A stretch of 64,000 nt of DNA. Source: Desulfobacterales bacterium (GTDB taxonomy: Bacteria > Desulfobacterota > Desulfobacteria > Desulfobacterales > JAHEIW01). Location: assembly GCA_050116835.1 (NCBI GenBank), contig JASFNW010000004.1, positions 7,024 through 71,023 on the forward strand, in the 5' to 3' direction. Within the stretch, counting starts at the first letter, position 1, and every line of letters starts with the position of its first letter. The translations under genes were made by a program, and so were the position numbers. Positions 1 through 64,000 of the stretch are shown here, piece after piece. The notes beneath the pieces were generated by a model. The model did no database searches. It saw nothing but the letters and a program-made list of their open reading frames with translations, and was not told the DNA's origin.

Positions 1-8
1 GCAAAATT

Positions 9-1475
9 TTAGCGAGTTGTTTTCACGTTGGGAGATATCGTGACATCTATGCGGCGATTCATGGCCCGGCCCTTTCCGGTTGAATTTGATGCCAGCGGGC
101 GCATGGAGCCATATCCGACCGCAATGATTTTTTCAAACGGTAATATGCCATTGGCAACGAGGTATTGACGGACCGCTTCTGCGCGTTGCTGAGACAAATG
201 TTCATTGATCGGTTCAGGCCCTGTGCTGTCGGTATGGCCGCCGATAATGACATCCGGCTCGCCAAAGGCCCGTATGGCGCGCTGGACTTTGCTCAGCAGG
301 GCATAATTATCCGGCATGATCACCGCCTTGCCGACGGGGAACTCAATGGTTTTCAGTCGGATAATCAGCTGATTTTCTCTTTTGTAGACTTCTGCTTCAT
401 GAGGTTCGAAATAGCCCCTGACTTCGCTGAAAAGCTGGTTTAGCTGTTTTTGGGCCGTCAACCGTTCTCGTTGCTGGCGGCTCTGGCCTTCCAGTGAAGC
501 GATCTTTTGCTGCAGATCGGTGATTTCCAGCTGCTGCTCTTTGATCTTTTTGGTTGTAAATTCCTGATCCTCGCGCTGGGCGGAAATGGTCGCCTTTATA
601 TTATGCAGTTGCTGTTCCAAAGGCTGATCGCGCATATCGGGTGCCGCCAGCTGGCCGGATGTCTGGTAAAGCATATCTTCGATGTAAAGAGCGATTTGCT
701 CCGGTGTCATCTGCTGGAGCTTGATGGCTTCCTTGGCGATTTCCATATGGCGGCGCGCTAGAAAAAGAGCTTCGTTGGCCAATGCGCTCATCTGTTCCTG
801 TTGGTATGGATTTTCAGTGATAAACGCATCAGCCTCCGCGAACTTATTTCTAGCCGCCGCATACGATGCCGGTGCAATTTCATCAGTTTTCTGCTTTTCG
901 GCCGCCCGAAGCAGGTTGCGCACCTGACCAATGGTGCGAACTTTTATCGATCTTATTTCCAGCTGGCGGAATTTTTCGGTTACTTCGGCCTGGTTTCGCT
1001 GAGCATAGCCCAGATTCTCCTTTTCGATGGCATGCGTGAGCTCTAAAAATTCTTCTTCGACGGCTGTATAATCCTTACCGAGCCCTGCCGCCCCGGCCTT
1101 GCGAGCCAGCTTGCGAGCTTCAATAACTTCAGGCAATGTGGCTTTGGAAACTTTTGCTATTTCTTCGGCGCGATTGAGCTGGGCCTGCCCGGTGGCGATG
1201 TTTTCAAAAATTTTTGAAAGCTCGGCCTCTTCATCCAGGAGCCTTTTGGCTTCATTGAGCGAGGATTCAGCCTGGGCAAACCAGGTTGGTGCCAAGACAT
1301 TTATCTTTTCGTTGCGGGCCCGGGCAATCTCACTGTCCAGTTTGTTGACCAGTTGCTGCGGATGCTCTGATTTGGGAATGGATTGAACTTCCAGTTGCCG
1401 GCCACCGCAGGCCGCAATCGCAAATATAGCCATCAGAAGCCACACGATTCGTAAATATGAGTTCTGTTGTGTCAT
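9..1475 (-). CDS. OmpA-family envelope lipoprotein with long coiled-coil region
   Basis: 488-aa ORF. N-terminal signal with lipobox-like AIAACGG. Long Gln/Glu/Lys-rich helical middle. C-terminal OmpA-like peptidoglycan-binding motifs GHTDSTG, LSQQRAEAV, NRRIDV. Confidence 0.8.
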   Translation of the reverse strand: MTQQNSYLRIVWLLMAIFAIAACGGRQLEVQSIPKSEHPQQLVNKLDSEIARARNEKINVLAPTWFAQAESSLNEAKRLLDEEAELSKIFENIATGQAQLNRAEEIAKVSKATLPEVIEARKLARKAGAAGLGKDYTAVEEEFLELTHAIEKENLGYAQRNQAEVTEKFRQLEIRSIKVRTIGQVRNLLRAAEKQKTDEIAPASYAAARNKFAEADAFITENPYQQEQMSALANEALFLARRHMEIAKEAIKLQQMTPEQIALYIEDMLYQTSGQLAAPDMRDQPLEQQLHNIKATISAQREDQEFTTKKIKEQQLEITDLQQKIASLEGQSRQQRERLTAQKQLNQLFSEVRGYFEPHEAEVYKRENQLIIRLKTIEFPVGKAVIMPDNYALLSKVQRAIRAFGEPDVIIGGHTDSTGPEPINEHLSQQRAEAVRQYLVANGILPFEKIIAVGYGSMRPLASNSTGKGRAMNRRIDVTISPNVKTTR

Positions 1476-1793
1476 TTTGTAAACCTCTCTCCTCCTTTAA
1501 ACCTTGAACTATGGATGAAAATTAATGAGAAGTTGTCATCGTTTTAATTAAAGCCGGTTGCGCAGGTCGGCCAAGTCCACCCCATTGCCGAGCGAACGAA
1601 CCGGAAATTCGATTTAAATATTTATTTTTACAAAATAATATCCTCAACGGCAAGCTAAAATTGCGACGTTCCAACCTCAATTATGATATTTTTTCGCAAA
1701 TATGTAAACCTGCAAGGTTGTCCTTTGACCTTTAAGATATTAAAATGTATGGTGCACAGGTAAGCCCAATACTATAGGTTAAGCGCTTTAGAA

Positions 1794-2531
1794 ATGAAAA
1801 CAAACTTTAGTAAAGATCTTATTCTTTCATATGCCCAGACGCATAATCGCTGTTTATCCTGCGGCACCGATGAAAATATGGGCAGACGAAAATACTGCTC
1901 CATCGATTGTCGCCAGAAACTGCGGTACAGTTTAAACATGCGCACGGGTTTGTTAAGAGCGCTCAGCACCAAGTATGCAACCTTTTATTTTACGACGTCC
2001 CTTATTTTTCTGGATGTGTTGCCGTATGGATCAACGAATATCTTCAGTTTTCTTTTACCGCGCAGCGTCGGGCGAAAACCGGTTGATGATTTCGCAATAC
2101 TGTGCAATGTGTTAGGCAGGGCATGGTGGGCTGAAAAGCGCCGGACCAACAAGCGCTATATCGCCACGCAGCATGTTTTGGAAAAAGCCAAGAATCACAA
2201 CGCCGGCTTTAGCTCAATCAAACCTTATGAAATTGTACAACCGGCGCGAATGGCGAAGTCATTAACCTTTCTTAAACTGGGCCGCGCAGATCTGGCATCA
2301 CCTGAATTGAAAAGAATCATTAAAAGCGCCTACAGACAGCAGGCCAAAACCCATCATCCCGATCAAGGGGGCGACGCTGCCGTGTTCTTGCGGGTTCAAC
2401 AAGCGTATGAGCAGCTGATGGATTGGGCGGAAAACCCGACATATACGCGCCGCCGAGGTTTTCCGGACAAATGGTTTTATGAAGGCAGTACTAATCGGTG
2501 GATACAACCCGCCGCCATAAAACTGGCTTAA
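1794..2531 (+). CDS. J-domain (DnaJ-like) protein with N-terminal Cys4 zinc-ribbon-like motif
   Basis: 245-aa ORF. C-terminal J-domain signature YRQQAKTHHPDQGGD (HPD tripeptide). N-terminal CLSCG...CSIDC. The middle region is not recognised. Confidence 0.6.
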   Translation: MKTNFSKDLILSYAQTHNRCLSCGTDENMGRRKYCSIDCRQKLRYSLNMRTGLLRALSTKYATFYFTTSLIFLDVLPYGSTNIFSFLLPRSVGRKPVDDFAILCNVLGRAWWAEKRRTNKRYIATQHVLEKAKNHNAGFSSIKPYEIVQPARMAKSLTFLKLGRADLASPELKRIIKSAYRQQAKTHHPDQGGDAAVFLRVQQAYEQLMDWAENPTYTRRRGFPDKWFYEGSTNRWIQPAAIKLA

Positions 2532-2655
2532 AACCGCATAATTTTCCCGATGGCTGCGTTACAATTCGTTTCAAAATGCTCGCGTATTATCGTATACGCT
2601 CCGCTTTTGAAACGAATCAAGCCTTGCCCTCGAAAAAATTCTACGGTTTTAAGCC
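2525..2655. repeat. Nested imperfect palindrome (about 130 nt), REP/MITE-like structured element
   Basis: Outer arms ggcttaaaaccg / cggttttaagcc. Inner arms attcgtttcaaaa / ttttgaaacgaat. Central gcgtat..atacgc. The left arm overlaps the stop codon of the J-domain gene (2529-2531). Confidence 0.7.
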
Positions 2656-2764
2656 AGTTTTAGTTTAAATTTTTAAAACTGCATTGTTTTCAAGGAAAAC
2701 GATCCTATTAGCAACTTATTTACTGTAGGATTGTTAAATTAAGCAAATCTTAATACTAACGGGC

Positions 2765-3871
2765 TTAACCGATGGCGGCGGCCACCATGGCCTGCACATT
2801 TTCCAGTTTGGCATTGGCCGGGATATCACAGCCGGACTGCAATATGAACCCCTGCGGGCCCAGCTGCCGGATCAAGCGGGCACAGTAGGCATAGATATCT
2901 TCGGGCGCCTTTAAAAACAGCATCGACGCCGGAACATCTCCCATAATGCACATGTGGTCGCCCAGAATCTCCTTAGCTTTGAAAATATCGGTTTCACCGT
3001 CAAGGGCCATAATACATTTTCCCCGCGGGAGTTCCCTGAACATGTTAAGCTCACGCGTCCAATCTGAATCCAGGTGCAGCAGCGCAATCAGACCGGCATC
3101 AACCACCTCAACCACCAGTTTGCGAAAGTAAGGCCACACAAACCGGCGCCACATCGCTGGAGATAACAGATACGGGGCCGCACGCCAACCGCCCACCCAA
3201 ACCAGCGGATACCCCTTTCTTTTTGCCCGTTGGATGGCCGCACCTGATAGATGGGGCCAGATGACTTCCATAACGGCTTCTACTTTTTCGGGTATGTCCA
3301 TCAGATCGATGGCAAACGCCGTTAACGAGCGTGCCCCGCACAGCAGTTCAATAGGTGTTGTTATATCGCCGCCGCTTAGCACGGGGACGCCGATAGAGCG
3401 CCACGCAGTGCGGACGTCGACCGGCCGTCGCTGCGGCGGTAGGTATTCCGGAGGCACATCGTCAAGAATGCGTTCGCGCATTATTTTCTGAAAAAAGTCC
3501 AACCATCCATGATGCAGAATGCGATCATAATCATTGCGATCCATCAATCGCGTTTCGGTTACCTGCCACATATCGTTTTCAGGCAAATCCACTCCCGGAA
3601 CGCGAACCTTTGACATAAAGGCATGACACAAACCATATGGCCAAAAGGCACCATAGTTCATCGCATCGCCATCACCCACCAGCTCAAATGCTTTGATCAT
3701 GGTGTCAAGATTGGTTTGGGGGGATTTGAGAAAGGTCGCCATCGGTGTCTGGGTGACATAGGCTGCAAATCCGGAATACTCCAGAACCACCGGTGTCCGA
3801 TCCGGCTTTTCCAGGGCAACAGCCTTTAAGATTCTTTCCAACCGCTGGTTGTATAGGGCCTCAATACGCAT
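2765..3871 (-). CDS. Uroporphyrinogen decarboxylase (URO-D) family protein, MtaA/CmuA-like
   Basis: 368-aa ORF. The N-terminus (RLERILKAVALEKPDRTPVV) and overall pattern are typical of URO-D-fold proteins of anaerobes. The exact activity is not assignable. Confidence 0.65.
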   Translation of the reverse strand: MRIEALYNQRLERILKAVALEKPDRTPVVLEYSGFAAYVTQTPMATFLKSPQTNLDTMIKAFELVGDGDAMNYGAFWPYGLCHAFMSKVRVPGVDLPENDMWQVTETRLMDRNDYDRILHHGWLDFFQKIMRERILDDVPPEYLPPQRRPVDVRTAWRSIGVPVLSGGDITTPIELLCGARSLTAFAIDLMDIPEKVEAVMEVIWPHLSGAAIQRAKRKGYPLVWVGGWRAAPYLLSPAMWRRFVWPYFRKLVVEVVDAGLIALLHLDSDWTRELNMFRELPRGKCIMALDGETDIFKAKEILGDHMCIMGDVPASMLFLKAPEDIYAYCARLIRQLGPQGFILQSGCDIPANAKLENVQAMVAAAIG

Positions 3872-3891
3872 ATTGTTTGGCTTTGTTTTTT

Positions 3892-3941
3892 ACCGCAGAC
3901 CCACCCGCCTCACCTTGCGGACTCGCTTGGTGGGCGTGGGG
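3892..3941. repeat. Imperfect GC-rich hairpin carrying the accgcagac motif
   Basis: accgcagac (3892-3900) is followed by cccacccgcctcacc, which pairs imperfectly with ggtgggcgtgggg. It lies between the ilvD stop and the URO-D-family start. The accgcagac motif recurs at 14773. Confidence 0.4.
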
Positions 3942-4008
3942 CGCAAAGTTCGCAAAAATAATCTGATTTTCCGGATGGACCAGACAGATCAATAAAGCTG
4001 ACTCGATT

Positions 4009-5682
4009 CTACCGGGAGAAGACAGCGCCCTTGTCTGCACTGGAAACCATCTGGGCATAACGGGCCAGATAACCGCTTTTGACCTTCGGCTCAAACTCGG
4101 GCAAAGCAGCGATCCGTTTGCGAATCTCTTCTTCGGTTAATTGAACGTTCAGGCTTTTTTGAGGGATGTTGATTTCGATGATATCGCCCTGGCGCAGGGC
4201 TGCGATCGGACCGCCGGCCGCAGCTTCCGGAGAGACATGCCCGATAGCCGCCCCCCGGCTGGCGCCCGAGAAGCGCCCGTCGGTGATCAAAGCGACTTGC
4301 TTGTCCATTCCCATGCCGGCCAGCGCCGATGTGGGGGAAAGCATTTCGCGCATGCCGGGTCCACCCTTGGGGCCTTCATATCGAACAACGATCACCTCGC
4401 CTTTTTTGATTTGTCCGTCCATTATGGCGTTAAAAACATCTTCTTCGGAATTAAAAATGCGGGCAGGACCCGAATAGGACAGCATTTCTTCCGCGACGGC
4501 CGCCTGCTTTACAATGGCGCCATCCGGCGCCAGGTTGCCGGACAGGATGGCCAGACCGCCGCCGCTGTGGACCGGCTTTTCAATTGAACGAATCACCGTA
4601 TAATCTTTCACACCGGCATTAATTTCTGCGAGCATCTCACCAACGGATTTTCCATAGACTGTCGGCGGTTCCGTTTTGATGAGCTTGACCTTTTGCAGTT
4701 CGGCCAAAATGGCTGGGATTCCGCCGGCATAAAATAGATCCACGACATGGTGAGGACCGGCAGGCGCAATAGAGGTCAAATGGGGCACTTTTGCGGTAAA
4801 GGGGTCCAGATCCCTGAGGGTTAGGTCCAATCCGGCATAATAGGCCAGAGCCGGGATGTGTAGCGCCGTATTGGTTGAACCACCCAACGCCATATCAGCC
4901 GCAATGGCATTGTGAAATGCATCTTCGGTCATGATGTCGCGCGGCTTCAAGTCCTTTTTGACCAATCCGACCGCTTTGTATCCGGTCTCTTTCGCCAGCC
5001 AGATGCGTTCCGAAAAAACAGCCGGCGCGCTGCCGTTATACGGCAGGGACATGCCCAGCGCTTCGGAAAGGTTGTTCATGGTATTGGCGGTGAACATGCC
5101 CGAACAGGAGCCGGCACCGGGGCAGGCCGCGCATTCATACGTATCCAGTTCTTCAGCAGACATTTTGCCGCTTTTGAAGCGACCGACGGCTTCAAACACC
5201 TTGTCCAGTCCGGTATCTTTACCCCGGACTCTGCCCGGCAGCATCGGACCGCCGGACAAAAAAATCGAGGGTATGTTCAGCCGGGCAGCAGCGATGAGCA
5301 TACCCGGTATAATCTTGTCACAGGATGCCAGCAGGACCAGACCATCAAAAGGATGCGCGACCGCCATGGTTTCGACGGTGTCGGCAATCAGCTCCCGGCT
5401 GGGAAGTGAATATTTCATGCCGTCATGGTTCATGGCGATGCCGTCGCAAATGCCGATGGTGTTAAAGACCAGCGGTGTGCCGCCGGCAGCGTATATGCCG
5501 GCTTTGACCGCATCCACCAGTTTATCCAGATGCATATGCCCCGGTATGATTTCATTAAATGAGTTGGCAATGCCGATGATCGGGCGCTCCAACTCCCAAT
5601 CCGTAAAGCCATCTGCCCGTAACAAAGAGCGATGGGGTGCCCTTTCGGGCCCTTTGGTCATCAAATCACTTCGTTTGCTCAT
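4009..5682 (-). CDS. ilvD: Dihydroxy-acid dehydratase
   Basis: 557-aa ORF with full-length resemblance to IlvD, including the N-terminal SxxxTxGxxRAPxRSLL pattern, CDKIIPG and the GRFSGxxxG region. Confidence 0.95.
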
Positions 5683-5741
5683 TTTTCCTGTTCCTTAAGA
5701 TGTTGTATGGTTGGAAATTTTACTGCATAGCGGAATGAATT

Positions 5742-5924
5742 ATCAGCAGCGGAGTCGTGCACTGTTTGAATGTATTAGGAAGCGTTGCGAAAGAACAGTC
5801 AGACGCCCCCTAACCGGCTTTTGGGTACGATGCTGATATTACCGCGAATATCATGTTTTAATGTTGATTGTTGTTCTTTCGCTACGATCCCTTATGCATG
5901 AGTTTGCACGCTGCAGCCGCTGAT
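5742..5924. repeat. Long imperfect inverted repeat (about 180 nt), MITE-like or structured RNA
   Basis: Three paired segments: atcagc.gcgg/ccgctgat, cgtgca/tgcacg and gcgaaagaaca/tgttctttcgc (5787-5797 with 5872-5882). It lies between the ilvD start and the upstream substrate-binding-protein gene end. Confidence 0.6.
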
Positions 5925-5954
5925 GATTTATTGCGCGATTCAAAATGGTTTTTA

Positions 5955-6959
5955 CTATTTTTCAATCGGTTTCAGTAATTTTTCCACGTATACCCGGACG
6001 GGGATCAGTTTCTGGGCCAGCATGATCTCTTCGGTTTGTTGCCAGGCGGCCGTATCAATTGTGCCAAATTCAAAATTCGCTGAAGGCATCATCAACACAC
6101 GGGTGGCCGGCAATTGCTGGCGGACGATCGCCTCAGGTGTTTCTTTGTTGTATTTTAATACCAGCGCAATTGATTTTTCTGTGTTGGCAGGGTCCAGTGC
6201 CTCCCGCCACCCCTGTAGCAAGGCTTTGATGAATTTCTCAACGGTTTCACGACGCTCTTCGAGCATTTTACGAGTGGTGACCACCGAGTTGGCCACAAAT
6301 CGGATGCCCAATTTGCTGGGATCCATCAAATCGAAGCGCTCACCGGCTTTTTGCAATTTGGCTCCGATAATGGGGGCCTGGGCATTGCGATAAAGGGGCC
6401 AGAGGTCGACTTTGCCCTGATAAAAGGGGGTGTAATCATAGCGCACGCTGTAAAGGTTTACGTCATTTTCCTGGATGCCGTACTTGGCCAGCAGCGCGCG
6501 CATGATGGTTTCATCATTGCCCCCATGGGTAATGCCGATAGTTAATCCTTTGAGATCCTGCGGTGTTTTTAGCGGTGTCTTATCCGGGCGAAAAATCCAA
6601 TGCAGTGGATTGATTTGAAATAGCTGGGCAATGACGACGATCGGCGAGCCTTTGGAAACCGCCCTGATCACCTGATCGGCTGAGGCAACACCAAACTGCG
6701 CATGACCCAATTCCAGCTCCTTGATAGCGTCTTTTTCCGGCCCCCCCGGCTTGACGTTGACCAATAGGCCGTTTTTTTTGAATAATCCGCTGTCAAGCGC
6801 GTATAGATCTCCGACCACGCTGATGTTGTACAGCCACTTCAGGCGGTAATTGACTTCTTCCAGGGGTTTTTCAGCCTCCGGGGCGCAGCCTGCCAGAATG
6901 AGAATAAGGATCATACCGATTACTGACAAACCAATCAGATCAAATAGGTGTCGCTGCAT
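5955..6959 (-). CDS. ABC transporter substrate-binding lipoprotein, NMT1/THI5-like (nitrate/sulfonate/taurine type)
   Basis: 334-aa ORF. Signal plus lipobox LILAGC. Family-typical pattern for an NMT1-like binding protein. It is adjacent to permease and ATPase genes. Confidence 0.7.
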   Translation of the reverse strand: MQRHLFDLIGLSVIGMILILILAGCAPEAEKPLEEVNYRLKWLYNISVVGDLYALDSGLFKKNGLLVNVKPGGPEKDAIKELELGHAQFGVASADQVIRAVSKGSPIVVIAQLFQINPLHWIFRPDKTPLKTPQDLKGLTIGITHGGNDETIMRALLAKYGIQENDVNLYSVRYDYTPFYQGKVDLWPLYRNAQAPIIGAKLQKAGERFDLMDPSKLGIRFVANSVVTTRKMLEERRETVEKFIKALLQGWREALDPANTEKSIALVLKYNKETPEAIVRQQLPATRVLMMPSANFEFGTIDTAAWQQTEEIMLAQKLIPVRVYVEKLLKPIEK

Positions 6960-7023
6960 GTATGGTCTCCTTTAGCTCACTTCGAATTTACCCGTTTTTG
7001 CGGATTGCTATTGTGTGCATAGG

Positions 7024-7773
7024 CTAAACACTGCCGATGCGCCTTTTAATTATTGTGCCGAGCCACTCCAGAAACACCAGATAGACCGATGTGCAAATTC
7101 CGATTAAAAACAGGGCAATCAGTATTTTGGCCAGATCACTCTGGTAGAGGGCGACACGGATACTGTAGCCGATACCCGCATTGGCTGCAATAAATTCTGC
7201 CACAATTGTGCCCACCATGGCCAGGGTGGCGCTACCGACAATCACCGTTATCAGTTTGTGGCTATTTTCAAAAGCCCGGATTTTGACCTGAAGTTGCCAG
7301 TTCATCCTACGGGTGGATTCAAAGAAGTGTTCGATTTCCGCCACCGGCTCCGACAGTATCCCGATGATCGATAGCAATAATGGAAAATAGCAGATCATTG
7401 CCGCTATAAGCAAGCGGGAGGAAAGGCCATCTCCCAGCAGAATGAAAATGATCGGCGCAACGGCCACAATCGGGTAGGCCTGAATATTGTAGGCGGCCAC
7501 GCGGATAAAAGAGCCGATCCAGATGGTTAAGCGTCCGATAATTCCCACAACGGCTGCCATGCAAATGGACAATACGTGACCCAAAATGGCAACCGACAGG
7601 GTATTGAGCACCGCCAGCAGGTATAGCCCGAAATAGCGCCGGCAGGTGACCCAGATCTCAGACAGACTCGGGATGACGTAATCGGATAAATTGAGGCTAT
7701 ATTTTACCAGCATCAGGGCGGCAAAGCCGATAAAATAGATTATTAAAAATTGATAAATACGTCTATGCAGCAT
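7024..7773 (-). CDS. ABC transporter permease
   Basis: Polytopic membrane protein. Start set at Met52 of the track ORF (MLHRRIYQF), giving an 11-nt overlap with the upstream ATPase gene. The longer N-terminal extension would run antisense-free into the ATPase CDS and looks spurious. Confidence 0.75.
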   Translation of the reverse strand: MLHRRIYQFLIIYFIGFAALMLVKYSLNLSDYVIPSLSEIWVTCRRYFGLYLLAVLNTLSVAILGHVLSICMAAVVGIIGRLTIWIGSFIRVAAYNIQAYPIVAVAPIIFILLGDGLSSRLLIAAMICYFPLLLSIIGILSEPVAEIEHFFESTRRMNWQLQVKIRAFENSHKLITVIVGSATLAMVGTIVAEFIAANAGIGYSIRVALYQSDLAKILIALFLIGICTSVYLVFLEWLGTIIKRRIGSV

Positions 7774-8455
7774 TGACGATCTCCAGCATACATTGCTCAA
7801 GACTCTTTTCTTGCAATGACCGACGGCCATCAAAATCCTGCCCTTGCAGTGAAACGGCCTGCGGTTGCTTATGGTGACTGCGCAGCACAAGGATCTGCTT
7901 GCAAAATTTGGCAACCTCAACCACATTATGGGAAATATATAAAAAGCAGCGATCGGGATACAGCGCCTTGATTTTCAAAATTATTTTTTCTTTGGTGATT
8001 TCATCGACATTGGCCAGACTTTCATCCATGATCAGCAGGTCAAAGTTCTGGAGCAAATAACGCGTCAAATTGGTCCGGTTTTGCTGTCCCAGGGACAGTT
8101 GTGCGAAGCGAGAACGCAAACAGGCCTCGAGCCCAAAAGAATCCACCAGTTCTTCGAGGCGCTCGCGGTTGGGCGGCGGCGTTATTTGCGTCAGGTGATC
8201 ATAAACACTGTACCATCCCGGAAGCCGTTCCAGATTATAGGTGTAAAGGACATGCTCCATTTGATGGATGCGAATATCACCGGAAAATTCTTTGATGGCT
8301 CCGGTAATCATCTTAGCAAGGGTCGTCTTGCCCACACCGGATGGCCCGAACAACGCGTGAAAACCAGGTTTGGACACCCGACAGCTCAATTGCCGGAATA
8401 CGTTTCTGGTCGATCCCGGATAGGTATAATTGATGTCCCTCAATTCGAGCCGCAT
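7763..8455 (-). CDS. ABC transporter ATP-binding protein
   Basis: Walker A GPSGVGKTT, signature LSLGQQNR, Walker B LLIMDES, H-loop ISHN. Confidence 0.85.
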   Translation of the reverse strand: MRLELRDINYTYPGSTRNVFRQLSCRVSKPGFHALFGPSGVGKTTLAKMITGAIKEFSGDIRIHQMEHVLYTYNLERLPGWYSVYDHLTQITPPPNRERLEELVDSFGLEACLRSRFAQLSLGQQNRTNLTRYLLQNFDLLIMDESLANVDEITKEKIILKIKALYPDRCFLYISHNVVEVAKFCKQILVLRSHHKQPQAVSLQGQDFDGRRSLQEKSLEQCMLEIVNAA

Positions 8456-8491
8456 ATTACCTCTGAGAATTGAATTAGACTTAAAAAGCGC

Positions 8492-9679
8492 TTAAATTTG
8501 AATCAACGACTGGTCTGTCAACGTCAGTCTCTTAAGGCCTTCGGCGGTCATCACATAGTCATCCTCCAATCCCACGACGCCGGTTTGGGGAAAAACAAAT
8601 TTAGGCTCCAGGGCCAGCACCATGCCATTTTCCAGTTGACCTTCAAAACGCGGGGAAATAATCGGGTATTCATCGATTTCCAGCCCGATGCCATGGCCGA
8701 TGAATTTGACCTGACCGTCTCCATATCCCATAAAAAATTCGGCCAGGCCCTCTTGTTGCGCCCTGTGAGTCGCTGCTTCGTACAGCTGAGCACATGAAAT
8801 TCCAGGACGGGCCTCGTCGACCAAAACAGAGAGAATATCCTGCGAACAGGCGTAGGCCCTTTTCAGGCGCTCAGGAAGCGTTCCGACAACATAGGTTCTG
8901 AATTGATCGCCGACATAGCCGTTGATCGCGACCCCGTAATCGACCCCAATGGGTTCATTTCGCCGTATCTTGCGAAAACTGGCGCCCTGAGCCATGGCCG
9001 GTGTACTACCGGTGCCGCCGTGAGGGCTGTTCAGCAGCGAGACGGTTGCGCCGCTGTCGCCGGCCAGCACGTGGGCGTGGGTCATTTCCTGGTTCCAACC
9101 GCGCATGCGCAGTGTGCCCATATGACCTTCCCGTCGGGCAATCATGGCCAGGTGCCCGTCGATTTGCAGCTCGGTCATGCCTTCGCGAATAATATTTTTG
9201 AGCTCCGTCAAACCGATGTGCAATACAGCGGCAGACTTTTTAATCTGTTCAATTTCGTAATCTGACTTTAGCATTCGCAATCTGCGGATGAGGTTGGATA
9301 TGTCCTTCCAGCCGCATTGCGGCAGGGATTGCTGAAACCACAGATACAGATTGGCCGGCAGAACATCCATTTCAAGACCGGCCCGCTCCAAGCGACTAAA
9401 GCCGAAGTCCGCTAAGACATGTGAAACCGCATTTTTATTTTCGACCGGAATGATATTTTGCAACGAAGATTCAAGCTCGGCCCGTTTGAGATTTTTTTGG
9501 ATCATCAGGAGGGGCTCACCGTGCGCGGGCACAAACAAAACAGCAGATTGTATGGTTCCGCTAAAGTAAAACAGATCGGCATTCTGCAAAATAAAGGCAC
9601 CGTCCAGCTGGCGGGATGCCAGTTGGGTTTGCAATCTTCCGATACGCTGATGTATTTCCTGGCGGGGGACGAGATGCAT
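8492..9679 (-). CDS. M24-family metallopeptidase (Xaa-Pro aminopeptidase/creatinase-like)
   Basis: Creatinase-like N-domain plus pita-bread C-domain pattern (HGIGLEIDEYP, LEPKF, EDDYVMT). The ATG at Met15 is preferred. The TTG at 9721 is an alternative start. Confidence 0.8.
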   Translation of the reverse strand: MHLVPRQEIHQRIGRLQTQLASRQLDGAFILQNADLFYFSGTIQSAVLFVPAHGEPLLMIQKNLKRAELESSLQNIIPVENKNAVSHVLADFGFSRLERAGLEMDVLPANLYLWFQQSLPQCGWKDISNLIRRLRMLKSDYEIEQIKKSAAVLHIGLTELKNIIREGMTELQIDGHLAMIARREGHMGTLRMRGWNQEMTHAHVLAGDSGATVSLLNSPHGGTGSTPAMAQGASFRKIRRNEPIGVDYGVAINGYVGDQFRTYVVGTLPERLKRAYACSQDILSVLVDEARPGISCAQLYEAATHRAQQEGLAEFFMGYGDGQVKFIGHGIGLEIDEYPIISPRFEGQLENGMVLALEPKFVFPQTGVVGLEDDYVMTAEGLKRLTLTDQSLIQI

Positions 9680-9731
9680 TATTTTTGCTTCATTTTTTTC
9701 CGATATTCCAGCATCTGGCAACTAATGGTTG

Positions 9732-10577
9732 TTATACTCGCGGCTGAGTTTGCCGCAAGTAGAGATACAGAATTATTCCGCCTGCAATCATCAGCGCACA
9801 AAGCATCTGCCCCATAGAAAAGGATAAAAAGATAAAGCCGATATGGGCGTCGGGTTGGCGAAAGAATTCGATGAAAAACCGCACGGTGCCATAACCGATT
9901 ACATAAAAGGCCAGCATCGCGCCTCTGGGTTTTTTTATACGACGAATGGACCACAGAACGACAAAAAGAAAAATGCCTTCAAAAAAGGCTTCATACAGCT
10001 GGGATGGATGCCGCAGCGCCGTGTCGGGCGCCTGGGGAAAATACATGCCGATGGGTGCAGTCGTCACTCGCCCGAATAACTCCCCGTTCATAAAGTTTCC
10101 CAGCCGGCCGAAGGTATATCCAAGGGGCACCACGGTAAAATATAAATCCATCGCATCCCAGAATTCCAGTTTGTTTTTACGGAGATACCAGGTGACAGCC
10201 AGCAACGCCCCGATTAGCCCCCCGTGGTAGGACATACCGGAGATGCCGGTGAACGTAAAGCCGTTTGAGAACGAAAATGGCAAAAAGATCTCGAGCGGAT
10301 GGCGCAGATAATAGGCCAAATTGTAAAAGAACACATAGCCCAAGCGGGCGCCGATGATCAGTCCCAGAATGGCGTAAGTGGTGATATCATTAACCTGATC
10401 TTTGGTGAATGCGAAACGTTCTTCATGCTTGATGCGGTACAGCACCAGGAAATAGCTCAGGGCAAAGGCTGCAATGTATGATAATCCATAATACTGGACT
10501 TTGAGCCAGCCGATTTGAAATATGACCGGGCTTATGTTTTGCGGCAGGTGCTGCCACCAATCCCAGAATTCACTCAT
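9732..10577 (-). CDS. lgt: Prolipoprotein diacylglyceryl transferase
   Basis: 281-aa polytopic protein with Lgt hallmarks (YGLSYIAAF, GRLGNFMNGELFGR, HPSQLYE). Confidence 0.9.
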   Translation of the reverse strand: MSEFWDWWQHLPQNISPVIFQIGWLKVQYYGLSYIAAFALSYFLVLYRIKHEERFAFTKDQVNDITTYAILGLIIGARLGYVFFYNLAYYLRHPLEIFLPFSFSNGFTFTGISGMSYHGGLIGALLAVTWYLRKNKLEFWDAMDLYFTVVPLGYTFGRLGNFMNGELFGRVTTAPIGMYFPQAPDTALRHPSQLYEAFFEGIFLFVVLWSIRRIKKPRGAMLAFYVIGYGTVRFFIEFFRQPDAHIGFIFLSFSMGQMLCALMIAGGIILYLYLRQTQPRV

Positions 10578-10841
10578 CTATACGGGTCTGAAGCTCCTTT
10601 CCACGAGATTGGCCCATAATATGGTAATTATTTTTTAATGTCAAAGTGTCACCTGGCAACGGCATTTTGAAGGAATGAACTCAATTTTTAGTTGAAATAA
10701 ATCAGGGCTGTGAAATACTAGTAGAACGTGTACCCTGGAGACAGTATTTTTGACTGGGTTTAACGGTCGTTCTCTTTTTGCGTGACCTGCCAAAGTTTTT
10801 CGATGGCTTACAACAATGGAAAAAGGTTAAAATAAAACCCG

Positions 10842-11864
10842 ATGACTTTATCGGACACTTCCCCATCAATTTTTGACCTCACCGTCAGCCGCCACGGGCC
10901 GGACGTTTTGCGTATCAGCTGGAAAACCAAACATAAGAACCGGCCGGTATCGGTCTATCATGGGACGACACCGGAGACCATCGATCACAGGATCAATTTG
11001 GAACAAAGCAAGGACCAGAATGAGGTCACCCTATCGAAACTGAGCCCGTATGTGGCACACTATTTTAAAGTTGTTCCAGAAGAGGGTAAGGCGATCATCG
11101 TCGGTGAGCGGCGCCTTCCTCTGCAAAATACGGTGAACACGCGCGATCTGGGCGGATACGAAACCGCAGAAGGCCACCGGGTGAAGTGGGGAAAAGTCTT
11201 TCGTTCGGATCACTTGGCCCGGCTGTCGAATGACGATATTGCTTTTCTGCAACATATGAAGATTCAAAGTGTGTGTGATTTTCGCACCTCAGTTGAAGCC
11301 CGAAAAAGGCCGGATCGATTTCCAGCCCATGGTTACGGCACCTATGTTCATCTGCCGATCAACCATCTTAAGTTTGAGCCCAGCCGTTTATTTGAAAAAC
11401 TTAAAAATGGGGATGCGAGCTGGTTGACGCCCTCATTTTTGATCGAAGGCTATCGCTTAAATCTGGATCAATTTGCCACCGCCTGGGGGGAAGTTTTCAG
11501 GCGGTTGGCAGATCCCAAAAGCCTGCCGCTGCTGTTTCATTGCACCGGCGGCAAGGACCGGGCCGGCACCTTTGCAGCCCTGCTTTTGCTTGCGCTGGGG
11601 GTACCAGAAGAGACGGTTATCTATGATTACGGGCTGTCCAATATTTATATCGCTGATGTCGTCAATCAGATATACGCGCAATTTAATATTGATGCCGAAT
11701 ACCGGGATAGAATTGCGCCTTATTTTTCAGCACCGCGATACTGCATTGAAGCCCTGCTTTCCCATCTGCATGATCAATATGGCTCACCCATCGAATACCT
11801 CACATCCCGGGCGGGGGTAACTGAAGAGATGCTGGAAGCCATCAAAAATCAGCTGCTTGAGTAA
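10842..11864 (+). CDS. Protein-tyrosine phosphatase family protein (Y_phosphatase3-like) with N-terminal FN3-like region
   Basis: CX5R active-site loop HCTGGKDRAG. NTRDLGG and FRSDHL motifs are typical of this family. Confidence 0.75.
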   Translation: MTLSDTSPSIFDLTVSRHGPDVLRISWKTKHKNRPVSVYHGTTPETIDHRINLEQSKDQNEVTLSKLSPYVAHYFKVVPEEGKAIIVGERRLPLQNTVNTRDLGGYETAEGHRVKWGKVFRSDHLARLSNDDIAFLQHMKIQSVCDFRTSVEARKRPDRFPAHGYGTYVHLPINHLKFEPSRLFEKLKNGDASWLTPSFLIEGYRLNLDQFATAWGEVFRRLADPKSLPLLFHCTGGKDRAGTFAALLLLALGVPEETVIYDYGLSNIYIADVVNQIYAQFNIDAEYRDRIAPYFSAPRYCIEALLSHLHDQYGSPIEYLTSRAGVTEEMLEAIKNQLLE

Positions 11865-12011
11865 AATTTTCAGATTACAGCCTTTTACCTTCTATCCTCA
11901 GATTCAGCCGTTTGGTCAATTCGTAAAATTGTCAGTAGCTAAATAGTCAAAGAGGCCGATTCGTCCTAACCTGTTTAACGAATTGACGATTCAACATTTC
12001 ATTTTCTTAAA

Positions 12012-12040
12012 TTGACATTGATACAAAAAACCTTTAATAT
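12012..12040 (+). promoter_or_regulatory. Candidate sigma-70 promoter
   Basis: TTGACA (12012-12017), a 17-nt spacer, then TAATAT (12035-12040). It lies about 90 nt upstream of the response-regulator ATG. Confidence 0.4.
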
Positions 12041-12129
12041 CGATTTTACTATGAAAAACAGATGATTGTCATATCCGTGCGGTATTTATATAACGGCCCA
12101 ATCCAATTAAAAAAGAATGAGCAGACACA

Positions 12130-12519
12130 ATGAAAAAGAGAATATTGGTCGTTGATGATGAAGATTTTCAAAGAGATCTGTTGAACAAACTACTGACTAA
12201 GGCAGGTTATTCAGTGGCTGAAGCTGAGTCACCGGAAGTCGCGCTTGCGCTCATGCGAAAAGAGGATTTTCCGGTGATCATAACGGATCTGATAATGCTC
12301 GATATGGACGGTGTTGAGTTTTGCCAGCGCATCAGGGAGCGAAACTCACAATCGGTTATCATTGCCTTAACCGGATATGCGGATTTATACGACTTGAATA
12401 AATTAAAGCAAGTCGGCTTTGACAATTATCTGACCAAGCCCATCAAACTCGATAAAATACAACCGGTTGTCGAGGCGGGGTTTGAAAAAATAAAGCAAAG
12501 AAAGAAATCGGGTCGCTAA
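12130..12519 (+). CDS. Stand-alone response-regulator receiver protein (CheY-like)
   Basis: 129 aa. Acidic pocket VVDDED, phospho-acceptor context ITDLIMLDMDG, and conserved T (LTGY) and K (LTKP). Confidence 0.9.
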   Translation: MKKRILVVDDEDFQRDLLNKLLTKAGYSVAEAESPEVALALMRKEDFPVIITDLIMLDMDGVEFCQRIRERNSQSVIIALTGYADLYDLNKLKQVGFDNYLTKPIKLDKIQPVVEAGFEKIKQRKKSGR

Positions 12520-12647
12520 GCGGCAAACGGTTTTCCCTGAATATGCGCGAGCCTTTCAGAGGAAGATAAGTCGGAAACGTCTATCTGACAAACAGCGAGA
12601 GGCAGTTCAGGGTGATGCTGGACTGCGCAGCTTTCTGCACTCAAAAG

Positions 12648-13757
12648 TTATTCTACCTTTTTGTTATTGTTCACGCCCGATTCAGGGGCAAATGGTCCAC
12701 CGATAACCTTATCCCTTCCTGAATTTTTCGCCTGGTAAAGATACTGATCTGACATCTCGACAAGGTTTTCCACCAAAAAATCCTCAAGGTTTGCGCCCTT
12801 GTCAATGCCGGTGACGCCGAAGCTGGCGGTAATAGAAATCTTCTCTCCCTCCCAGTTAAATTTCTTTTTTGAAATTTGCTTGCGAAGCCTTTCGGCCAGG
12901 CGGCTGGCATTCTTGTAATGAGTTTCGGGCAAAACAAGTAAAAACTCTTCTCCGCCATATCGTGCCAGCCAGTCCATGTCGGATCGGATCAGAGACAGGA
13001 TGCGCTGCACAAATTCCGTTAGGACCATATCGCCGCATAGATGACCGAAGGTGTCGTTTACCTGTTTGAAGTGATCGATGTCACATAGAGCTATCGACAG
13101 CGGGTGGTGATACCGTGAAGCCCTTTTAATTTCGTGCTGCAGGTGTTCGTTGAGGTAGCCGCGATTATAGCACCCGGTCAGAGAATCTTTTCTGGATAAC
13201 AGCCTGATTTCGCCATTGGCCTTTTCGAGCGATTTGTGCTTTCTTTTCAAACGTTCATACAGCAACGTGTTTTCCAGCACCAGTGAATATTGTTTGGCCA
13301 GCATGGTCAGAAGCTTCATGTTTTCCTGGGTTATGGAGCTTTCTTTGATGGGTGTCTTCAGCATGACGACACCCAGCGTTCTTTTAATGGTTGAAAGCGG
13401 CAACATAACAATTGACTTACCGTCTTCAAATGCCAGAGGAGGGATGAGCGCCGGTTGTCTGCGGTTGATAATCCAGGGAAATATGCCGCATTCAACTTGA
13501 TAATCGACTTCTTTTTTGCAGACTTTCTTTCTGTCATCAGGATAAACATATTCTAAAATAAATTCGTGGGAATCGTCATCAACGACAAAAAAGGCACAGA
13601 CCTCAATCTCGATTAAGCTGCGCACATCATCCAGAAATACCTCCCATATCTGTCCGATGGTGGCCGGGAAATCGATGCGGTCCTGAAATTGCCCCATGTG
13701 CTCTATTTTATCAATAAGCTCCAACAGGGCTGTTCTTTGTTCCGACATGGTCATCAT
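12648..13757 (-). CDS. GAF-domain diguanylate cyclase (GGDEF)
   Basis: N-terminal GAF-like region. C-terminal GGDEF domain with DIDHFKQVNDTFGH and RYGGEEF. Confidence 0.85.
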   Translation of the reverse strand: MMTMSEQRTALLELIDKIEHMGQFQDRIDFPATIGQIWEVFLDDVRSLIEIEVCAFFVVDDDSHEFILEYVYPDDRKKVCKKEVDYQVECGIFPWIINRRQPALIPPLAFEDGKSIVMLPLSTIKRTLGVVMLKTPIKESSITQENMKLLTMLAKQYSLVLENTLLYERLKRKHKSLEKANGEIRLLSRKDSLTGCYNRGYLNEHLQHEIKRASRYHHPLSIALCDIDHFKQVNDTFGHLCGDMVLTEFVQRILSLIRSDMDWLARYGGEEFLLVLPETHYKNASRLAERLRKQISKKKFNWEGEKISITASFGVTGIDKGANLEDFLVENLVEMSDQYLYQAKNSGRDKVIGGPFAPESGVNNNKKVE

Positions 13758-14030
13758 CTCCTAAGCTTGCAATATCTTATCAAAAATAATTTTTAGCGCA
13801 AGCCTTTCAAATCATATCGAAGATCGACACCATCGAATGGTCGGCCTGATTTTACGCTGGATTTTTTTAACGGTTCATTGTAGCGTTCACATTTAATTTC
13901 GATTCTACTGCTTCAGGCCGGCTGACCGCCGAACAGAGAAGGAATCAAAGTGAATCCGGATTAACGGCTTATCGTCTTCGTTGGCACCCGGTTTTAGTTA
14001 AACAGTGAATATCTGGCTGTAAATTGAAAA

Positions 14031-14759
14031 ATGAGCAACAACCAGAAGGTTACTTTATTTATTCAGTGTTTGGTTGACACGCATTACCCCGAAGTGGCTG
14101 AAGCCATGGTGCGCGTGCTGCAAGGGCTGGGGGTTTCCCTGAGCTGCCCTGTGGACCAAACCTGCTGCGGTCAGCCGGCTTTTAATTCCGGGTACCGCCG
14201 CGAGGCCCGGGTTGCCGCGCGCCATTTCATTGAGGTGTTTGAAGCGTCAGAAACAATTGTCTGTCCGTCGGGATCCTGTGTAAACATGGTGCGGCATCAT
14301 TACAAAGAGCTGTTTCAAAACGAGCCCCACTGGTTGCCGCGCGCCTTGAATCTTGCGAAGCGTACTTTTGAGTTTAGTGAGTACCTGGTGGACGTGCTCG
14401 GGGTTGACGATCTGGGGGCGCGCTTTGAAGGGCGGGTCACCTACCATGATTCCTGTCATTTGCTGCGCGGTATCGGTGTCAGACAACAACCGCGCGCACT
14501 TTTGCAGCATGTCGCCGGTATCGATTTTATTGAAATGCGGGACGCGGATTATTGTTGCGGATTCGGCGGCACCTTTTCCGTTAAATATCCCGATATTTCA
14601 GACGCCATGGTCACGGACAAGGCTCAAAATATTTTGGACACCAAGGCCGATGCGGTGGTGGGCTGTGATATGGGCTGCCTGATGAACATCCAGGGTAAAC
14701 TCAGCCGCCTGGGCAGCCCTATAAAGGTGCTGCATTTGGCGCAAGTCCTTGCAAGCTAA
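14031..14759 (+). CDS. lutA: Lactate utilization protein A, (Fe-S)-binding CCG-domain oxidoreductase
   Basis: 242 aa. Two CCG-type Cys motifs (CCGQPAFNSG, CCGFGGTF). YkgE/LutA-like and followed by lutB and lutC. Confidence 0.85.
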   Translation: MSNNQKVTLFIQCLVDTHYPEVAEAMVRVLQGLGVSLSCPVDQTCCGQPAFNSGYRREARVAARHFIEVFEASETIVCPSGSCVNMVRHHYKELFQNEPHWLPRALNLAKRTFEFSEYLVDVLGVDDLGARFEGRVTYHDSCHLLRGIGVRQQPRALLQHVAGIDFIEMRDADYCCGFGGTFSVKYPDISDAMVTDKAQNILDTKADAVVGCDMGCLMNIQGKLSRLGSPIKVLHLAQVLAS

Positions 14760-14772
14760 AATGATATAAGTA

Positions 14773-14934
14773 ACCGCAGACGCGCGCAGACGTTCGCAGA
14801 TATTTTGTAACGATCAACATTAGAGATACGGCATTAAAAGACGGATAGGTTTTTAGCCCAAAGGGCTTGAGAAATTTCCTCCCGACAGGTCCTCGGGAGG
14901 AAATGGTCCGCGTAAGTCTGCGGTCGTCTGCGGT
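14773..14934. repeat. Nested palindromic element inside the lutA-lutB spacer
   Basis: Terminal arms accgcagacgcgcgcagac / gtctgcggtcgtctgcggt. Internal hairpins agccc-aaa-gggct (14855-14867) and tttcctcccga..tcgggaggaaa (14875-14903). Confidence 0.75.
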
Positions 14935-14950
14935 CAAATAAAGAAAAACA

Positions 14951-16378
14951 ATGACCAAAATAGCGACTGAAAACTATGTGGCTGAGGCCAGAAAGGCGCT
15001 TAAAAATTCGACTCTGCAAAGGGCGCTGGCGGATTTGCAGAACCGTTTTGGCCGGGGTACGGCTGAATGCTACCGGCGGTTGCCGGAGGGGCCCGACCTG
15101 CGCTTAAAAGCCCATGAGATCCGGATGAAAACCATTGAAAACCTGGACGTTGTTCTGGAAACCCTGGTGGCCAACATCCGCGAGAATGGTGGTCATGTAT
15201 ATTTTGCCAAAGACAGTCAGGCGGCTGTAAATTATTGCCTCGAGGTCGCCCGGCGGCATGGCGTTCGACGGGTGGTTAAAGGCAAATCTATGGTGAGCGA
15301 GGAAATCGGCCTAAATGATGCCCTTATCGATGCCGGCATCGAGGTCTCCGAGACAGACCTGGGCGAATACATCATCCAACTGGCCGGCGAGACCCCTTCG
15401 CACATCATTGCACCGGCCATTCACAAAACCCGCCATGACGTCGGCAGCCTCTTTGCCGATCATCTCGACATCCCTTACGAGGAAGATCCGCCAAAATTGA
15501 CCTGGATTGCCAGAAAGGCCTTGCGACGAAAATTTCTGGCGGCCGATATGGGCACTTCCGGCTGTAACATTGCCTGTGCGGAAACCGGACACATCACAAC
15601 TGTCTCAAACGAGGGCAATATCCGCATGTCAACAACCCTGCCGAAAGTCCACATGGCTTTCATGGGCATGGAGCGGGTTGCCGCCCGCCTCGAGGATCAT
15701 GATATTCTATTAAGGCTGCTGTGCAGGGGAGCTGCGGCACAGAATATGGCCACCTACGTCAGCTATATCGGCGGGCCCCGCCGGACGGACCAGGCCGACG
15801 GCCCGCAGGAATTCCACCTGGTTATTCTGGATAATGGGCGCAGCCGGATTCTGGCCGATCCCGAATTTCGTGAGATGCTATGCTGCATCCGGTGTGCAGC
15901 CTGCCTGAATGTGTGTCCGGTTTACGCTAAAATCGGCGGGCATTCATACGGCTACGCTTACACCGGGCCGGTGGGAGCGGTGGTTACACCGCTGCTGGTG
16001 GGCATCAATCGCGCCAAGGACCTGTGTCTGGGGGAGACCCTTTGCGGCGCCTGCCAGGAGGCCTGTGCGGTCAACATTGATCTGCCGCGCATGTTGCTGG
16101 CGTTACGGGCAAAGCTGGCCGAAGGCGATCCGGCCTGGGGCGTAAGGCCGGCCGATCGGCGGCAAAATCTGATGTGGCAAATCTGGTCTTGGATCATCCG
16201 CAAGCGTGCGGTTTACGAAGGCGTCCTGCGCCTAGCAGCTCTGGGGGAGAAGCTGATGCCGCAGCGGAACGGCATGATCCGCCGACTGCCGGCGCCGGTC
16301 AATGGCTGGACGCAGGGGCGCGATTTAAGGCCACTGGCCAAGGAAAGTTTTATACGCCGCTGGAAAAAAGGCCTTTAG
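14951..16378 (+). CDS. lutB: Lactate utilization protein B, 4Fe-4S ferredoxin-type protein
   Basis: 475 aa. CIRCAACLNVCP and CGACQEAC cluster motifs. YkgF/LutB-like length and context. Confidence 0.85.
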   Translation: MTKIATENYVAEARKALKNSTLQRALADLQNRFGRGTAECYRRLPEGPDLRLKAHEIRMKTIENLDVVLETLVANIRENGGHVYFAKDSQAAVNYCLEVARRHGVRRVVKGKSMVSEEIGLNDALIDAGIEVSETDLGEYIIQLAGETPSHIIAPAIHKTRHDVGSLFADHLDIPYEEDPPKLTWIARKALRRKFLAADMGTSGCNIACAETGHITTVSNEGNIRMSTTLPKVHMAFMGMERVAARLEDHDILLRLLCRGAAAQNMATYVSYIGGPRRTDQADGPQEFHLVILDNGRSRILADPEFREMLCCIRCAACLNVCPVYAKIGGHSYGYAYTGPVGAVVTPLLVGINRAKDLCLGETLCGACQEACAVNIDLPRMLLALRAKLAEGDPAWGVRPADRRQNLMWQIWSWIIRKRAVYEGVLRLAALGEKLMPQRNGMIRRLPAPVNGWTQGRDLRPLAKESFIRRWKKGL

Positions 16379-16439
16379 AATGGTGCTCGGGGAAGTGAGC
16401 GGCCATGGATAGTGGGCATATCATTTGTCGAAAGGCGGC

Positions 16440-17207
16440 ATGCATACAATGAGAGATTCAGGACAAGAGCAGTTTATAAACACCATCAAAAAGGCTTTAG
16501 GAAAACCGCAGGCCGAATCGAGAGCCGAGGCCGATTTGTTCGGCGAAGACATATCCGCTCAAAGCCGGGCTCTAGTGGAAGGCATCCAAAATCGTTCCAT
16601 TGCCGACAGAAAAAAGCTGCTTGACACGCTGATTGAAGCCGCTGCGCCCATCAACCTGAAGGTCATTCCCTGTGATGATACTAGCACGGTAACGACTGCC
16701 ATTACGGCATTAGTGCGGAAAAAAGATCCCGAGTGGGGAGATCAAAAAAGTGTGGTGGCCTGGGCTCACCCGCTGGTCGAACGCCTGCATCTGCCGGCGG
16801 CTCTGGCAGAGCAGAATGTGCCGCTTTTTGTCACCGATCTGGAGACAACCGCCAACAAAGACATCCGGCAGCAGGTGATTGATGCTTACATAGGGGTTAC
16901 CTCGGCCGATTTTTGCATGGCCGACACCGCCACTTTGGTGATGCGGACACATCCCGGGCAGGCGCGCACCGTATCACTGGTGCCGGCCATTCATATGGCC
17001 GTTATCCATCTCAACCAGATTATTGCCGATTTAAAAGAGCTTTACGCTCTGCTTAAATGGGACCCGCATGAGAGCCAGCAAGGCCTGACCAATTGCCTGA
17101 CCTTTATTTCGGGTCCCAGCAAAACCGCTGATATCGAAGCCACCATGGTCCATGGCGCCCATGGCCCCCGGGAAGTCCACCTTTTTGTGATTACCGCCCA
17201 GGATTGA
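16440..17207 (+). CDS. lutC: Lactate utilization protein C (LUD domain)
   Basis: YkgG/LutC-like protein directly after lutB. Start set at the first ATG (Met6 of the track ORF); 16449 is also possible. Confidence 0.7.
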   Translation: MHTMRDSGQEQFINTIKKALGKPQAESRAEADLFGEDISAQSRALVEGIQNRSIADRKKLLDTLIEAAAPINLKVIPCDDTSTVTTAITALVRKKDPEWGDQKSVVAWAHPLVERLHLPAALAEQNVPLFVTDLETTANKDIRQQVIDAYIGVTSADFCMADTATLVMRTHPGQARTVSLVPAIHMAVIHLNQIIADLKELYALLKWDPHESQQGLTNCLTFISGPSKTADIEATMVHGAHGPREVHLFVITAQD

Positions 17208-17233
17208 TTTTAAGATCCGTTCCATTACCCCCC

Positions 17234-17264
17234 AAAAAAAAGCCCGGTTCGTTTCGAAGCGGGC
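17234..17264 (-). terminator. Rho-independent terminator-like hairpin oriented on the minus strand
   Basis: On the minus strand the stem gcccg.cttcg / cgaa.cgggc is followed by U8 (plus-strand A8 at 17234-17241). On the plus strand there is no U-tract after the hairpin. Confidence 0.45.
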
Positions 17265-17344
17265 CTTGATGTTGCGCAACCGATTTTTGCAGCAATTATA
17301 CCGCTTGTCATTAAAATGTTCCGAAAAAAGGTACCGGCATAAGT

Positions 17345-17390
17345 GTTGTCGCAAAAAAACGTTCTGCAATCGGAACGTTTTTTTGACAAC
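17345..17390. repeat. Near-perfect 18-20-nt-arm palindrome containing A7/T7 runs
   Basis: gttgtcgcaaaaaaacgttc - tgcaatcg - gaacgtttttttgacaac. Possible bidirectional terminator or operator. Confidence 0.5.
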
Positions 17391-17687
17391 GACTATAAAA
17401 TTGGATTCGCCCGGTGCGGCCTCCTGACCAGTCTGAAATCGATCTCGAAACGCATAATTGACACCTCTTTGCTCCGTACCTACCTTTCTTGCATACCTAC
17501 CAAGAATCTGTGTTCAATTAAATTTCATCAGCTGTCATGGACGAGGAGAAATCATTTGACGAACGTGAAATGAATTTCCTATTAGATGATATGACGGGTT
17601 CAAACGATAGCAAAACGAACCTGAAAGCAATTGAGTCGGAAAGATAATTCATAATTAACCGGTGGGTTTCTTCGTCTATAAAACCAT

Positions 17688-20159
17688 TTGGAGGAGCGCA
17701 AATTGCGAAGAGAAGAAGTGGTTAAACTCAATTTCGGAGGTCGCAACAGCCAAAAATCTCTGCGGGGGCACTTCTTTCGTGTGGCAGGTCCGATTGGCTT
17801 TGTGTTTGTCATGCTGGCTGCGCTGCTCGCCATTATCGTTTATTCCTATTTTAGCAATCGCCGGGATGCATTGGCTTTGTCGGAGGAAGTGCTGGGTGCG
17901 ATCGAACGGCGCATCGCCGGCGAGTTGGATGCTTTTATAGTACCGATTGAAGATACGGTTCAGCTCACTGCCGACTTCTTAGAAAATACGCCATTTGACA
18001 TTCACAATCGGGATCTCCTGGAATCCCTTGCTTTCAGAGTTTTGGGCAACCTTTCGCAGGTAAGCAATTTCATTGTGGCCGATCTTCAAGGCAACTTCTT
18101 AATGATCGCCCGCCAGCCGGATGGGTCCCTGCACACCAAAATTATGGAGCGCTCCGACGCCGCCGCCCAGACCACCTGGATTCGCCGGGACCCGGCGGGC
18201 AACGTGGTTGATGAAGAAACTGTCTTCGATGATCCTTACGATCCGCGAGAGCGGCCCTGGTACACGGGGGCTGTAAACAGAGAGGAGCCAAACTGGTCCG
18301 ATTTCTACATATTTTTTACCAGTCAGACCCACGGCGTAACCGTCTCTTTGCCGATTATGGGAAAAAGCGATGAACGCCTGGGTGTATTCGGCATGGATGT
18401 CGAATTGAAAGACGTCAGCGCGTTTCTGGAGACGCTCAAAATCGGCCAGAACGGGGAAGCCATCATTATCGACGAAGAGGGATACATCGTTGCCCATCCG
18501 GAGATCAAAAAAATGGTGAAAAGGGAAGGCGATCTGTATAAACCCATTTTGGTGGAAGAACTGGGAAATCCGGTTTTAAATCGCGCATACAGCCGGTTCT
18601 TGATCGAGGGCCATGGTCATCGGGATTTGGTGGTTGACGGTCGGCGTTATCTGAGTACTGCCTTTCTGATGCCTCAAAAAACAGGGCTCGATCTATCGGT
18701 ATTTGTTTTTGTACCGGAGGAAGACTTTGTCGGATTTGTGGGGCGCAACAACCGCAATATTATCCTGATGTCCGCCGGCATTGTGCTGCTGGCAGCCATT
18801 ATGGCCGGTTTGCTGGTTTTCCAGGGGCTGCAGGCGGAACGCAATGCCCGGCAGGTGCTCGATCGCCAGCATCAACTCGAGGCCCAGAGCCGGGCCTTTT
18901 CTGAGCTCTCATCCAGCGCGGCCATGTTTGATGCCGAGGATATGGAATCTTTCGGGCAGTTAACCGAAATTGTTACCGGTGCCATCAATTTAAGACGTAG
19001 CAGCTTATGGAATTATGATGATGGCGGCCAATTCTTGAAGTGTATCGACAGTTACGATCTCGAAAGCTACGGTCATACGAAGGGGACCGTGCTGAACCGG
19101 ATCGACTTTCCTATGTTGTTTGATCTGTTAGAAAACGGCGAAGAGATCGAGGCCGTTGATGCGGAAACGGATACGCGATTGGCCGAACTGTATCGGGTTT
19201 ACTTGCAACCGCTGGGCTGTGAATCATTGTTGGCGGTACCGATTCGTTATCACGGTCACACAGTAGGGGCCCTGTGGTTCGAGCATGATCGTCAGCACGA
19301 CGGCTGGTCGAGTGAAGAAATTTCCTTTGGGCATGCCATTGCCGACATGCTGGCGCTGCGGTTGTCAGTGGATCCAGCATGCATCCGTGCATTTGCACAG
19401 CCGGAAGAAGATATTGAAACTGCAGAGGCACCGGGTGCCTCATCGCCGCAACCGGCCCCGGTCGCAGGGGACATTCAACCCGAGGGCCATCCTGTTGCAC
19501 CCGAGATCACCCAACAACGTTCGGGCCCCAATTCGATGGGCGGAAAAGCGCCCATCACCTCGTTTTTGGATCGTCTCAAGGCCGGTGGTATTGATCCCGA
19601 TCAAACCGCGGCAGATATATTTCCCGAAATGACTGTCCTGGTCCTGCAGTTTACCGATACCCTATCCCTTGCCGGTCGCATCACGGATACCGACACCACA
19701 ACGACGGTTGATCAAATGGTCGGTCACCTGGAAGATTTGGTCACAGCCCAGGGCATCGACTACATGAAGGTGATGGGGGAGGAAATCGTCTGTGCGGCGG
19801 GATTCAAATCTGGACTCGAAGACCATGCCGGTCTGATTGCTGACCTGGCGCTCGGGATCCAGAATCACTGTAGCAGCTTGTTTGCATCGCAAAACACAGC
19901 CATGGAATTCCGAGTCGGGATCGATACCGGGGCCGTTTTGGGCAGCTCGGTGGGTCGCAAAGCGAAAACGTATAATATTTGGGGCGAGTCGGTTCGTTTT
20001 GCATCCAAGATGGCTGATTCCGGAATACCCGGCGGCATCCAGGTTTCGGAAACGACCTATCGTCGGCTGCGCGCCCGTTACCTGTTTAAATTGCGCGGCC
20101 ACTACTATTTGCCCAACATCGGTGAAACCTCAACCTATCTTCTGACAGGACGAATATGA
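17688..20159 (+). CDS. Membrane sensor: periplasmic Cache-like domain, TM, GAF domain, class III nucleotidyl-cyclase-homology domain (motifs divergent)
   Basis: 823-aa ORF. Two TM segments flank a Cache-like region (PWYTGAV, GVFGMDVEL, IIIDEEGYIVAHPE). GAF-like segment (LLAVPIRYHGHTVGALWFEH). C-terminal cyclase fold (RVGIDTGAVLGSSVG, YNIWGESVRFASKMAD, IQVSETTYRRL). The TTG at 17703, preceded by GGAGGAG, may be the true start. Confidence 0.75.
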   Translation: MEERKLRREEVVKLNFGGRNSQKSLRGHFFRVAGPIGFVFVMLAALLAIIVYSYFSNRRDALALSEEVLGAIERRIAGELDAFIVPIEDTVQLTADFLENTPFDIHNRDLLESLAFRVLGNLSQVSNFIVADLQGNFLMIARQPDGSLHTKIMERSDAAAQTTWIRRDPAGNVVDEETVFDDPYDPRERPWYTGAVNREEPNWSDFYIFFTSQTHGVTVSLPIMGKSDERLGVFGMDVELKDVSAFLETLKIGQNGEAIIIDEEGYIVAHPEIKKMVKREGDLYKPILVEELGNPVLNRAYSRFLIEGHGHRDLVVDGRRYLSTAFLMPQKTGLDLSVFVFVPEEDFVGFVGRNNRNIILMSAGIVLLAAIMAGLLVFQGLQAERNARQVLDRQHQLEAQSRAFSELSSSAAMFDAEDMESFGQLTEIVTGAINLRRSSLWNYDDGGQFLKCIDSYDLESYGHTKGTVLNRIDFPMLFDLLENGEEIEAVDAETDTRLAELYRVYLQPLGCESLLAVPIRYHGHTVGALWFEHDRQHDGWSSEEISFGHAIADMLALRLSVDPACIRAFAQPEEDIETAEAPGASSPQPAPVAGDIQPEGHPVAPEITQQRSGPNSMGGKAPITSFLDRLKAGGIDPDQTAADIFPEMTVLVLQFTDTLSLAGRITDTDTTTTVDQMVGHLEDLVTAQGIDYMKVMGEEIVCAAGFKSGLEDHAGLIADLALGIQNHCSSLFASQNTAMEFRVGIDTGAVLGSSVGRKAKTYNIWGESVRFASKMADSGIPGGIQVSETTYRRLRARYLFKLRGHYYLPNIGETSTYLLTGRI

Positions 20160-21001
20160 GCGACGAAGGCGTCATATTAAAAGGAAACACAAGATTGCAT
20201 GCGGGATCGATGCCGAGACGCTTGCTTGCTACCACCGGAAAATGGACGATAGGCCTCTGGCGGGCGTTGGTTCGATTGATCAGCGATGCCGTGGCCGTCA
20301 TCTGGCAAAGTTGTCGCCCGATGACCTGGCGACAATCAATGCGCATCGAGTTTATGCGCCAGTGTTATGAGGTGGGCGCAAGTGCGCTACCCTTTATTCT
20401 GCTCAGCGGGGTTTTCGTTGGGTTTGGCACCTTGGCCCAGACGATTCACTGGTTAAGGGTGTTTGGCGGTACGGCATTGTTCGGAGGCTTTCTGTCCGAA
20501 ATTTTGGCAACCGAAATTGCACCGCTGGCGGTGGGACTGATTTTGATCGGACGCAGCGGATTGAGGCTTTTGGTCGAATTGGGCTCCCTGAAGGTCGAAG
20601 GTCAGGTCCGTATGCTGGATGCCCAGGGAATCGATCCGTTTCTGTATCTGGTGGTGCCGCGGGTATTGGCATTTTGCATTTGTATGTTTTCGCTGACCGT
20701 TGCCTTTGTGGCGGTGGCTATTTTAGCAGGGTATGCTTTAGGTGCCGTTGCCGGCCTGATACAATTCACCTTTTTCGATTTCCTCAATCGCGCCATTGGT
20801 TCATTGGGGTGGCAAACCTATGTCGTGTTTACCTTGAAGACAATTGCCATTGGGTTTGCGATTGCGCTGATATCCTGCAAGACGGCGCTCTCGGTTAGCG
20901 GTGTCTCGGCCAATGTCGTGGATATTATGCCGAGGGGATTTGCCCAATCTGCCCTGGCCACCCTGATCATATCCATTGCGATCACAATCTTATTTAAATG
21001 A
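20156..21001 (+). CDS. mlaE: MlaE-family ABC transporter permease
   Basis: 281 aa. MlaE-like pattern (LVELGSLKVEGQVRMLDAQGIDPFLYLVVPRVLA). The ATG overlaps the sensor stop (ATGA). Confidence 0.8.
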   Translation: MSDEGVILKGNTRLHAGSMPRRLLATTGKWTIGLWRALVRLISDAVAVIWQSCRPMTWRQSMRIEFMRQCYEVGASALPFILLSGVFVGFGTLAQTIHWLRVFGGTALFGGFLSEILATEIAPLAVGLILIGRSGLRLLVELGSLKVEGQVRMLDAQGIDPFLYLVVPRVLAFCICMFSLTVAFVAVAILAGYALGAVAGLIQFTFFDFLNRAIGSLGWQTYVVFTLKTIAIGFAIALISCKTALSVSGVSANVVDIMPRGFAQSALATLIISIAITILFK

Positions 21002-21013
21002 TGGTGACATCTA

Positions 21014-21721
21014 ATGGCGGTGATTTTAGAGAAGCAGCGTGATATCTTAAAATTCGAAGATACTGTTTTTACGAGTGCCATCCGCGGCATCGCGGAATCC
21101 GATAAACTCAGCCTGAGTATTTGCAGCGGTGAGCTGGCTTTAATCCGTCTGGCGCGTTTGGAGCAGACAGGGGGATTTGCGGATGCGTGCTCCGGAATAT
21201 TTTCACCGACCAGTGGGCGCATCTTTTTTCTGGGAAGAAACTGGCTGGAGCTTGCGCCCGACCAGGCCAATGCACTGCGGGGCCGAATCGGACGTGTATT
21301 CAGGACCGGCAACTGGATTAACCACTTATCACTGATGGAGAATATATTGCTTCCACAACTTCACCATACCCGGAGACCTGCGCGCCGGCTGCGGGATGAA
21401 GCCGGGAAACTGGCAGAGCAGTTTGGTCTTCCCGGGCTGCCTTTAGGACTGCCCGGCGATTTTACAGCAGCCGACCTGCGGCGCGCTGCCTGTGTGCGAG
21501 CATTTTTGGGTCGGCCCCTGCTGATTCTGCTGGAAGAGCCAACTTCCGGAATTTACCTTGAAGTCATATCGGCACTGATGACGGCCATCCGAGAGGCGCG
21601 TGAGCGCGGCGCCGCAGTGATCTGGTTGACGCAGAAAGATTTGATCTGGAATGATCAGACCCTGCCGGTAACCCAACGCTATCGACTGGTGTCCGGGAAG
21701 TTGATGGAGATGACAACATGA
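21014..21721 (+). CDS. MlaF-like ABC ATPase homologue with degenerate catalytic motifs (probable pseudo-ATPase)
   Basis: ABC-fold spacing is retained: Q-loop region, LLILLEEPTSG at the Walker B position, D-loop. There is no GxxGxGK[ST] P-loop (it reads LIRLARLEQTGG). The signature reads FTAADLRR instead of LSGG. The H-loop His is replaced (LTQKD). Confidence 0.6.
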   Translation: MAVILEKQRDILKFEDTVFTSAIRGIAESDKLSLSICSGELALIRLARLEQTGGFADACSGIFSPTSGRIFFLGRNWLELAPDQANALRGRIGRVFRTGNWINHLSLMENILLPQLHHTRRPARRLRDEAGKLAEQFGLPGLPLGLPGDFTAADLRRAACVRAFLGRPLLILLEEPTSGIYLEVISALMTAIREARERGAAVIWLTQKDLIWNDQTLPVTQRYRLVSGKLMEMTT

Positions 21722-22764
21722 AAGAGACGCTCAGGCAACCAAAGTTCCGCTACACGAATGAGACGGTCGGGTTGTTTGTATTGATCAGCCTGCTGATTTT
21801 TGTTGCCGGATTGATATATTCCGGTCAAGTGCGCAAGTGGTTTAACCCCGGTGAAACGCTCAAGGTGGTATTACCCGATGAAGGACTTTCCGGCTTGAGC
21901 GTAGGCTCGAAAGTAGAAATTTTGGGCACCCAGGCCGGGGAAGTCAGAGATATCGTCATCAATCCCGATCAGAAGATACATGCGAATGTGCGCATTGACA
22001 GTAAGATGGCGGTATTTGTTCGCAGCGATTCAAAAGCATTCATACGAAAGACATTCGGTATCGCCGGTGATGCCTATCTTGAAATCACCCGGGGCACCGA
22101 GGCCCCGCTTGACTGGGAATTTGCCGTTCTTACCGTCGAGTCCGATCGCAAGACATCCGACACATTGGCGGAACTCATCGAAGAGCTACGCGCCAAGATA
22201 TTACCGGTTGTCGAGGATGTCCACCAAGCGATCCTGTTGCTCACTAACGTTGCCAAGGACCTGCAGGATCCCGAAAAGGGGGTTCAGCAGTTGCTGACGA
22301 ATCTGAATTCCATTGCCGATAAGATTGCTCGCGGGGAAGGGGCGCTCGGCCGCCTGCTGACCGAAGATACGCTCGTAAGGGACCTGGAAAGCCTGATCGC
22401 TCGCTTGGCGCCGCTTTTTGATGATTTGGAAGAAATGGTTGACAACGTCTCGGAATACTCCGCTGAATTCGATACCGAAACCGGTGATATTCCTAAAATT
22501 ACACGCAGTCTTAAAAAGACAATGGCGTCCTTGGAAATCGTGATGAAGGACCTCAGCGAAGCAACACCCCGGCTGCCGAAGATTGTCGAAAATGTCGGAG
22601 ACACTGCGGATGAGGTCCCGACACTCGTTTTGCAGTTGCAACAGGTCATGGTCGAACTGGAGCGTCTGATCCAACAACTCCAGTCTAACTGGTTACTGGG
22701 CGGTGGCTCCAGTCAGCCGTCGCAGACGGCAACCCGAATATCCCCCCTGGAGGTAAACCCATGA
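21718..22764 (+). CDS. MlaD/MCE-domain protein with extended helical C-terminus
   Basis: N-terminal TM (VGLFVLISLLIFVAGLIY). MCE domain (LSGLSVGSKVEILGTQAGEVRDI). Long helical tail. ATGA overlap with the upstream gene. Confidence 0.8.
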   Translation: MKETLRQPKFRYTNETVGLFVLISLLIFVAGLIYSGQVRKWFNPGETLKVVLPDEGLSGLSVGSKVEILGTQAGEVRDIVINPDQKIHANVRIDSKMAVFVRSDSKAFIRKTFGIAGDAYLEITRGTEAPLDWEFAVLTVESDRKTSDTLAELIEELRAKILPVVEDVHQAILLLTNVAKDLQDPEKGVQQLLTNLNSIADKIARGEGALGRLLTEDTLVRDLESLIARLAPLFDDLEEMVDNVSEYSAEFDTETGDIPKITRSLKKTMASLEIVMKDLSEATPRLPKIVENVGDTADEVPTLVLQLQQVMVELERLIQQLQSNWLLGGGSSQPSQTATRISPLEVNP

Positions 22765-23741
22765 TCCGTTATCTGCGCTCGAACAATTGGGTGATGTTTG
22801 TCGGCTTGCTGATAGCAGTTGCCGTTTTGACGCTGAGCGGGTGCGGGTCTTCAGCACCCAGGCAAAAAGGTCCGGCCGTAGACGAAGCGCTCGAGCGTTT
22901 TAACCGGGCAGCGCGATTGGCTTTTGACAAGGGCCGACTCGAGCAGGCCGCAAATTTATATCGCAAAGCGCTGGAGCGTGCTTACGTGCGTGATGATTCA
23001 GCCGCAATTTTGGATGCCCGCTACAATCTGGCCGTTTGTTTGTTGAATTTGCAATCCTATGCAGAAGCGCTGTCCGTCGTGCAGCGCGCCAATAGCGAAA
23101 TGGCGCTGGCAGGGCGTAACGATTCGCCCGATTTTCTTCTCCTGGAAGCGACCATACATTATCATAGCGGTGATTTGGATGAGGCCTGGAAAATTACGGA
23201 CCAAATCCTGTCCGCTGCGAAGCCGGCACCTTCAGTCATCAAAAGCAAAACCCATTACCTGCGGGGTTTGATTGCAAGCAAACAGGGCGACAAGGATCAG
23301 TTGCGCGCGGCAATCGCCGCTCTGGGACAGCCGCAGCAACCTCAGTTGCGCGCAGATCGTCAGGAATTGTTGGGACACCTGGCCATGGCGGAACAAAACG
23401 GGGATGCGGCGATGGATGCATTTGACGCAGCGGCAAACCTGCGTCGGGAAACGCTTGACTATCGCGGAATGGTCAAAGCCCTGGCGCTGGCCGGCGCGGC
23501 CGGTGAAAAGGCAGGACGTCCCCAGGAAGCTTCGATTCGTTACCTCAGAGCCGGGCGCAGTGCCCTGCTGCAGGGGCTGTTCGACAACGCCCGCAAATGG
23601 TTGAACCGGGCTGAACAAATTGCCGGCGCAACCGGTGAAGCCCAAATTGCCGCAGAAGCCCGCACCTATCTGCGGCAGCTTGAGGAGTTAGCTTCATCCG
23701 CATCTGCCCGTCCCGCTCAAAAGGCGACCTTGCCGGAGTAA
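22761..23741 (+). CDS. TPR-repeat lipoprotein
   Basis: Signal plus lipobox LTLSGC. Repeated Ala/Leu-rich TPR-like helices. ATGA overlap with the MlaD-like gene. Confidence 0.65.
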   Translation: MIRYLRSNNWVMFVGLLIAVAVLTLSGCGSSAPRQKGPAVDEALERFNRAARLAFDKGRLEQAANLYRKALERAYVRDDSAAILDARYNLAVCLLNLQSYAEALSVVQRANSEMALAGRNDSPDFLLLEATIHYHSGDLDEAWKITDQILSAAKPAPSVIKSKTHYLRGLIASKQGDKDQLRAAIAALGQPQQPQLRADRQELLGHLAMAEQNGDAAMDAFDAAANLRRETLDYRGMVKALALAGAAGEKAGRPQEASIRYLRAGRSALLQGLFDNARKWLNRAEQIAGATGEAQIAAEARTYLRQLEELASSASARPAQKATLPE

Positions 23742-23842
23742 ATTCGGGTGAACAGCGATAACCCTCAGACATGGAATCGAAGTGTTTACCTGGATCAGAT
23801 ACCTATCAATTTTAAACGAACGTGTTTTTCGGGGATGCTGCC

Positions 23843-24946
23843 ATGAACAAAGACGCGATCAATAAATGGGTATTGCTGTTGCTGGTGTTTTTTATCTCGG
23901 CCCTTTTTCTGTCAATGATACGCCAGTTTCTGATGGCCATTTTCATGGCCGGTATTTTCTCGGCGCTGTCTTATCCTCTGTATCGGCGCTTTGAAAAATG
24001 GTTCAAAGGTCGACGCAGCCTGGCGTCTATCGCAACGCTCATTTTGATCGTCTTTGTTGTTATCTTGCCACTGGGTGGGCTGCTGGGAATTGTCACCGGA
24101 CAGGCCATTAAGGTGGGCGAAGCCGTCAAGCCCTGGGTGGAGCAACAGCTGTCCGAGCCCGACGCCATTTCCAACACACTCAAAACCCTGCCGTTTTATG
24201 ATCGCATCGAACCCTACCGCAATTGGATCTTGACCAAAGCCGGACAACTTGTCGGTCATATCAGCAGTTTTCTAATCGACCGTCTCCGAGCCGTCACCGT
24301 CGGAACCGTTAATTTTTTGTTCATGCTGTTTATTATGCTCTATACGATGTTCTTTTTTCTGATGGACGGAGACAAGTTGATTGATAAAATGCTTTACTAT
24401 TTACCGCTGGAAGATCAGGATGAACGCCGCATACTGGATAAATTCACTTCGGTTAGCCGCGCGACGCTTAAGGGGACTGCAGTAATCGGTATTTTACAGG
24501 GAGCCCTGGCCGGAGCCGCATTTGCCGTAGTGGGAATTCACAGCGCGGTGTTCTGGGGCACCATCATGGCGGTGCTGTCCTTTATCCCCGGTATCGGCAC
24601 CGCGCTGGTGTGGATACCGGCGGCGATTATTCTGTCCGCTAGCGGACACCTGGCCAAAGGCATCGGCCTGGGCGTTTTCTGTGCGGCAGTGGTGGGCAGC
24701 ATTGACAATCTGCTGCGCCCCATTTTGGTGGGCAGAGACACCCAGATGCACGAGTTGATGATTCTTTTCGGCACCCTGGGCGGCATTGTCATGTTCGGCG
24801 TGTTGGGGATCATCATCGGACCGATCATTGCAGCCCTGTTTGTAACGGTTTGGGAAATCTATGGTGTGGCCTTTCAGGAGGTGTTGCCGGGGGTGATGTC
24901 TTCTGGCGCTGACGAAGACGAATCCAGAAAGAAAACGTCTGAATAA
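23843..24946 (+). CDS. AI-2E family transporter (PerM/UPF0118)
   Basis: Polytopic protein with family-typical motifs (ATLKGTAVIGILQGALAG, IPGIGTALVWIP, DNLLRPILVG). Start set at the ATG (Met8 of the track ORF) with an upstream GGGGA. Confidence 0.8.
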   Translation: MNKDAINKWVLLLLVFFISALFLSMIRQFLMAIFMAGIFSALSYPLYRRFEKWFKGRRSLASIATLILIVFVVILPLGGLLGIVTGQAIKVGEAVKPWVEQQLSEPDAISNTLKTLPFYDRIEPYRNWILTKAGQLVGHISSFLIDRLRAVTVGTVNFLFMLFIMLYTMFFFLMDGDKLIDKMLYYLPLEDQDERRILDKFTSVSRATLKGTAVIGILQGALAGAAFAVVGIHSAVFWGTIMAVLSFIPGIGTALVWIPAAIILSASGHLAKGIGLGVFCAAVVGSIDNLLRPILVGRDTQMHELMILFGTLGGIVMFGVLGIIIGPIIAALFVTVWEIYGVAFQEVLPGVMSSGADEDESRKKTSE

Positions 24947-24959
24947 TAATTCAGGGGTG

Positions 24960-26231
24960 TTAGGGGGAAACCTTACGTAGCCCTTCTTCCAATATGGCCA
25001 GGCCTTTTTCCAGCTGGGCATCGCTTATCACAAACGGCGCCAAAATGCGGACGATATTGCCGTAGCTGCCGCATGTCAATATCACCAATCCCATCTCGAG
25101 GCATTCGCTGACCAACTGCTTAGCTTCTTGAGATGCCGGCTCTTTTTCCGGTCCTTTGACCAGCTCCAGGCCCAGCATGGCACCCAGGCCGCGGATTTCA
25201 CCGATCATATCATCAAATTGTTCCTGCCATCTTTTAAAGCAGGCGTTGAGTTTCTCGCCCAATGCCTGTGCCTTAATTAACAGATTTTCTTCTTCAAAAA
25301 TGTCGAGCACCGCCAGAGCTGCCCGGCAGGCCAGCGGGTTGGCGCCATAAGTGCCGCCTAGTCCTCCCGGATGCACAGCGTCCATGATCTCCTGGCGGCC
25401 GACCACCGCGCTAAGGGGCATACCGGCAGCCAGACTTTTGGCCACGGTCATCAGGTCGGGTTCGACATCCCAGTGTTCGATGGCAAACATCTTTCCGGTG
25501 CGCCCCATACCGCTCTGGATTTCATCGGCCACAAACAGGATACCATTGTCATGACAGATTTTCACCAGTTCCTGAAAATAACCGGGCGGCGGGGCGATAA
25601 ATCCGCCCTCACCCTGTACCGGCTCGGCCACCACCGCCGCGACGGCCTCAGGGTTTACGTGTTTGACGAAAAAGTCGTGGAGGTTTTCAGGGCCGGCGAC
25701 ATCGCCGAAGGGCATGCGGTAGATTTCCGGCGCGAAGGGACCGAAGCCGAATTTGTAAGGTTTGACCTTGCTGGTCATGGTCATGGTCAACAAGGTGCGG
25801 CCGTGGTAAGCGTTTTCAAAAACGATAATGGCCGGTCGCTGGGTGTAGTAGCGGGCGATCTTGACGGCGTTTTCAACCGCTTCGGCCCCGCTGTTGACCA
25901 GCAGTGTCTTTTTAGGAAATTTGCCGGGAGTGATGCGGCCGAGTTTTTCAGCCAGCCGAACGGCCGGCTCATAAGGGTTGACCATAAAGCAGGTGTGGGT
26001 AAACTTTTCGGCCTGGTCCTTGATAGCAGCCACCACTTTCGGATGGCTGTGCCCCACATTCATGACGGCAATGCCGCCGGCAAAATCGATGTATTCCCGA
26101 CCTTCAACATCCCGGATAACGGCTCCCTCGGCGGATTCCACATAAAGACTGGTCGTGCTGGCGTGGCCTGATGACACCACCTCGTTGCGCAATTGGGTTA
26201 GTTGGTCCGTCTTCATTGTCTGGCTCTTCAT
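24960..26231 (-). CDS. Class-III PLP aminotransferase (4-aminobutyrate/ornithine aminotransferase-like)
   Basis: Family pattern (NSGAEAVENAVKIAR, ADEIQSGMGRTG, TVAKSL with the catalytic Lys context). Start at Met22 of the track ORF, preceded by GGGAG. Confidence 0.85.
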   Translation of the reverse strand: MKSQTMKTDQLTQLRNEVVSSGHASTTSLYVESAEGAVIRDVEGREYIDFAGGIAVMNVGHSHPKVVAAIKDQAEKFTHTCFMVNPYEPAVRLAEKLGRITPGKFPKKTLLVNSGAEAVENAVKIARYYTQRPAIIVFENAYHGRTLLTMTMTSKVKPYKFGFGPFAPEIYRMPFGDVAGPENLHDFFVKHVNPEAVAAVVAEPVQGEGGFIAPPPGYFQELVKICHDNGILFVADEIQSGMGRTGKMFAIEHWDVEPDLMTVAKSLAAGMPLSAVVGRQEIMDAVHPGGLGGTYGANPLACRAALAVLDIFEEENLLIKAQALGEKLNACFKRWQEQFDDMIGEIRGLGAMLGLELVKGPEKEPASQEAKQLVSECLEMGLVILTCGSYGNIVRILAPFVISDAQLEKGLAILEEGLRKVSP

Positions 26232-26265
26232 TTGCTTACTCCCATACAAAGCTAAAGACCATTTT

Positions 26266-26649
26266 TTAGATATAGGCGGTTGCCGTAATCTCAACTCTTG
26301 TATTGAACGGAAGGTTGCCGGCCTGGATGCACGTACGGGCCGGACGATTTTCTTTAAAGTATTTTTTATAGACTTCGTTAAAACGCGTGTACTCTTCGAT
26401 GTCGAGAAGATATACGGTAACCGTCAACACCTTGTCCAGTGATGAGCCGGCTTCTTCCAATATGATTTGCAAATTTTTTAGCCCCAGCTCGGCTTCTTCT
26501 TCCACGGTACCCAGCTTGATTTCGTTGGTCAGCGGATCCACCGCACCCTGCCCAGAAACATAAATAATGCCGTTGTGGATAATGGCCTGGGAATAGGGCC
26601 CGCCGGTCACGGCCGCCTTATCGGTCTGAAAAACCTTCTTCGCTTCCAT
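26266..26649 (-). CDS. ridA: RidA family (YjgF/TdcF) enamine/imine deaminase
   Basis: About 127 aa from Met18 of the track ORF. Contains GPYSQAI, VSGQ and PARTCIQAGNLP. The ATG lies 1 nt after the livF stop (TGAAATG). Confidence 0.85.
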   Translation of the reverse strand: MEAKKVFQTDKAAVTGGPYSQAIIHNGIIYVSGQGAVDPLTNEIKLGTVEEEAELGLKNLQIILEEAGSSLDKVLTVTVYLLDIEEYTRFNEVYKKYFKENRPARTCIQAGNLPFNTRVEITATAYI

Positions 26650-26650
26650 T

Positions 26651-27349
26651 TCAGATTCCACAGATGTGTTTGACTTCTTCGTTGTCGACAAGTTCTTCAA
26701 CCCGGCCCTGGTAGCAAATCCGGCCGTTGTCGATAATGTAGCCGTAGTCGCTTAGGGTCAGCGTAAATTTCACATTTTGTTCGGCCAGCAAAACCGTTAA
26801 GCCGACTTCTTTGAGCCTGCGGATGCGCTCGCCCAGCGTTTTGACCAGCACCGGCGCCAGTCCTTCAGTGGGTTCATCCAGCAACAGAAACTGCGGATTG
26901 GTCATCAGGGCCCGACCGATAGCCAGCATTTTTTGCTCCCCACCGCTCAGCAGACCGCCCTTGCGGTTGTCCATTTCCTTCAATGCCGGAAACAAATCGT
27001 AAACCTTTTGTTTATCCCACTGGTCACTCGTCATGCTTTTTCGTTCTGCAATTTCCAGGTTCTCGCCAACGGTCAAGTCGGCAAAGATGCGGCGGTCATC
27101 GGGCACCCAGCCCATGCCTTGCCTCACCAGTTTATAGGGTGGCGTGCCGGTTATATCTTTGTCGTTCAAGTGAATCTGTCCCCGGGATGGAGGGTTCAAC
27201 CCCATGATGCTTCTGAATGTGGTGGTCTTACCGGCTCCATTGCGGCCCAGCAAGCAGACCACCTGCCCCCTTTCAACTTTTAGTGATACATCGAACAGAA
27301 TGTGACTCAGGCCGTAATACGTATGAATATCCTTTACCTCGAGCATCAT
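26651..27349 (-). CDS. livF: Branched-chain amino acid ABC transporter ATP-binding protein
   Basis: Walker A GRNGAGKTT, LSGGEQKM, LLLDEPTEGLAP. ATGA overlap with livG. Confidence 0.9.
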   Translation of the reverse strand: MMLEVKDIHTYYGLSHILFDVSLKVERGQVVCLLGRNGAGKTTTFRSIMGLNPPSRGQIHLNDKDITGTPPYKLVRQGMGWVPDDRRIFADLTVGENLEIAERKSMTSDQWDKQKVYDLFPALKEMDNRKGGLLSGGEQKMLAIGRALMTNPQFLLLDEPTEGLAPVLVKTLGERIRRLKEVGLTVLLAEQNVKFTLTLSDYGYIIDNGRICYQGRVEELVDNEEVKHICGI

Positions 27350-28080
27350 TCATCTCCCAGGTAGGCTTGCTGAACTTCGGCGTTTTGTCGCACAATATCC
27401 GGTTCTCCTTGAACGATGGTGCGGCCTTGTTGCATGACCATGATACTTTGCGCCGTGCCAAAAACGACTTCCATATCATGTTCGCAAAATAAAATTGTCA
27501 GGCCCTGATCGGCGGCCAGACGTTGAATCAGCGCCATGGTGGTGGTGGTTTCCTCCGGCGACATACCGGCGGTGGGTTCATCCAAGATCAGCAATTCCGG
27601 TTCATTTCCAAGCGCGATGGCAATTTCTAAAATGCGCTTGTCTCCATGGGACAACGATCCGGCTAGATCCAATTTCTTATTCAAAAGGCCGGCGCTCTTC
27701 AAAATACGATCGGTCTCATCAACTGCCATCTGCGACGCCGGCTGAAACAGTTTATTGCTGAGCTTTTGCTGGGAAAGCACCGATACCTGTACATTGCGGA
27801 AAACGGAAAGCCGCGGAAAAATATTGGCAATTTGAAAGGAGCGGGCAATGCCCTTACGGCAGATTTCAAAGGGCAGCAATTTACCGATGTCCTCGTTATT
27901 GAAAAAAATGCTGCCACGATCCGGTTGTAACTGCCCGCAAATCAGATTAAATAAAGTGGTTTTTCCGGCTCCATTGGGCCCGATAATCGCCACCAGCTGT
28001 CCTTTTTCCACGGTCAGCTGAGCACCGTTTACGGCTCTAAAGTCATCAAATGCTTTATGCAAATTCTCAACGCGAAGCAC
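27346..28080 (-). CDS. livG: Branched-chain amino acid ABC transporter ATP-binding protein
   Basis: Walker A GPNGAGKTT, LSHGDKR, LILDEPTAGM. The GTG at 28080, 4 nt after the livM stop, is preferred. The GTG at 28110 (track start) would overlap livM by 26 nt. Confidence 0.85.
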   Translation of the reverse strand: MLRVENLHKAFDDFRAVNGAQLTVEKGQLVAIIGPNGAGKTTLFNLICGQLQPDRGSIFFNNEDIGKLLPFEICRKGIARSFQIANIFPRLSVFRNVQVSVLSQQKLSNKLFQPASQMAVDETDRILKSAGLLNKKLDLAGSLSHGDKRILEIAIALGNEPELLILDEPTAGMSPEETTTTMALIQRLAADQGLTILFCEHDMEVVFGTAQSIMVMQQGRTIVQGEPDIVRQNAEVQQAYLGDE

Positions 28081-28084
28081 CGGT

Positions 28085-29041
28085 TTATTCCACCTGGCTT
28101 TCGATTGCACGTGACCGAAACAGTTGTCGATAATTATAGCCCATGATGCCCTCGGGCAGAAAGAATATTAGCAGAATTAAAATCACACCTAAGATCAGGG
28201 TCCAGTATTCCGTGTAGATGCCCACTAAAGTCCGCAAGGATACGATGATAGCAGCACCCAAAATAGGCCCGGCAAAGGTAAACCACCCCCCCAGCAGGCA
28301 CATGATGAAAATCTCAAGAGACAATACCCAGAACAGCAGATCCGGAAAGATAGAGCCTTCCACCACCACAAAAAGCACGCCGGCCACACCGCCGAAAAAC
28401 GTGGCAATGACTATTGCTTTTAACTGGTGACGCCGCACATGGATGCCAACCGCGGCGCAGCGCTCTGGATTGTCGCGAATAGCCTGAAGCGTCGAACCAA
28501 AGGGGGATTTTAAAATCAAATACATAAAGAACAAACAGATGCCCAGAACAATCAAAACAAAATAATAAGAACTGTTGGTCGAGGCGATGAAATCCGGGAT
28601 CGGGATCCCGTGAATCCCGTCATCGCCGCCGGTAAGGCTGTACCAGCGAAAGGCAATGGCCCAGAGCAGGGATCCAAGAGAAATTTGCAGCATGCCGAAA
28701 TACAGTCTGTTCAGGCGGATGCAGAACATACCGATCAGCAATCCTGCCAGGGCTGCCGCCAGGGGTCCTGCAACAAAGGCCATCCACCACGGCAGGGAAG
28801 TTTTGGCCAATAACAATCCGGCTGTATAGGCGCCCACACCGTAAAAGACCCCGTGGTGAAATTGAAACAGCATGCCATGGCCCACGCATAAATTTAAACT
28901 CATGGCCAGCAGGGCGGTTACAAAAATAACAGCTAGAAAGTAAATGTAGAATCTCGACAGAAATGCAGGCGCCAGCAGCAGAATCCCAAAAATAAGCATG
29001 CTGATGCCGAATGATTTTTTCCGGAGTATCGCGTTAAACAA
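28085..29041 (-). CDS. livM: Branched-chain amino acid ABC transporter permease
   Basis: 318-aa polytopic permease of LivM type, located between livH and livG. Confidence 0.85.
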   Translation of the reverse strand: MFNAILRKKSFGISMLIFGILLLAPAFLSRFYIYFLAVIFVTALLAMSLNLCVGHGMLFQFHHGVFYGVGAYTAGLLLAKTSLPWWMAFVAGPLAAALAGLLIGMFCIRLNRLYFGMLQISLGSLLWAIAFRWYSLTGGDDGIHGIPIPDFIASTNSSYYFVLIVLGICLFFMYLILKSPFGSTLQAIRDNPERCAAVGIHVRRHQLKAIVIATFFGGVAGVLFVVVEGSIFPDLLFWVLSLEIFIMCLLGGWFTFAGPILGAAIIVSLRTLVGIYTEYWTLILGVILILLIFFLPEGIMGYNYRQLFRSRAIESQVE

Positions 29042-29198
29042 CCCAGTTCCTTTCCAGAAGTGGCTTTGAAACCACTTTTATGCTTGTATCCCAGGAATAA
29101 TTTACCCTATCTCTCGGATCAAAATGGCGCGCGTTCCGAGGTAAGCTGCGCTAATTTTGCCCCGCTCTCATTTTATTATCTATTTCTGCAACGCCTTC

Positions 29199-30095
29199 CT
29201 ACCATACCGATTTCAGCATACCGGTTGGTTTCAGGGTTAAAATGATCACCACCGCCAGATAAGGGAACACAATGGCAAACTGCGGCCAGAACAACACGCC
29301 GAAGGATTGGGTGATGCCGAAAATCAGTGAGCCGGCTAAGGCACCCCACATGTTTCCCAATCCGCCGATGGTAACGATTAAAAAGGCCTCGATGATGATG
29401 TTGTGATCCATGCCAATGGTTACACTGATGGTCGGCGCAACAAGGGCGCCTCCCAGTCCGGCCAGCAAGCAGCCCAGGACAAATGCAAACGCAAACACCC
29501 AGCTGACATTGATGCCGATGGCACCGACCATTTCCATATCCACGGCGGCAGCGCGGGCAATTTTGCCCATTTTGGTTCTGGTCGAAAACAGCCAGAGACC
29601 GATAGCCACCATTGGGCCGATGACCAACAGAAACAAATTGTATTTGGGAAACGGTGAATCAAAAATAGAAACGGAGCCCTGAAGAAATGTGGGTGCCATG
29701 ATCGAACGGTAATCGGCTCCCCAAGTCATTTTGGTAAGATCGCCCAGGATCAGCATCAGGGCAAAGGTAAACAGCAGCAGCATCAGGTGCTCGCGCTGGT
29801 AGAGATGACAGAACAGCGTCCGTTCGGCAATCAGGCTGATGAGCGCCACCACCAGCGGTGCGAAAATCAGGGCCAGCCAGAATCCAAGTGAGCCGCCGCC
29901 AAACAGGGTTGAAATACTATAAGCAGCAAAGGCGCCGATCATGTAAAGGGAGCCGTGCGCCACGTTTGGGACCCGCAGTACCCCCAGCACAAAGCTCAAG
30001 CCTGAAGTTACGATAAACAAAATCATGGCGCGGCTCAGTCCCACCAGGAATGTAATGCTCAAAGCCGCTATGGTTATCCCCTCACCAGCTTCCAT
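29199..30095 (-). CDS. livH: Branched-chain amino acid ABC transporter permease
   Basis: 298-aa polytopic permease of LivH type. Confidence 0.85.
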   Translation of the reverse strand: MEAGEGITIAALSITFLVGLSRAMILFIVTSGLSFVLGVLRVPNVAHGSLYMIGAFAAYSISTLFGGGSLGFWLALIFAPLVVALISLIAERTLFCHLYQREHLMLLLFTFALMLILGDLTKMTWGADYRSIMAPTFLQGSVSIFDSPFPKYNLFLLVIGPMVAIGLWLFSTRTKMGKIARAAAVDMEMVGAIGINVSWVFAFAFVLGCLLAGLGGALVAPTISVTIGMDHNIIIEAFLIVTIGGLGNMWGALAGSLIFGITQSFGVLFWPQFAIVFPYLAVVIILTLKPTGMLKSVW

Positions 30096-30390
30096 TTTTT
30101 TGTTGTCCCTGTGGCTTGGGAGCCTGCCGTATGAATTTAGTAAAATTGAGAACGAATCAGTTTACGGATTGGAAAGATGGTATCTTGGAATATCGGGGAT
30201 AAATTTGAATTCAATCCTTTTTTTAAGCTGTTTTTTGATCCCGGAATTCCAATACGCGATTATTCCAATTAAGAAATGACCTACCCCTTCGATGCGCTGA
30301 GGGCCAGGGCCCTGCTCGGTGTTCACCACCTCTGAGCAAAACCCTGACCCTGTCAATGACGGTAGGCGGCATATTTGTATCAAATTGGTT

Positions 30391-31617
30391 TTATTGGCCT
30401 CTTGCCTCCATAATTTCCTGGCAGGAGGGCATCACCTCCGCTCCCCGCAGGGTAATAATATCCGTAGCAATGGCAAACCCATATTCAGGCGATAACTTGG
30501 TTACCCCAAAATTCATCGGTAGAATGGCCTGGTGATCGCAGGCGCGCATTTCGATCCTGCCAACCGGACTTTGAATTTGCATGCCTTCAAGGGCGTCGAT
30601 AAATTTTTCGGTATCCAGGGAACCGGCCTTTTTATAAGCTTCGGCAATAAAATGCGCTGTGATATAAGCCTGAAAGGCCGGAAAACCGGGCGGGCTGCCA
30701 TAAGCAGTTTTATAGGAATTGACAAAACGCCGGTTGGCGGAAATATCCGGATGATAAAAGTGATAGTCGATGGTGCCCATAACACCCTCGGGCGCATTCA
30801 TTCCCAGCGGCTTTAAGACGGCATAATCGGTGGCGCTGTGAATGTAAATCCCCATTTTGTCGGCCATGCCGGTGGCCTTGATGGTTTTCATTATATTGAC
30901 CATGCTGGCACCTCCGGTGGCAAAGATGACCGCATCCGGTTTGGCGGCCATGATCGATGTGACGTAGGGAACCAGATCGGGCTCACCGACCTTCCACCAG
31001 GATTTTCCGATGACCTGCACTTCCGGTTTTCGTTCTTTGAGATTTCGCCAAGCGGCATCGGCAATCGCATGCCCGTATTCATAGTCGTCGCCGGCAATCC
31101 AGTAGGTGGTATAGGGTTTGGTGGCCAGCGCCACACCGCCGGACTTGCCGGCCATGGCGGTATTTTCACCGGCCGAGAATACATAGCGATGGCCTTTCTT
31201 GCCGGTAATATTCTCACTTTTGGAAATCCAGGCAATAAAGGGCACCTTTTCCCTTTTGGCCACCGCTTCTGATATGGCCAGCGCGGCCCCGCTGTTGATG
31301 GTACCCACCAAAATATCCACATTTTCGCGTAGAACCAGTTCTTTGGCAAAATTCAGCGCCAGGTCGACTTTAAATTTTGAATCACGGGTGGTAAACTCAA
31401 TTTTACTGCCCAGAACACCCTCGGCGTTTATCTCTTTTAAAGCCAGTTCAAATCCATTGAGGGCATCTTTCCCGAAAAAGGCAGCGGGACCGCTGTAACA
31501 GTCAATGACTCCCACTTTGATGTTCTTTGCCAAAGCATTGGCCGGCAGCAGAACCGTTGAAATGGCAAAAAAGCCCACCAGCAACGTTAAACTGACGAAA
31601 AGCGTATTTTTTTTCAT
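30391..31617 (-). CDS. ABC transporter substrate-binding protein, Leu/Ile/Val-binding (LivK/LivJ) family
   Basis: 408 aa. Signal peptide, periplasmic binding-protein type I pattern, first gene of the liv-type operon. Confidence 0.8.
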   Translation of the reverse strand: MKKNTLFVSLTLLVGFFAISTVLLPANALAKNIKVGVIDCYSGPAAFFGKDALNGFELALKEINAEGVLGSKIEFTTRDSKFKVDLALNFAKELVLRENVDILVGTINSGAALAISEAVAKREKVPFIAWISKSENITGKKGHRYVFSAGENTAMAGKSGGVALATKPYTTYWIAGDDYEYGHAIADAAWRNLKERKPEVQVIGKSWWKVGEPDLVPYVTSIMAAKPDAVIFATGGASMVNIMKTIKATGMADKMGIYIHSATDYAVLKPLGMNAPEGVMGTIDYHFYHPDISANRRFVNSYKTAYGSPPGFPAFQAYITAHFIAEAYKKAGSLDTEKFIDALEGMQIQSPVGRIEMRACDHQAILPMNFGVTKLSPEYGFAIATDIITLRGAEVMPSCQEIMEARGQ

Positions 31618-31831
31618 TATGACCCTCCTTCCTTTTGGGCGTTGAAAGTTGACAGGCGTGACTGCTTGACATCATACGGCGAAAGCGATGAATTTGCTTC
31701 AGCGCGCGGGCTGAATACAATTCATTTTTTATTTTGATATTCTTTCCTATATAGGTTACACAATGAAGTCAAGTCTTATTCAGAGAGCAAAACATTTCTG
31801 AAACCGCATATCACACTCACAGGAGACACTG

Positions 31832-33217
31832 TTGAAATTCAATTCCCTTAACACAAAGCACGTTAAAAACCTGCAGGCCATGGTAGCCCAGGATCGATTT
31901 TCCACCGGCGAATCGGTTCTCGATCTGCATGCCAAAGACCAATCACAGCATGCCCCCAGTCGGCCGGAAGCCGTCATCTGGCCGGTGGATCGCAACGAGG
32001 TGGCGACCATATTAAGATATGCCAATGAGAACCGCATCCCGATAACCGGCTGGGGTTCCGGCTCCAGCCTGGAAGGCAATCCGATTCCGATCCAAAAGGG
32101 CATCGTTTTGGATTTTTCTCAGATGAACCGCATTTTGGATATTCGGGCACAAGATTTTCAGTCCGATGTGGAGCCTGGCGTTATTTATCAGCACCTCAAT
32201 GAAAAACTGCGCCACACCGGCCTGTTTTTTCCGCCCGATCCCGGGGCCCAGGCCACCATTGGCGGAATGATCGCCAATAACGCCAGCGGGACCCGCACGG
32301 TGTACTACGGCTCCACCAAGGATTATGTGTTGCGGCTTGAGGTCGTTTTGGCCAGCGGCGAGATTATCGAGATGGGCACCCGTGCAGCCAAAACCTCTTC
32401 GGGGTATGATTTGATCCATTTGATGGTGGGTTCCGAAGGGACGTTGGGCGTTGTTGTCGGCGCTACGCTGCGATTGGTGGGATTTCCGGTTGAATACTCG
32501 GCTGCCATTGCCACCTTTCCCTCCGTAAAGGCAACCAGCAAGGCGGTCTTTGAAATCATTCGATCCGGCCTCAATCCGGCCGCTCTGGAGCTCCTGGGCC
32601 CTGAATGCATTGAACTGATGAACCGCGAAGAGAATCTGGGCCTGGCGGTTACGCCCACCCTGTTTGTCGAATTTCACAGTTCCAGCGCCAGCCATCTGGC
32701 AGAAGTCCTGGAGATGGGCCGCGAGATCTGTGATGATTTGGGTTGCACGGAATTCAGATCCGGCTTGGGCAAAGCCGAGCGGGATCACATCTTCAAAGCC
32801 CGGCATGCATTGGGGGAGATGATTATTCGCACCCATCCTGATTGCGGTACGCTGGTGGTCGACGTAGCCGTTCCCAATTCCGCTTACCCGGAAATTATTG
32901 CGACTATTGGCGACGAAATGAAAACGACCGGCATCAGGGGATATACCTTCGGCCATGCCGGCGACGGCAACGTGCATTTTAATATTCCCGGTAAGAAAGG
33001 TGATCAAAAGCAATGGGCCCAAATTGACCGGCTGGTTCAACGTCTGGTGTCCAAGGCACTCGATCTGGGCGGCACCGCCACCGGGGAGCACGGTGTGGGT
33101 CTGGGGAAGAAAAAGTATATGTCCGCCGAGCACGGCAAAAGTCTGGATTGGATGAAACAGATCAAAATGCTGTTTGATCCCAACGGCATTTTGAATCCCG
33201 GAAAGATATTTCCCTGA
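31832..33217 (+). CDS. FAD-linked oxidase (GlcD / D-lactate dehydrogenase family)
   Basis: 461 aa. FAD-binding PCMH domain pattern (GWGSGSSLEGN, IGGMIANNASG) and C-terminal GTATGEHGVGLGK. TTG start preceded by AGGAGA. Confidence 0.85.
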   Translation: MKFNSLNTKHVKNLQAMVAQDRFSTGESVLDLHAKDQSQHAPSRPEAVIWPVDRNEVATILRYANENRIPITGWGSGSSLEGNPIPIQKGIVLDFSQMNRILDIRAQDFQSDVEPGVIYQHLNEKLRHTGLFFPPDPGAQATIGGMIANNASGTRTVYYGSTKDYVLRLEVVLASGEIIEMGTRAAKTSSGYDLIHLMVGSEGTLGVVVGATLRLVGFPVEYSAAIATFPSVKATSKAVFEIIRSGLNPAALELLGPECIELMNREENLGLAVTPTLFVEFHSSSASHLAEVLEMGREICDDLGCTEFRSGLGKAERDHIFKARHALGEMIIRTHPDCGTLVVDVAVPNSAYPEIIATIGDEMKTTGIRGYTFGHAGDGNVHFNIPGKKGDQKQWAQIDRLVQRLVSKALDLGGTATGEHGVGLGKKKYMSAEHGKSLDWMKQIKMLFDPNGILNPGKIFP

Positions 33218-33342
33218 ATGCGCCAAACGGTATTGTGGAACGACAACCTGCTGCTTGACCCGCGCGCTTCAATCAGGTATGAACCTAAGTTGGGTATTTC
33301 AAATCCTTCCAATTTCTGTCGCTGATCAACGGAGAGGGGCCG

Positions 33343-34431
33343 ATGGGATATCAGCTTGATCTTATCAATGTCTCCAAATTATTTGGCGACGTCAGAGCTG
33401 TCGATAACGTCTCACTGAGCATTGAGCACGGTGAGTTCCTGACCCTGTTGGGCCCGAGCGGATCCGGCAAGACCACCACCCTGAATATGATTGCCGGTTT
33501 TGAGATCCCATCCAGGGGCGATATTCTGCTTGAAAATGAAGATATCACAACTGTTGCGCCGAATGACCGCGGCATTGGCATGGTTTTTCAAAACTATGCG
33601 CTTTTCCCTCACATGACCGTATCGGACAACATTGCCTTTCCCTTAAAGATGCGAAAAACCCCGAGAAACAAAATTGAGCGATCGATCCAGGAAGCCTTGG
33701 AACTTGTTAAGCTCCCTGGCTTTGAGCGACGGTATCCGCACCAACTGAGTGGCGGCCAGCAACAGCGCGTTGCACTGGCCCGGGCCATTGTCTTCAAACC
33801 CAAGATCCTGCTGATGGACGAGCCCCTGGGCGCGTTGGACAAGAAACTGCGGGACCACATGCGGCTGGAGCTCAAGCATCTTCAGGAGTCCTTAGACATT
33901 ACCGTCATCTATGTTACCCACGACCAGGAAGAGGCGCTGACGATGTCGGATCGAATCGCCATTATGAACGAGGGCAAAATTATCCAGCTGGATACACCGG
34001 TGGCGCTGTATGAGATGCCGGCCAATCTTTTCGTTGCTGACTTTATCGGTGAATCCAATTTTTTAGGCGGACGGATCGCGGAAACCGATGGTGACCGCAC
34101 GGCCGTCGAGACCGACGACGGTCTGAAAGTATGGGTTGCAAAATTCAATCAGGCAAATCCCGGCGACGAAGTTTCGGTTGCCATCCGGCCGGAGAAAATT
34201 CAAATCCTGGCAGCAGCAGAAATGGATAATTCCAGTGATATCATCAACCGTTTTACGGGTAGAATCGAAGAGATTATTTATGTCGGTGAAGCTAAAATTT
34301 ATCGTGTCAGCCTGGCGGCGGAGACCATTGTCGACGTAAAAGTGCAAAGCGGACCCACAGTACAAAATTTCAAGATCGGAGGTGATATTACCGTAGGCTG
34401 GCGCACACCCCACGGCCTTGCTTTGAAGTAA
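33343..34431 (+). CDS. ABC transporter ATP-binding protein, PotA/spermidine-putrescine-like
   Basis: Walker A GPSGSGKTT, LSGGQQQRVALARA, LLMDEPLGALD, C-terminal TOBE-like domain. Confidence 0.85.
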   Translation: MGYQLDLINVSKLFGDVRAVDNVSLSIEHGEFLTLLGPSGSGKTTTLNMIAGFEIPSRGDILLENEDITTVAPNDRGIGMVFQNYALFPHMTVSDNIAFPLKMRKTPRNKIERSIQEALELVKLPGFERRYPHQLSGGQQQRVALARAIVFKPKILLMDEPLGALDKKLRDHMRLELKHLQESLDITVIYVTHDQEEALTMSDRIAIMNEGKIIQLDTPVALYEMPANLFVADFIGESNFLGGRIAETDGDRTAVETDDGLKVWVAKFNQANPGDEVSVAIRPEKIQILAAAEMDNSSDIINRFTGRIEEIIYVGEAKIYRVSLAAETIVDVKVQSGPTVQNFKIGGDITVGWRTPHGLALK

Positions 34432-34473
34432 GGCAAATTCTCGCCAAAAACCAAACAGACAAGGAGGTGTGGT

Positions 34474-35571
34474 ATGAAAAAGAAAAAGGAAACCCAAAAC
34501 CACAAGGGCATGACCCGTCGTGAATTTATCGTGACCACCGGTGCGGCCACCGGCGCCGCTTTGGTAACGGCATCCGTGGGACCATTTGTTCACACCACCA
34601 TGGCCAAGGGTGGCACTCTGAAAATCTGTTCCTACGGCGGCTCCTATCAGGAATCTCAACGAAAGGCCCTTATCCAGCCTTTTGCGGACAAATTTGGCGT
34701 CAAAATTATCGAAGCATCCGGACCGGATATTGCCAAAGTCAAAGCGCAGGTCGATACCCAATCTTATGAGTGGGATGTGGTGGATCTGGAAACGCGCCAT
34801 GTTGCCCGTGGAGAGCTGGAAAATTTATTAGAGCCCATCGATACCAACGTGGTCAATCTCGAGGGCATCGACAAGAAGGCCATCCGCAAGGCGGCTATCG
34901 GCGACATTTTCTGGACGACATCTCTGGCCTACAACAAGAAAGCACTCGGCGATAAAAAACCGGCCGCCAGCTGGGCGGATTTCTGGGATGTGAAAAATTT
35001 TCCCGGTCCCAGGGCATTGCAGGATCAGGCACCCTTTAATCTCGAATTTGCCCTGCTGGCGGATGGCGTGCCCATGGACAAGATTTACCCCATCGACGTG
35101 GAGCGCGCCTTCAAGAAGATGGACGAGATCAAAGACAATATTACGGTCTGGTGGAAAAACGGCGCTCAACAAATCCAGCTGTTAACCAGTGCCGAAGCGC
35201 ATTATTCATCCGCCTGGAATGGTCGGGTCAATGTTGCCCAGCAAAAAGGCGTGCCGCTAAAGATCGTCTGGGAAGGCGGCTGCCTCGATCTGGATTGGTG
35301 GGCGATCCCAAGGGGTAATCCCAACAAGGATCTGGCCATGAAGTTCATCGATTTTGCTATAAGAGCAGAACGACAGGGCGAGCAGATGCAAAAATACATT
35401 GCCTATGGCCCTACCAATTTGGGCGCATTCAAATACATCTCTGATGAGCGGGCCAAGGAACTGCCATCTTACCCGGCGAACCTCAAAAAACAGTTTGTGC
35501 AGGATGCGGATTACTGGGGGCCGAATCTGGCACCGTTGACCGAGAAATGGAAAACCTGGATCATATCCTAA
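34474..35571 (+). CDS. ABC transporter substrate-binding protein (PotD/PotF-like) with twin-arginine signal
   Basis: The N-terminus MTRREFIVTTGAATGAALVTA resembles a Tat signal. The rest resembles polyamine-type binding proteins. Strong RBS AAGGAGG. Confidence 0.75.
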   Translation: MKKKKETQNHKGMTRREFIVTTGAATGAALVTASVGPFVHTTMAKGGTLKICSYGGSYQESQRKALIQPFADKFGVKIIEASGPDIAKVKAQVDTQSYEWDVVDLETRHVARGELENLLEPIDTNVVNLEGIDKKAIRKAAIGDIFWTTSLAYNKKALGDKKPAASWADFWDVKNFPGPRALQDQAPFNLEFALLADGVPMDKIYPIDVERAFKKMDEIKDNITVWWKNGAQQIQLLTSAEAHYSSAWNGRVNVAQQKGVPLKIVWEGGCLDLDWWAIPRGNPNKDLAMKFIDFAIRAERQGEQMQKYIAYGPTNLGAFKYISDERAKELPSYPANLKKQFVQDADYWGPNLAPLTEKWKTWIIS

Positions 35572-35611
35572 AAGTGATCTCAAACTTAATCTAATGTTCG
35601 TCAGCGGCGTT

Positions 35612-35733
35612 GCGAGCCAGCATAAAATGCTTACGTACCGACCGTGTACGCCCCAATTTTATGCTGGCTCCCGCTTGTTGAACACGATTGGCATTTACAA
35701 ACCAGATGTGAAAGCCCGCCTTTAGGCGGGGCT
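35612..35733. repeat. Two tandem palindromic hairpins within the binding-protein/permease spacer
   Basis: Hairpin 1: gcgagccagcataaaat .. attttatgctggctcccgc (35612-35674). Hairpin 2: agcccgcc-ttta-ggcggggct (35713-35733). Confidence 0.7.
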
Positions 35734-35796
35734 GGCAAACATGATCTAACCATTTATAATGACAAGAGAGAATATTTATCTCCATTTGATGAATTT

Positions 35797-36699
35797 GTGG
35801 TTGTAATAGTGGAAGCTACGGATACGATCATATCTCAAAAAGCGACATCTGCGAACCTATGGCAGCGGCGCGGTTTCAGACAGTTTACCCTGGTCGTTCC
35901 GGCCCTGCTGGCCCTGCTTATTTTGTTTGTCTATCCAATTTCAAGCATCCTCATCAAAAGTCTGTTCAGTCCGGATTTTACTCTCCAGCATTATCTTTAT
36001 TTTTTTAAAACACCGCTGTATTCGCGAGTTTTATGGATTACCTTCCAAATTAGTGTTTTATCCACACTGTCGGCTTTGATCGTGGGATATCCAATTGCTT
36101 ATGTTTTGAGACGCGCCAGACCGGGCATTCGCAATTTTTTCTTATTGGCGATAACCCTGTCCTTTATGATCAGCTTGCTGGTGCGCAATTATTCCTGGAT
36201 CATCGTCCTGCAGCGCAACGGTGTGATTAACACCGTGTTTACCTACTTCGGTATGATCGAAACGCCGCTTAAACTTCTGCACAACAAATTTGGCGTGATG
36301 GTCGGTATGACACACATCTTTGTTCCTTATATCGTGTTTCCCATTTATTCTGTCATGATGGGAATCGACTTAAATCTCGAGAAAGCCGCCCGTAATCTCG
36401 GCGCTTCTCGCTGGCAGACATTCTGGCGGGTGTCTTTTCCGCTGAGCCTGCCCGGCATCGGTGCCGGAGCGCTGTTGGTTTTTATCATGGCTCTGGGATT
36501 TTTTATCACGCCGGCGCTGTTGGGCGGTCGCAAGGAACAGATGATTTCCAATTTGATTCAGATCCAGGTCGTGGACCTGTTGAACTGGCCGTTTGCCTCG
36601 GCCATGTCGGTTATTCTGTTGATTGCGACGTTGGTCGTTTTTTCGATTTACAACCGCTATTTAGGTGTGGAGCGCCTGTGGGGAGGAGTCAAAACATGA
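35797..36699 (+). CDS. ABC transporter permease (PotB-like)
   Basis: Polytopic permease with an EAA-like loop (EKAARNLGASRWQTFWRV). The start is uncertain (GTG at 35797 or 35809). The upstream part of the track ORF runs through the palindromic element and is probably not coding. Confidence 0.7.
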   Translation: MVVIVEATDTIISQKATSANLWQRRGFRQFTLVVPALLALLILFVYPISSILIKSLFSPDFTLQHYLYFFKTPLYSRVLWITFQISVLSTLSALIVGYPIAYVLRRARPGIRNFFLLAITLSFMISLLVRNYSWIIVLQRNGVINTVFTYFGMIETPLKLLHNKFGVMVGMTHIFVPYIVFPIYSVMMGIDLNLEKAARNLGASRWQTFWRVSFPLSLPGIGAGALLVFIMALGFFITPALLGGRKEQMISNLIQIQVVDLLNWPFASAMSVILLIATLVVFSIYNRYLGVERLWGGVKT

Positions 36700-37529
36700 G
36701 TCGGCGGTCACGCAAAAGGGCGGCACGCTTCGATCCGTTGCACATCGGCTGGCCGCTTTGGATCGTTTCAGGATCGGCGATATTCTTTCTCATCGCTCCG
36801 GTTTTGTTGTTAATTCCCATGTCTTTAGGTTCAGCTGAAATTATCGAATTTCCACCCAGCAAAATCGGTCTAGACCAGTACCACAAATTTTTCAACCATC
36901 CGGTCTGGCAGAGCGCCGTGCTCAACTCTTTGCAGGTGTCTGCCATGACAGCGGTCTTTTCGACATTCCTCGGCTTGCTGGCCTCATTGGGTTTGGTCTG
37001 GGGCCGCTTTAAAGGAAAGGGCCTCATCAATGCATTTATTATTTCCCCGATGATTGTACCGCTGATTGTAATGGCCCTGGCCTTTTACATTAGCCTTGCC
37101 AAATTCGGCCTGCTGGGAACCAAGCTCGGTCTCGTGCTGGCTTACACCCCCCTGACGCTGCCTTTTTCGGTGCTGCCCATCTCGGCTACGCTACGGGGCT
37201 TTGATCGAACCCTTGAAAATGCAGCCCGTATTCTCGGTGCCAGCCGGTTTCAAACATTTGTCAGAGTAACGTTTCCCATTATTCGTCCTGGAATTTTGAC
37301 CGGAGCCATTTTTGCCTTTATGATTGCCTTCGACGAAGTTGTGATTGCCCTGTTTATTTGCGGTACAACGGCGATCACCCTTCCTAAAAAGATGTGGGAT
37401 GTGATCCGCTATGAGATCGAGCCCATGCTTCCGGCCATATCCACCCTGCTTTTGCTGCTGGCCGTTTTGATTCTCGTGCTGGTGGGCTTGCTGCAGCGGC
37501 GTGTTGCACGGCGCATGATAATGGGGTAA
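36696..37529 (+). CDS. ABC transporter permease (PotC-like)
   Basis: Polytopic permease with an EAA-like loop (ENAARILGASRFQTFVRV). The ATG overlaps the upstream stop (ATGA). Confidence 0.8.
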   Translation: MSRRSRKRAARFDPLHIGWPLWIVSGSAIFFLIAPVLLLIPMSLGSAEIIEFPPSKIGLDQYHKFFNHPVWQSAVLNSLQVSAMTAVFSTFLGLLASLGLVWGRFKGKGLINAFIISPMIVPLIVMALAFYISLAKFGLLGTKLGLVLAYTPLTLPFSVLPISATLRGFDRTLENAARILGASRFQTFVRVTFPIIRPGILTGAIFAFMIAFDEVVIALFICGTTAITLPKKMWDVIRYEIEPMLPAISTLLLLLAVLILVLVGLLQRRVARRMIMG

Positions 37530-37589
37530 GTGATAAGCGCGTCAGATTATAATTAAATAGCAGCCGGCTGGTAATCGATAGGAGCGCCC

Positions 37590-38246
37590 ATGTTTCTCGA
37601 ATTCGCCATGTCCGCAAAATATCAGGCAGCATATCCTGGCGTTGGCTTTGGCCTTACACTGATCAGCGGCTGCCGTAATCATGAGAATCCACCCGGGTTT
37701 GATCAGCACAAGCGCAAATTACTGCGCAAGATGAGAAAGCGGCAAACGCTGGCGGAGATTACGGCGCGCATTGAAACCTATGACAATTTTTTTCAACGCT
37801 TCGGATTTGAATGCCCGCTGACCAAACACCTCAAGCGCACCATTCACAGTGGTTTTCCGCGCTACGATCTGATTGTGGATGCGCATTTTATGGCCGAAAT
37901 GTGTGCCGGTATTCTGGTGGCTGTCACCGATTATGAGCGTTTCAACGGTAGCCTGACCCTGGATGTTGCAGATGCAGGCGAGGTCTGTGCCGGTATGGGC
38001 GGGCGCGAATTTATCTGCAAAGCCGATGAAATTGTGCTGCGGGACGAACGTGAAATTGTATGCGTTTTGTGCCAGGGGGCGGATGAAAAAACCCGCGTGC
38101 GCGAGGATACCACCCAAGTCCTCTTTTATGCCTATGCAGTCCCCGGAATTGACAGCCGATACTTAACAGACGGCCTGACCATTGCCGCTGAAACCATGGC
38201 TGAATTCGGCGGAGGAGTGATTGAAGGAATAGAGGTGTATAAATGA
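37590..38246 (+). CDS. B3/B4 tRNA-binding-domain-like protein (PheT B3_4 domain family)
   Basis: 218 aa. The pattern resembles stand-alone B3/4 domain proteins (DLIVDAHFMAEM, LTLDVADAGE, VLCQGADEKTRV). By-eye call only. Confidence 0.45.
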   Translation: MFLEFAMSAKYQAAYPGVGFGLTLISGCRNHENPPGFDQHKRKLLRKMRKRQTLAEITARIETYDNFFQRFGFECPLTKHLKRTIHSGFPRYDLIVDAHFMAEMCAGILVAVTDYERFNGSLTLDVADAGEVCAGMGGREFICKADEIVLRDEREIVCVLCQGADEKTRVREDTTQVLFYAYAVPGIDSRYLTDGLTIAAETMAEFGGGVIEGIEVYK

Positions 38247-38323
38247 CTTAGCCGTCCACTAGAAGTGTTCGTATTTTTCGAGATCAATTATAGTGGTTGT
38301 CGAAAATTTGTTCCGATGATCTA

Positions 38324-38420
38324 TCATTGCGAGCCTGCGGCGAGCTCAGCCGAGTCGGAGCCTGGCGACGAAGCAACCCATCAGAGAGACTTATAGATTG
38401 CTTCGCTTCGCTCGCAATGA
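38324..38420. repeat. Nested palindromic element (cattgcgagc / gctcgcaatg type)
   Basis: Outer arms tcattgcgagc / gctcgcaatga. Inner arms cgaagcaa / ttgcttcg. Both track ORFs here (73 and 78 aa) are translations of the palindrome. Confidence 0.7.
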
Positions 38421-38799
38421 CGCTTGAAAGACACGCCAGGTCAAATCGGAACATATTTTTGGCAATTCGCACCGTTTGCCACGAAAGACCAGAAATATTT
38501 GACAAAATGAGTGACGGTCATGTCAATTCCTGACAGGCGCTATGAACCTCAAGATACCGGTGATCCGATATTTCGGATTTGACCCACGCCATGGGTTAAT
38601 CCAAACGCCTGGGTGCCCATCATCCCATATATCGGGTCACAGTGTCGTTTGTGGGTTTAATCCATAGGCATATTGCCTATCAGAAAATAACATGTCCGTC
38701 CGGCAACTTGAGCGCGGGCATCTTCTGGGTGAGACCCGAACAATATTGCAAAGTATTTCTGGGATACGATACTATGTGTTAAAATTCACTTGCCGGTCA

Positions 38800-39336
38800 T
38801 TAGCTTTCGAAGCGTTCCTCGAATTTTTCCAGTGCTTCCCGTAACAATTGGCGAATGAACACCTCTTTTTCCCTGGGGATGAGCTTTTGGTAAGTCGCAT
38901 GGCCAGGATGGAAGGAAGACAGCCCCGGGGGGTTGTTTCTGCAGTTATCCCGCATCTGCTTATAGTTGCGGACCAAGGCGATAATGCTGGTGTTCTGACA
39001 GGTGTGTGCGGCGAGCCAATCCAGACGAAACATCATTTCAAAGCGCATATGGTCTGCCAAAAACAGATGGATATCGACGACCTGCATCTGTTGTTCGGTC
39101 GGCAGATAGTTAAATTTGGTGGCCGGCCCCAGATCCAAAACCCCCATTATCATTTCATAATAGGCAATTGAGCTGTCTTCTCCGGGCTGCGCCAGAAAAA
39201 AGAGGGTTTTATCCGATAAATCCGATAGACGAGTTTTCGCATCGTAGAGCTCACCAAAGCGTTTTTGCCAGGGACCAAATGCCCGCTGTTCAACCGCTTT
39301 GGTGCGATAATCATCGAGGTCAACGATTTTTTGCAT
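38800..39336 (-). CDS. Hypothetical protein (178 aa), no recognisable family
   Basis: Clean ORF with genome-typical composition. Same strand as, and downstream of, the SRPBCC and AsmA-family genes. Confidence 0.5.
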   Translation of the reverse strand: MQKIVDLDDYRTKAVEQRAFGPWQKRFGELYDAKTRLSDLSDKTLFFLAQPGEDSSIAYYEMIMGVLDLGPATKFNYLPTEQQMQVVDIHLFLADHMRFEMMFRLDWLAAHTCQNTSIIALVRNYKQMRDNCRNNPPGLSSFHPGHATYQKLIPREKEVFIRQLLREALEKFEERFES

Positions 39337-39447
39337 GGGTAATAAGTATTGCTTTGAGGGTTGTTACAAATGGGCGCCGCCGATTCATTCGATTACAGCG
39401 AAGTATAAAGAAGTGAAAATGCGGTGTCAATCATTGTTGGACGATTT

Positions 39448-39855
39448 TTAGTTGGGTGAATCGTCAACCTCCAGAATTTGGTAAATCCGATTCGCAGCTG
39501 TTTTGCAGATGATCGCATAGGGAGTGGCCCAGAGCGGCACCTCAAATATGAGCCGGCAGCTTTTGTCATCGACGATGTCCATGCGATGGCCGGTGGCCTG
39601 GATGTTAAAAACATGCCATGACCAATATTGCCTGTCGGCCCATTCGGTGATGACAAAAGGCGCCCAAAAGCCAAAGACCGTTTTAACGTGACCGGTTGAA
39701 CCGGCTCGAATATACCGGGTTTCAGATTGAACCGCTTTAACTGTGGGGCCCCATTCGGTCCACCGCATCGTGTCGGTGAGCATATCCCATAATTTATCAG
39801 GGGTCGTCCGGATAATGCGGCTTACCTTTAAATTCGGCAGGGAATTTGTGAACAT
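39448..39855 (-). CDS. SRPBCC-superfamily protein (polyketide cyclase/dehydrase-like)
   Basis: 135 aa. The N-terminal pattern RIIRTTPDKLWDMLTDTMRWTEWGP is typical of SRPBCC ligand-binding proteins. Confidence 0.65.
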   Translation of the reverse strand: MFTNSLPNLKVSRIIRTTPDKLWDMLTDTMRWTEWGPTVKAVQSETRYIRAGSTGHVKTVFGFWAPFVITEWADRQYWSWHVFNIQATGHRMDIVDDKSCRLIFEVPLWATPYAIICKTAANRIYQILEVDDSPN

Positions 39856-39897
39856 GGTGTTGTGATACAGTTGGGGTCTTCACCTAATCGAGCGGAC

Positions 39898-42800
39898 CTA
39901 TTTTTTAAGTAGCTGTTCGAGAACGTTTTGCACACCTTTCTGCAGTGATTTTTGAAGCGCCTGTTCCGCCAAACTGGTTGAGGCCTGCTGCACGACACCC
40001 TTGTCGATATCCGGATTGGACGAATTTCCGCGGATGGGAACGTCGATGGTGACGCCTTCCAGATAAGTGTAAGCTTTATCACCGACCAGCTTGGGGGTGA
40101 TCGGAATTTTGGCGATATAGTCAAGGCTTTTGTCAAAGCCCACCGAGCCGTGTAAGGTGATCGGATACCCGTCGATTTCAAGCTGAATAGGCGAGGTTTC
40201 AATGCGGCCGTTGCGGGCCACAAAGTCGATATCCAGATCTTTGAAATCCATTTCATTTCCGTGAACGCCCATCAAGGCTAAGATGCCGCTAAGCATCTTG
40301 GTGGATTTGATGCGCACGCCTTTCAACCGCAGGGTTCCGGCAAAATCCGTTTTGTCCCTAAATTTATTGTCCAGCGGCCAGTTAAAATGCTGCATATACA
40401 GGTCAACCTGCCCACCAGCCTGCACCGAACCTTGAAAAACCGGGTGAATTTTGGACATCAGGCGCTCGGCCATGGCATCTGTAATTTCGACGTCTTTTAA
40501 AATGTGGGTATCTTGCGGGAGCGTGAGCATGTAAGGCTCTTTTTGCAGATGAAGGGTTGGCTGTAGATCGACCTGTCCCCCGTTAGCCGTCGCGATCAAT
40601 TTCGCCAGGGCTGATTCATTGGCTACCCGTATGGGAATCTCGGTGGCGGAGATGCCCAGGCCGAAAGCATCGATTGAGTCTGCGTGAATGGCGCCGGTAA
40701 AATCGGTTTGCTTGAGCGAATCCGTCCAGCGCTGTTCTCCTGAGATCATTTTGAGTTGAAAAGGATTATTACCCTTGCCGGTTATGGTAATCTGCTGGGG
40801 TCCGGCTATTTTTTCCAGGTAGGGCGAAAGCATCTTCAGGTCCAGTTTTATGCTGCCGGCCGCATCCAGTTTTTTGCGACGTCCGGCCTGATTTAGATTT
40901 CCCGCCGCTGAAAGCGATAGAGGGGTCGAATCGAGCTCAATGTTTTCGATTGTCAGAACCGATCCGTCCGGCTTGCGCTTCAAATCGGCCTTTAGTCTAA
41001 CGTGATCCTCGGCAATGGGCGGCAGGGTCCCGGATGTCATCTGAAAAGGAGAAAGGTCGGCACGAACTTTTAGAAACTGAGCGGTCTTGGATGAAAAATC
41101 CAGATCGAGATCAAACTGACCTTTACCGGCAACGTGGGTCTTTTGCGGTAGCTCGATAAAATCCCCATAAGACTTGAACAGTTTTGCCAGGTCAAGCTCT
41201 GCCTGCGCCTGTGTTTTCATGTCGTTTTGAAAGTCCGACCAATCGTTTACCGTCAGCTGAGGAATGTTGATCGTACCCGCTGAGCCTTCGATGTTAATCG
41301 GAGCCAGAGTCACGGACCGTGTGGCAAAATTGAGTTTGCCCTGGGTTCGCACCGTCAGGCGTTCTTCCTCAATTGATTTTTGTCCGCTGCCGAACTGGAA
41401 TTTACGGGCGTCGACGCGGGTGTCGTTAAGGGTTAACTTTCGGGCATCCAGGTCACCGCTGGTTTTAAGCTGGGCGTAGCCTGCCAGCCGGATTGATGCG
41501 GGCAGTTTATCAAAACTGCGCAGCACATCTGAAATCTGTTGCAAATTAAATCCAGCGTCAACAGCAAGATTCTGCACCGAGGGCGAATTGCTGCTATCAG
41601 CCGGCTGAAAGCGGTCGGCCTTGAAATTTCCTTTGGCCAGGGTCGATTGAACGCTTAAATTCGGCTGTTGAAATTCGCTGGCGCTAAACTGCGCTGCCCG
41701 GCGAACAACGGTGGTTAAGTCCGCCTTGGCATCCTGTTGGGGAAGGATGATACGGCCATGGCGGCTCAAAGCCAGCTTGCGGATGTCCAGATTTAGCGAT
41801 GCGGTGTTTTTCTCTGGCGCGGTTTCCTTGATGTCAATCCTGGCGAACAGTTTGCCGGAAGCATTCCATTCACGGATATCGACAAATTTTTTCAATTCTT
41901 TGAGGGCTGCTGACAGGTCTGCTGAGAGGGTTGCCTTCATATTGGTAAGATCACCCTGTCCGTCGGCATTGACAAATGCCGATCGCAGCGACAAATTATC
42001 GAGCTGAATTCCGTCCGGGCGCTGTTCACCTCGTGCCTTCAATGAAATAGGCTGATTCCAGGCGATGGCTTTGCCGCCGCTGGTGCCCTTTATGCGGTCG
42101 ATTCTGGCGCTGCCATCAAATGCGGTGACCCTCTCCGCCAAGCTAACATTATACGATAGCACTAAAGTGCCTTCAGACAGTTTTGTGCCCTGGCGTAATT
42201 TTAAGGTATGCGGCAGCTGGGAGAAAAGCTCGGCCAGATTGATGCTGGCAGAACCGGACAATTGTTTGTGGCCCTGTTGGGTAATCTTGCCCTGGGCGGA
42301 TCCTTTGGCTGCTGAGGATTGGAATTCCAGTTGTTTTAGCGACAGGTCGCCCTGGGAGATGGTTGCATCTAATTCGGTAGCGATATTGTTGAATCGGGGA
42401 TGATCCGTTTTCAGGGGACCGCCCCAGAGCTCGAGTCGCTTTAAGGACAAATGGCCCTTGAGGTTTAGGGCCTCATTCGAACTGCCCAGAACCTTCATGT
42501 CGGCATTGAGCCGCCCTTTGCCATAGGGATAGTTTCCCTGTAAGGCCAGAATGGCCAGCGTATCTTCAAGCTCCCAGTTGGTGATTTTTAAGCTGGCATC
42601 GGATTGAATGGCATTGAGATCAAGGGGGTTGTCCGCAGACAGGGTCAGGGTGCCTTCACCGGCGAGCCGGCCGATGGAATCACCAGAGGTCAGCAGAACC
42701 CGATAGGTGATGGGCTTTGCAATATCCGATACATCCAGGAAAAGATCAATGTCTTTGACGACCGTTTTTTCTTTACCGTTAAGATCCACCGTCCGAATGG

Positions 42801-43242
42801 TACCGTCGGTAATTTTAAGGATGCCGGCTATGGCCGGCAGCCCGGCCGCCCGGGACGGTTCGGCCTTTTTTGGCGCTTCAGTTCGCTGCCGATCTGAAAT
42901 ATAAAACAATACCTGCGGTCTGATGATTTCGACACCGCCCAGGTTGCGAGCATTGGCTATCAGCTGGACCAAGCCGCGATATCCCTTTAATTCGGCAACT
43001 TCGATAAAAATGTTTTCTTCCGGGTGGTCGTAAGTGATGCCTTTGGCCTCAATGCCGCTAAACCATTTAAAGCGCCACTGTTCAACCTGCAGTTTGCCGG
43101 GCAAACGCCCGTTAACGGCCTGCAGAATGCGGGGCTTCAGCACGTCGCTGGACAGGATAGCCGGCAGAAACACCAGACCGGCAAAGATGATAAAACACAC
43201 TGCAATTGCAGTCCCAAGCAATATCGGCTTTGTTTTCATCAT
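39898..43242 (-). CDS. AsmA-family large envelope protein
   Basis: 1114 aa. Single N-terminal TM anchor, then a long beta-rich repetitive region and an AsmA-like C-terminus (GSVGFDKSLDY). Confidence 0.7.
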   Translation of the reverse strand: MMKTKPILLGTAIAVCFIIFAGLVFLPAILSSDVLKPRILQAVNGRLPGKLQVEQWRFKWFSGIEAKGITYDHPEENIFIEVAELKGYRGLVQLIANARNLGGVEIIRPQVLFYISDRQRTEAPKKAEPSRAAGLPAIAGILKITDGTIRTVDLNGKEKTVVKDIDLFLDVSDIAKPITYRVLLTSGDSIGRLAGEGTLTLSADNPLDLNAIQSDASLKITNWELEDTLAILALQGNYPYGKGRLNADMKVLGSSNEALNLKGHLSLKRLELWGGPLKTDHPRFNNIATELDATISQGDLSLKQLEFQSSAAKGSAQGKITQQGHKQLSGSASINLAELFSQLPHTLKLRQGTKLSEGTLVLSYNVSLAERVTAFDGSARIDRIKGTSGGKAIAWNQPISLKARGEQRPDGIQLDNLSLRSAFVNADGQGDLTNMKATLSADLSAALKELKKFVDIREWNASGKLFARIDIKETAPEKNTASLNLDIRKLALSRHGRIILPQQDAKADLTTVVRRAAQFSASEFQQPNLSVQSTLAKGNFKADRFQPADSSNSPSVQNLAVDAGFNLQQISDVLRSFDKLPASIRLAGYAQLKTSGDLDARKLTLNDTRVDARKFQFGSGQKSIEEERLTVRTQGKLNFATRSVTLAPINIEGSAGTINIPQLTVNDWSDFQNDMKTQAQAELDLAKLFKSYGDFIELPQKTHVAGKGQFDLDLDFSSKTAQFLKVRADLSPFQMTSGTLPPIAEDHVRLKADLKRKPDGSVLTIENIELDSTPLSLSAAGNLNQAGRRKKLDAAGSIKLDLKMLSPYLEKIAGPQQITITGKGNNPFQLKMISGEQRWTDSLKQTDFTGAIHADSIDAFGLGISATEIPIRVANESALAKLIATANGGQVDLQPTLHLQKEPYMLTLPQDTHILKDVEITDAMAERLMSKIHPVFQGSVQAGGQVDLYMQHFNWPLDNKFRDKTDFAGTLRLKGVRIKSTKMLSGILALMGVHGNEMDFKDLDIDFVARNGRIETSPIQLEIDGYPITLHGSVGFDKSLDYIAKIPITPKLVGDKAYTYLEGVTIDVPIRGNSSNPDIDKGVVQQASTSLAEQALQKSLQKGVQNVLEQLLKK

Positions 43243-43589
43243 GCTTCCTTAACGATAGAATTTTTAAAATTCCGTCTTTTTGTAATGACTTGATTGTAAT
43301 TTATCTTTCCGGATCGAAAAGGACGTGCCGGTCAAAATATAACCGCTTCCTTTATCCCTGGACGGCATATCTATCAAGGAATTACCATTTCTGATCATAG
43401 GGGGTATACAATTTAGGATACCATCAACATAATACATAAAGGCGATAATCAAAATTAAACCTGTTTTGAAATTGATGTGCATCTTTAAGAGATTGAACCT
43501 TAAATTCACTTGGCGTTTGGCATTTAATGCTTAAAATGTAGTCTGTTCACCCAAGTGTTCTTGATGAACTCGTTACGATAGGGTTAACC

Positions 43590-44786
43590 ATGGTTCGGTT
43601 TTTCATCATATTTTTTGCCATTTCCGCCCTGTTGGCCGCCTATATCACCTGGCGGCTTTTTGGACAGGCACCCTTCAGACGACGTTGGAAAATCGCGATG
43701 GCCGTCGGCATCGTGGCCACCATATTTGCGCCGGTCCTAACGATCATACTGCGGCGATCTGGATTCGATAGCCTGGGTCTTCATCTGCTAACCTGGGCCG
43801 GGTATCTGGGAGTGGGGTTTTTAAGTTTTGTATTCTCCTATGTTGTGATTCGCGATCTGGTGTGGCTGCCGGTTGTCGGTTTTAACCGGCTCAAAGCACG
43901 CGCTGTCAAACCGGTGCGCAGCCGGGGAAAAATCGAGCCCATTGATAGTCCTTCCCGTAGAGGGTTTCTTGTCAACTCCATGAATTACGGAATTCTGGCT
44001 GCAGCAGCGCTAACTACCGGCTACGGTGTGGCCGAAGCAAAACAGACGCCCCAGGTCAAAAAAGTGCCGGTTGCCATCGACAACCTGCCGCCGGAGCTGA
44101 ACGGTTTTAGAATCGTGCAGATTACTGACATTCATGTCAATCCGACATTTCGACGGTCCAGTGTGGAAGAAATCGTAGCACAGGTCAATACCCTTGAGGC
44201 TGATATTGTGGCCCTGACCGGTGATCTGGTGGATGGATCCGTCGATCAACTCGGCTATGATGTGGCGCCCCTGGCCCGGATCCGATCGGCCTCGGGAAAT
44301 TTTTTTGTGACCGGTAACCACGAATACTATTCCGGTGTGGTTGAGTGGGTTGAAGAAGTCAAACGGTTGGGCTTTACCGTATTGCTCAATGAACATCAGG
44401 TGCTGTCCCGGGGTCGGGCCAAACTGCTGCTGGCCGGCGTGACCGACTATCGCGGAGGTAATTATTTACCTTCTCACCAATCGGATCCGCAAAAGGCTCT
44501 AATCGGGGCGCCTGAGGCGCATGTGAAAATCCTGCTGGCCCACCAGCCCAAAAGTATTTTTGCGGCCGCCCGCGCCGGATATGATTTGCAGATTTCAGGC
44601 CATACCCACGGCGGCCAGTTTTTTCCGTGGAATTTACTGATCGGCTTTGCCCAGCCCTATGTTTACGGGTTACACACCCACGAAAGCACCCAGATTTACG
44701 TCAGTCGCGGTACCGGATACTGGGGGCCGCCGGTGCGCGTGGGGTCACCCTCTGAAATCACCCTCCTCGAATTGGTTTCCTCGTAG
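43590..44786 (+). CDS. Membrane-anchored metallophosphoesterase (YkuE/calcineurin-like)
   Basis: N-terminal TM helices. Phosphoesterase motifs ITDIHV, LTGDLVDG, GNHEY and GHTHGGQ. Confidence 0.85.
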   Translation: MVRFFIIFFAISALLAAYITWRLFGQAPFRRRWKIAMAVGIVATIFAPVLTIILRRSGFDSLGLHLLTWAGYLGVGFLSFVFSYVVIRDLVWLPVVGFNRLKARAVKPVRSRGKIEPIDSPSRRGFLVNSMNYGILAAAALTTGYGVAEAKQTPQVKKVPVAIDNLPPELNGFRIVQITDIHVNPTFRRSSVEEIVAQVNTLEADIVALTGDLVDGSVDQLGYDVAPLARIRSASGNFFVTGNHEYYSGVVEWVEEVKRLGFTVLLNEHQVLSRGRAKLLLAGVTDYRGGNYLPSHQSDPQKALIGAPEAHVKILLAHQPKSIFAAARAGYDLQISGHTHGGQFFPWNLLIGFAQPYVYGLHTHESTQIYVSRGTGYWGPPVRVGSPSEITLLELVSS

Positions 44787-45026
44787 AATTTATCTTAAAA
44801 TTGCGCCCAAGGCTCTTGGATTGAGTCCGTTACCCTATTGCCACATTACATTTTTACATGCCGGAAAGCCGGTCGGTTCGAATAATAAAAAAATCGAGCG
44901 GATGCAAATAATCAAGGCTTTCAAGCCTCCTGGCATCCCAGCCTCCCGGCAAAACAAAATTGCGTTCATTTTACAAGACCCCCGGCCGGCTTGACCGGCC
45001 ACGCAAATCCGGGCGAGCCCCGAGCA

Positions 45027-46187
45027 TCAAACGGGTCCGATCAGGCGATACAACCAGCTGCTGTATAAACCGATGGCCTCCTCCGGGCAGACCTCATGGC
45101 AGCAATAACAGCGGATGCACTTGTCGTCATCAATGAAAGCGCGTTCCTTGACAAAACCGATGGCTTCCACCGGGCAGCCTTCGATGCAGGTGCCGCAGGC
45201 AATGCATCGGTGCCACATGACTTTGGGTCTTACGGCAAATGCATTTTTAAACATCGGTTCAATCATGCGCTGATACCAGGGGGCCGGATCCAGACCGAAT
45301 CTTCGGGCTGACGTTTGCGGTTGCTTAAAATCCGGTACTCTGACATCATTAAGGTCAGCGCCAATGATATCGATGTCTGCGATGCGGGTAGGGCTGAGCT
45401 CGCGCCGCTCGGCTTCGACAATGATGGGGTTTTGGGCTGGGTCCAGATTCATTATTTCGCCGGCGACTACATCCAGGGCCAAGGGATTGTCAGATCCGAG
45501 AAGCAAACCGACCGGCCGCGGCTCTCCAGCTCCGGGGCCGTCGCCTTCCATGGCAACAACAGCGTCCATAATGGTTAAGCGCGGCGAGATATATGCGGCC
45601 AGATCGAGCAGCATGCCGGCAAAGCGCCGCACGTCATTTAGCTTGGCGTGATAACCGGGTTTGGTTAAACCGGGGATTACCCCGAAAATGTTTTTGACGG
45701 CTCCGGTCATGCCGGTAAACACGTGGGTCTTCATCTTACACAGGTTAAACACAGCCTGGGCTTCATAGACCGGGGTGATGATGTCAAAATGTTTGGTGAG
45801 TCGGCCCTCTGCATAGGAAACAGGTCTTGAGGTGGTATCCCAGTTGACTTCTACACCGGCTTCCCGAGCCGCCTGGTGCATGCCGCAGGTACGATAAATT
45901 TTGTCAAGGGTTTTTGCGGTATAGCGGTAACCCCCACCGGGCGAATCGGCGATGATGGGATTGGCTCCAATTTTTTTGGCCGTACGCGCGACAGCGGCCA
46001 CCAGAGAGGGATGTGTTGAAACCGCCGCCTCGGGCCTGGCTTCGCGCAGCAAATTGACTTTTAATACGATTTTCTCGCCCCGCCGGACAAATTTCGGCAT
46101 CCCCCCCATCAGCTCCATCAGGCGGGTCAGCTTTGCTTCGATTTCAGTATAATCTTTACACGCCACAATATAGACCTTGTTATCCAT
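45027..46187 (-). CDS. DUF362 domain protein with C-terminal 2x[4Fe-4S] ferredoxin domain
   Basis: 386 aa. DUF362-like N-terminal two thirds. C-terminal CIACGTCIEGCP and CIRCYCCHEVCP. Confidence 0.75.
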   Translation of the reverse strand: MDNKVYIVACKDYTEIEAKLTRLMELMGGMPKFVRRGEKIVLKVNLLREARPEAAVSTHPSLVAAVARTAKKIGANPIIADSPGGGYRYTAKTLDKIYRTCGMHQAAREAGVEVNWDTTSRPVSYAEGRLTKHFDIITPVYEAQAVFNLCKMKTHVFTGMTGAVKNIFGVIPGLTKPGYHAKLNDVRRFAGMLLDLAAYISPRLTIMDAVVAMEGDGPGAGEPRPVGLLLGSDNPLALDVVAGEIMNLDPAQNPIIVEAERRELSPTRIADIDIIGADLNDVRVPDFKQPQTSARRFGLDPAPWYQRMIEPMFKNAFAVRPKVMWHRCIACGTCIEGCPVEAIGFVKERAFIDDDKCIRCYCCHEVCPEEAIGLYSSWLYRLIGPV

Positions 46188-46346
46188 TCTTTTGTCCTTT
46201 TTGATTTAGCGCCTGGTAAAAATGGCTGATACCACAATGTTCCCTAACCATGCCAAAATCCGGGTTCGGTGTCAAATAAATGCTAATGCAAACGGCTGCC
46301 GTTCGGGCCTGCGAAATCGGTCCGGATGAGTGCGGCAACAATGCGC

Positions 46347-46985
46347 TCATTGTTGCAGGCGCATCTTTATGGCAGCCAGAAAATCGGCTGTGCGCCATCC
46401 CTTTTTCCGATATCGGTTATATGGGATGGTAACGTGCGCGTGGCGTTTATACAGACGTTCACGTTCCATCAGCAGTTCGGCATAACAGCGGGCCAGCGCT
46501 TCCGTATTTTTTTCATGGGGTTTGCGGATAAATTTGCCCTGCCACAAAACCGGACGCGGATCGGTTCGGTATGCTTCCAGCATCTGATCTTTTATTTCGA
46601 AAGGTATTTCTAAATGAACCACTGTTGTCAAACGGCGCAGCTGGTCTAAACATTTTTTTCCGCAATAGATGACGCTGCCGGTCGTATCGATAACGATTTT
46701 TGACTGTCGGTCAAGCGGCTCGTTTTTAATCCCTGCAAAGATTTCCGCAAGCATCTTTTTTTCATACGCCAGATAGCGGGCTTCGCGCTCCTGATAGCCG
46801 TCTTGATACGGAAAGCCCATCCATTCACCCATTGACCGCACCGTCCCGTCAGAGCGTTTCAGCATCGGTCTTAATCTGGCCGCAATCATGTGGTCGCAGT
46901 GGAAATGTCGAAACCCGTGTTCGGCGAGTTTTGCCGACCAGTAGGATTTACCCGTACCGGACATGGCGATCAGAGATAGTTTCAT
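46347..46985 (-). CDS. P-loop kinase-like protein (shikimate kinase/AAA_33-like)
   Basis: 212 aa. N-terminal P-loop MSGTGKS immediately after the start. The substrate is not assignable. Confidence 0.5.
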   Translation of the reverse strand: MKLSLIAMSGTGKSYWSAKLAEHGFRHFHCDHMIAARLRPMLKRSDGTVRSMGEWMGFPYQDGYQEREARYLAYEKKMLAEIFAGIKNEPLDRQSKIVIDTTGSVIYCGKKCLDQLRRLTTVVHLEIPFEIKDQMLEAYRTDPRPVLWQGKFIRKPHEKNTEALARCYAELLMERERLYKRHAHVTIPYNRYRKKGWRTADFLAAIKMRLQQ

Positions 46986-47071
46986 GGGTTTGGTGTTTTT
47001 ACCCGACCCCCGTATTAAGGGGGTGATGTGATGGTTGTGTGGACCCGCTTAAACGGGGCCGCATTTTACGA

Positions 47072-47542
47072 TTACAAATTCGTTTCCGGGGTACCTTTGT
47101 TTTGCGGGCCGCGAACCGCAAACACCGAGCAAGGGGCATTCTGAATGACCCGTTGCAAAACATTTTCCTTGAAAAAGTGCAACCAGCCTTTCGGTCTGTG
47201 AGCCGGCATCACAATTACATCTGCATTCAGCTCACGAGCTTTTTCGACAATCACACGTGCCATCGGCAGGCCGATAACTTTGATTTCTTCTATGGCAATC
47301 GAATTTTTAACGCTATCTGGAATTAAGCCAAAGAGCGCGTTTTGTTCTTTATGTACCCGCTGTTTTTGGACATGCTCCAGCGCACCGCCTGCAATTCGCC
47401 CATGGACCGGAAAGGGCGCTTTGACATGCAGCACGTAAAGCCGCGCCTGTTGGTCCTGAGCCAGCGCAGCGGCATAACGGGCTGCATACGTGGTTGCTTC
47501 TGAAAAGTCCACCGGAACCAGGATGGTTTCAATTGTGATCAC
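47072..47542 (-). CDS. Universal stress protein (UspA family)
   Basis: ILVPVDFSE, the VLHV pattern and C-terminal VIVMPAH..VIQNAPCSVFAV. The GTG at 47542, preceded by GGGAG, is preferred. The track start at 47578 is the alternative. Confidence 0.75.
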   Translation of the reverse strand: MITIETILVPVDFSEATTYAARYAAALAQDQQARLYVLHVKAPFPVHGRIAGGALEHVQKQRVHKEQNALFGLIPDSVKNSIAIEEIKVIGLPMARVIVEKARELNADVIVMPAHRPKGWLHFFKENVLQRVIQNAPCSVFAVRGPQNKGTPETNL

Positions 47543-47733
47543 GGCCGCAACTCCCGAATTTATCAAAGGCCTGAACACCTTTTAGAATTTACAATTGACG
47601 ATTGAATTAAACAGAGCATAGTATAACTTGAATATTGCATGAAAAACGTTTGAATGCATCCATTATCATGCAACATATATTATAATTTTAAAAACCGTGT
47701 CAAAACGGATCATATTCAGTAAGGACTCTATGC

Positions 47734-48522
47734 ATGAAAAAGGAAGACATCAAGAAGCTGGCCGAAAACGGAAATTTCATTTCCGGAATTTACAATTATT
47801 GTGATCGCTGGTGTGAGCGCTGCCCGTTTACCGCGCGCTGCATGAATTTTGCCATGACGCGTGAATATTCGGATGATCCTGAGGCCAGTGATATAAACAA
47901 TGAAAAGTTTTGGCAAAACCTTTCTGATATTTTTAAGGTGACCCGGGAGTTGGTAGAGGAGACCGCCCAAGAGATGGGGGTCGATCTCGATAGAACCGAT
48001 TTTGACGAAACCGCCCGGGAAGAGGGCATTAAAGATAAAATTACCGAAAATCACGAGTGCTGCCAGGCTGCCAAGAAATACTATCAAATGGTCACTGAAT
48101 TCTTTGAATCAGAATATGTTCCCTCGCTGCAGGTCGTTGACAAGAGACACATTAAGAATGCCGCTGAATTGCAAAAGAGCGCTACTCTGGACGCTCCCCC
48201 CACCCTTGATGAAATGGTTGAAATTATTCACTGGTACCAGCATTTTATCTATGTCAAGCTGATGCGGGCCGTACGCGGCACCCTGGGCAACGCTGAAGAA
48301 GAATGTGAAGGTTTTCCAAAAGATTCAGACGGCTCTGCCAAAGTGGCGCTGATTGCCATTGACCGCTCCATGGCTGCCTGGGGATACATGCACCAATTTT
48401 TCCCATCTCATCGGGATCAAATTATGGGCATTATTGTGCACCTGGAGCGGCTGCGCAACCGGACGGAAACGATATTTCCGGAAGTGCGCCATTTCGTGCG
48501 GCCGGGATTTGATAAACACTAA
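47734..48522 (+). CDS. Hypothetical protein with N-terminal CX3CX2C-X6-C motif
   Basis: 262 aa. Contains YCDRWCERCPFTARC. The remainder is acidic and helical. It lies 20 nt upstream of a radical SAM gene. Confidence 0.55.
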   Translation: MKKEDIKKLAENGNFISGIYNYCDRWCERCPFTARCMNFAMTREYSDDPEASDINNEKFWQNLSDIFKVTRELVEETAQEMGVDLDRTDFDETAREEGIKDKITENHECCQAAKKYYQMVTEFFESEYVPSLQVVDKRHIKNAAELQKSATLDAPPTLDEMVEIIHWYQHFIYVKLMRAVRGTLGNAEEECEGFPKDSDGSAKVALIAIDRSMAAWGYMHQFFPSHRDQIMGIIVHLERLRNRTETIFPEVRHFVRPGFDKH

Positions 48523-48542
48523 GGGCAAACGCAGGAGGAGCC

Positions 48543-49811
48543 TTGCAATTCATTTATCTGGATCGATTTAATATCGGAATCGATCGGCACGGAGCCGAGC
48601 GTTATGCCAAAACCAGTTATCCGGTCCGTTACGGCAAATACGGTGAGATTAAAACCGCCGATTACCTGTTTGAATATAACCTCAATGGTGAAATCAAAAC
48701 CATTCGCGGAATAAATGGCAATTGGCCCCATCCGGCAGAGTGGCTCAAGCGCACCGCCGCCAATGACTGGGTGTATTATTCGGTGGGCAGATATCATCGC
48801 CTTTTTTCTTTTTTGGGTGAATATTACCTGCCCTGTTTGCCCTATCCGAGCAACTCACCCTGGGAACACAATCCGTTTGGCGATGTGAATGTTCAAAATG
48901 CCCTGGCAGACGCTTTCCGGCTGCAGGCGGAGATTCGTTCCTTGCCGGCCAACGGGATTCCGGCCGATATCTCAGGCTATCTGGGTCGTGTCGTGCAAAA
49001 CGATGCCCGTGCCCTTGGCCGCAAAACGGAAAAGTTGCATGATATTATCGGCGGGGCAGTTTCGGTTCTGCCGCCGGATACACGCCACGTGGATTATAAC
49101 GTCATTCCGCTGATGGTGGCTGACGGCTGTCTGTACGATTGCGGTTTTTGCTGCATAAAATCCCGGCAGCGGTTCCAGCGTCGGACCCTGGATAATATCG
49201 ACCGTCAGATCCGGCGCTTAAAGCTTCTTTACGACGCCGATTTGCGCAATTACAATGCCCTGTTTCTGGGCAATCATGACGCTCTGGCCGCCGGGCGAGA
49301 GACCATTCGGCATGCGGCCACAGTGGCCTATCACGCGTTCGGGTTTGAACGCGCCTACCTTAAAAATCCGACCCTTTTTTTATTCGGCAGCGTTGATTCG
49401 TTGCTCAATGCCGGTCATCAGCTGTTTGAAGCCCTCAGCCATATGCCGTTTTACACCTATATCAATATCGGGCTGGAATCAGCCGACGCCGTTACGCTGG
49501 CGCTCATCAACAAACCGCTGCAGCGCGATAAAATCGAAGCGGCTTTCCAGAAGATGCTCGATGTAAACCGCCATTATCTGAATATTGAGGTGACGGCCAA
49601 TTTTTTGCTGGGAGATCACCTGCCGCCCGCGCATCATGATGAGCTGATTGATCTGATTCGCAGCAAGCTGAAGCGACCGTACAGCAAAGGCGCTATTTAC
49701 CTGTCACCCTTAAATACCAGCCGCAACCACAGCCAGCTGCTGCGTCAATTTGTCGAGATCAAAACCAAAAGCCGGCTGCCCGCTTACCTGTATCTGATCC
49801 AACGATTGTAA
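48543..49811 (+). CDS. Radical SAM protein with about 190-aa N-terminal extension
   Basis: CX3CX2C at ADGCLYDCGFCC. TTG start preceded by AGGAGG. A TIM-barrel-like remainder follows the motif. Confidence 0.7.
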   Translation: MQFIYLDRFNIGIDRHGAERYAKTSYPVRYGKYGEIKTADYLFEYNLNGEIKTIRGINGNWPHPAEWLKRTAANDWVYYSVGRYHRLFSFLGEYYLPCLPYPSNSPWEHNPFGDVNVQNALADAFRLQAEIRSLPANGIPADISGYLGRVVQNDARALGRKTEKLHDIIGGAVSVLPPDTRHVDYNVIPLMVADGCLYDCGFCCIKSRQRFQRRTLDNIDRQIRRLKLLYDADLRNYNALFLGNHDALAAGRETIRHAATVAYHAFGFERAYLKNPTLFLFGSVDSLLNAGHQLFEALSHMPFYTYINIGLESADAVTLALINKPLQRDKIEAAFQKMLDVNRHYLNIEVTANFLLGDHLPPAHHDELIDLIRSKLKRPYSKGAIYLSPLNTSRNHSQLLRQFVEIKTKSRLPAYLYLIQRL

Positions 49812-50213
49812 TCCGACCCGATTGTCTTTTCTGCTGCACGACCCATTTCAGGTGTTTTTCGTAGATGTAGCGTATTCAATTCTTTTGCATCTGATCAGCT
49901 AAAAGTAAAAAAGAAGAAAACCAAAGATCCATTTATCTTTCCACCTTCGCTTTTAAGCTAGAGAAATAACACGATATAAGTTCCGTCATTTTTTTTTCCA
50001 GAAGAGGTAGACAAAACCGGAAGCGGGCATTATTATTTCCCATTGTTTTTTTTAGGTGCTTTTTTACCTTACCGATTTTGCAACAAAGTTAACGATACAA
50101 CCACTTGTCTATTTAGCTTTACACAGAAATGTCATTCGTAATTTTTAGGTTATAACTCATCAGCACATTGTGCTGCTTGCCCTTATAATGACCCCATAAA
50201 AGGAGGTGTAATT

Positions 50214-51305
50214 ATGCAGTATAAAGCTTTTACTTTCCCGATGGTCATCGCAATCGCGCTGGTCGGTTTTTTTGCCAGCACAATTCCAGCTGCAGAGATC
50301 ATCACGGAGAAAGATATTGTTGAAAAAGTGGTGCAGAAAGAAGATTTTATCAAAACAGCTGACAATTTTCTTATTCTGTTTGATTCTTCGAGCTCGATGA
50401 AAGAATTTGTCAACAAAGGTACCAAAGAAACCAAATACGACGTTGTCAGGAAAATCCTGGCAGAGCGACAAAAAGTGCTGCCGGATCTGGGTTACAATGC
50501 CGGTTTGTACCTCTATACGCCGTTTCAAGAAGTCTACCCCATGGGGCCCTATGATCCGGCGAAGTTTTCCGCAGCCATTGACAGCCTGCCGGCAGAGCCC
50601 AAGGGTCGCACACCTTTGCCGACAGGAATTCGTGACATTGAGCCGATACTGGAAAAGTTGTCCGGTAAGACTGCCGTTTTTATCTTCAGCGACGGCACCT
50701 TCGACCAACATACGGGTGTCAAAGTGCCCGAGGCGTACACCCGGGAATTGGCGCAATCCAACGATGTCTGTTTCTATATGATCAGCAGCGCAACGAATTG
50801 GCAGGCCGAAAAGCGATTGGGTGATATGGCCAAAGCCAACGCCTGTTCGCGCGTTATTCCCATCGAGGCCTTCATCAACAATCCGGAATACATGACCGGA
50901 GCGTTGTACACGGTCAAGGCCTCCGCGGTGGTGGAAACGACCACCGAGGCCAGAATCGCAGGTCTGAGGGCGAATAATGGTCTATTTGAATTTAATCAAT
51001 CCGATATCCGTCCGGAGTTTCAAAGTGAGTTGGATGAGGTCGGAATGTTTCTGCAAAATAACCCCAGTGCTTACGTCCAGCTGGTCGGGTACACGGACAG
51101 TATCGGAACCGAGGAATATAATCTGGGCCTTTCTCAACGCAGAGCTGACAGTGCTGCAAACTATCTTATGAACACGCACAACATCAGTCGCGAGCGGATC
51201 GTCGTGACCTATTACGGCGAGGCCAATCCGGTTGCAAGCAATGATACCGAAGAGGGTAGGGCCCAAAACCGGCGGGTTGAAATCGCCGTCGGCGGCCTAA
51301 ATTAG
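50214..51305 (+). CDS. vWA-like / OmpA-like fusion envelope protein
   Basis: Signal peptide. MIDAS-like LILFDSSSSM and FIFSDGT. C-terminal OmpA-like VGYTDSIGTEEYNLGLSQRRA and NRRVEI. Confidence 0.7.
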   Translation: MQYKAFTFPMVIAIALVGFFASTIPAAEIITEKDIVEKVVQKEDFIKTADNFLILFDSSSSMKEFVNKGTKETKYDVVRKILAERQKVLPDLGYNAGLYLYTPFQEVYPMGPYDPAKFSAAIDSLPAEPKGRTPLPTGIRDIEPILEKLSGKTAVFIFSDGTFDQHTGVKVPEAYTRELAQSNDVCFYMISSATNWQAEKRLGDMAKANACSRVIPIEAFINNPEYMTGALYTVKASAVVETTTEARIAGLRANNGLFEFNQSDIRPEFQSELDEVGMFLQNNPSAYVQLVGYTDSIGTEEYNLGLSQRRADSAANYLMNTHNISRERIVVTYYGEANPVASNDTEEGRAQNRRVEIAVGGLN

Positions 51306-51315
51306 AAAAAAAATC

Positions 51316-51342
51316 GGGGGAAGGACGTCACTGTCCTCCCCC
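51316..51342. terminator. Bidirectional rho-independent terminator
   Basis: gggggaaggac-gtcact-gtcctccccc, flanked by A8 upstream and ttaatttt downstream. It sits between the convergent vWA-OmpA and aceA genes. Confidence 0.6.
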
Positions 51343-51420
51343 TTAATTTTACCTGCCTGTTACTTCATTTCTAAATCTAAAGTTTTTCAGCCAACCCTGT
51401 TATTTCCCGTTGGCATTAGG

Positions 51421-52761
51421 TCAAAATTGGGCTTTTTCGGTGGACTCCTCCAGAGCCTCCACGGAACTCCCACCGCCGGTGACACAGCTTATGACCCGGT
51501 CAAAATAGCCGGTGCCGACAAACTTCTGGTGGGTAATGGCCATGTAACCATCTTCTGTGCCATGCGCAAATTCCTGCTGCTGAAATTCGGAGTAGGCCTT
51601 CATGCCCTCTTTACGGTAACTGAGCGCTAGTTCAAACATGCCCAGGTTAAGGGCATGAAAACCGGCTAGGGTGACAAACTGAAACCTGTACCCCATGGCG
51701 CCCAGCTCCCGTTGAAAATTGGCGATTTCACTGTCCCCCAGGTTGCCTTTCCAGTTAAAAGAAGGCGAGCAATTATAGGCCAGCAATTTGTCCGGATACG
51801 CATCCCGGATGCCTTCGGCAAATTGCTTGGCCTGTTCCAGGTCGGGTGTTGACGTTTCACACCATACCAGATCCGCATACGGAGCGTAGGCCCGGCCGCG
51901 GGCGATTGCAGCTTGAACCCCATTTTTTATGGGATAGAAACCCTCTAGGGTGCGGTTATCGTCGATGATAAACGGCCGGTCACGCTCATCGATATCACTG
52001 GTGAGCAGCCGGGCGGCATCGGCATCGGTGCGGGCGACCAGAATTGTGGGAACCCCGCAGACGTCGGCAGCCAGGCGGGCCGCGATGAGTTTGGTGATAA
52101 ATTCCTGGGTGGGCACGAGCACTTTACCGCCCAGGTGGCCGCATTTTTTGGCGGATGCCAGCTGGTCTTCAAAGTGCACCCCGGCTGCCCCGGCATTGAT
52201 CATCTGTTTCATCAACTCGAACGCATTCAAAGGGCCGCCGAAGCCGGCTTCAGCATCGGCAACGATGGGCGCAAACCAGTAAGGGCCGCGTTTGCGACCA
52301 TCGAGCACCTGGATCTGGTCGGCCCGCCGCAGGGCATTGTTGATTCGGCGCACGACTTCGGGAACGCTGTTGGCCGGATAAAGACTCTGATCGGGGTACA
52401 TTTCACCGGCCAGGTTTGCGTCGGCTGCCACCTGCCACCCGCTCAGGTAAATAGCCTTAAGGCCGGCTTCCACCTGTTGCACGGCCTGGTTGCCGGTCAG
52501 CGCGCCCAGGGCCGGAATGTAATCCTCGTTCTGCAGCAGATACCACAGCCGCTTGGCACCGGCTGTGGCAAAGGTATATTCGACTTTAAGCGTCCCCCGC
52601 AGTGCCAGCACCTCCTCGGGCGTATACGGTCGGATAACGCCTTTCCAGCGCGGATCGTTTTCCCATTCGTCACGCATGATGGCCGCATCATCGACATCGA
52701 TTTCGTGACATGAAAGCCGCTCACACAGTTCCATGGCCTTTTCTTCAATGGTTTTTGGCAT
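51421..52761 (-). CDS. aceA: Isocitrate lyase
   Basis: 446 aa. ICL signature KKCGHLGGK. High resemblance to enterobacterial AceA ([29 protein letters not shown]). Confidence 0.95.
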
Positions 52762-52807
52762 GATCGGTTATCCTTTCGTTATGCCTTTGACTATCGCATG
52801 TCAAAAA

Positions 52808-54412
52808 TTAGTCCAAATGCTCGTAGGCACGCAGCGTTAAAAATTCTTCCAGCTCTTCATTGGCAATAATGTCGTCGAAAAGGCGGGCGGCCAGCTCATA
52901 GTTGCCCGAGGCAAAGCGCTCTTCTCCAACCGTTTGTCTAATTTTTCGCATTTCTTCAGCCATGACTTCCCGGAACATCTCAAGGGTTACCTTGCGGCCG
53001 TCGGACAGCACCCCATCGGGATGATGAATCCATTGCCATACCTGGGTTCGGGAAATCTCGGCCGTAGCGGCATCCTCCATCAGGTTGTAAATGGGAACAC
53101 AGCCCAGGCCGCTGAGCCAGTTGGCCATGTATTGAATGCCAACATCGATGTTGGTGCGCAGCCCTTCTTCGGTAATGGTGCCTTCAGGCACTTTCAACAG
53201 GTCCGCTGCGGTTACGGTGACATCTTCGCGCAGTTTTACAATCTGATTGGGCTGCGGCATGATCTTATCGAATTCATCTTTGGCAATTTGCATCAGGCCC
53301 GGATGAGCCACCCAGGTGCCGTCATGACCATCGCGTGCTTCGCGGACTTTGTCTTCCTGCACCTTTTTCAGGGCAGCCGCATTAGCGTCAGGGGCATTTT
53401 TGATGGGGATCTGGGCTGCCATGCCGCCCAAAGCATGGGTGCCGCGTCGATGGCAGGTTTTAATGACCAGAAGGGAATAGGCGTGCATGCAATGGCGGGT
53501 CATAGTAATTTGAGCGCGATCGGGGAAGATATAGCCCGGCACATTTCTAAAACGCTTGATGAAGCTGAAGATATAATCCCAGCGGCCGCAATTTAAACCG
53601 GCCATATGCTCTTTCAGCTCATAGATGATTTCATCCACTTCGAATGCGGCTAAAATGGTTTCAATCAAAACGGTGGCCTTGATGGTCCCGGCAGGGATAC
53701 CAATCGTTTCCTGGGCGCGAATAAAGATGTCATTCCACAGCCGGGCTTCCAGATGGCTTTCAATTTTGGGCAGATAAAAATAGGGTCCGGTTCCTTTGGC
53801 CAGCAGGGCCTTTGCATTGTGGAAAAGATAAAGCCCGAAATCAAATATGCTGCCTGAAATCGGCTCGCCGTCAACGGTGACGTGTTTTTCAACCAGATGC
53901 CAGCCCCGGGGTCTGACAATCAGGGTGGCGATTTTTGGATTCAGTTTATACTGTTTGCCCTGCGGATTGATGAACGAAATCGTTTCTCGAACTGCATCAT
54001 ACAGGTTGATTTGTCCCTCGATGGTTCCTTTCCAGGTGGGTGAATGCGAGTCTTCAAAATCCGCCATATACGTGCTGGCACCGGAGTTGAGCGCATTGAT
54101 AATCATTTTGCGGTCCACCGGTCCTGTGATTTCCACCCGCCGATCCTTCAGATCATCCGGAATCGGTGCCACCTTCCAGTCGCTTTCTCGAATTTCCCGC
54201 GTTTGCGGTAAAAAGTCCGGGAGCTTTCCGCCATCGATTTCGCTCTGTCGCTTTTGACGGTCTTGCAAAAGCGATTTGCGTTGCGCTTCGAATTCACGCG
54301 CCAGGGCGCCAACGAATTGAAGGGCTTCAGGCGTTAGAATTTGAGAAAACGCTTCGTCAACGGGTCCAAGTACTTCTATGTCATCAACCTTAACTAGGCC
54401 GCTCATGATCAA
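52808..54412 (-). CDS. aceB: Malate synthase A
   Basis: 534 aa. Malate synthase A length and motifs (RVEITGP, YFYLPKIES, LNCGRWDYIFS). TTG start preceded by AAGGAGG. Confidence 0.9.
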   Translation of the reverse strand: MIMSGLVKVDDIEVLGPVDEAFSQILTPEALQFVGALAREFEAQRKSLLQDRQKRQSEIDGGKLPDFLPQTREIRESDWKVAPIPDDLKDRRVEITGPVDRKMIINALNSGASTYMADFEDSHSPTWKGTIEGQINLYDAVRETISFINPQGKQYKLNPKIATLIVRPRGWHLVEKHVTVDGEPISGSIFDFGLYLFHNAKALLAKGTGPYFYLPKIESHLEARLWNDIFIRAQETIGIPAGTIKATVLIETILAAFEVDEIIYELKEHMAGLNCGRWDYIFSFIKRFRNVPGYIFPDRAQITMTRHCMHAYSLLVIKTCHRRGTHALGGMAAQIPIKNAPDANAAALKKVQEDKVREARDGHDGTWVAHPGLMQIAKDEFDKIMPQPNQIVKLREDVTVTAADLLKVPEGTITEEGLRTNIDVGIQYMANWLSGLGCVPIYNLMEDAATAEISRTQVWQWIHHPDGVLSDGRKVTLEMFREVMAEEMRKIRQTVGEERFASGNYELAARLFDDIIANEELEEFLTLRAYEHLD

Positions 54413-54537
54413 TATTCCTCCTTTGCAGAGCCTAATACTTTGATGAAGACTTTAAGCTCGAATTGAGTCGAAGTCAACGGCCACCTTTAATTTGAACTTC
54501 TTAATTTTAACACAGCCCTTGGGCGTTAGATGCATTT

Positions 54538-56283
54538 TTAAGAGTGACCTGTGTTAAGCCGTCGGCTTTGAGCATATGGAAAAATATGGCGGTGCTCACC
54601 GGCCCGTATGGAAGCCTGGGCATTCTGCCAGAAATCGACATCCAGTAGATCGGAATGGTGATCTAAAAAGATTTGCAATAAATGATCGGACAGCCCCAAA
54701 AAATGTCTGAATTCTTGCGGGAATACATCGTTTTCCCCAACGACATACCAGGGCTCTGAAGCCAGCTCATCTTCATAGCTGACCGGTTGCGGTATTTTAC
54801 GAAAATTACAGGTCGTCAGCGGGCACAGTTCATCGTAGTCATAGAATACCACCCGCCCATGACGCGTGACGCCAAAATTTTTTAAGAGGATATCGCCTGG
54901 AAAGATATTGCTGACAGCCAAATCTTTGATGGCAGCGCCAAAGTCGATTACGGCCCTGCGGGCAGCTTCCGGTTCAGCTTTTTGCAGGTAAATATTTAAA
55001 GGCGTCACCCGGCGTTCGACATAGGTATGGGATAGGATCACATGATTATTTTCGATCTTTACGGTTTGAACGGCTTCAGCTTGCAGCTCGGCCAGCAGTT
55101 GCGGTGCAAAAAAACAGTCGTCAAATTTTAAAAATTCAAAGTCCTGCGCATCGATCAAGCGGCCGGCGCGATCGTGCTCGAATACCAGGCGGTATTTTTC
55201 TTTCACCTGCTGCCGGGTAGTTTTTTTGGGCCGACCGAAGCGGTCTCTCATGAGCTTAAATACCAGATTGTCATTGGGCATGTTAAAAACAATCATCACC
55301 AGGCCGCTTTCTCCAGGCGATATTTCGAAGCGTTCCGCCCGGCACTCTGACAGGTGGCCCAGAAGTTCACGGTAAAGCATGGTTTTGCCGTGTTTGTTGA
55401 AGCCGATCGCCGTATATAGTTCAGCAATGCGCTTCAGCGGTATAATGGTTTTGAGAAAGCCGATCAATTTATGTGGGCTTGCCGATTCCACGTGAAAATA
55501 AGAGCGTGTAAAACTGAATAGTATACTGATATCATTTTCCTGCAAAAGGACAGCATCCACGGTGATGCCTTCAGATGAATTCACAAACGCAATGGCGAGT
55601 GGAATCAGCTTGCGTCCGCTGAACATCCGGCCGATAACATACGCGCCCATCCCGCGATAAAAAACGGTCTCTATCATTTCAATGCGGTCATCAATTGCAG
55701 CCGCCAGTCCCTTTTCGCCCAGATGGGCTTCAACTTTAGCAGCCACCTGCGCGGCGTCTCGGTCGAGGTTCCCGAATCCGTTTTTCAACGGATAATCAGC
55801 CAGAATCTGTCGGATCAGGCCTGTGGTAGAGTTGCCACCGGGATACGAGCGGTATACATCGGCATGCACCTGAGCGGGGGGCGGGGCTCCATCTGGGTCG
55901 ACAAATTCAATTTGCGGGTCAACGCCGACGGTGGCAAAAATGCGACGCGTAACCGAATTAAAAAAGGTTTCAGCCAGCTCGCGGTCCGAACGTGCGCTCA
56001 CCAGCCCGGCATACCTGGCCTTTAAATTTGCCCAGAGCGGTTTGTCTTCAATTTGGTCACCCAGTAACTGCCGAATGCTGCGCTCAATTTTGTCGACTTC
56101 ATTTTTGTAGATATCCAGTCTGGCGGCCGCATCAGTACGCATGCCCTGCCAGTCGAGTGCCTGAAACCGTGATTGAGCGCGGGAGGTGACCCCGTCAAAC
56201 CGGGTCCGGTAGCTAACAAAAGTGTCCTTGATCCCTCTGGCAGCTGTTTTTGCAAGTTGGTTTTCAGATTTATTCCCGGACAT
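54538..56283 (-). CDS. aceK: Isocitrate dehydrogenase kinase/phosphatase
   Basis: 581 aa. Strong resemblance to AceK (NIFPGDILLKNFGVTRHGRVVFYDYDE, ELASEPWY, VFPQEFRHFL). Confidence 0.9.
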   Translation of the reverse strand: MSGNKSENQLAKTAARGIKDTFVSYRTRFDGVTSRAQSRFQALDWQGMRTDAAARLDIYKNEVDKIERSIRQLLGDQIEDKPLWANLKARYAGLVSARSDRELAETFFNSVTRRIFATVGVDPQIEFVDPDGAPPPAQVHADVYRSYPGGNSTTGLIRQILADYPLKNGFGNLDRDAAQVAAKVEAHLGEKGLAAAIDDRIEMIETVFYRGMGAYVIGRMFSGRKLIPLAIAFVNSSEGITVDAVLLQENDISILFSFTRSYFHVESASPHKLIGFLKTIIPLKRIAELYTAIGFNKHGKTMLYRELLGHLSECRAERFEISPGESGLVMIVFNMPNDNLVFKLMRDRFGRPKKTTRQQVKEKYRLVFEHDRAGRLIDAQDFEFLKFDDCFFAPQLLAELQAEAVQTVKIENNHVILSHTYVERRVTPLNIYLQKAEPEAARRAVIDFGAAIKDLAVSNIFPGDILLKNFGVTRHGRVVFYDYDELCPLTTCNFRKIPQPVSYEDELASEPWYVVGENDVFPQEFRHFLGLSDHLLQIFLDHHSDLLDVDFWQNAQASIRAGEHRHIFPYAQSRRLNTGHS

Positions 56284-56338
56284 TTTGATAGATAAGAATT
56301 GTTTTTTTAAGCGCGTTGTAGGATGTTTTTATCAGCGG

Positions 56339-56367
56339 ATCTTAAATGCATCCGAACATTTTTTCAA
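56339..56367 (-). promoter_or_regulatory. Candidate sigma-70 promoter for aceK-aceB-aceA
   Basis: On the minus strand: TTGAAA, a 17-nt spacer, then TAAGAT, about 55 nt upstream of the aceK ATG. Confidence 0.3.
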
Positions 56368-56445
56368 CCAGGAGTGTGACTTTAAAAAATGGCAAGGGTA
56401 AAATGAGAGGACAAGATAATTCTGTTTTAGCAGAAGGGTAGGTGA

Positions 56446-56799
56446 TTAGGCTTTTGTTCCGTCATGCTTGCCCGGCATCATGAAACAGGCGTCGCCCAGA
56501 CGGTTGCAGAGATAGGCATCGATAATTTTTTCAAGCTCGCCGGCAATACCGCTGATTAAAGCAATATTTTTACCGGCTAAAAATCGGCACATGACATCAC
56601 TGACCCCGGCACAGATTATCTTGCGGATTCCCCAGCGAGCCATGACCTCGATGCGTTCATGGATGGACATTTTGTCAAGATTCAGTTCCTGCCGGCGGAT
56701 TTCACAGCCCTTTTCTATGTCCACCACCACCATGCGCTGGCATGCGTCCAGTACAGGGGAGACCCGCGATTCAAATACCGGTATCGCCACTCTTTCCAT
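56446..56799 (-). CDS. NifX/NifB-C-terminal-like (dinitrogenase FeMo-cofactor-binding fold) small protein
   Basis: 117 aa. The pattern VAIPV..RVSP....C...VVVD... and IRKIICAGV is typical of this family. Confidence 0.65.
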   Translation of the reverse strand: MERVAIPVFESRVSPVLDACQRMVVVDIEKGCEIRRQELNLDKMSIHERIEVMARWGIRKIICAGVSDVMCRFLAGKNIALISGIAGELEKIIDAYLCNRLGDACFMMPGKHDGTKA

Positions 56800-56891
56800 G
56801 GATTTTCATATCTTAAAGAGGCTTGCCAATCGCAAGCTTTGCTACCGATTAAAGTCAAAATTTCTCAAGTGATATAAACCTACCGTTACCC

Positions 56892-57848
56892 TTATTCAGC
56901 TTCACACGCATGATGTTCGTGATCTGCGCAACCGCAGGTGGATGCGAGTTCAGATTTTAAATCTGCGTGTGCCAGATCCCACCAGAGGGGATTGATGCCA
57001 ACAGGCGGGAATTCGTTGCCTGCAGGGTTACTGCAAGCCCAATGCTTACCTGCATGTTGAAAAACGATTTGCTCTTCGGATTCCAGCTGTGAGTGCCAGA
57101 GGGTGTGCACCCATGTATTAGTGTCGACTGGATTTGCAAACAGCACGCTGGTCGACCATTGCTGGATGTCAGTGCACACCCGACTCGCCGGGGTTTGATG
57201 GGGTCCAATAATGGTTTCAAACCCCGGAGAACGGGTTGCACCGATAAAGGCCGGTGGCTGTTTTGCATAAAAGGCGTACAGGCTAACCAGGCGGTCAAAA
57301 AGGGGATATCCGATTTGCCAACCGGGTATATTGCGAATGCGGCTTTTTTCAGGCAGATGATTTGCTGAACCGGTTTCTGCGCTTAAGGACGACCATCTCA
57401 GAAAATCAAGGCTGTCAAAGGTAAACAGCGCAACTGATTCGGCAGCATCCAAAGCAAATGAGATGCTGCCGATCGCAAAAAAGGCCTCGGGTATTTCTTG
57501 TTGTGTCTCCAGCCGCGGCGTATGGGTGTGGTCGAACAGGTCACTGTTGACAATTTCCCGTTCCCGGGGAGAAAATGCATTAAACACCCCGGCCGAAACA
57601 TAGGGATAGCATTTGACCGCAAATCGGCCCGCATACAGGGTCTGATCGGCGGGTTGGATGGCCTCACCTTCCTCAAAGACCAGTGCATAAACCCCGGAGG
57701 CGCCGTCGATCCAGACATACCACTCCGGCCGGTCTGCCCAGACCTGACTGACGCCGGCAAGGTCGAGCATTTTTTGCACCTGCTCGACCCAGGAAGCGGT
57801 GATCAACAGGCTTTCCACTTTAGTACGAAAAAAGCTGTCAAGATCCAT
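56892..57848 (-). CDS. Hypothetical protein with C-terminal Cys/His-rich tail
   Basis: About 318 aa from the ATG (Met5 of the track ORF, preceded by GGGGG). Ends in STCGCADHEHHACEAE. It overlaps the upstream 94-aa ORF by 11 nt. Confidence 0.5.
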   Translation of the reverse strand: MDLDSFFRTKVESLLITASWVEQVQKMLDLAGVSQVWADRPEWYVWIDGASGVYALVFEEGEAIQPADQTLYAGRFAVKCYPYVSAGVFNAFSPREREIVNSDLFDHTHTPRLETQQEIPEAFFAIGSISFALDAAESVALFTFDSLDFLRWSSLSAETGSANHLPEKSRIRNIPGWQIGYPLFDRLVSLYAFYAKQPPAFIGATRSPGFETIIGPHQTPASRVCTDIQQWSTSVLFANPVDTNTWVHTLWHSQLESEEQIVFQHAGKHWACSNPAGNEFPPVGINPLWWDLAHADLKSELASTCGCADHEHHACEAE

Positions 57849-58122
57849 ATTCGCCCCCACCGTGTTTTTTAAAAAGCTCCTTGACGATGTCGTTTTTTTC
57901 GCGCCCTTCGGTTTCGATTCCGTGTCGTTTGGCGGTTTCCAACAATATATCGTCCGGATAGGCCAGGGTCAGGGCATAACTGGATTCGTATGATTCAAAA
58001 TAGCGCTCAAAAGTGTCTTGCTGCTCGGCCTCGCGCATGCCTTCCTGGAAGCCGGAAACCACCTTCCCCACCTGGCGCAGCCAGCCGCGCCTGAAAAAAA
58101 GACGTTTGTTTTGATCCACCAT
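57838..58122 (-). CDS. Hypothetical small protein (94 aa)
   Basis: Its ATG lies 1 nt after the stop of the upstream membrane-protein gene, and its 3' end overlaps the next gene. This tight coupling argues that it is real. Confidence 0.45.
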   Translation of the reverse strand: MVDQNKRLFFRRGWLRQVGKVVSGFQEGMREAEQQDTFERYFESYESSYALTLAYPDDILLETAKRHGIETEGREKNDIVKELFKKHGGGEYGS

Positions 58123-58123
58123 G

Positions 58124-59350
58124 TTATTCTTCCTGCTTTTTCAACGGCCAGCCCGCGAAAAATTCACTCTGGATCATGATGATGCTTAAAAACAACAGGA
58201 TCCAGACCAGCGGCGTATCCCCCGGCTGGGCAAAACCGGGCACTTTGGCCAGAAAAAACGTGGCCAGGGGCGAATAATAAAAGGCATAAAACAATAGCCC
58301 GCCGGCAACGGCAATGGCGGTGCGAATGATCGCCCGTGCCCAGATATTGGCCATGTTGGGAAAATTGCCGAAGTAGTTTTTCAGAATAAATGCGGCCAGG
58401 ATGAAAAATCCGGCCACCTCGCCGGCATGGATAAACCGAAAATCAGGGCCGTCGGTGTATTGACCGCCCATAAACGGTTCGTCCCAGACCGCGGTAAAAA
58501 TTTTGAGCAGGATCCACATCATAATCCAGCCCATGACGAGCGTGGCCGCAAAGGTGACAATCCCTTTGACAAAGTTACCCTCGCCGTCTTTGTCCATGAG
58601 TGACCAAGGTTTGCCTTCCCAGAGAAGACTGGAGGCCACAATCCAGAATAAAGAGCACAGTACCAACCCCAGCCCGACAAAGGCACTGCCGGTCTCGCAA
58701 AATCCCTCCCACCAGGGCGACACGCCGGCTTTGGATTGGGCCGGATAAAACAGGTAGCAGACATGGGGATGAAACAAGATGATGTAAATGAGGCTGACAA
58801 AAACCAGGATCGCAAACAGGCGTGACCACGCCAGGGTGCCACGCCCCACATTTTGCCACGGCCAGCTTCCGAAGCCCAGATTCCAGAATAGCGCGACCCA
58901 CAGAAAGGCGGTAAAAAAATAAACAATGGCCGTCGAGGTGCTTTCACGCGCCACATAGGGCTCAGCTCCGGTGCCCCCTGCAGCAACAATTGATTGAGGG
59001 CTGAAATAGGCAATGCCCAATTTGCCGATAAAATACCAGAATATCACATAATGGATAAACAGCATCAAAACAAAGGCCACCACGGTCAGCAAAATACCGC
59101 GACCGACCCGGTTGCCGTCGGTTGAGGGTTTTGCAAAAGGGTAATAGCCGGCCACATTGGCGACCAGCACGATCGACGACAACATCACCACCAGCAGGGC
59201 AAATCCGTACATGGGGGTGTAAAGCTTCATGACGGTGTTCGGATTCATGAAAATGTACCACAGCAGCCACACAATTCCGAAGACCACCACAAAGTTGATG
59301 AGCCCAAATCCGTAATTAAACCTTTTCTCTGCGTTTATAGTGGTATTCAT
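58124..59350 (-). CDS. Polytopic integral membrane protein (about 10-12 TM), family not recognised
   Basis: 408 aa, very hydrophobic and Trp/Phe-rich. No transporter signature that I can name. Confidence 0.6.
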   Translation of the reverse strand: MNTTINAEKRFNYGFGLINFVVVFGIVWLLWYIFMNPNTVMKLYTPMYGFALLVVMLSSIVLVANVAGYYPFAKPSTDGNRVGRGILLTVVAFVLMLFIHYVIFWYFIGKLGIAYFSPQSIVAAGGTGAEPYVARESTSTAIVYFFTAFLWVALFWNLGFGSWPWQNVGRGTLAWSRLFAILVFVSLIYIILFHPHVCYLFYPAQSKAGVSPWWEGFCETGSAFVGLGLVLCSLFWIVASSLLWEGKPWSLMDKDGEGNFVKGIVTFAATLVMGWIMMWILLKIFTAVWDEPFMGGQYTDGPDFRFIHAGEVAGFFILAAFILKNYFGNFPNMANIWARAIIRTAIAVAGGLLFYAFYYSPLATFFLAKVPGFAQPGDTPLVWILLFLSIIMIQSEFFAGWPLKKQEE

Positions 59351-59381
59351 AAAATCACCTATCTAACATGTTGATGGTCAA

Positions 59382-59422
59382 GAAGAGAAAAGAAACCGCA
59401 TGGTGACGGCTCTTTTCTCTTC
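59382..59422 (-). promoter_or_regulatory. Intercistronic 12-bp perfect-stem hairpin
   Basis: gaagagaaaaga (59382-59393) pairs perfectly with tcttttctcttc (59411-59422) across a 17-nt loop. It lies between the MBL-fold gene and the membrane-protein gene. Confidence 0.55.
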
Positions 59423-59446
59423 GTTTCATGCTGCCCATGGGACTGT

Positions 59447-60553
59447 TTAAAAAACGACATGATCGCCGTTGGTCAGAAAAACGTTGCTGGCTTTCGCCAC
59501 GGCAGAGGTTTGCTTGTATTCCTTGTACTTGTCCGTACCCTTGACCACCGGCACCCCGGCTGCAGCGGCCTTTTCGGCCCAGATCCAGCCGGTGCAGTGA
59601 TTGCACCCCAGCTTTTGAATCTTGAAGGCCTTGACGCCTTTGATGATGTCATCGAATTTGGGCTCCCAGGTTTCAAACAGGGAAATGTGCAGCCCGCCGT
59701 AGCAGCCGTAGGGCTGATAATCCTTGAAGTTTTTACGCGCATAAGAAAACAGGGACAGAATGCCCGGATGGCAGCATCCGGTGACCGTCACGATTCCTTT
59801 ATCCTTGACATTGAAATACAAGACGTTTTCCCCGCGCACCCGCAACAAAATGGGGACATCAAACATTCTAACCGCCACCCCGGGCATCAGACGATAAATA
59901 CCTTCACCTTTTTCACCGTCCGGGTCGCATTGCACCAATTTGCCCTTGTGGGGATAATCATTTTTGCAAATGTGCATCATCTCGCCGGTATTTTTGTCCT
60001 TGGCTTTATGATGGGCCTTGTCTTTTAATAAGGCCATATCTTCCGGGTAATGGGTTTTGGGCACGTACATGGGGATATCCTGTTTGCGTTTGAGCGTTGA
60101 TTCGATGCCCCAGAGATGGTCCAGATGCCAGTGGGAGAGGACCATCAGTTCAATTTCGCCTTTTGTGAGCATATTGCCAACATCGCTTTTCTCATCATAG
60201 ATATAATCCATCCAGTCGTTGTTCCAACCCGTGTCCATCAAAATTTTGCGCTCGTTGCCATCCAGAGTTGTCACCGTAATCAGGGCCGAATAGCCGCCTG
60301 CATTGTCCCATTGCCAAGGGATGGTGTACTGGTTGGTCATGGCCCCGCCGTAGTCCACAATGTCCTTTTTAAACATATCATTATTAAACCAGCTGGTCTC
60401 AGTCAGCACATCGATGCGCACGCTTTTGATTTCGCCAATATCGAGCTTTTTCTTAGCATGCGCCTTGCGCGGCAGCATGAAGTTGGCCGCACTGCCCATC
60501 GAGGCTGCCGCACCGGTGGCGGCAATTGATTTTAAAAAGGTTCTTCGTTTCAT
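59447..60553 (-). CDS. Tat-exported MBL-fold metallo-hydrolase (COG1237-like)
   Basis: Twin-arginine signal MKRRTFLKSIAATGAAASMGSA...AHA. HxHxDH motif LSHWHLDHLWG. Confidence 0.75.
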   Translation of the reverse strand: MKRRTFLKSIAATGAAASMGSAANFMLPRKAHAKKKLDIGEIKSVRIDVLTETSWFNNDMFKKDIVDYGGAMTNQYTIPWQWDNAGGYSALITVTTLDGNERKILMDTGWNNDWMDYIYDEKSDVGNMLTKGEIELMVLSHWHLDHLWGIESTLKRKQDIPMYVPKTHYPEDMALLKDKAHHKAKDKNTGEMMHICKNDYPHKGKLVQCDPDGEKGEGIYRLMPGVAVRMFDVPILLRVRGENVLYFNVKDKGIVTVTGCCHPGILSLFSYARKNFKDYQPYGCYGGLHISLFETWEPKFDDIIKGVKAFKIQKLGCNHCTGWIWAEKAAAAGVPVVKGTDKYKEYKQTSAVAKASNVFLTNGDHVVF

Positions 60554-60597
60554 GCGAATTCCTCCTTATGCGTGAATAATTTTAAAATACGGACTGT

Positions 60598-60942
60598 CTA
60601 ACCGGCTTCGCGCTCGAGTCCTTTGCGCAGGTCATAGAGCAAGTCGATGATCATCTCGCTTTCCTGCAGGGACAGGTCCAAACCGTAGCCGTGCATTACG
60701 TTAACCACCAGGTGCCAGTCGTCCCGGGTTCGTCCCGGCAGCTCGGGATTGGCGACCGAGTCATGGCAACCCGTGCATTTTGCCTGATACACCTGGTAGG
60801 CTTTCATGTGATCCATATTTTTGGCTTTATCACCGGCCACTACGCTCGGGCTCTGTATAACCAGCAGCACCCCCAGTGCGCAGATCAAACAAACGGTCAG
60901 CAACCAAAAACGTTTAGATGTGAATAGATTTTTGTTTGGCAA
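60598..60942 (-). CDS. Membrane-anchored monoheme cytochrome c
   Basis: Single CTGCH heme motif. N-terminal hydrophobic anchor. RTRDDWHLVVNVMHGYG resembles the heme domain found in quinohemoprotein-type c cytochromes. The TTG at 60942, preceded by AAAGGAGG, is preferred over the track start at 61014. Confidence 0.7.
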   Translation of the reverse strand: MPNKNLFTSKRFWLLTVCLICALGVLLVIQSPSVVAGDKAKNMDHMKAYQVYQAKCTGCHDSVANPELPGRTRDDWHLVVNVMHGYGLDLSLQESEMIIDLLYDLRKGLEREAG

Positions 60943-61070
60943 TATGCGCCTCCTTTCTGTTAATTGATTGGCAATGATAGAGGCGATTCGGACAGACCTC
61001 CCAGAGAGACGCAAAAATCTCCTTTTTCCAAACCACCCGCCTATTTGTACGACCTTTTTATGGTCTTATT

Positions 61071-61086
61071 GGCAATATCCATGCCA
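61071..61086 (-). promoter_or_regulatory. Sigma-54 (-24/-12) promoter
   Basis: The minus strand reads TGGCATGGATATTGCC, against the consensus TGGCAC-N5-TTGC. It lies upstream of the cytochrome c gene and next to a divergent sigma-54 activator gene. Confidence 0.6.
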
Positions 61087-61135
61087 GCAACCGGGCTACG
61101 CAATAAGCTGCCAATATTATGAGAGATAGGCTTTA

Positions 61136-61159
61136 TGTCATTAAAAATTTGTATTGACA
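61136..61159. promoter_or_regulatory. Inverted repeat TGTCA-N14-TGACA, candidate enhancer-binding-protein site
   Basis: It lies 50-90 bp upstream (relative to minus-strand transcription) of the -24 element, inside the divergent intergenic region. Confidence 0.35.
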
Positions 61160-61250
61160 TATGGGGCAAACTGCCCTACAAGGGAACAAATCGCATCCAT
61201 TAAAAAGTATTGAAGGAACAATTCTCACCTTCTTGATAAGGAGAGCGGTA

Positions 61251-62597
61251 ATGAATACCCCCGGCGCTTCTAAACATACCGATTACCAATCCATCCTCAA
61301 CAGCATCACCGATGGTGTGCTCACTGTCGACCGCAAAATGATCATTACCTCGTTTAATCGGGCAGCCGAAAAAATTACCCGGGTAAAACAAACAGAAGCT
61401 ATCGGTCGCCATTGTTTTGAGGTCATGCGGGCGGAAGTCTGCGAGTCCGGGTGCGCGATCCAAAAAACGTTCAAAACCGGAAAGCCGTGCCGCAATGTGC
61501 CCGTGTTCATCTTGCGGGCAGATAATAAACGCATCCCCATCAGTTTGACGACCGGAATTGTGCGGGATGATCGGGGAAATGCGATCGGGGGGGTGGAAAC
61601 CTTTCGTGATTTATCGGAATTGAACAAACTGCGGCGCGAATTATCGAATAAGCACTCATTTGATGATATCGTCAGCAAAAATCATAAAATGTCGCAGTTG
61701 TTTTCCATTCTGCCGCAGGTGGCCGACAGCCACAGCACGGTCCTGATCGAAGGCGCCAGCGGAACCGGCAAAGAATTGTTTGCCCGGGCCATACACAATC
61801 ACAGCCAGCGGAGCAAGGCCCCTTTTATGGCCGTCAATTGCGGTGCACTGCCCGATACCCTGATTGAGTCAGAGCTTTTCGGCTACCAGGCCGGCGCCTT
61901 CACCGATGCCAAACAAGACAAGCCGGGCCGCTTTGCGCTGGTCCAGGACGGGACCATTTTTCTGGATGAGATCGGCGATATCTCACCTGCCATGCAGATC
62001 CGTTTGCTGCGCGTTTTAGAAAATCGCACATTTTCGCCTCTGGGCGCGACGACGACACAGCAGATGAAAGCCCGGGTCATCGCCGCCACCCACCGCAATC
62101 TGAAAGAAATGATTGTGGCCGGTCAATTTCGGCAAGACCTCTATTTTCGGATCAATGTGGTGGGGTTAAAGCTGCCGCCCCTGGTGGAACGCAAAGAAGA
62201 TATTCCCCTGCTGGTGGATTATTTTATCGAGCGGTTTAACACCCTAACCGGCAAACAAATTGTGGGCATATCCCCGGACGCGCTGGCGGCTTTGGCACTG
62301 TATGATTGGCCGGGCAACGTGCGTGAGCTGGAAAATGCCATCGAGCACGCTTTTGTTTTATGCCTGGACGAATTGATTCGGCTGGCGCATCTGCCTGAGC
62401 AGATCCATCCCCAAAATGAGCCGCTCCGTTTGCCCGCCGAAACATCTCTCAAGGCAATCGAAAAGCAGGCCATCATTCGGGCACTGAACCACAACCACTG
62501 GCGTAAAATGGCCACCGCCCGTGAGCTGGGAATTGATAAAAACACCCTGCGGCGCAAAATCCTGCGCTACGACATCCAAAGGCGAGCCCACCAATAG
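61251..62597 (+). CDS. Sigma-54-dependent transcriptional activator (PAS - AAA+ - Fis-type HTH)
   Basis: PAS region (ILNSITDGVLTVD). Walker A GASGTGKE. ESELFGY. GAFTDA variant of the GAFTGA loop. C-terminal HTH (MATARELGIDKNTLRRKI). ATG at Met31 of the track ORF, preceded by AAGGAGAG. Confidence 0.9.
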   Translation: MNTPGASKHTDYQSILNSITDGVLTVDRKMIITSFNRAAEKITRVKQTEAIGRHCFEVMRAEVCESGCAIQKTFKTGKPCRNVPVFILRADNKRIPISLTTGIVRDDRGNAIGGVETFRDLSELNKLRRELSNKHSFDDIVSKNHKMSQLFSILPQVADSHSTVLIEGASGTGKELFARAIHNHSQRSKAPFMAVNCGALPDTLIESELFGYQAGAFTDAKQDKPGRFALVQDGTIFLDEIGDISPAMQIRLLRVLENRTFSPLGATTTQQMKARVIAATHRNLKEMIVAGQFRQDLYFRINVVGLKLPPLVERKEDIPLLVDYFIERFNTLTGKQIVGISPDALAALALYDWPGNVRELENAIEHAFVLCLDELIRLAHLPEQIHPQNEPLRLPAETSLKAIEKQAIIRALNHNHWRKMATARELGIDKNTLRRKILRYDIQRRAHQ

Positions 62598-62692
62598 TTA
62601 CAATCAAAAATCCGATCTCAGTGGATTCAAAATGTGCGCCTGATTTCAGCGCTGCATGCGTTTCCTCTGGGACCCATCAGCGCCTCGCGGGC

Positions 62693-63136
62693 TTATTCAA
62701 CAGGATATCCTGCTTTTTCCCAGGCTAGCCATCCGCCGTCCATATTCATGACGTTTTCGTAGCCCATTCGGCAGAGGGTGCAGGCGGCCAGGCATCCCCG
62801 TCCCCCCTTTTTGCAGTACATGACAATGTGGGTGCTTTTGTCCGGTACCTTGTTAGGGATTTTAAATTCAATCAGCCCTCTGGGTATATTCACTGCCCCT
62901 GGAACGTGACCCATCTTGTACTCTTTGGGCTCGCGGCAATCTAAAAAAAGATAGCCTCCCTTATCCAGCAATTCTTTTGCTTCCGAAACCGTAACCTCAC
63001 AGATCGATTCTTTGGCCTCGGCCACCATCTCTTCGGTGGTCATTGCTTTTTGTGAGGCTTTTTGTGAGGCGCAGCCGACGATGATCAGGGAAAGCACCAG
63101 GGCCGGAATCAGAATGTATGAATGCTTGTTTTTCAT
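62693..63136 (-). CDS. Rhodanese-domain lipoprotein (sulfurtransferase-like)
   Basis: Lipobox LIIVGC. Rhodanese active-site loop CKKGGRG. ATG at Met15 of the track ORF, preceded by GGAGGTG. Confidence 0.8.
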   Translation of the reverse strand: MKNKHSYILIPALVLSLIIVGCASQKASQKAMTTEEMVAEAKESICEVTVSEAKELLDKGGYLFLDCREPKEYKMGHVPGAVNIPRGLIEFKIPNKVPDKSTHIVMYCKKGGRGCLAACTLCRMGYENVMNMDGGWLAWEKAGYPVE

Positions 63137-63167
63137 GACACCTCCTTTTTTTTGGCCAAACCGCACC

Positions 63168-63998
63168 CTATTCATCAACCTTCTGCGGTACCATCTCCGG
63201 CGGTACGATCACCTTCGCATTGGCTTCAAAATATTCGGGTTTCACGTCATTTTTACTCAGAAAAAGCTGATTGTTACCATGACAGGAATTGCATGATTTG
63301 TTTTGGGGCGTTTGACGTCTGATATTGTGAGGCGTCGCCAGCTTCCATGTGGGCAACGCATCGAAATTCGCCAGCTTGATGTCGGCGTAGTATTTAAACG
63401 TATTCGGATCCACCGGGACATGCCGGACCGTGACAAACTTCTCGGGCCGCTTTTCACTTTGCAATGGATTGCGCCCGATTTTAAAGCTCAGCATCGATCC
63501 TTTGGTTTTATAATAAGCCAGACCCTGTTCATCGCGACCGACATGGCAGGCGTAGCAGTTCTTGTAAGGCATGGAATGACACACCTGACAACTGAGTTTG
63601 CCTTTATGATCGTTGTGCTGGGAGGCATTTTCGGATTTATCGCTGTAGATTTCCGCATGGCAGCTGAGACACTTGGGACTGTTTTCAACCTCGTATCGGT
63701 TGCCATATTGATTGCCGTCCCCGTGCATCTGTTCTGCGGTGTGGCATTTGTTGCACTTGAAATATTTTTCTTTATGAATATCGGGTGGGATCCCTTTGTT
63801 TTTCCCAAAATACTCCTTTTCTAATCGGCTGCCGTGACAGGCTGTGCAGACCTGCTGCATCGGCGGTCTTTTTTGAAAGAGATGCGCCTCCAGAAGCCCC
63901 CCTTCGACGGATTCCGGGCGGCTGATATGGCACTGGCCGCAACTGCTGTGGCAGCCATCACAATGTGCTGCTCTGGCTTCAGTGAGCTTGTCCCGCAT
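63168..63998 (-). CDS. Multiheme cytochrome c (5' end outside the window)
   Basis: Eight CxxCH motifs in the visible 276 aa: CDGCH, CGQCH, CTACH, CNKCH, CLSCH, CQVCH, CYACH, CNSCH. The ORF is open to the window edge. Confidence 0.85.
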   Translation of the reverse strand: MRDKLTEARAAHCDGCHSSCGQCHISRPESVEGGLLEAHLFQKRPPMQQVCTACHGSRLEKEYFGKNKGIPPDIHKEKYFKCNKCHTAEQMHGDGNQYGNRYEVENSPKCLSCHAEIYSDKSENASQHNDHKGKLSCQVCHSMPYKNCYACHVGRDEQGLAYYKTKGSMLSFKIGRNPLQSEKRPEKFVTVRHVPVDPNTFKYYADIKLANFDALPTWKLATPHNIRRQTPQNKSCNSCHGNNQLFLSKNDVKPEYFEANAKVIVPPEMVPQKVDE

Positions 63999-64000
63999 GG

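Follow-up and report, generated by a model that had tools for sequence, protein, structure and literature searches.

The locus analysed here resembles several described systems in part. The MlaFEDB systems of E. coli, A. baumannii and P. aeruginosa comprise an MlaE permease, an N-terminally anchored MCE protein and, encoded alongside, an NBD-fold subunit, with the gene order F-E-D. The ‘long MlaD’ MlaEFD systems, as in Veillonella parvula, have been proposed to be ancestral trans-envelope bridges (Grasekamp et al., 2023; PMC10665443); they show the order E-F-D and a single-MCE protein lengthened by an alpha-helical stretch presumed to cross the periplasm. Class III membrane cyclases with sensory domains (Rv1625c/Cya, and enzymes linked to Cache, CHASE or GAF domains) combine a transmembrane sensor and a cytoplasmic signalling domain with a C-terminal cyclase-homology domain (CHD), and the dCache_1AA amino-acid sensors PctA, Mlp24 and Tlp3 have a double-Cache fold with the full Y-x4-R-x-W-Y ... 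Y ... D motif in its membrane-distal module (Gumerov et al., 2022; PMC8915833).

The window, a 64,000-nt stretch of DNA from a Desulfobacterales bacterium, contains at 17688-23741 five intact ORFs on the + strand that combine features of these systems. The first codes for a receptor (17688-20159, 823 aa; Pfam dCache_1, GAF and Guanylate_cyc) and is followed by genes for an MlaE permease (20156-21001, 281 aa; PF02405, 142 bits), an NBD-like protein (21014-21721, 235 aa) with a weak match to ABC_tran (PF00005, 28 bits versus a cut-off of 25), an MCE/MlaD protein (21718-22764; Pfam MlaD with 44 bits, NCBIfam MCE and MlaD) and a TPR lipoprotein (22761-23741, 326 aa; Pfam TPR families). The structures in PDB closest to the permease are MlaE of P. 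aeruginosa, E. coli and A. baumannii, and YrbE1A/B. The HMM searches confirm the MlaE and MCE families that had been proposed. The junction sequences also agree with the original prediction, with stop and start codons sharing an ATGA at 20156-20159, 21718-21721 and 22761-22764, and 12 nt (21002-21013) separating mlaE from the NBD-like gene. Such four-base overlaps are an ordinary operon feature and, taken alone, prove little. The locus shares the E-F-D order of the long-MlaD systems, and differs from MlaFEDB in this order, in the additional presence of the TPR lipoprotein and the receptor, and in the lack of genes for STAS/MlaB, MlaC and MlaA; the absence of MlaB and MlaC, noted previously, extends to the scanned flanking genes, where, as in the five genes, neither family was matched. 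A term search of PMC10665443 returned no description of a dead NBD, a cyclase-homology partner or a TPR lipoprotein. Four-base overlaps also occur elsewhere in the window, for example at 27346-27349.

The module is found far outside the Desulfobacterales, in Ca. Entotheonella, Acidobacteriota, Acetobacteraceae, Stellaceae, Geminicoccaceae, Chromatiales, Competibacteraceae and Burkholderiales, with its gene order kept in Alpha-, Beta- and Gammaproteobacteria, Acidobacteriota and Ca. Entotheonella. A full sensor gene lies immediately 5′ of mlaE in 60 of the 66 genome loci having sufficient upstream DNA, and mlaD and the TPR gene follow the NBD-like gene in 62 of the 63 loci with sufficient downstream DNA, while the flanking genes change from locus to locus. 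Start and stop codons overlap from sensor to mlaE in 67/72 loci, from the NBD-like gene to mlaD in 69/84 and from mlaD to the TPR gene in 70/76, a conservation across distant taxa that goes beyond chance. These results support the original prediction in that the five genes make up a single conserved unit and that the sensor-mlaE adjacency, usually with translational coupling, is maintained over several phyla. No published description of such a system was found in the literature searched, and the locus keeps its standing as a candidate undescribed system.

The receptor gene more likely starts at the TTG codon at 17703-17705 (+ strand), giving a product of 818 aa, than at 17688, because the Shine-Dalgarno-like sequence GGAGGAG (17690-17696, + strand) is situated 6 nt upstream of it and 48 of 120 sensor homologues have this length and an equivalent start codon. 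The homologues number 249 at E<=1e-10; among the 120 listed, the named sources are Desulfobacterales or deltaproteobacterial MAGs, except for one partial sequence labelled Planctomycetota. The protein is organised as TM1, a periplasmic dCache_1 domain, TM2, a long helix, a GAF domain, a disordered linker and a degenerate CHD, and an AF2 model (mean pLDDT 74.8) shows helices at residues 21-63 and 344-409 on either side of the Cache fold. The dCache_1 domain (residues 87-287, nt 17946-18548, + strand; PF02743, 70.9 bits) contains the amino-acid-binding AA_motif as defined in PMC8915833 (Y184, R189, W191, Y192, Y207 and D237; nt 18237-18398, + strand) in full and in its membrane-distal module; the motif is exact in 34 of 62 cases and has Asp replaced by Asn in eight. 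With this motif present and a fold resembling the ligand-binding domains of the amino-acid chemoreceptors Mlp24, PctA, PscC and Tlp3 (TM 0.7-0.8), the domain has the look of a sensor for amino acids. The cytoplasmic GAF domain (residues 425-559, nt 18960-19364, + strand; PF01590, 44 bits; AF2 pLDDT ~80-90) is followed by a Pro/Ala/Gln-rich segment (residues 566-624, nt 19383-19559, + strand) modeled with pLDDT <50 and no secondary structure. This disordered linker of ~60 residues looks like a flexible tether and not a rigid signalling helix; the spacing between GAF and CHD ranges from 35 to 126 aa in 68 loci. Unlike PctA, Mlp24 and Tlp3, this putative ligand sensor has as its output neither a chemoreceptor, a kinase nor an active cyclase but a pseudo-cyclase associated with an MCE transporter, and it differs from class III membrane cyclases in the disordered tether preceding the CHD and in the translational coupling of its gene to mlaE.

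The class III CHD (residues 647-820, nt 19626-20147, + strand; PF00211, Guanylate_cyc, 91 bits) has a fold similar to that of cyclase domains (TM ~0.84) and is 28-29% identical to mycobacterial Cya. However, residue-by-residue alignment to Cya (4p2m) shows Q654, K694, E698, N763, R770 and K774 in place of the catalytic D, K, D, D, N and R, so that only one of the six residues is kept (QKENRK versus DKDDNR) and the domain departs from active membrane cyclases by the changes D->Q, D->E, D->N, N->R and R->K. It is a fixed loss, shared by 113 close homologues, all of which have Arg, Lys or Gln instead of the first metal Asp, and is also seen in distant loci; none of the module-linked CHDs examined has the complete six-residue set. 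By the class III mechanism, a domain with neither the metal-Asp half nor the K/D/N/R half is unable to complete an active site, including one formed in a heterodimer. The CHD of the window is thus predicted to be catalytically dead and to make no cNMP, and the earlier suggestion that the system might emit a cNMP signal is not supported, because five of six catalytic residues are gone, this loss is fixed in the 113 homologues and every module-linked CHD examined is incomplete.

A comparable degeneration affects the NBD-like protein. In alignment with E. coli MlaF (6xbd), it has RLARLEQTG where MlaF has the Walker A motif GPSGIGKTT, R97 at the position of the Q-loop Gln, FTAAD for the signature LSGGM, LLEEP for the Walker B hhhhDE, with loss of the Asp, and Q207 at the position of the H-loop His; it also lacks the C-terminal extension of MlaF. 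Conservation among 121 close homologues extends to the substituted motifs themselves, no Walker A (G..G.GK[ST]) occurs in any of 139 full-length diverse representatives of the family, and the family-specific motifs HHTRR, FGLPGLP and RAACVRAFLG are kept in all its subtypes. The family, which comprises 201 clusters at 50% identity (E<=1e-30), yields a profile matching the NBDs of FtsE, LolD, MacB and MlaF at 80-100 bits. Since the single-chain AF2 model is poor (pLDDT 44), the NBD fold is assigned from sequence homology alone. The loss of these motifs, like that of the catalytic residues in the CHD, had been overlooked in the original prediction, which named this protein ABC-ATPase-like. Degenerate NBDs with a retained fold and non-consensus catalytic motifs occur in TM287/288, PatAB and CFTR; in those proteins one consensus ATP site remains, with a Walker A in both NBDs, whereas here the sole NBD-like subunit of the module lacks Walker A, signature and H-loop His. 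Its sequence predicts that ATP binding is lost, and its conserved substitutions indicate that it is under selection despite this loss. Because all canonical ATP motifs are missing, the module is predicted not to be an ordinary ATP-driven Mla transporter.

The CHD is associated with different input domains. The transmembrane Cache and GAF receptor occurs in 60 genome loci; other loci have a soluble GAF-CHD protein whose gene is convergent after the TPR gene (L043, L044, L067, L087, L089, L091-L093, L095 and L138) or lies upstream of the module (L115 and L119), or a REC-CHD gene that overlaps mlaE (L066) or is downstream of the TPR gene (L106). These GAF-CHD and REC-CHD variants retain more catalytic residues (DKEDNQ in L043, DKDDQQ in L066) and may have residual catalytic activity. 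A varying input domain with a constant degenerate CHD is the pattern expected if the CHD is the part of a signal-input protein that faces the module. The CHD proteins bear classical input domains (Cache, GAF and REC) and no output domain. Around 12 metagenome loci contain the four core genes with no CHD gene nearby, two of which, L112 and L116, extend 7-8 kb to either side, so that the CHD partner is not obligatory in cis.

The MCE protein is considerably longer than MlaD of MlaFEDB (348 versus 183 aa) and begins with a TM helix, followed by a single MCE domain (residues 57-126) and a helical extension of ~190 aa; the protein also matches helical Pfam families, and its homologues faintly match Helical_needle, a likeness to the needle-forming MCE proteins PqiB and Mce1. 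Unlike in the long-MlaD systems, there is no C-terminal beta-barrel, and the protein ends instead in a short tail finishing in Pro, WLLGG-x(9-12)-RISPLEVNP (nt 22687-22761, + strand), conserved across ~75 loci. The TPR protein has the lipobox L25-S26-G27-C28 (LSGC; nt 22833-22844, + strand), and a signal peptide ending in Cys is present in essentially all 72 loci checked. The +2 rule of E. coli, whose validity here is uncertain, would place the lipoprotein in the outer membrane. Because the very end of the MCE protein is conserved and the TPR lipoprotein gene is constantly adjacent, this C-terminal tail is a plausible ligand of the TPR protein.

These features could be read in other ways. An ordinary ATP-driven Mla-like phospholipid transporter beside an active adenylate or guanylate cyclase, linked through cNMP, would agree with the scores of PF00005 and PF00211 above the Pfam cut-offs and with the annotation of homologues as ‘class 3 adenylate cyclase’ and ‘phospholipid/cholesterol/gamma-HCH transport system ATP-binding protein’. 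It is, however, very improbable and largely refuted by the replacement of the Walker A Lys, Q-loop Gln, LSGGQ, Walker B Asp and H-loop His, with no Walker A in the 139 representatives, and by the fixed replacement of five of six cyclase residues, which leaves the active site incomplete even in a heterodimer. Two genes without catalytic motifs might likewise point to a decaying, non-functional remnant of an Mla operon and a cyclase gene, but the five ORFs are intact, their order and coupled junctions recur across phyla, the replacement residues are conserved and the NBD-like family forms 200 or more clusters at 50% identity; this conservation refutes decay, whose probability we consider negligible.

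Two further readings accept the loss of both activities. The transporter could be energised elsewhere, by a canonical NBD from another locus that pairs with the NBD-like subunit, by the binding energy of a nucleotide on the CHD or GAF domain, or by proton-motive force. MCE systems lacking any ABC ATPase do exist (PqiABC and LetAB), and the variant CHDs keep the ATP-contacting metal Asp, Lys and Asp (DKDDQQ in L066, DKEDNQ in L043), making nucleotide binding without cyclisation conceivable. Nevertheless, each ATP site of an NBD dimer is made of the Walker A of one subunit and the signature of the other, and a pseudo-NBD lacking both would have no consensus site in a heterodimer with a canonical NBD; moreover, the conserved module includes no second NBD gene and the position of the first metal Asp holds Arg, Lys or Gln in 113/113 sequences of the window's own subtype, all of which makes this explanation quite unlikely. 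Alternatively, the assembly might not transport at all and be a trans-envelope sensor or tether, in which the MCE needle and the TPR lipoprotein would report or maintain the geometry of the outer membrane and periplasm, and the dead NBD and CHD would be a cytoplasmic scaffold recruiting further, unlinked effectors. The predicted death of both enzymatic engines fits this possibility, as do the TPR protein and conserved MCE tail, suggestive of a fixed bridge, and a CheB-CheR-PAS signalling fusion encoded divergently upstream in two loci of the CHD-less subgroup. We find it doubtful, although not implausible, because input domains without output domains on the CHD proteins point to signal flow into the machine and not outward, and because MlaE and the MCE domain show the good family-level conservation to be expected of a retained substrate path.

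The reading we favour, giving it about an even chance of being right, is that of a multi-phylum MCE conduit regulated by signals through a pseudo-cyclase, neither powered by its pseudo-NBD nor producing cNMP. The signal-gated half of the original prediction is thus retained as the best interpretation of the locus, and the signal-emitting half is not. The module would be a Mla/MCE-type trans-envelope assembly with a cytoplasmic face that is regulatory instead of catalytic. An MlaE dimer in the inner membrane would carry a dimer of the NBD-like protein devoid of motifs for ATP binding and hydrolysis, and a hexamer of the long MCE protein would sit atop MlaE and extend its helical region toward the outer membrane, near which the TPR lipoprotein probably captures the conserved C-terminal tail. 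The receptor would be dimeric, connecting its periplasmic dCache domain with the amino-acid-binding motif, through the cytoplasmic GAF domain and the flexible tether, to a CHD unable to make cNMP. This pseudo-cyclase domain would serve as an adaptor docking on the base formed by MlaE and the pseudo-NBD, and could make the conduit open or close in response to the input signal, presumably an amino-acid-like ligand in the periplasm here and, in the variant modules, a GAF ligand or phosphorylation of REC. Transport of lipid or another hydrophobic cargo would then be passive, with no ATP hydrolysis by the pseudo-NBD.

The module comprises five consecutive plus-strand genes, and a check of ORFs and junction sequences agreed with the original prediction in strand, coordinates and ATGA overlaps. 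The sensor ORF (17688-20159, +) encodes a membrane receptor in which Pfam identifies dCache_1 (residues 87-287), GAF (425-559) and Guanylate_cyc (647-820) domains, the last being a class III cyclase-homology domain (CHD). It is followed by mlaE (20156-21001, +), a gene for a 235-aa NBD-like protein, or pseudo-NBD (21014-21721, +), with a marginal Pfam ABC_tran match (28 bits; cut-off 25), the MCE gene mlaD (21718-22764, +), and a TPR lipoprotein gene (22761-23741, +) whose product has Pfam TPR repeats and a signal peptide with LSGC at its end. The ATGA stop/start overlaps lie at 20156, 21718 and 22761 (GAATATGAGC, ACAACATGAAAG and AACCCATGATCC, respectively), while mlaE and the pseudo-NBD gene are 12 nt apart, and G+C content is even throughout the region (0.52-0.54). 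The true start of the sensor is probably the TTG at 17703 rather than 17688, because GGAGGAG lies 6 nt upstream of it and most homologues have 818 aa and begin there.

The module is flanked upstream by lutABC and a GAF-GGDEF gene, and downstream by an AI-2E family transporter gene and a convergent aminotransferase gene. The upstream order, GAF-GGDEF gene then lutA-lutB-lutC, occurs both in the window (12648-17207) and in the homologous locus L001 (521-4977), which has an additional NorB-like gene between them. After lutC there is an AT-flanked palindrome (17355-17387, AAAAAAACGTTCTGCAATCGGAACGTTTTTTT) that resembles a bidirectional terminator and would part lutABC from the sensor operon; it was missed by a consensus terminator scan because its stem has few G-C pairs. 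A 36-codon ORF (17537-17647, MDEEKSFDEREMNFLLDDMTGSNDSKTNLKAIESER) lies within the 480-nt leader ahead of the sensor. It was rejected as a leader peptide, since it is frameshifted in L130 despite the ca. 79 % DNA identity of the leader (17370-17702) with the related loci L011 and L130, and is probably untranslated leader sequence. An Rfam search of the whole window at gathering thresholds gave no match, so that the DNA ahead of the sensor has no riboswitch or leader of a known kind. The AI-2E gene (23822-24946, +) starts 80 nt past the TPR gene; no terminator-like site was found in this interval, and read-through may co-transcribe the gene with the module in the window. It was excluded as a module member for being absent beside the module in the homologous loci examined. 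Elsewhere in the window, a 1114-aa ORF (39898-43242, -) has no Pfam match at E<=1e-5.

The five-gene arrangement is shared by three loci with sensors at 75 %, 57 % and 48 % identity and with unrelated flanks. A pseudo-NBD alignment was used to scan GTDB, each species being represented by one genome, and yielded 189 confirmed loci; a single 10-residue pattern thus found at least 189 species-representative genomes. Of these loci, 80 were fetched and their six-frame ORFs searched with the domains of the window. The order Cache-GAF-CHD, MlaE, pseudo-NBD, MlaD, TPR is kept in Desulfobacterales and recurs in Ca. Acidoferrum (Acidobacteriota), Stellaceae, Geminicoccaceae, Competibacteraceae, Chromatiaceae and Burkholderiales, as well as in the Acetobacteraceae Gluconobacter morbifer, Gluconacetobacter, Komagataeibacter rhaeticus, Acetobacter cibinongensis, Asaia, Neoroseomonas, Plastoroseomonas, Lichenicoccus, Elioraea and Rhodopila. 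It is also present in Ca. Entotheonella (L027), where the TPR gene was not detected; this locus has a short MlaD match at 10681-10887, and is the only genome locus with ample downstream DNA in which a short MlaD match and no TPR gene after it were found. The predicted adjacency of sensor and mlaE holds in related genomes, a full sensor and mlaE being found upstream in 60 of the 66 loci whose upstream DNA extends to 3.4 kb or more, and mlaD plus the TPR gene lie downstream in 62 of the 63 with at least 2.7 kb on that side. In-frame NTGA overlaps are also recurrent between sensor and mlaE (67/72 loci), pseudo-NBD gene and mlaD (69/84), and mlaD and TPR gene (70/76); between mlaE and the pseudo-NBD gene only 13 of 81 loci have one, a short gap being usual. 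No match was obtained when plasmids were searched with the homologue from Gluconobacter.

As modelled by AlphaFold2 (mean pLDDT 74.8), the sensor contains, in order, a helix (21-63), a double-Cache fold, a continuous helix (344-409) corresponding to TM2 plus stalk, the GAF domain, an unstructured segment (566-624, pLDDT <50) and the CHD. By Foldseek, the Cache part resembles the amino-acid chemoreceptor domains of Mlp24, PctA, PscC and Tlp3. The AA_motif of dCache_1AA domains comprises Y121, R126, W128, (Y129), Y144 and D173 in PctA numbering (PMC8915833), and is complete in the window (Y184, R189, W191, Y192, Y207 and D237), with 14 residues between its halves for a published range of 13-17. 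Of 62 family members, 34 have the exact motif; Y to F variants are common, and D to N is found in 8. The window domain thus has both the fold and the AA_motif of dCache_1AA domains, and is predicted to bind an amino acid or related ligand. Active sensor-cyclases have a rigid helical connector ahead of the cyclase domain. In contrast to these sensory class III cyclases, the window CHD appears to be flexibly tethered, judging from the disordered segment 566-624 in the model and a GAF-to-CHD spacing that varies from 35 to 126 aa across the family.

The CHD matches PF00211 (91.4 bits) and aligns with cyclase catalytic domains in Foldseek (TM ca. 0.84). Nevertheless, the class III catalytic set (metal Asp pair, substrate Lys/Asp and transition-state Asn/Arg) is largely replaced in it: alignment to mycobacterial Cya (4p2m) places Q654, K694, E698, N763, R770 and K774 at the positions of D, K, D, D, N and R, respectively. 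Over a domain-only alignment of 113 sensor homologues, the first metal Asp position is occupied by R (98), K (9) or Q (6) and never by Asp, and that of the substrate Asp by Asn in 112, with a gap in the remaining one; the transition-state Asn position holds Arg, Ser, Gly or Thr, and the transition-state Arg position chiefly Lys or Met. A complete catalytic set was found in none of the module-linked CHDs examined. A competent class III site needs residues from both active-site halves and, since both are lost here, the window CHD is predicted to be incapable of forming one, whether as a homodimer or with an active CHD. The module had originally been proposed to be a signal-gated or signal-emitting MCE machine; the signal-emitting (cNMP) option is not borne out, with five of the six catalytic residues replaced and the loss fixed in the 113 homologues.

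The pseudo-NBD likewise departs from an active enzyme. Aligned to E. coli MlaF (6xbd), it has RLARLEQTG in place of the Walker A GPSGIGKTT, so that the Gly-rich loop and the Lys are both gone, Arg at the Q-loop Gln, FTAAD at the position of the LSGGM signature, and Glu for the Walker B Asp (LEEP where MlaF has FDEP); at the H-loop His, 121 homologues have Gln or Arg. The replacement residues (RLARLEQT, TAADLQR, LLEEP and WLT[RQ]K) are nearly invariant in these 121 proteins, which share at least 68 % identity; the substitutions are not drift, and the motif loss is under purifying selection. HMMER, run exhaustively against 1.84 billion representative proteins, retrieved 201 clusters (E<=1e-30), so that the family has no fewer than 200 clusters when its proteins are grouped at 50 % identity. 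None of 139 full-length best representatives (30-48 % identity) has a G..G.GK[ST] Walker A, and the representatives have the motifs LRGRIGRVF, HHTRR, FGLPGLP and RAACVRAFLG in common. Judged by its motifs, the protein would not count as the catalytic ABC ATPase of Mla-type transporters, and it is best described as a putative NBD-fold protein. A specific derivation from MlaF is unsupported by profile scores, the family profile matching the FtsE, LolD, MacB and MlaF NBDs about equally (80-100 bits), and the label 'MlaF-like' rests on context only. An AlphaFold2 model built with 58 close homologues was too poor for use (pLDDT 44, pTM 0.29).

Two of the remaining genes are of the MlaE and MCE families, as anticipated. 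The mlaE product matches PF02405 with 142 bits (cut-off 22.5) and its PDB relatives are MlaE chains, and the MCE protein matches PF02470 over residues 57-126 with 44.1 bits (cut-off 25.1); its matches to TIGR00996 and TIGR04430 are under the cut-offs. The MCE protein has a hydrophobic N-terminus, corresponding to a membrane anchor, and its residues ca. 135-325 match only helical or coiled-coil families (ApoLp-III, DUF948, SpiroCoCo and, in the PDB, apolipoprotein A-IV), with faint Helical_needle matches in homologues. The best solved MCE-domain match (26 bits) is chain I of PDB 13hr, a 312-aa 'Mce/MlaD domain-containing protein' present in eight chains, which scores higher against the window MlaD than do the MlaD chains of E. 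coli, A. baumannii and P. aeruginosa, and may be a long MlaD; the entry is absent among the MlaE matches. After the helical region there is a tail of ca. 25 residues, too short for a per-protomer beta-barrel, that is conserved across phyla as WLLGG-x(9-12)-R[IL][SP]PxEVxP-COOH (WLLGG...RISPLEVNP in the window). The TPR protein has the lipobox LTLSGC (Cys28), and a hydrophobic stretch followed by Cys is found in 61 of 72 homologues under a strict pattern; ten of the other 11 have near-variants, and that of L067 has no such motif in the stretch examined. Sequence searches of solved structures gave no relatives of the TPR lipoprotein. TPR domains often bind extended C-terminal peptides and, because the tail is conserved and the TPR gene follows, it can reasonably be proposed that both are in contact where the MCE assembly ends distally. 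The predicted absence of MlaB and MlaC from the cluster holds for the locus: Pfam and NCBIfam scans gave no match to STAS/MlaB, MlaC or MlaA in the five genes, the scanned neighbours or the called genes of homologous loci.

Several homologous loci combine the core genes with other inputs. A soluble GAF-CHD is encoded convergently, directly after the TPR gene, in L043, L044 and L067 (Pseudideonella/Ideonella sakaiensis) and in metagenome loci L087, L089, L091-L093, L095 and L138, whereas GAF-CHD genes lie upstream of mlaE in L115 and L119. A REC-CHD gene has its stop overlapping mlaE in L066 (Desulfuromonadales) and another is downstream of the TPR gene in L106. In around 12 loci from metagenomes, L112 and L116 among them, the core four genes have no nearby CHD; L040 and L052 have no upstream sensor, and their downstream DNA is too short to reveal a convergent CHD gene. 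The variant CHD sets (SKNDDQ, SKDDNQ, DKEDNQ and DKDDQQ) are less degenerate than the window type, the full catalytic set being found in none. In L112 (4152-6974, -) and L116 (4013-6817, -), a CheB-CheR-PAS fusion of ca. 935 aa is encoded divergently upstream of mlaE; its presence may be coincidental, or it may take the place of the CHD protein as a regulatory partner. In P. sakaiensis 201-F6 (L067), a gene for a VTT/DedA-domain membrane protein (7909-8919, +) lies directly upstream of mlaE; DedA proteins have been linked to lipid flipping. Inputs that vary (Cache plus GAF, GAF, or REC) beside a constant degenerate CHD and no output domain are the pattern to be expected if the CHD is the end that engages the transporter, with signals flowing inward.

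The loci thus display the composition of the module, its conserved coupling and its modular inputs. In the mechanism with the best support, a trans-envelope MlaE/MCE assembly would form the core, an NBD-like dimer on its cytoplasmic side would be a nucleotide-blind structural and allosteric element, and the receptor would control the assembly via a pseudo-cyclase adaptor. We infer the docking of the CHD on MlaE/pseudo-NBD, gating and passive cargo movement, as well as the cargo identity, the outer-membrane location of the lipoprotein and the sensor ligand. A bolder reading, which we hold to be less likely than not, is that the receptor replaces the ATP engine: a pseudo-cyclase dimer on a nucleotide-blind NBD dimer might mechanically gate the MlaE/MCE lipid channel, such that a chemical signal, not ATP, would switch inter-membrane lipid flow. 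More speculatively, what the dCache_1AA pocket recognises might not be a free amino acid but a lipid head group resembling one, for instance that of phosphatidylserine or of an ornithine-type aminolipid, in which case the receptor would be a substrate sensor of its own conduit.

Other explanations have to be weighed against this receptor-gated conduit. The module might transport nothing and be a trans-envelope sensor or tether, which we consider rather unlikely, and it is doubtful that it is a transporter energised from elsewhere. The canonical reading, with both enzymes active, is very improbable, being largely excluded by the residues lost from the CHD and the pseudo-NBD. Gene decay is excluded by the conservation of the module, and we give it practically no weight.

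The module has MlaE and an MCE subunit in common with MlaFEDB, but differs from it in the defining ATPase feature and in having no MlaB, MlaC or MlaA in cis. With sensory class III cyclases it shares its sensor architecture, but not the catalytic residues. It also resembles the E-F-D 'long MlaD' systems, which were proposed as ancestral trans-envelope bridges (PMC10665443); that work does not mention a dead NBD, a cyclase partner or a TPR lipoprotein, all three of which occur in the module. We place the module with the MCE/Mla systems. The original interpretation is supported in part. The unit is conserved and linked to signalling, and searches for a cyclase linked to MCE proteins, or for a Mla ATPase lacking Walker A, gave no description of it in the literature covered, which falls short of all journals; however, it would be neither a cNMP emitter nor an ordinary ABC engine. 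The record names 'adenylate cyclase' and 'phospholipid transport ATP-binding protein' are probably wrong functionally.

MCE/Mla systems are central to lipid movement between the membranes of diderms, and the energisation, direction and regulation of MCE transport are still debated. The module is a natural experiment on these questions: the family keeps MlaE, the MCE protein and the NBD fold, appears to have discarded ATP binding, and has gained a dedicated dead-cyclase receptor. Its significance lies in the joint conservation of two pseudoenzymes and a lipid-transport chassis across many taxa. Some of the carriers can be cultivated (K. rhaeticus, G. morbifer, A. cibinongensis and P. sakaiensis), and the hypothesis is therefore directly testable. 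If true, MlaE/MCE conduits could operate, or stay shut, without ATP hydrolysis, CHDs would have a new role as protein-docking pseudoenzymes, and lipid traffic in the envelope could be controlled through a ligand.
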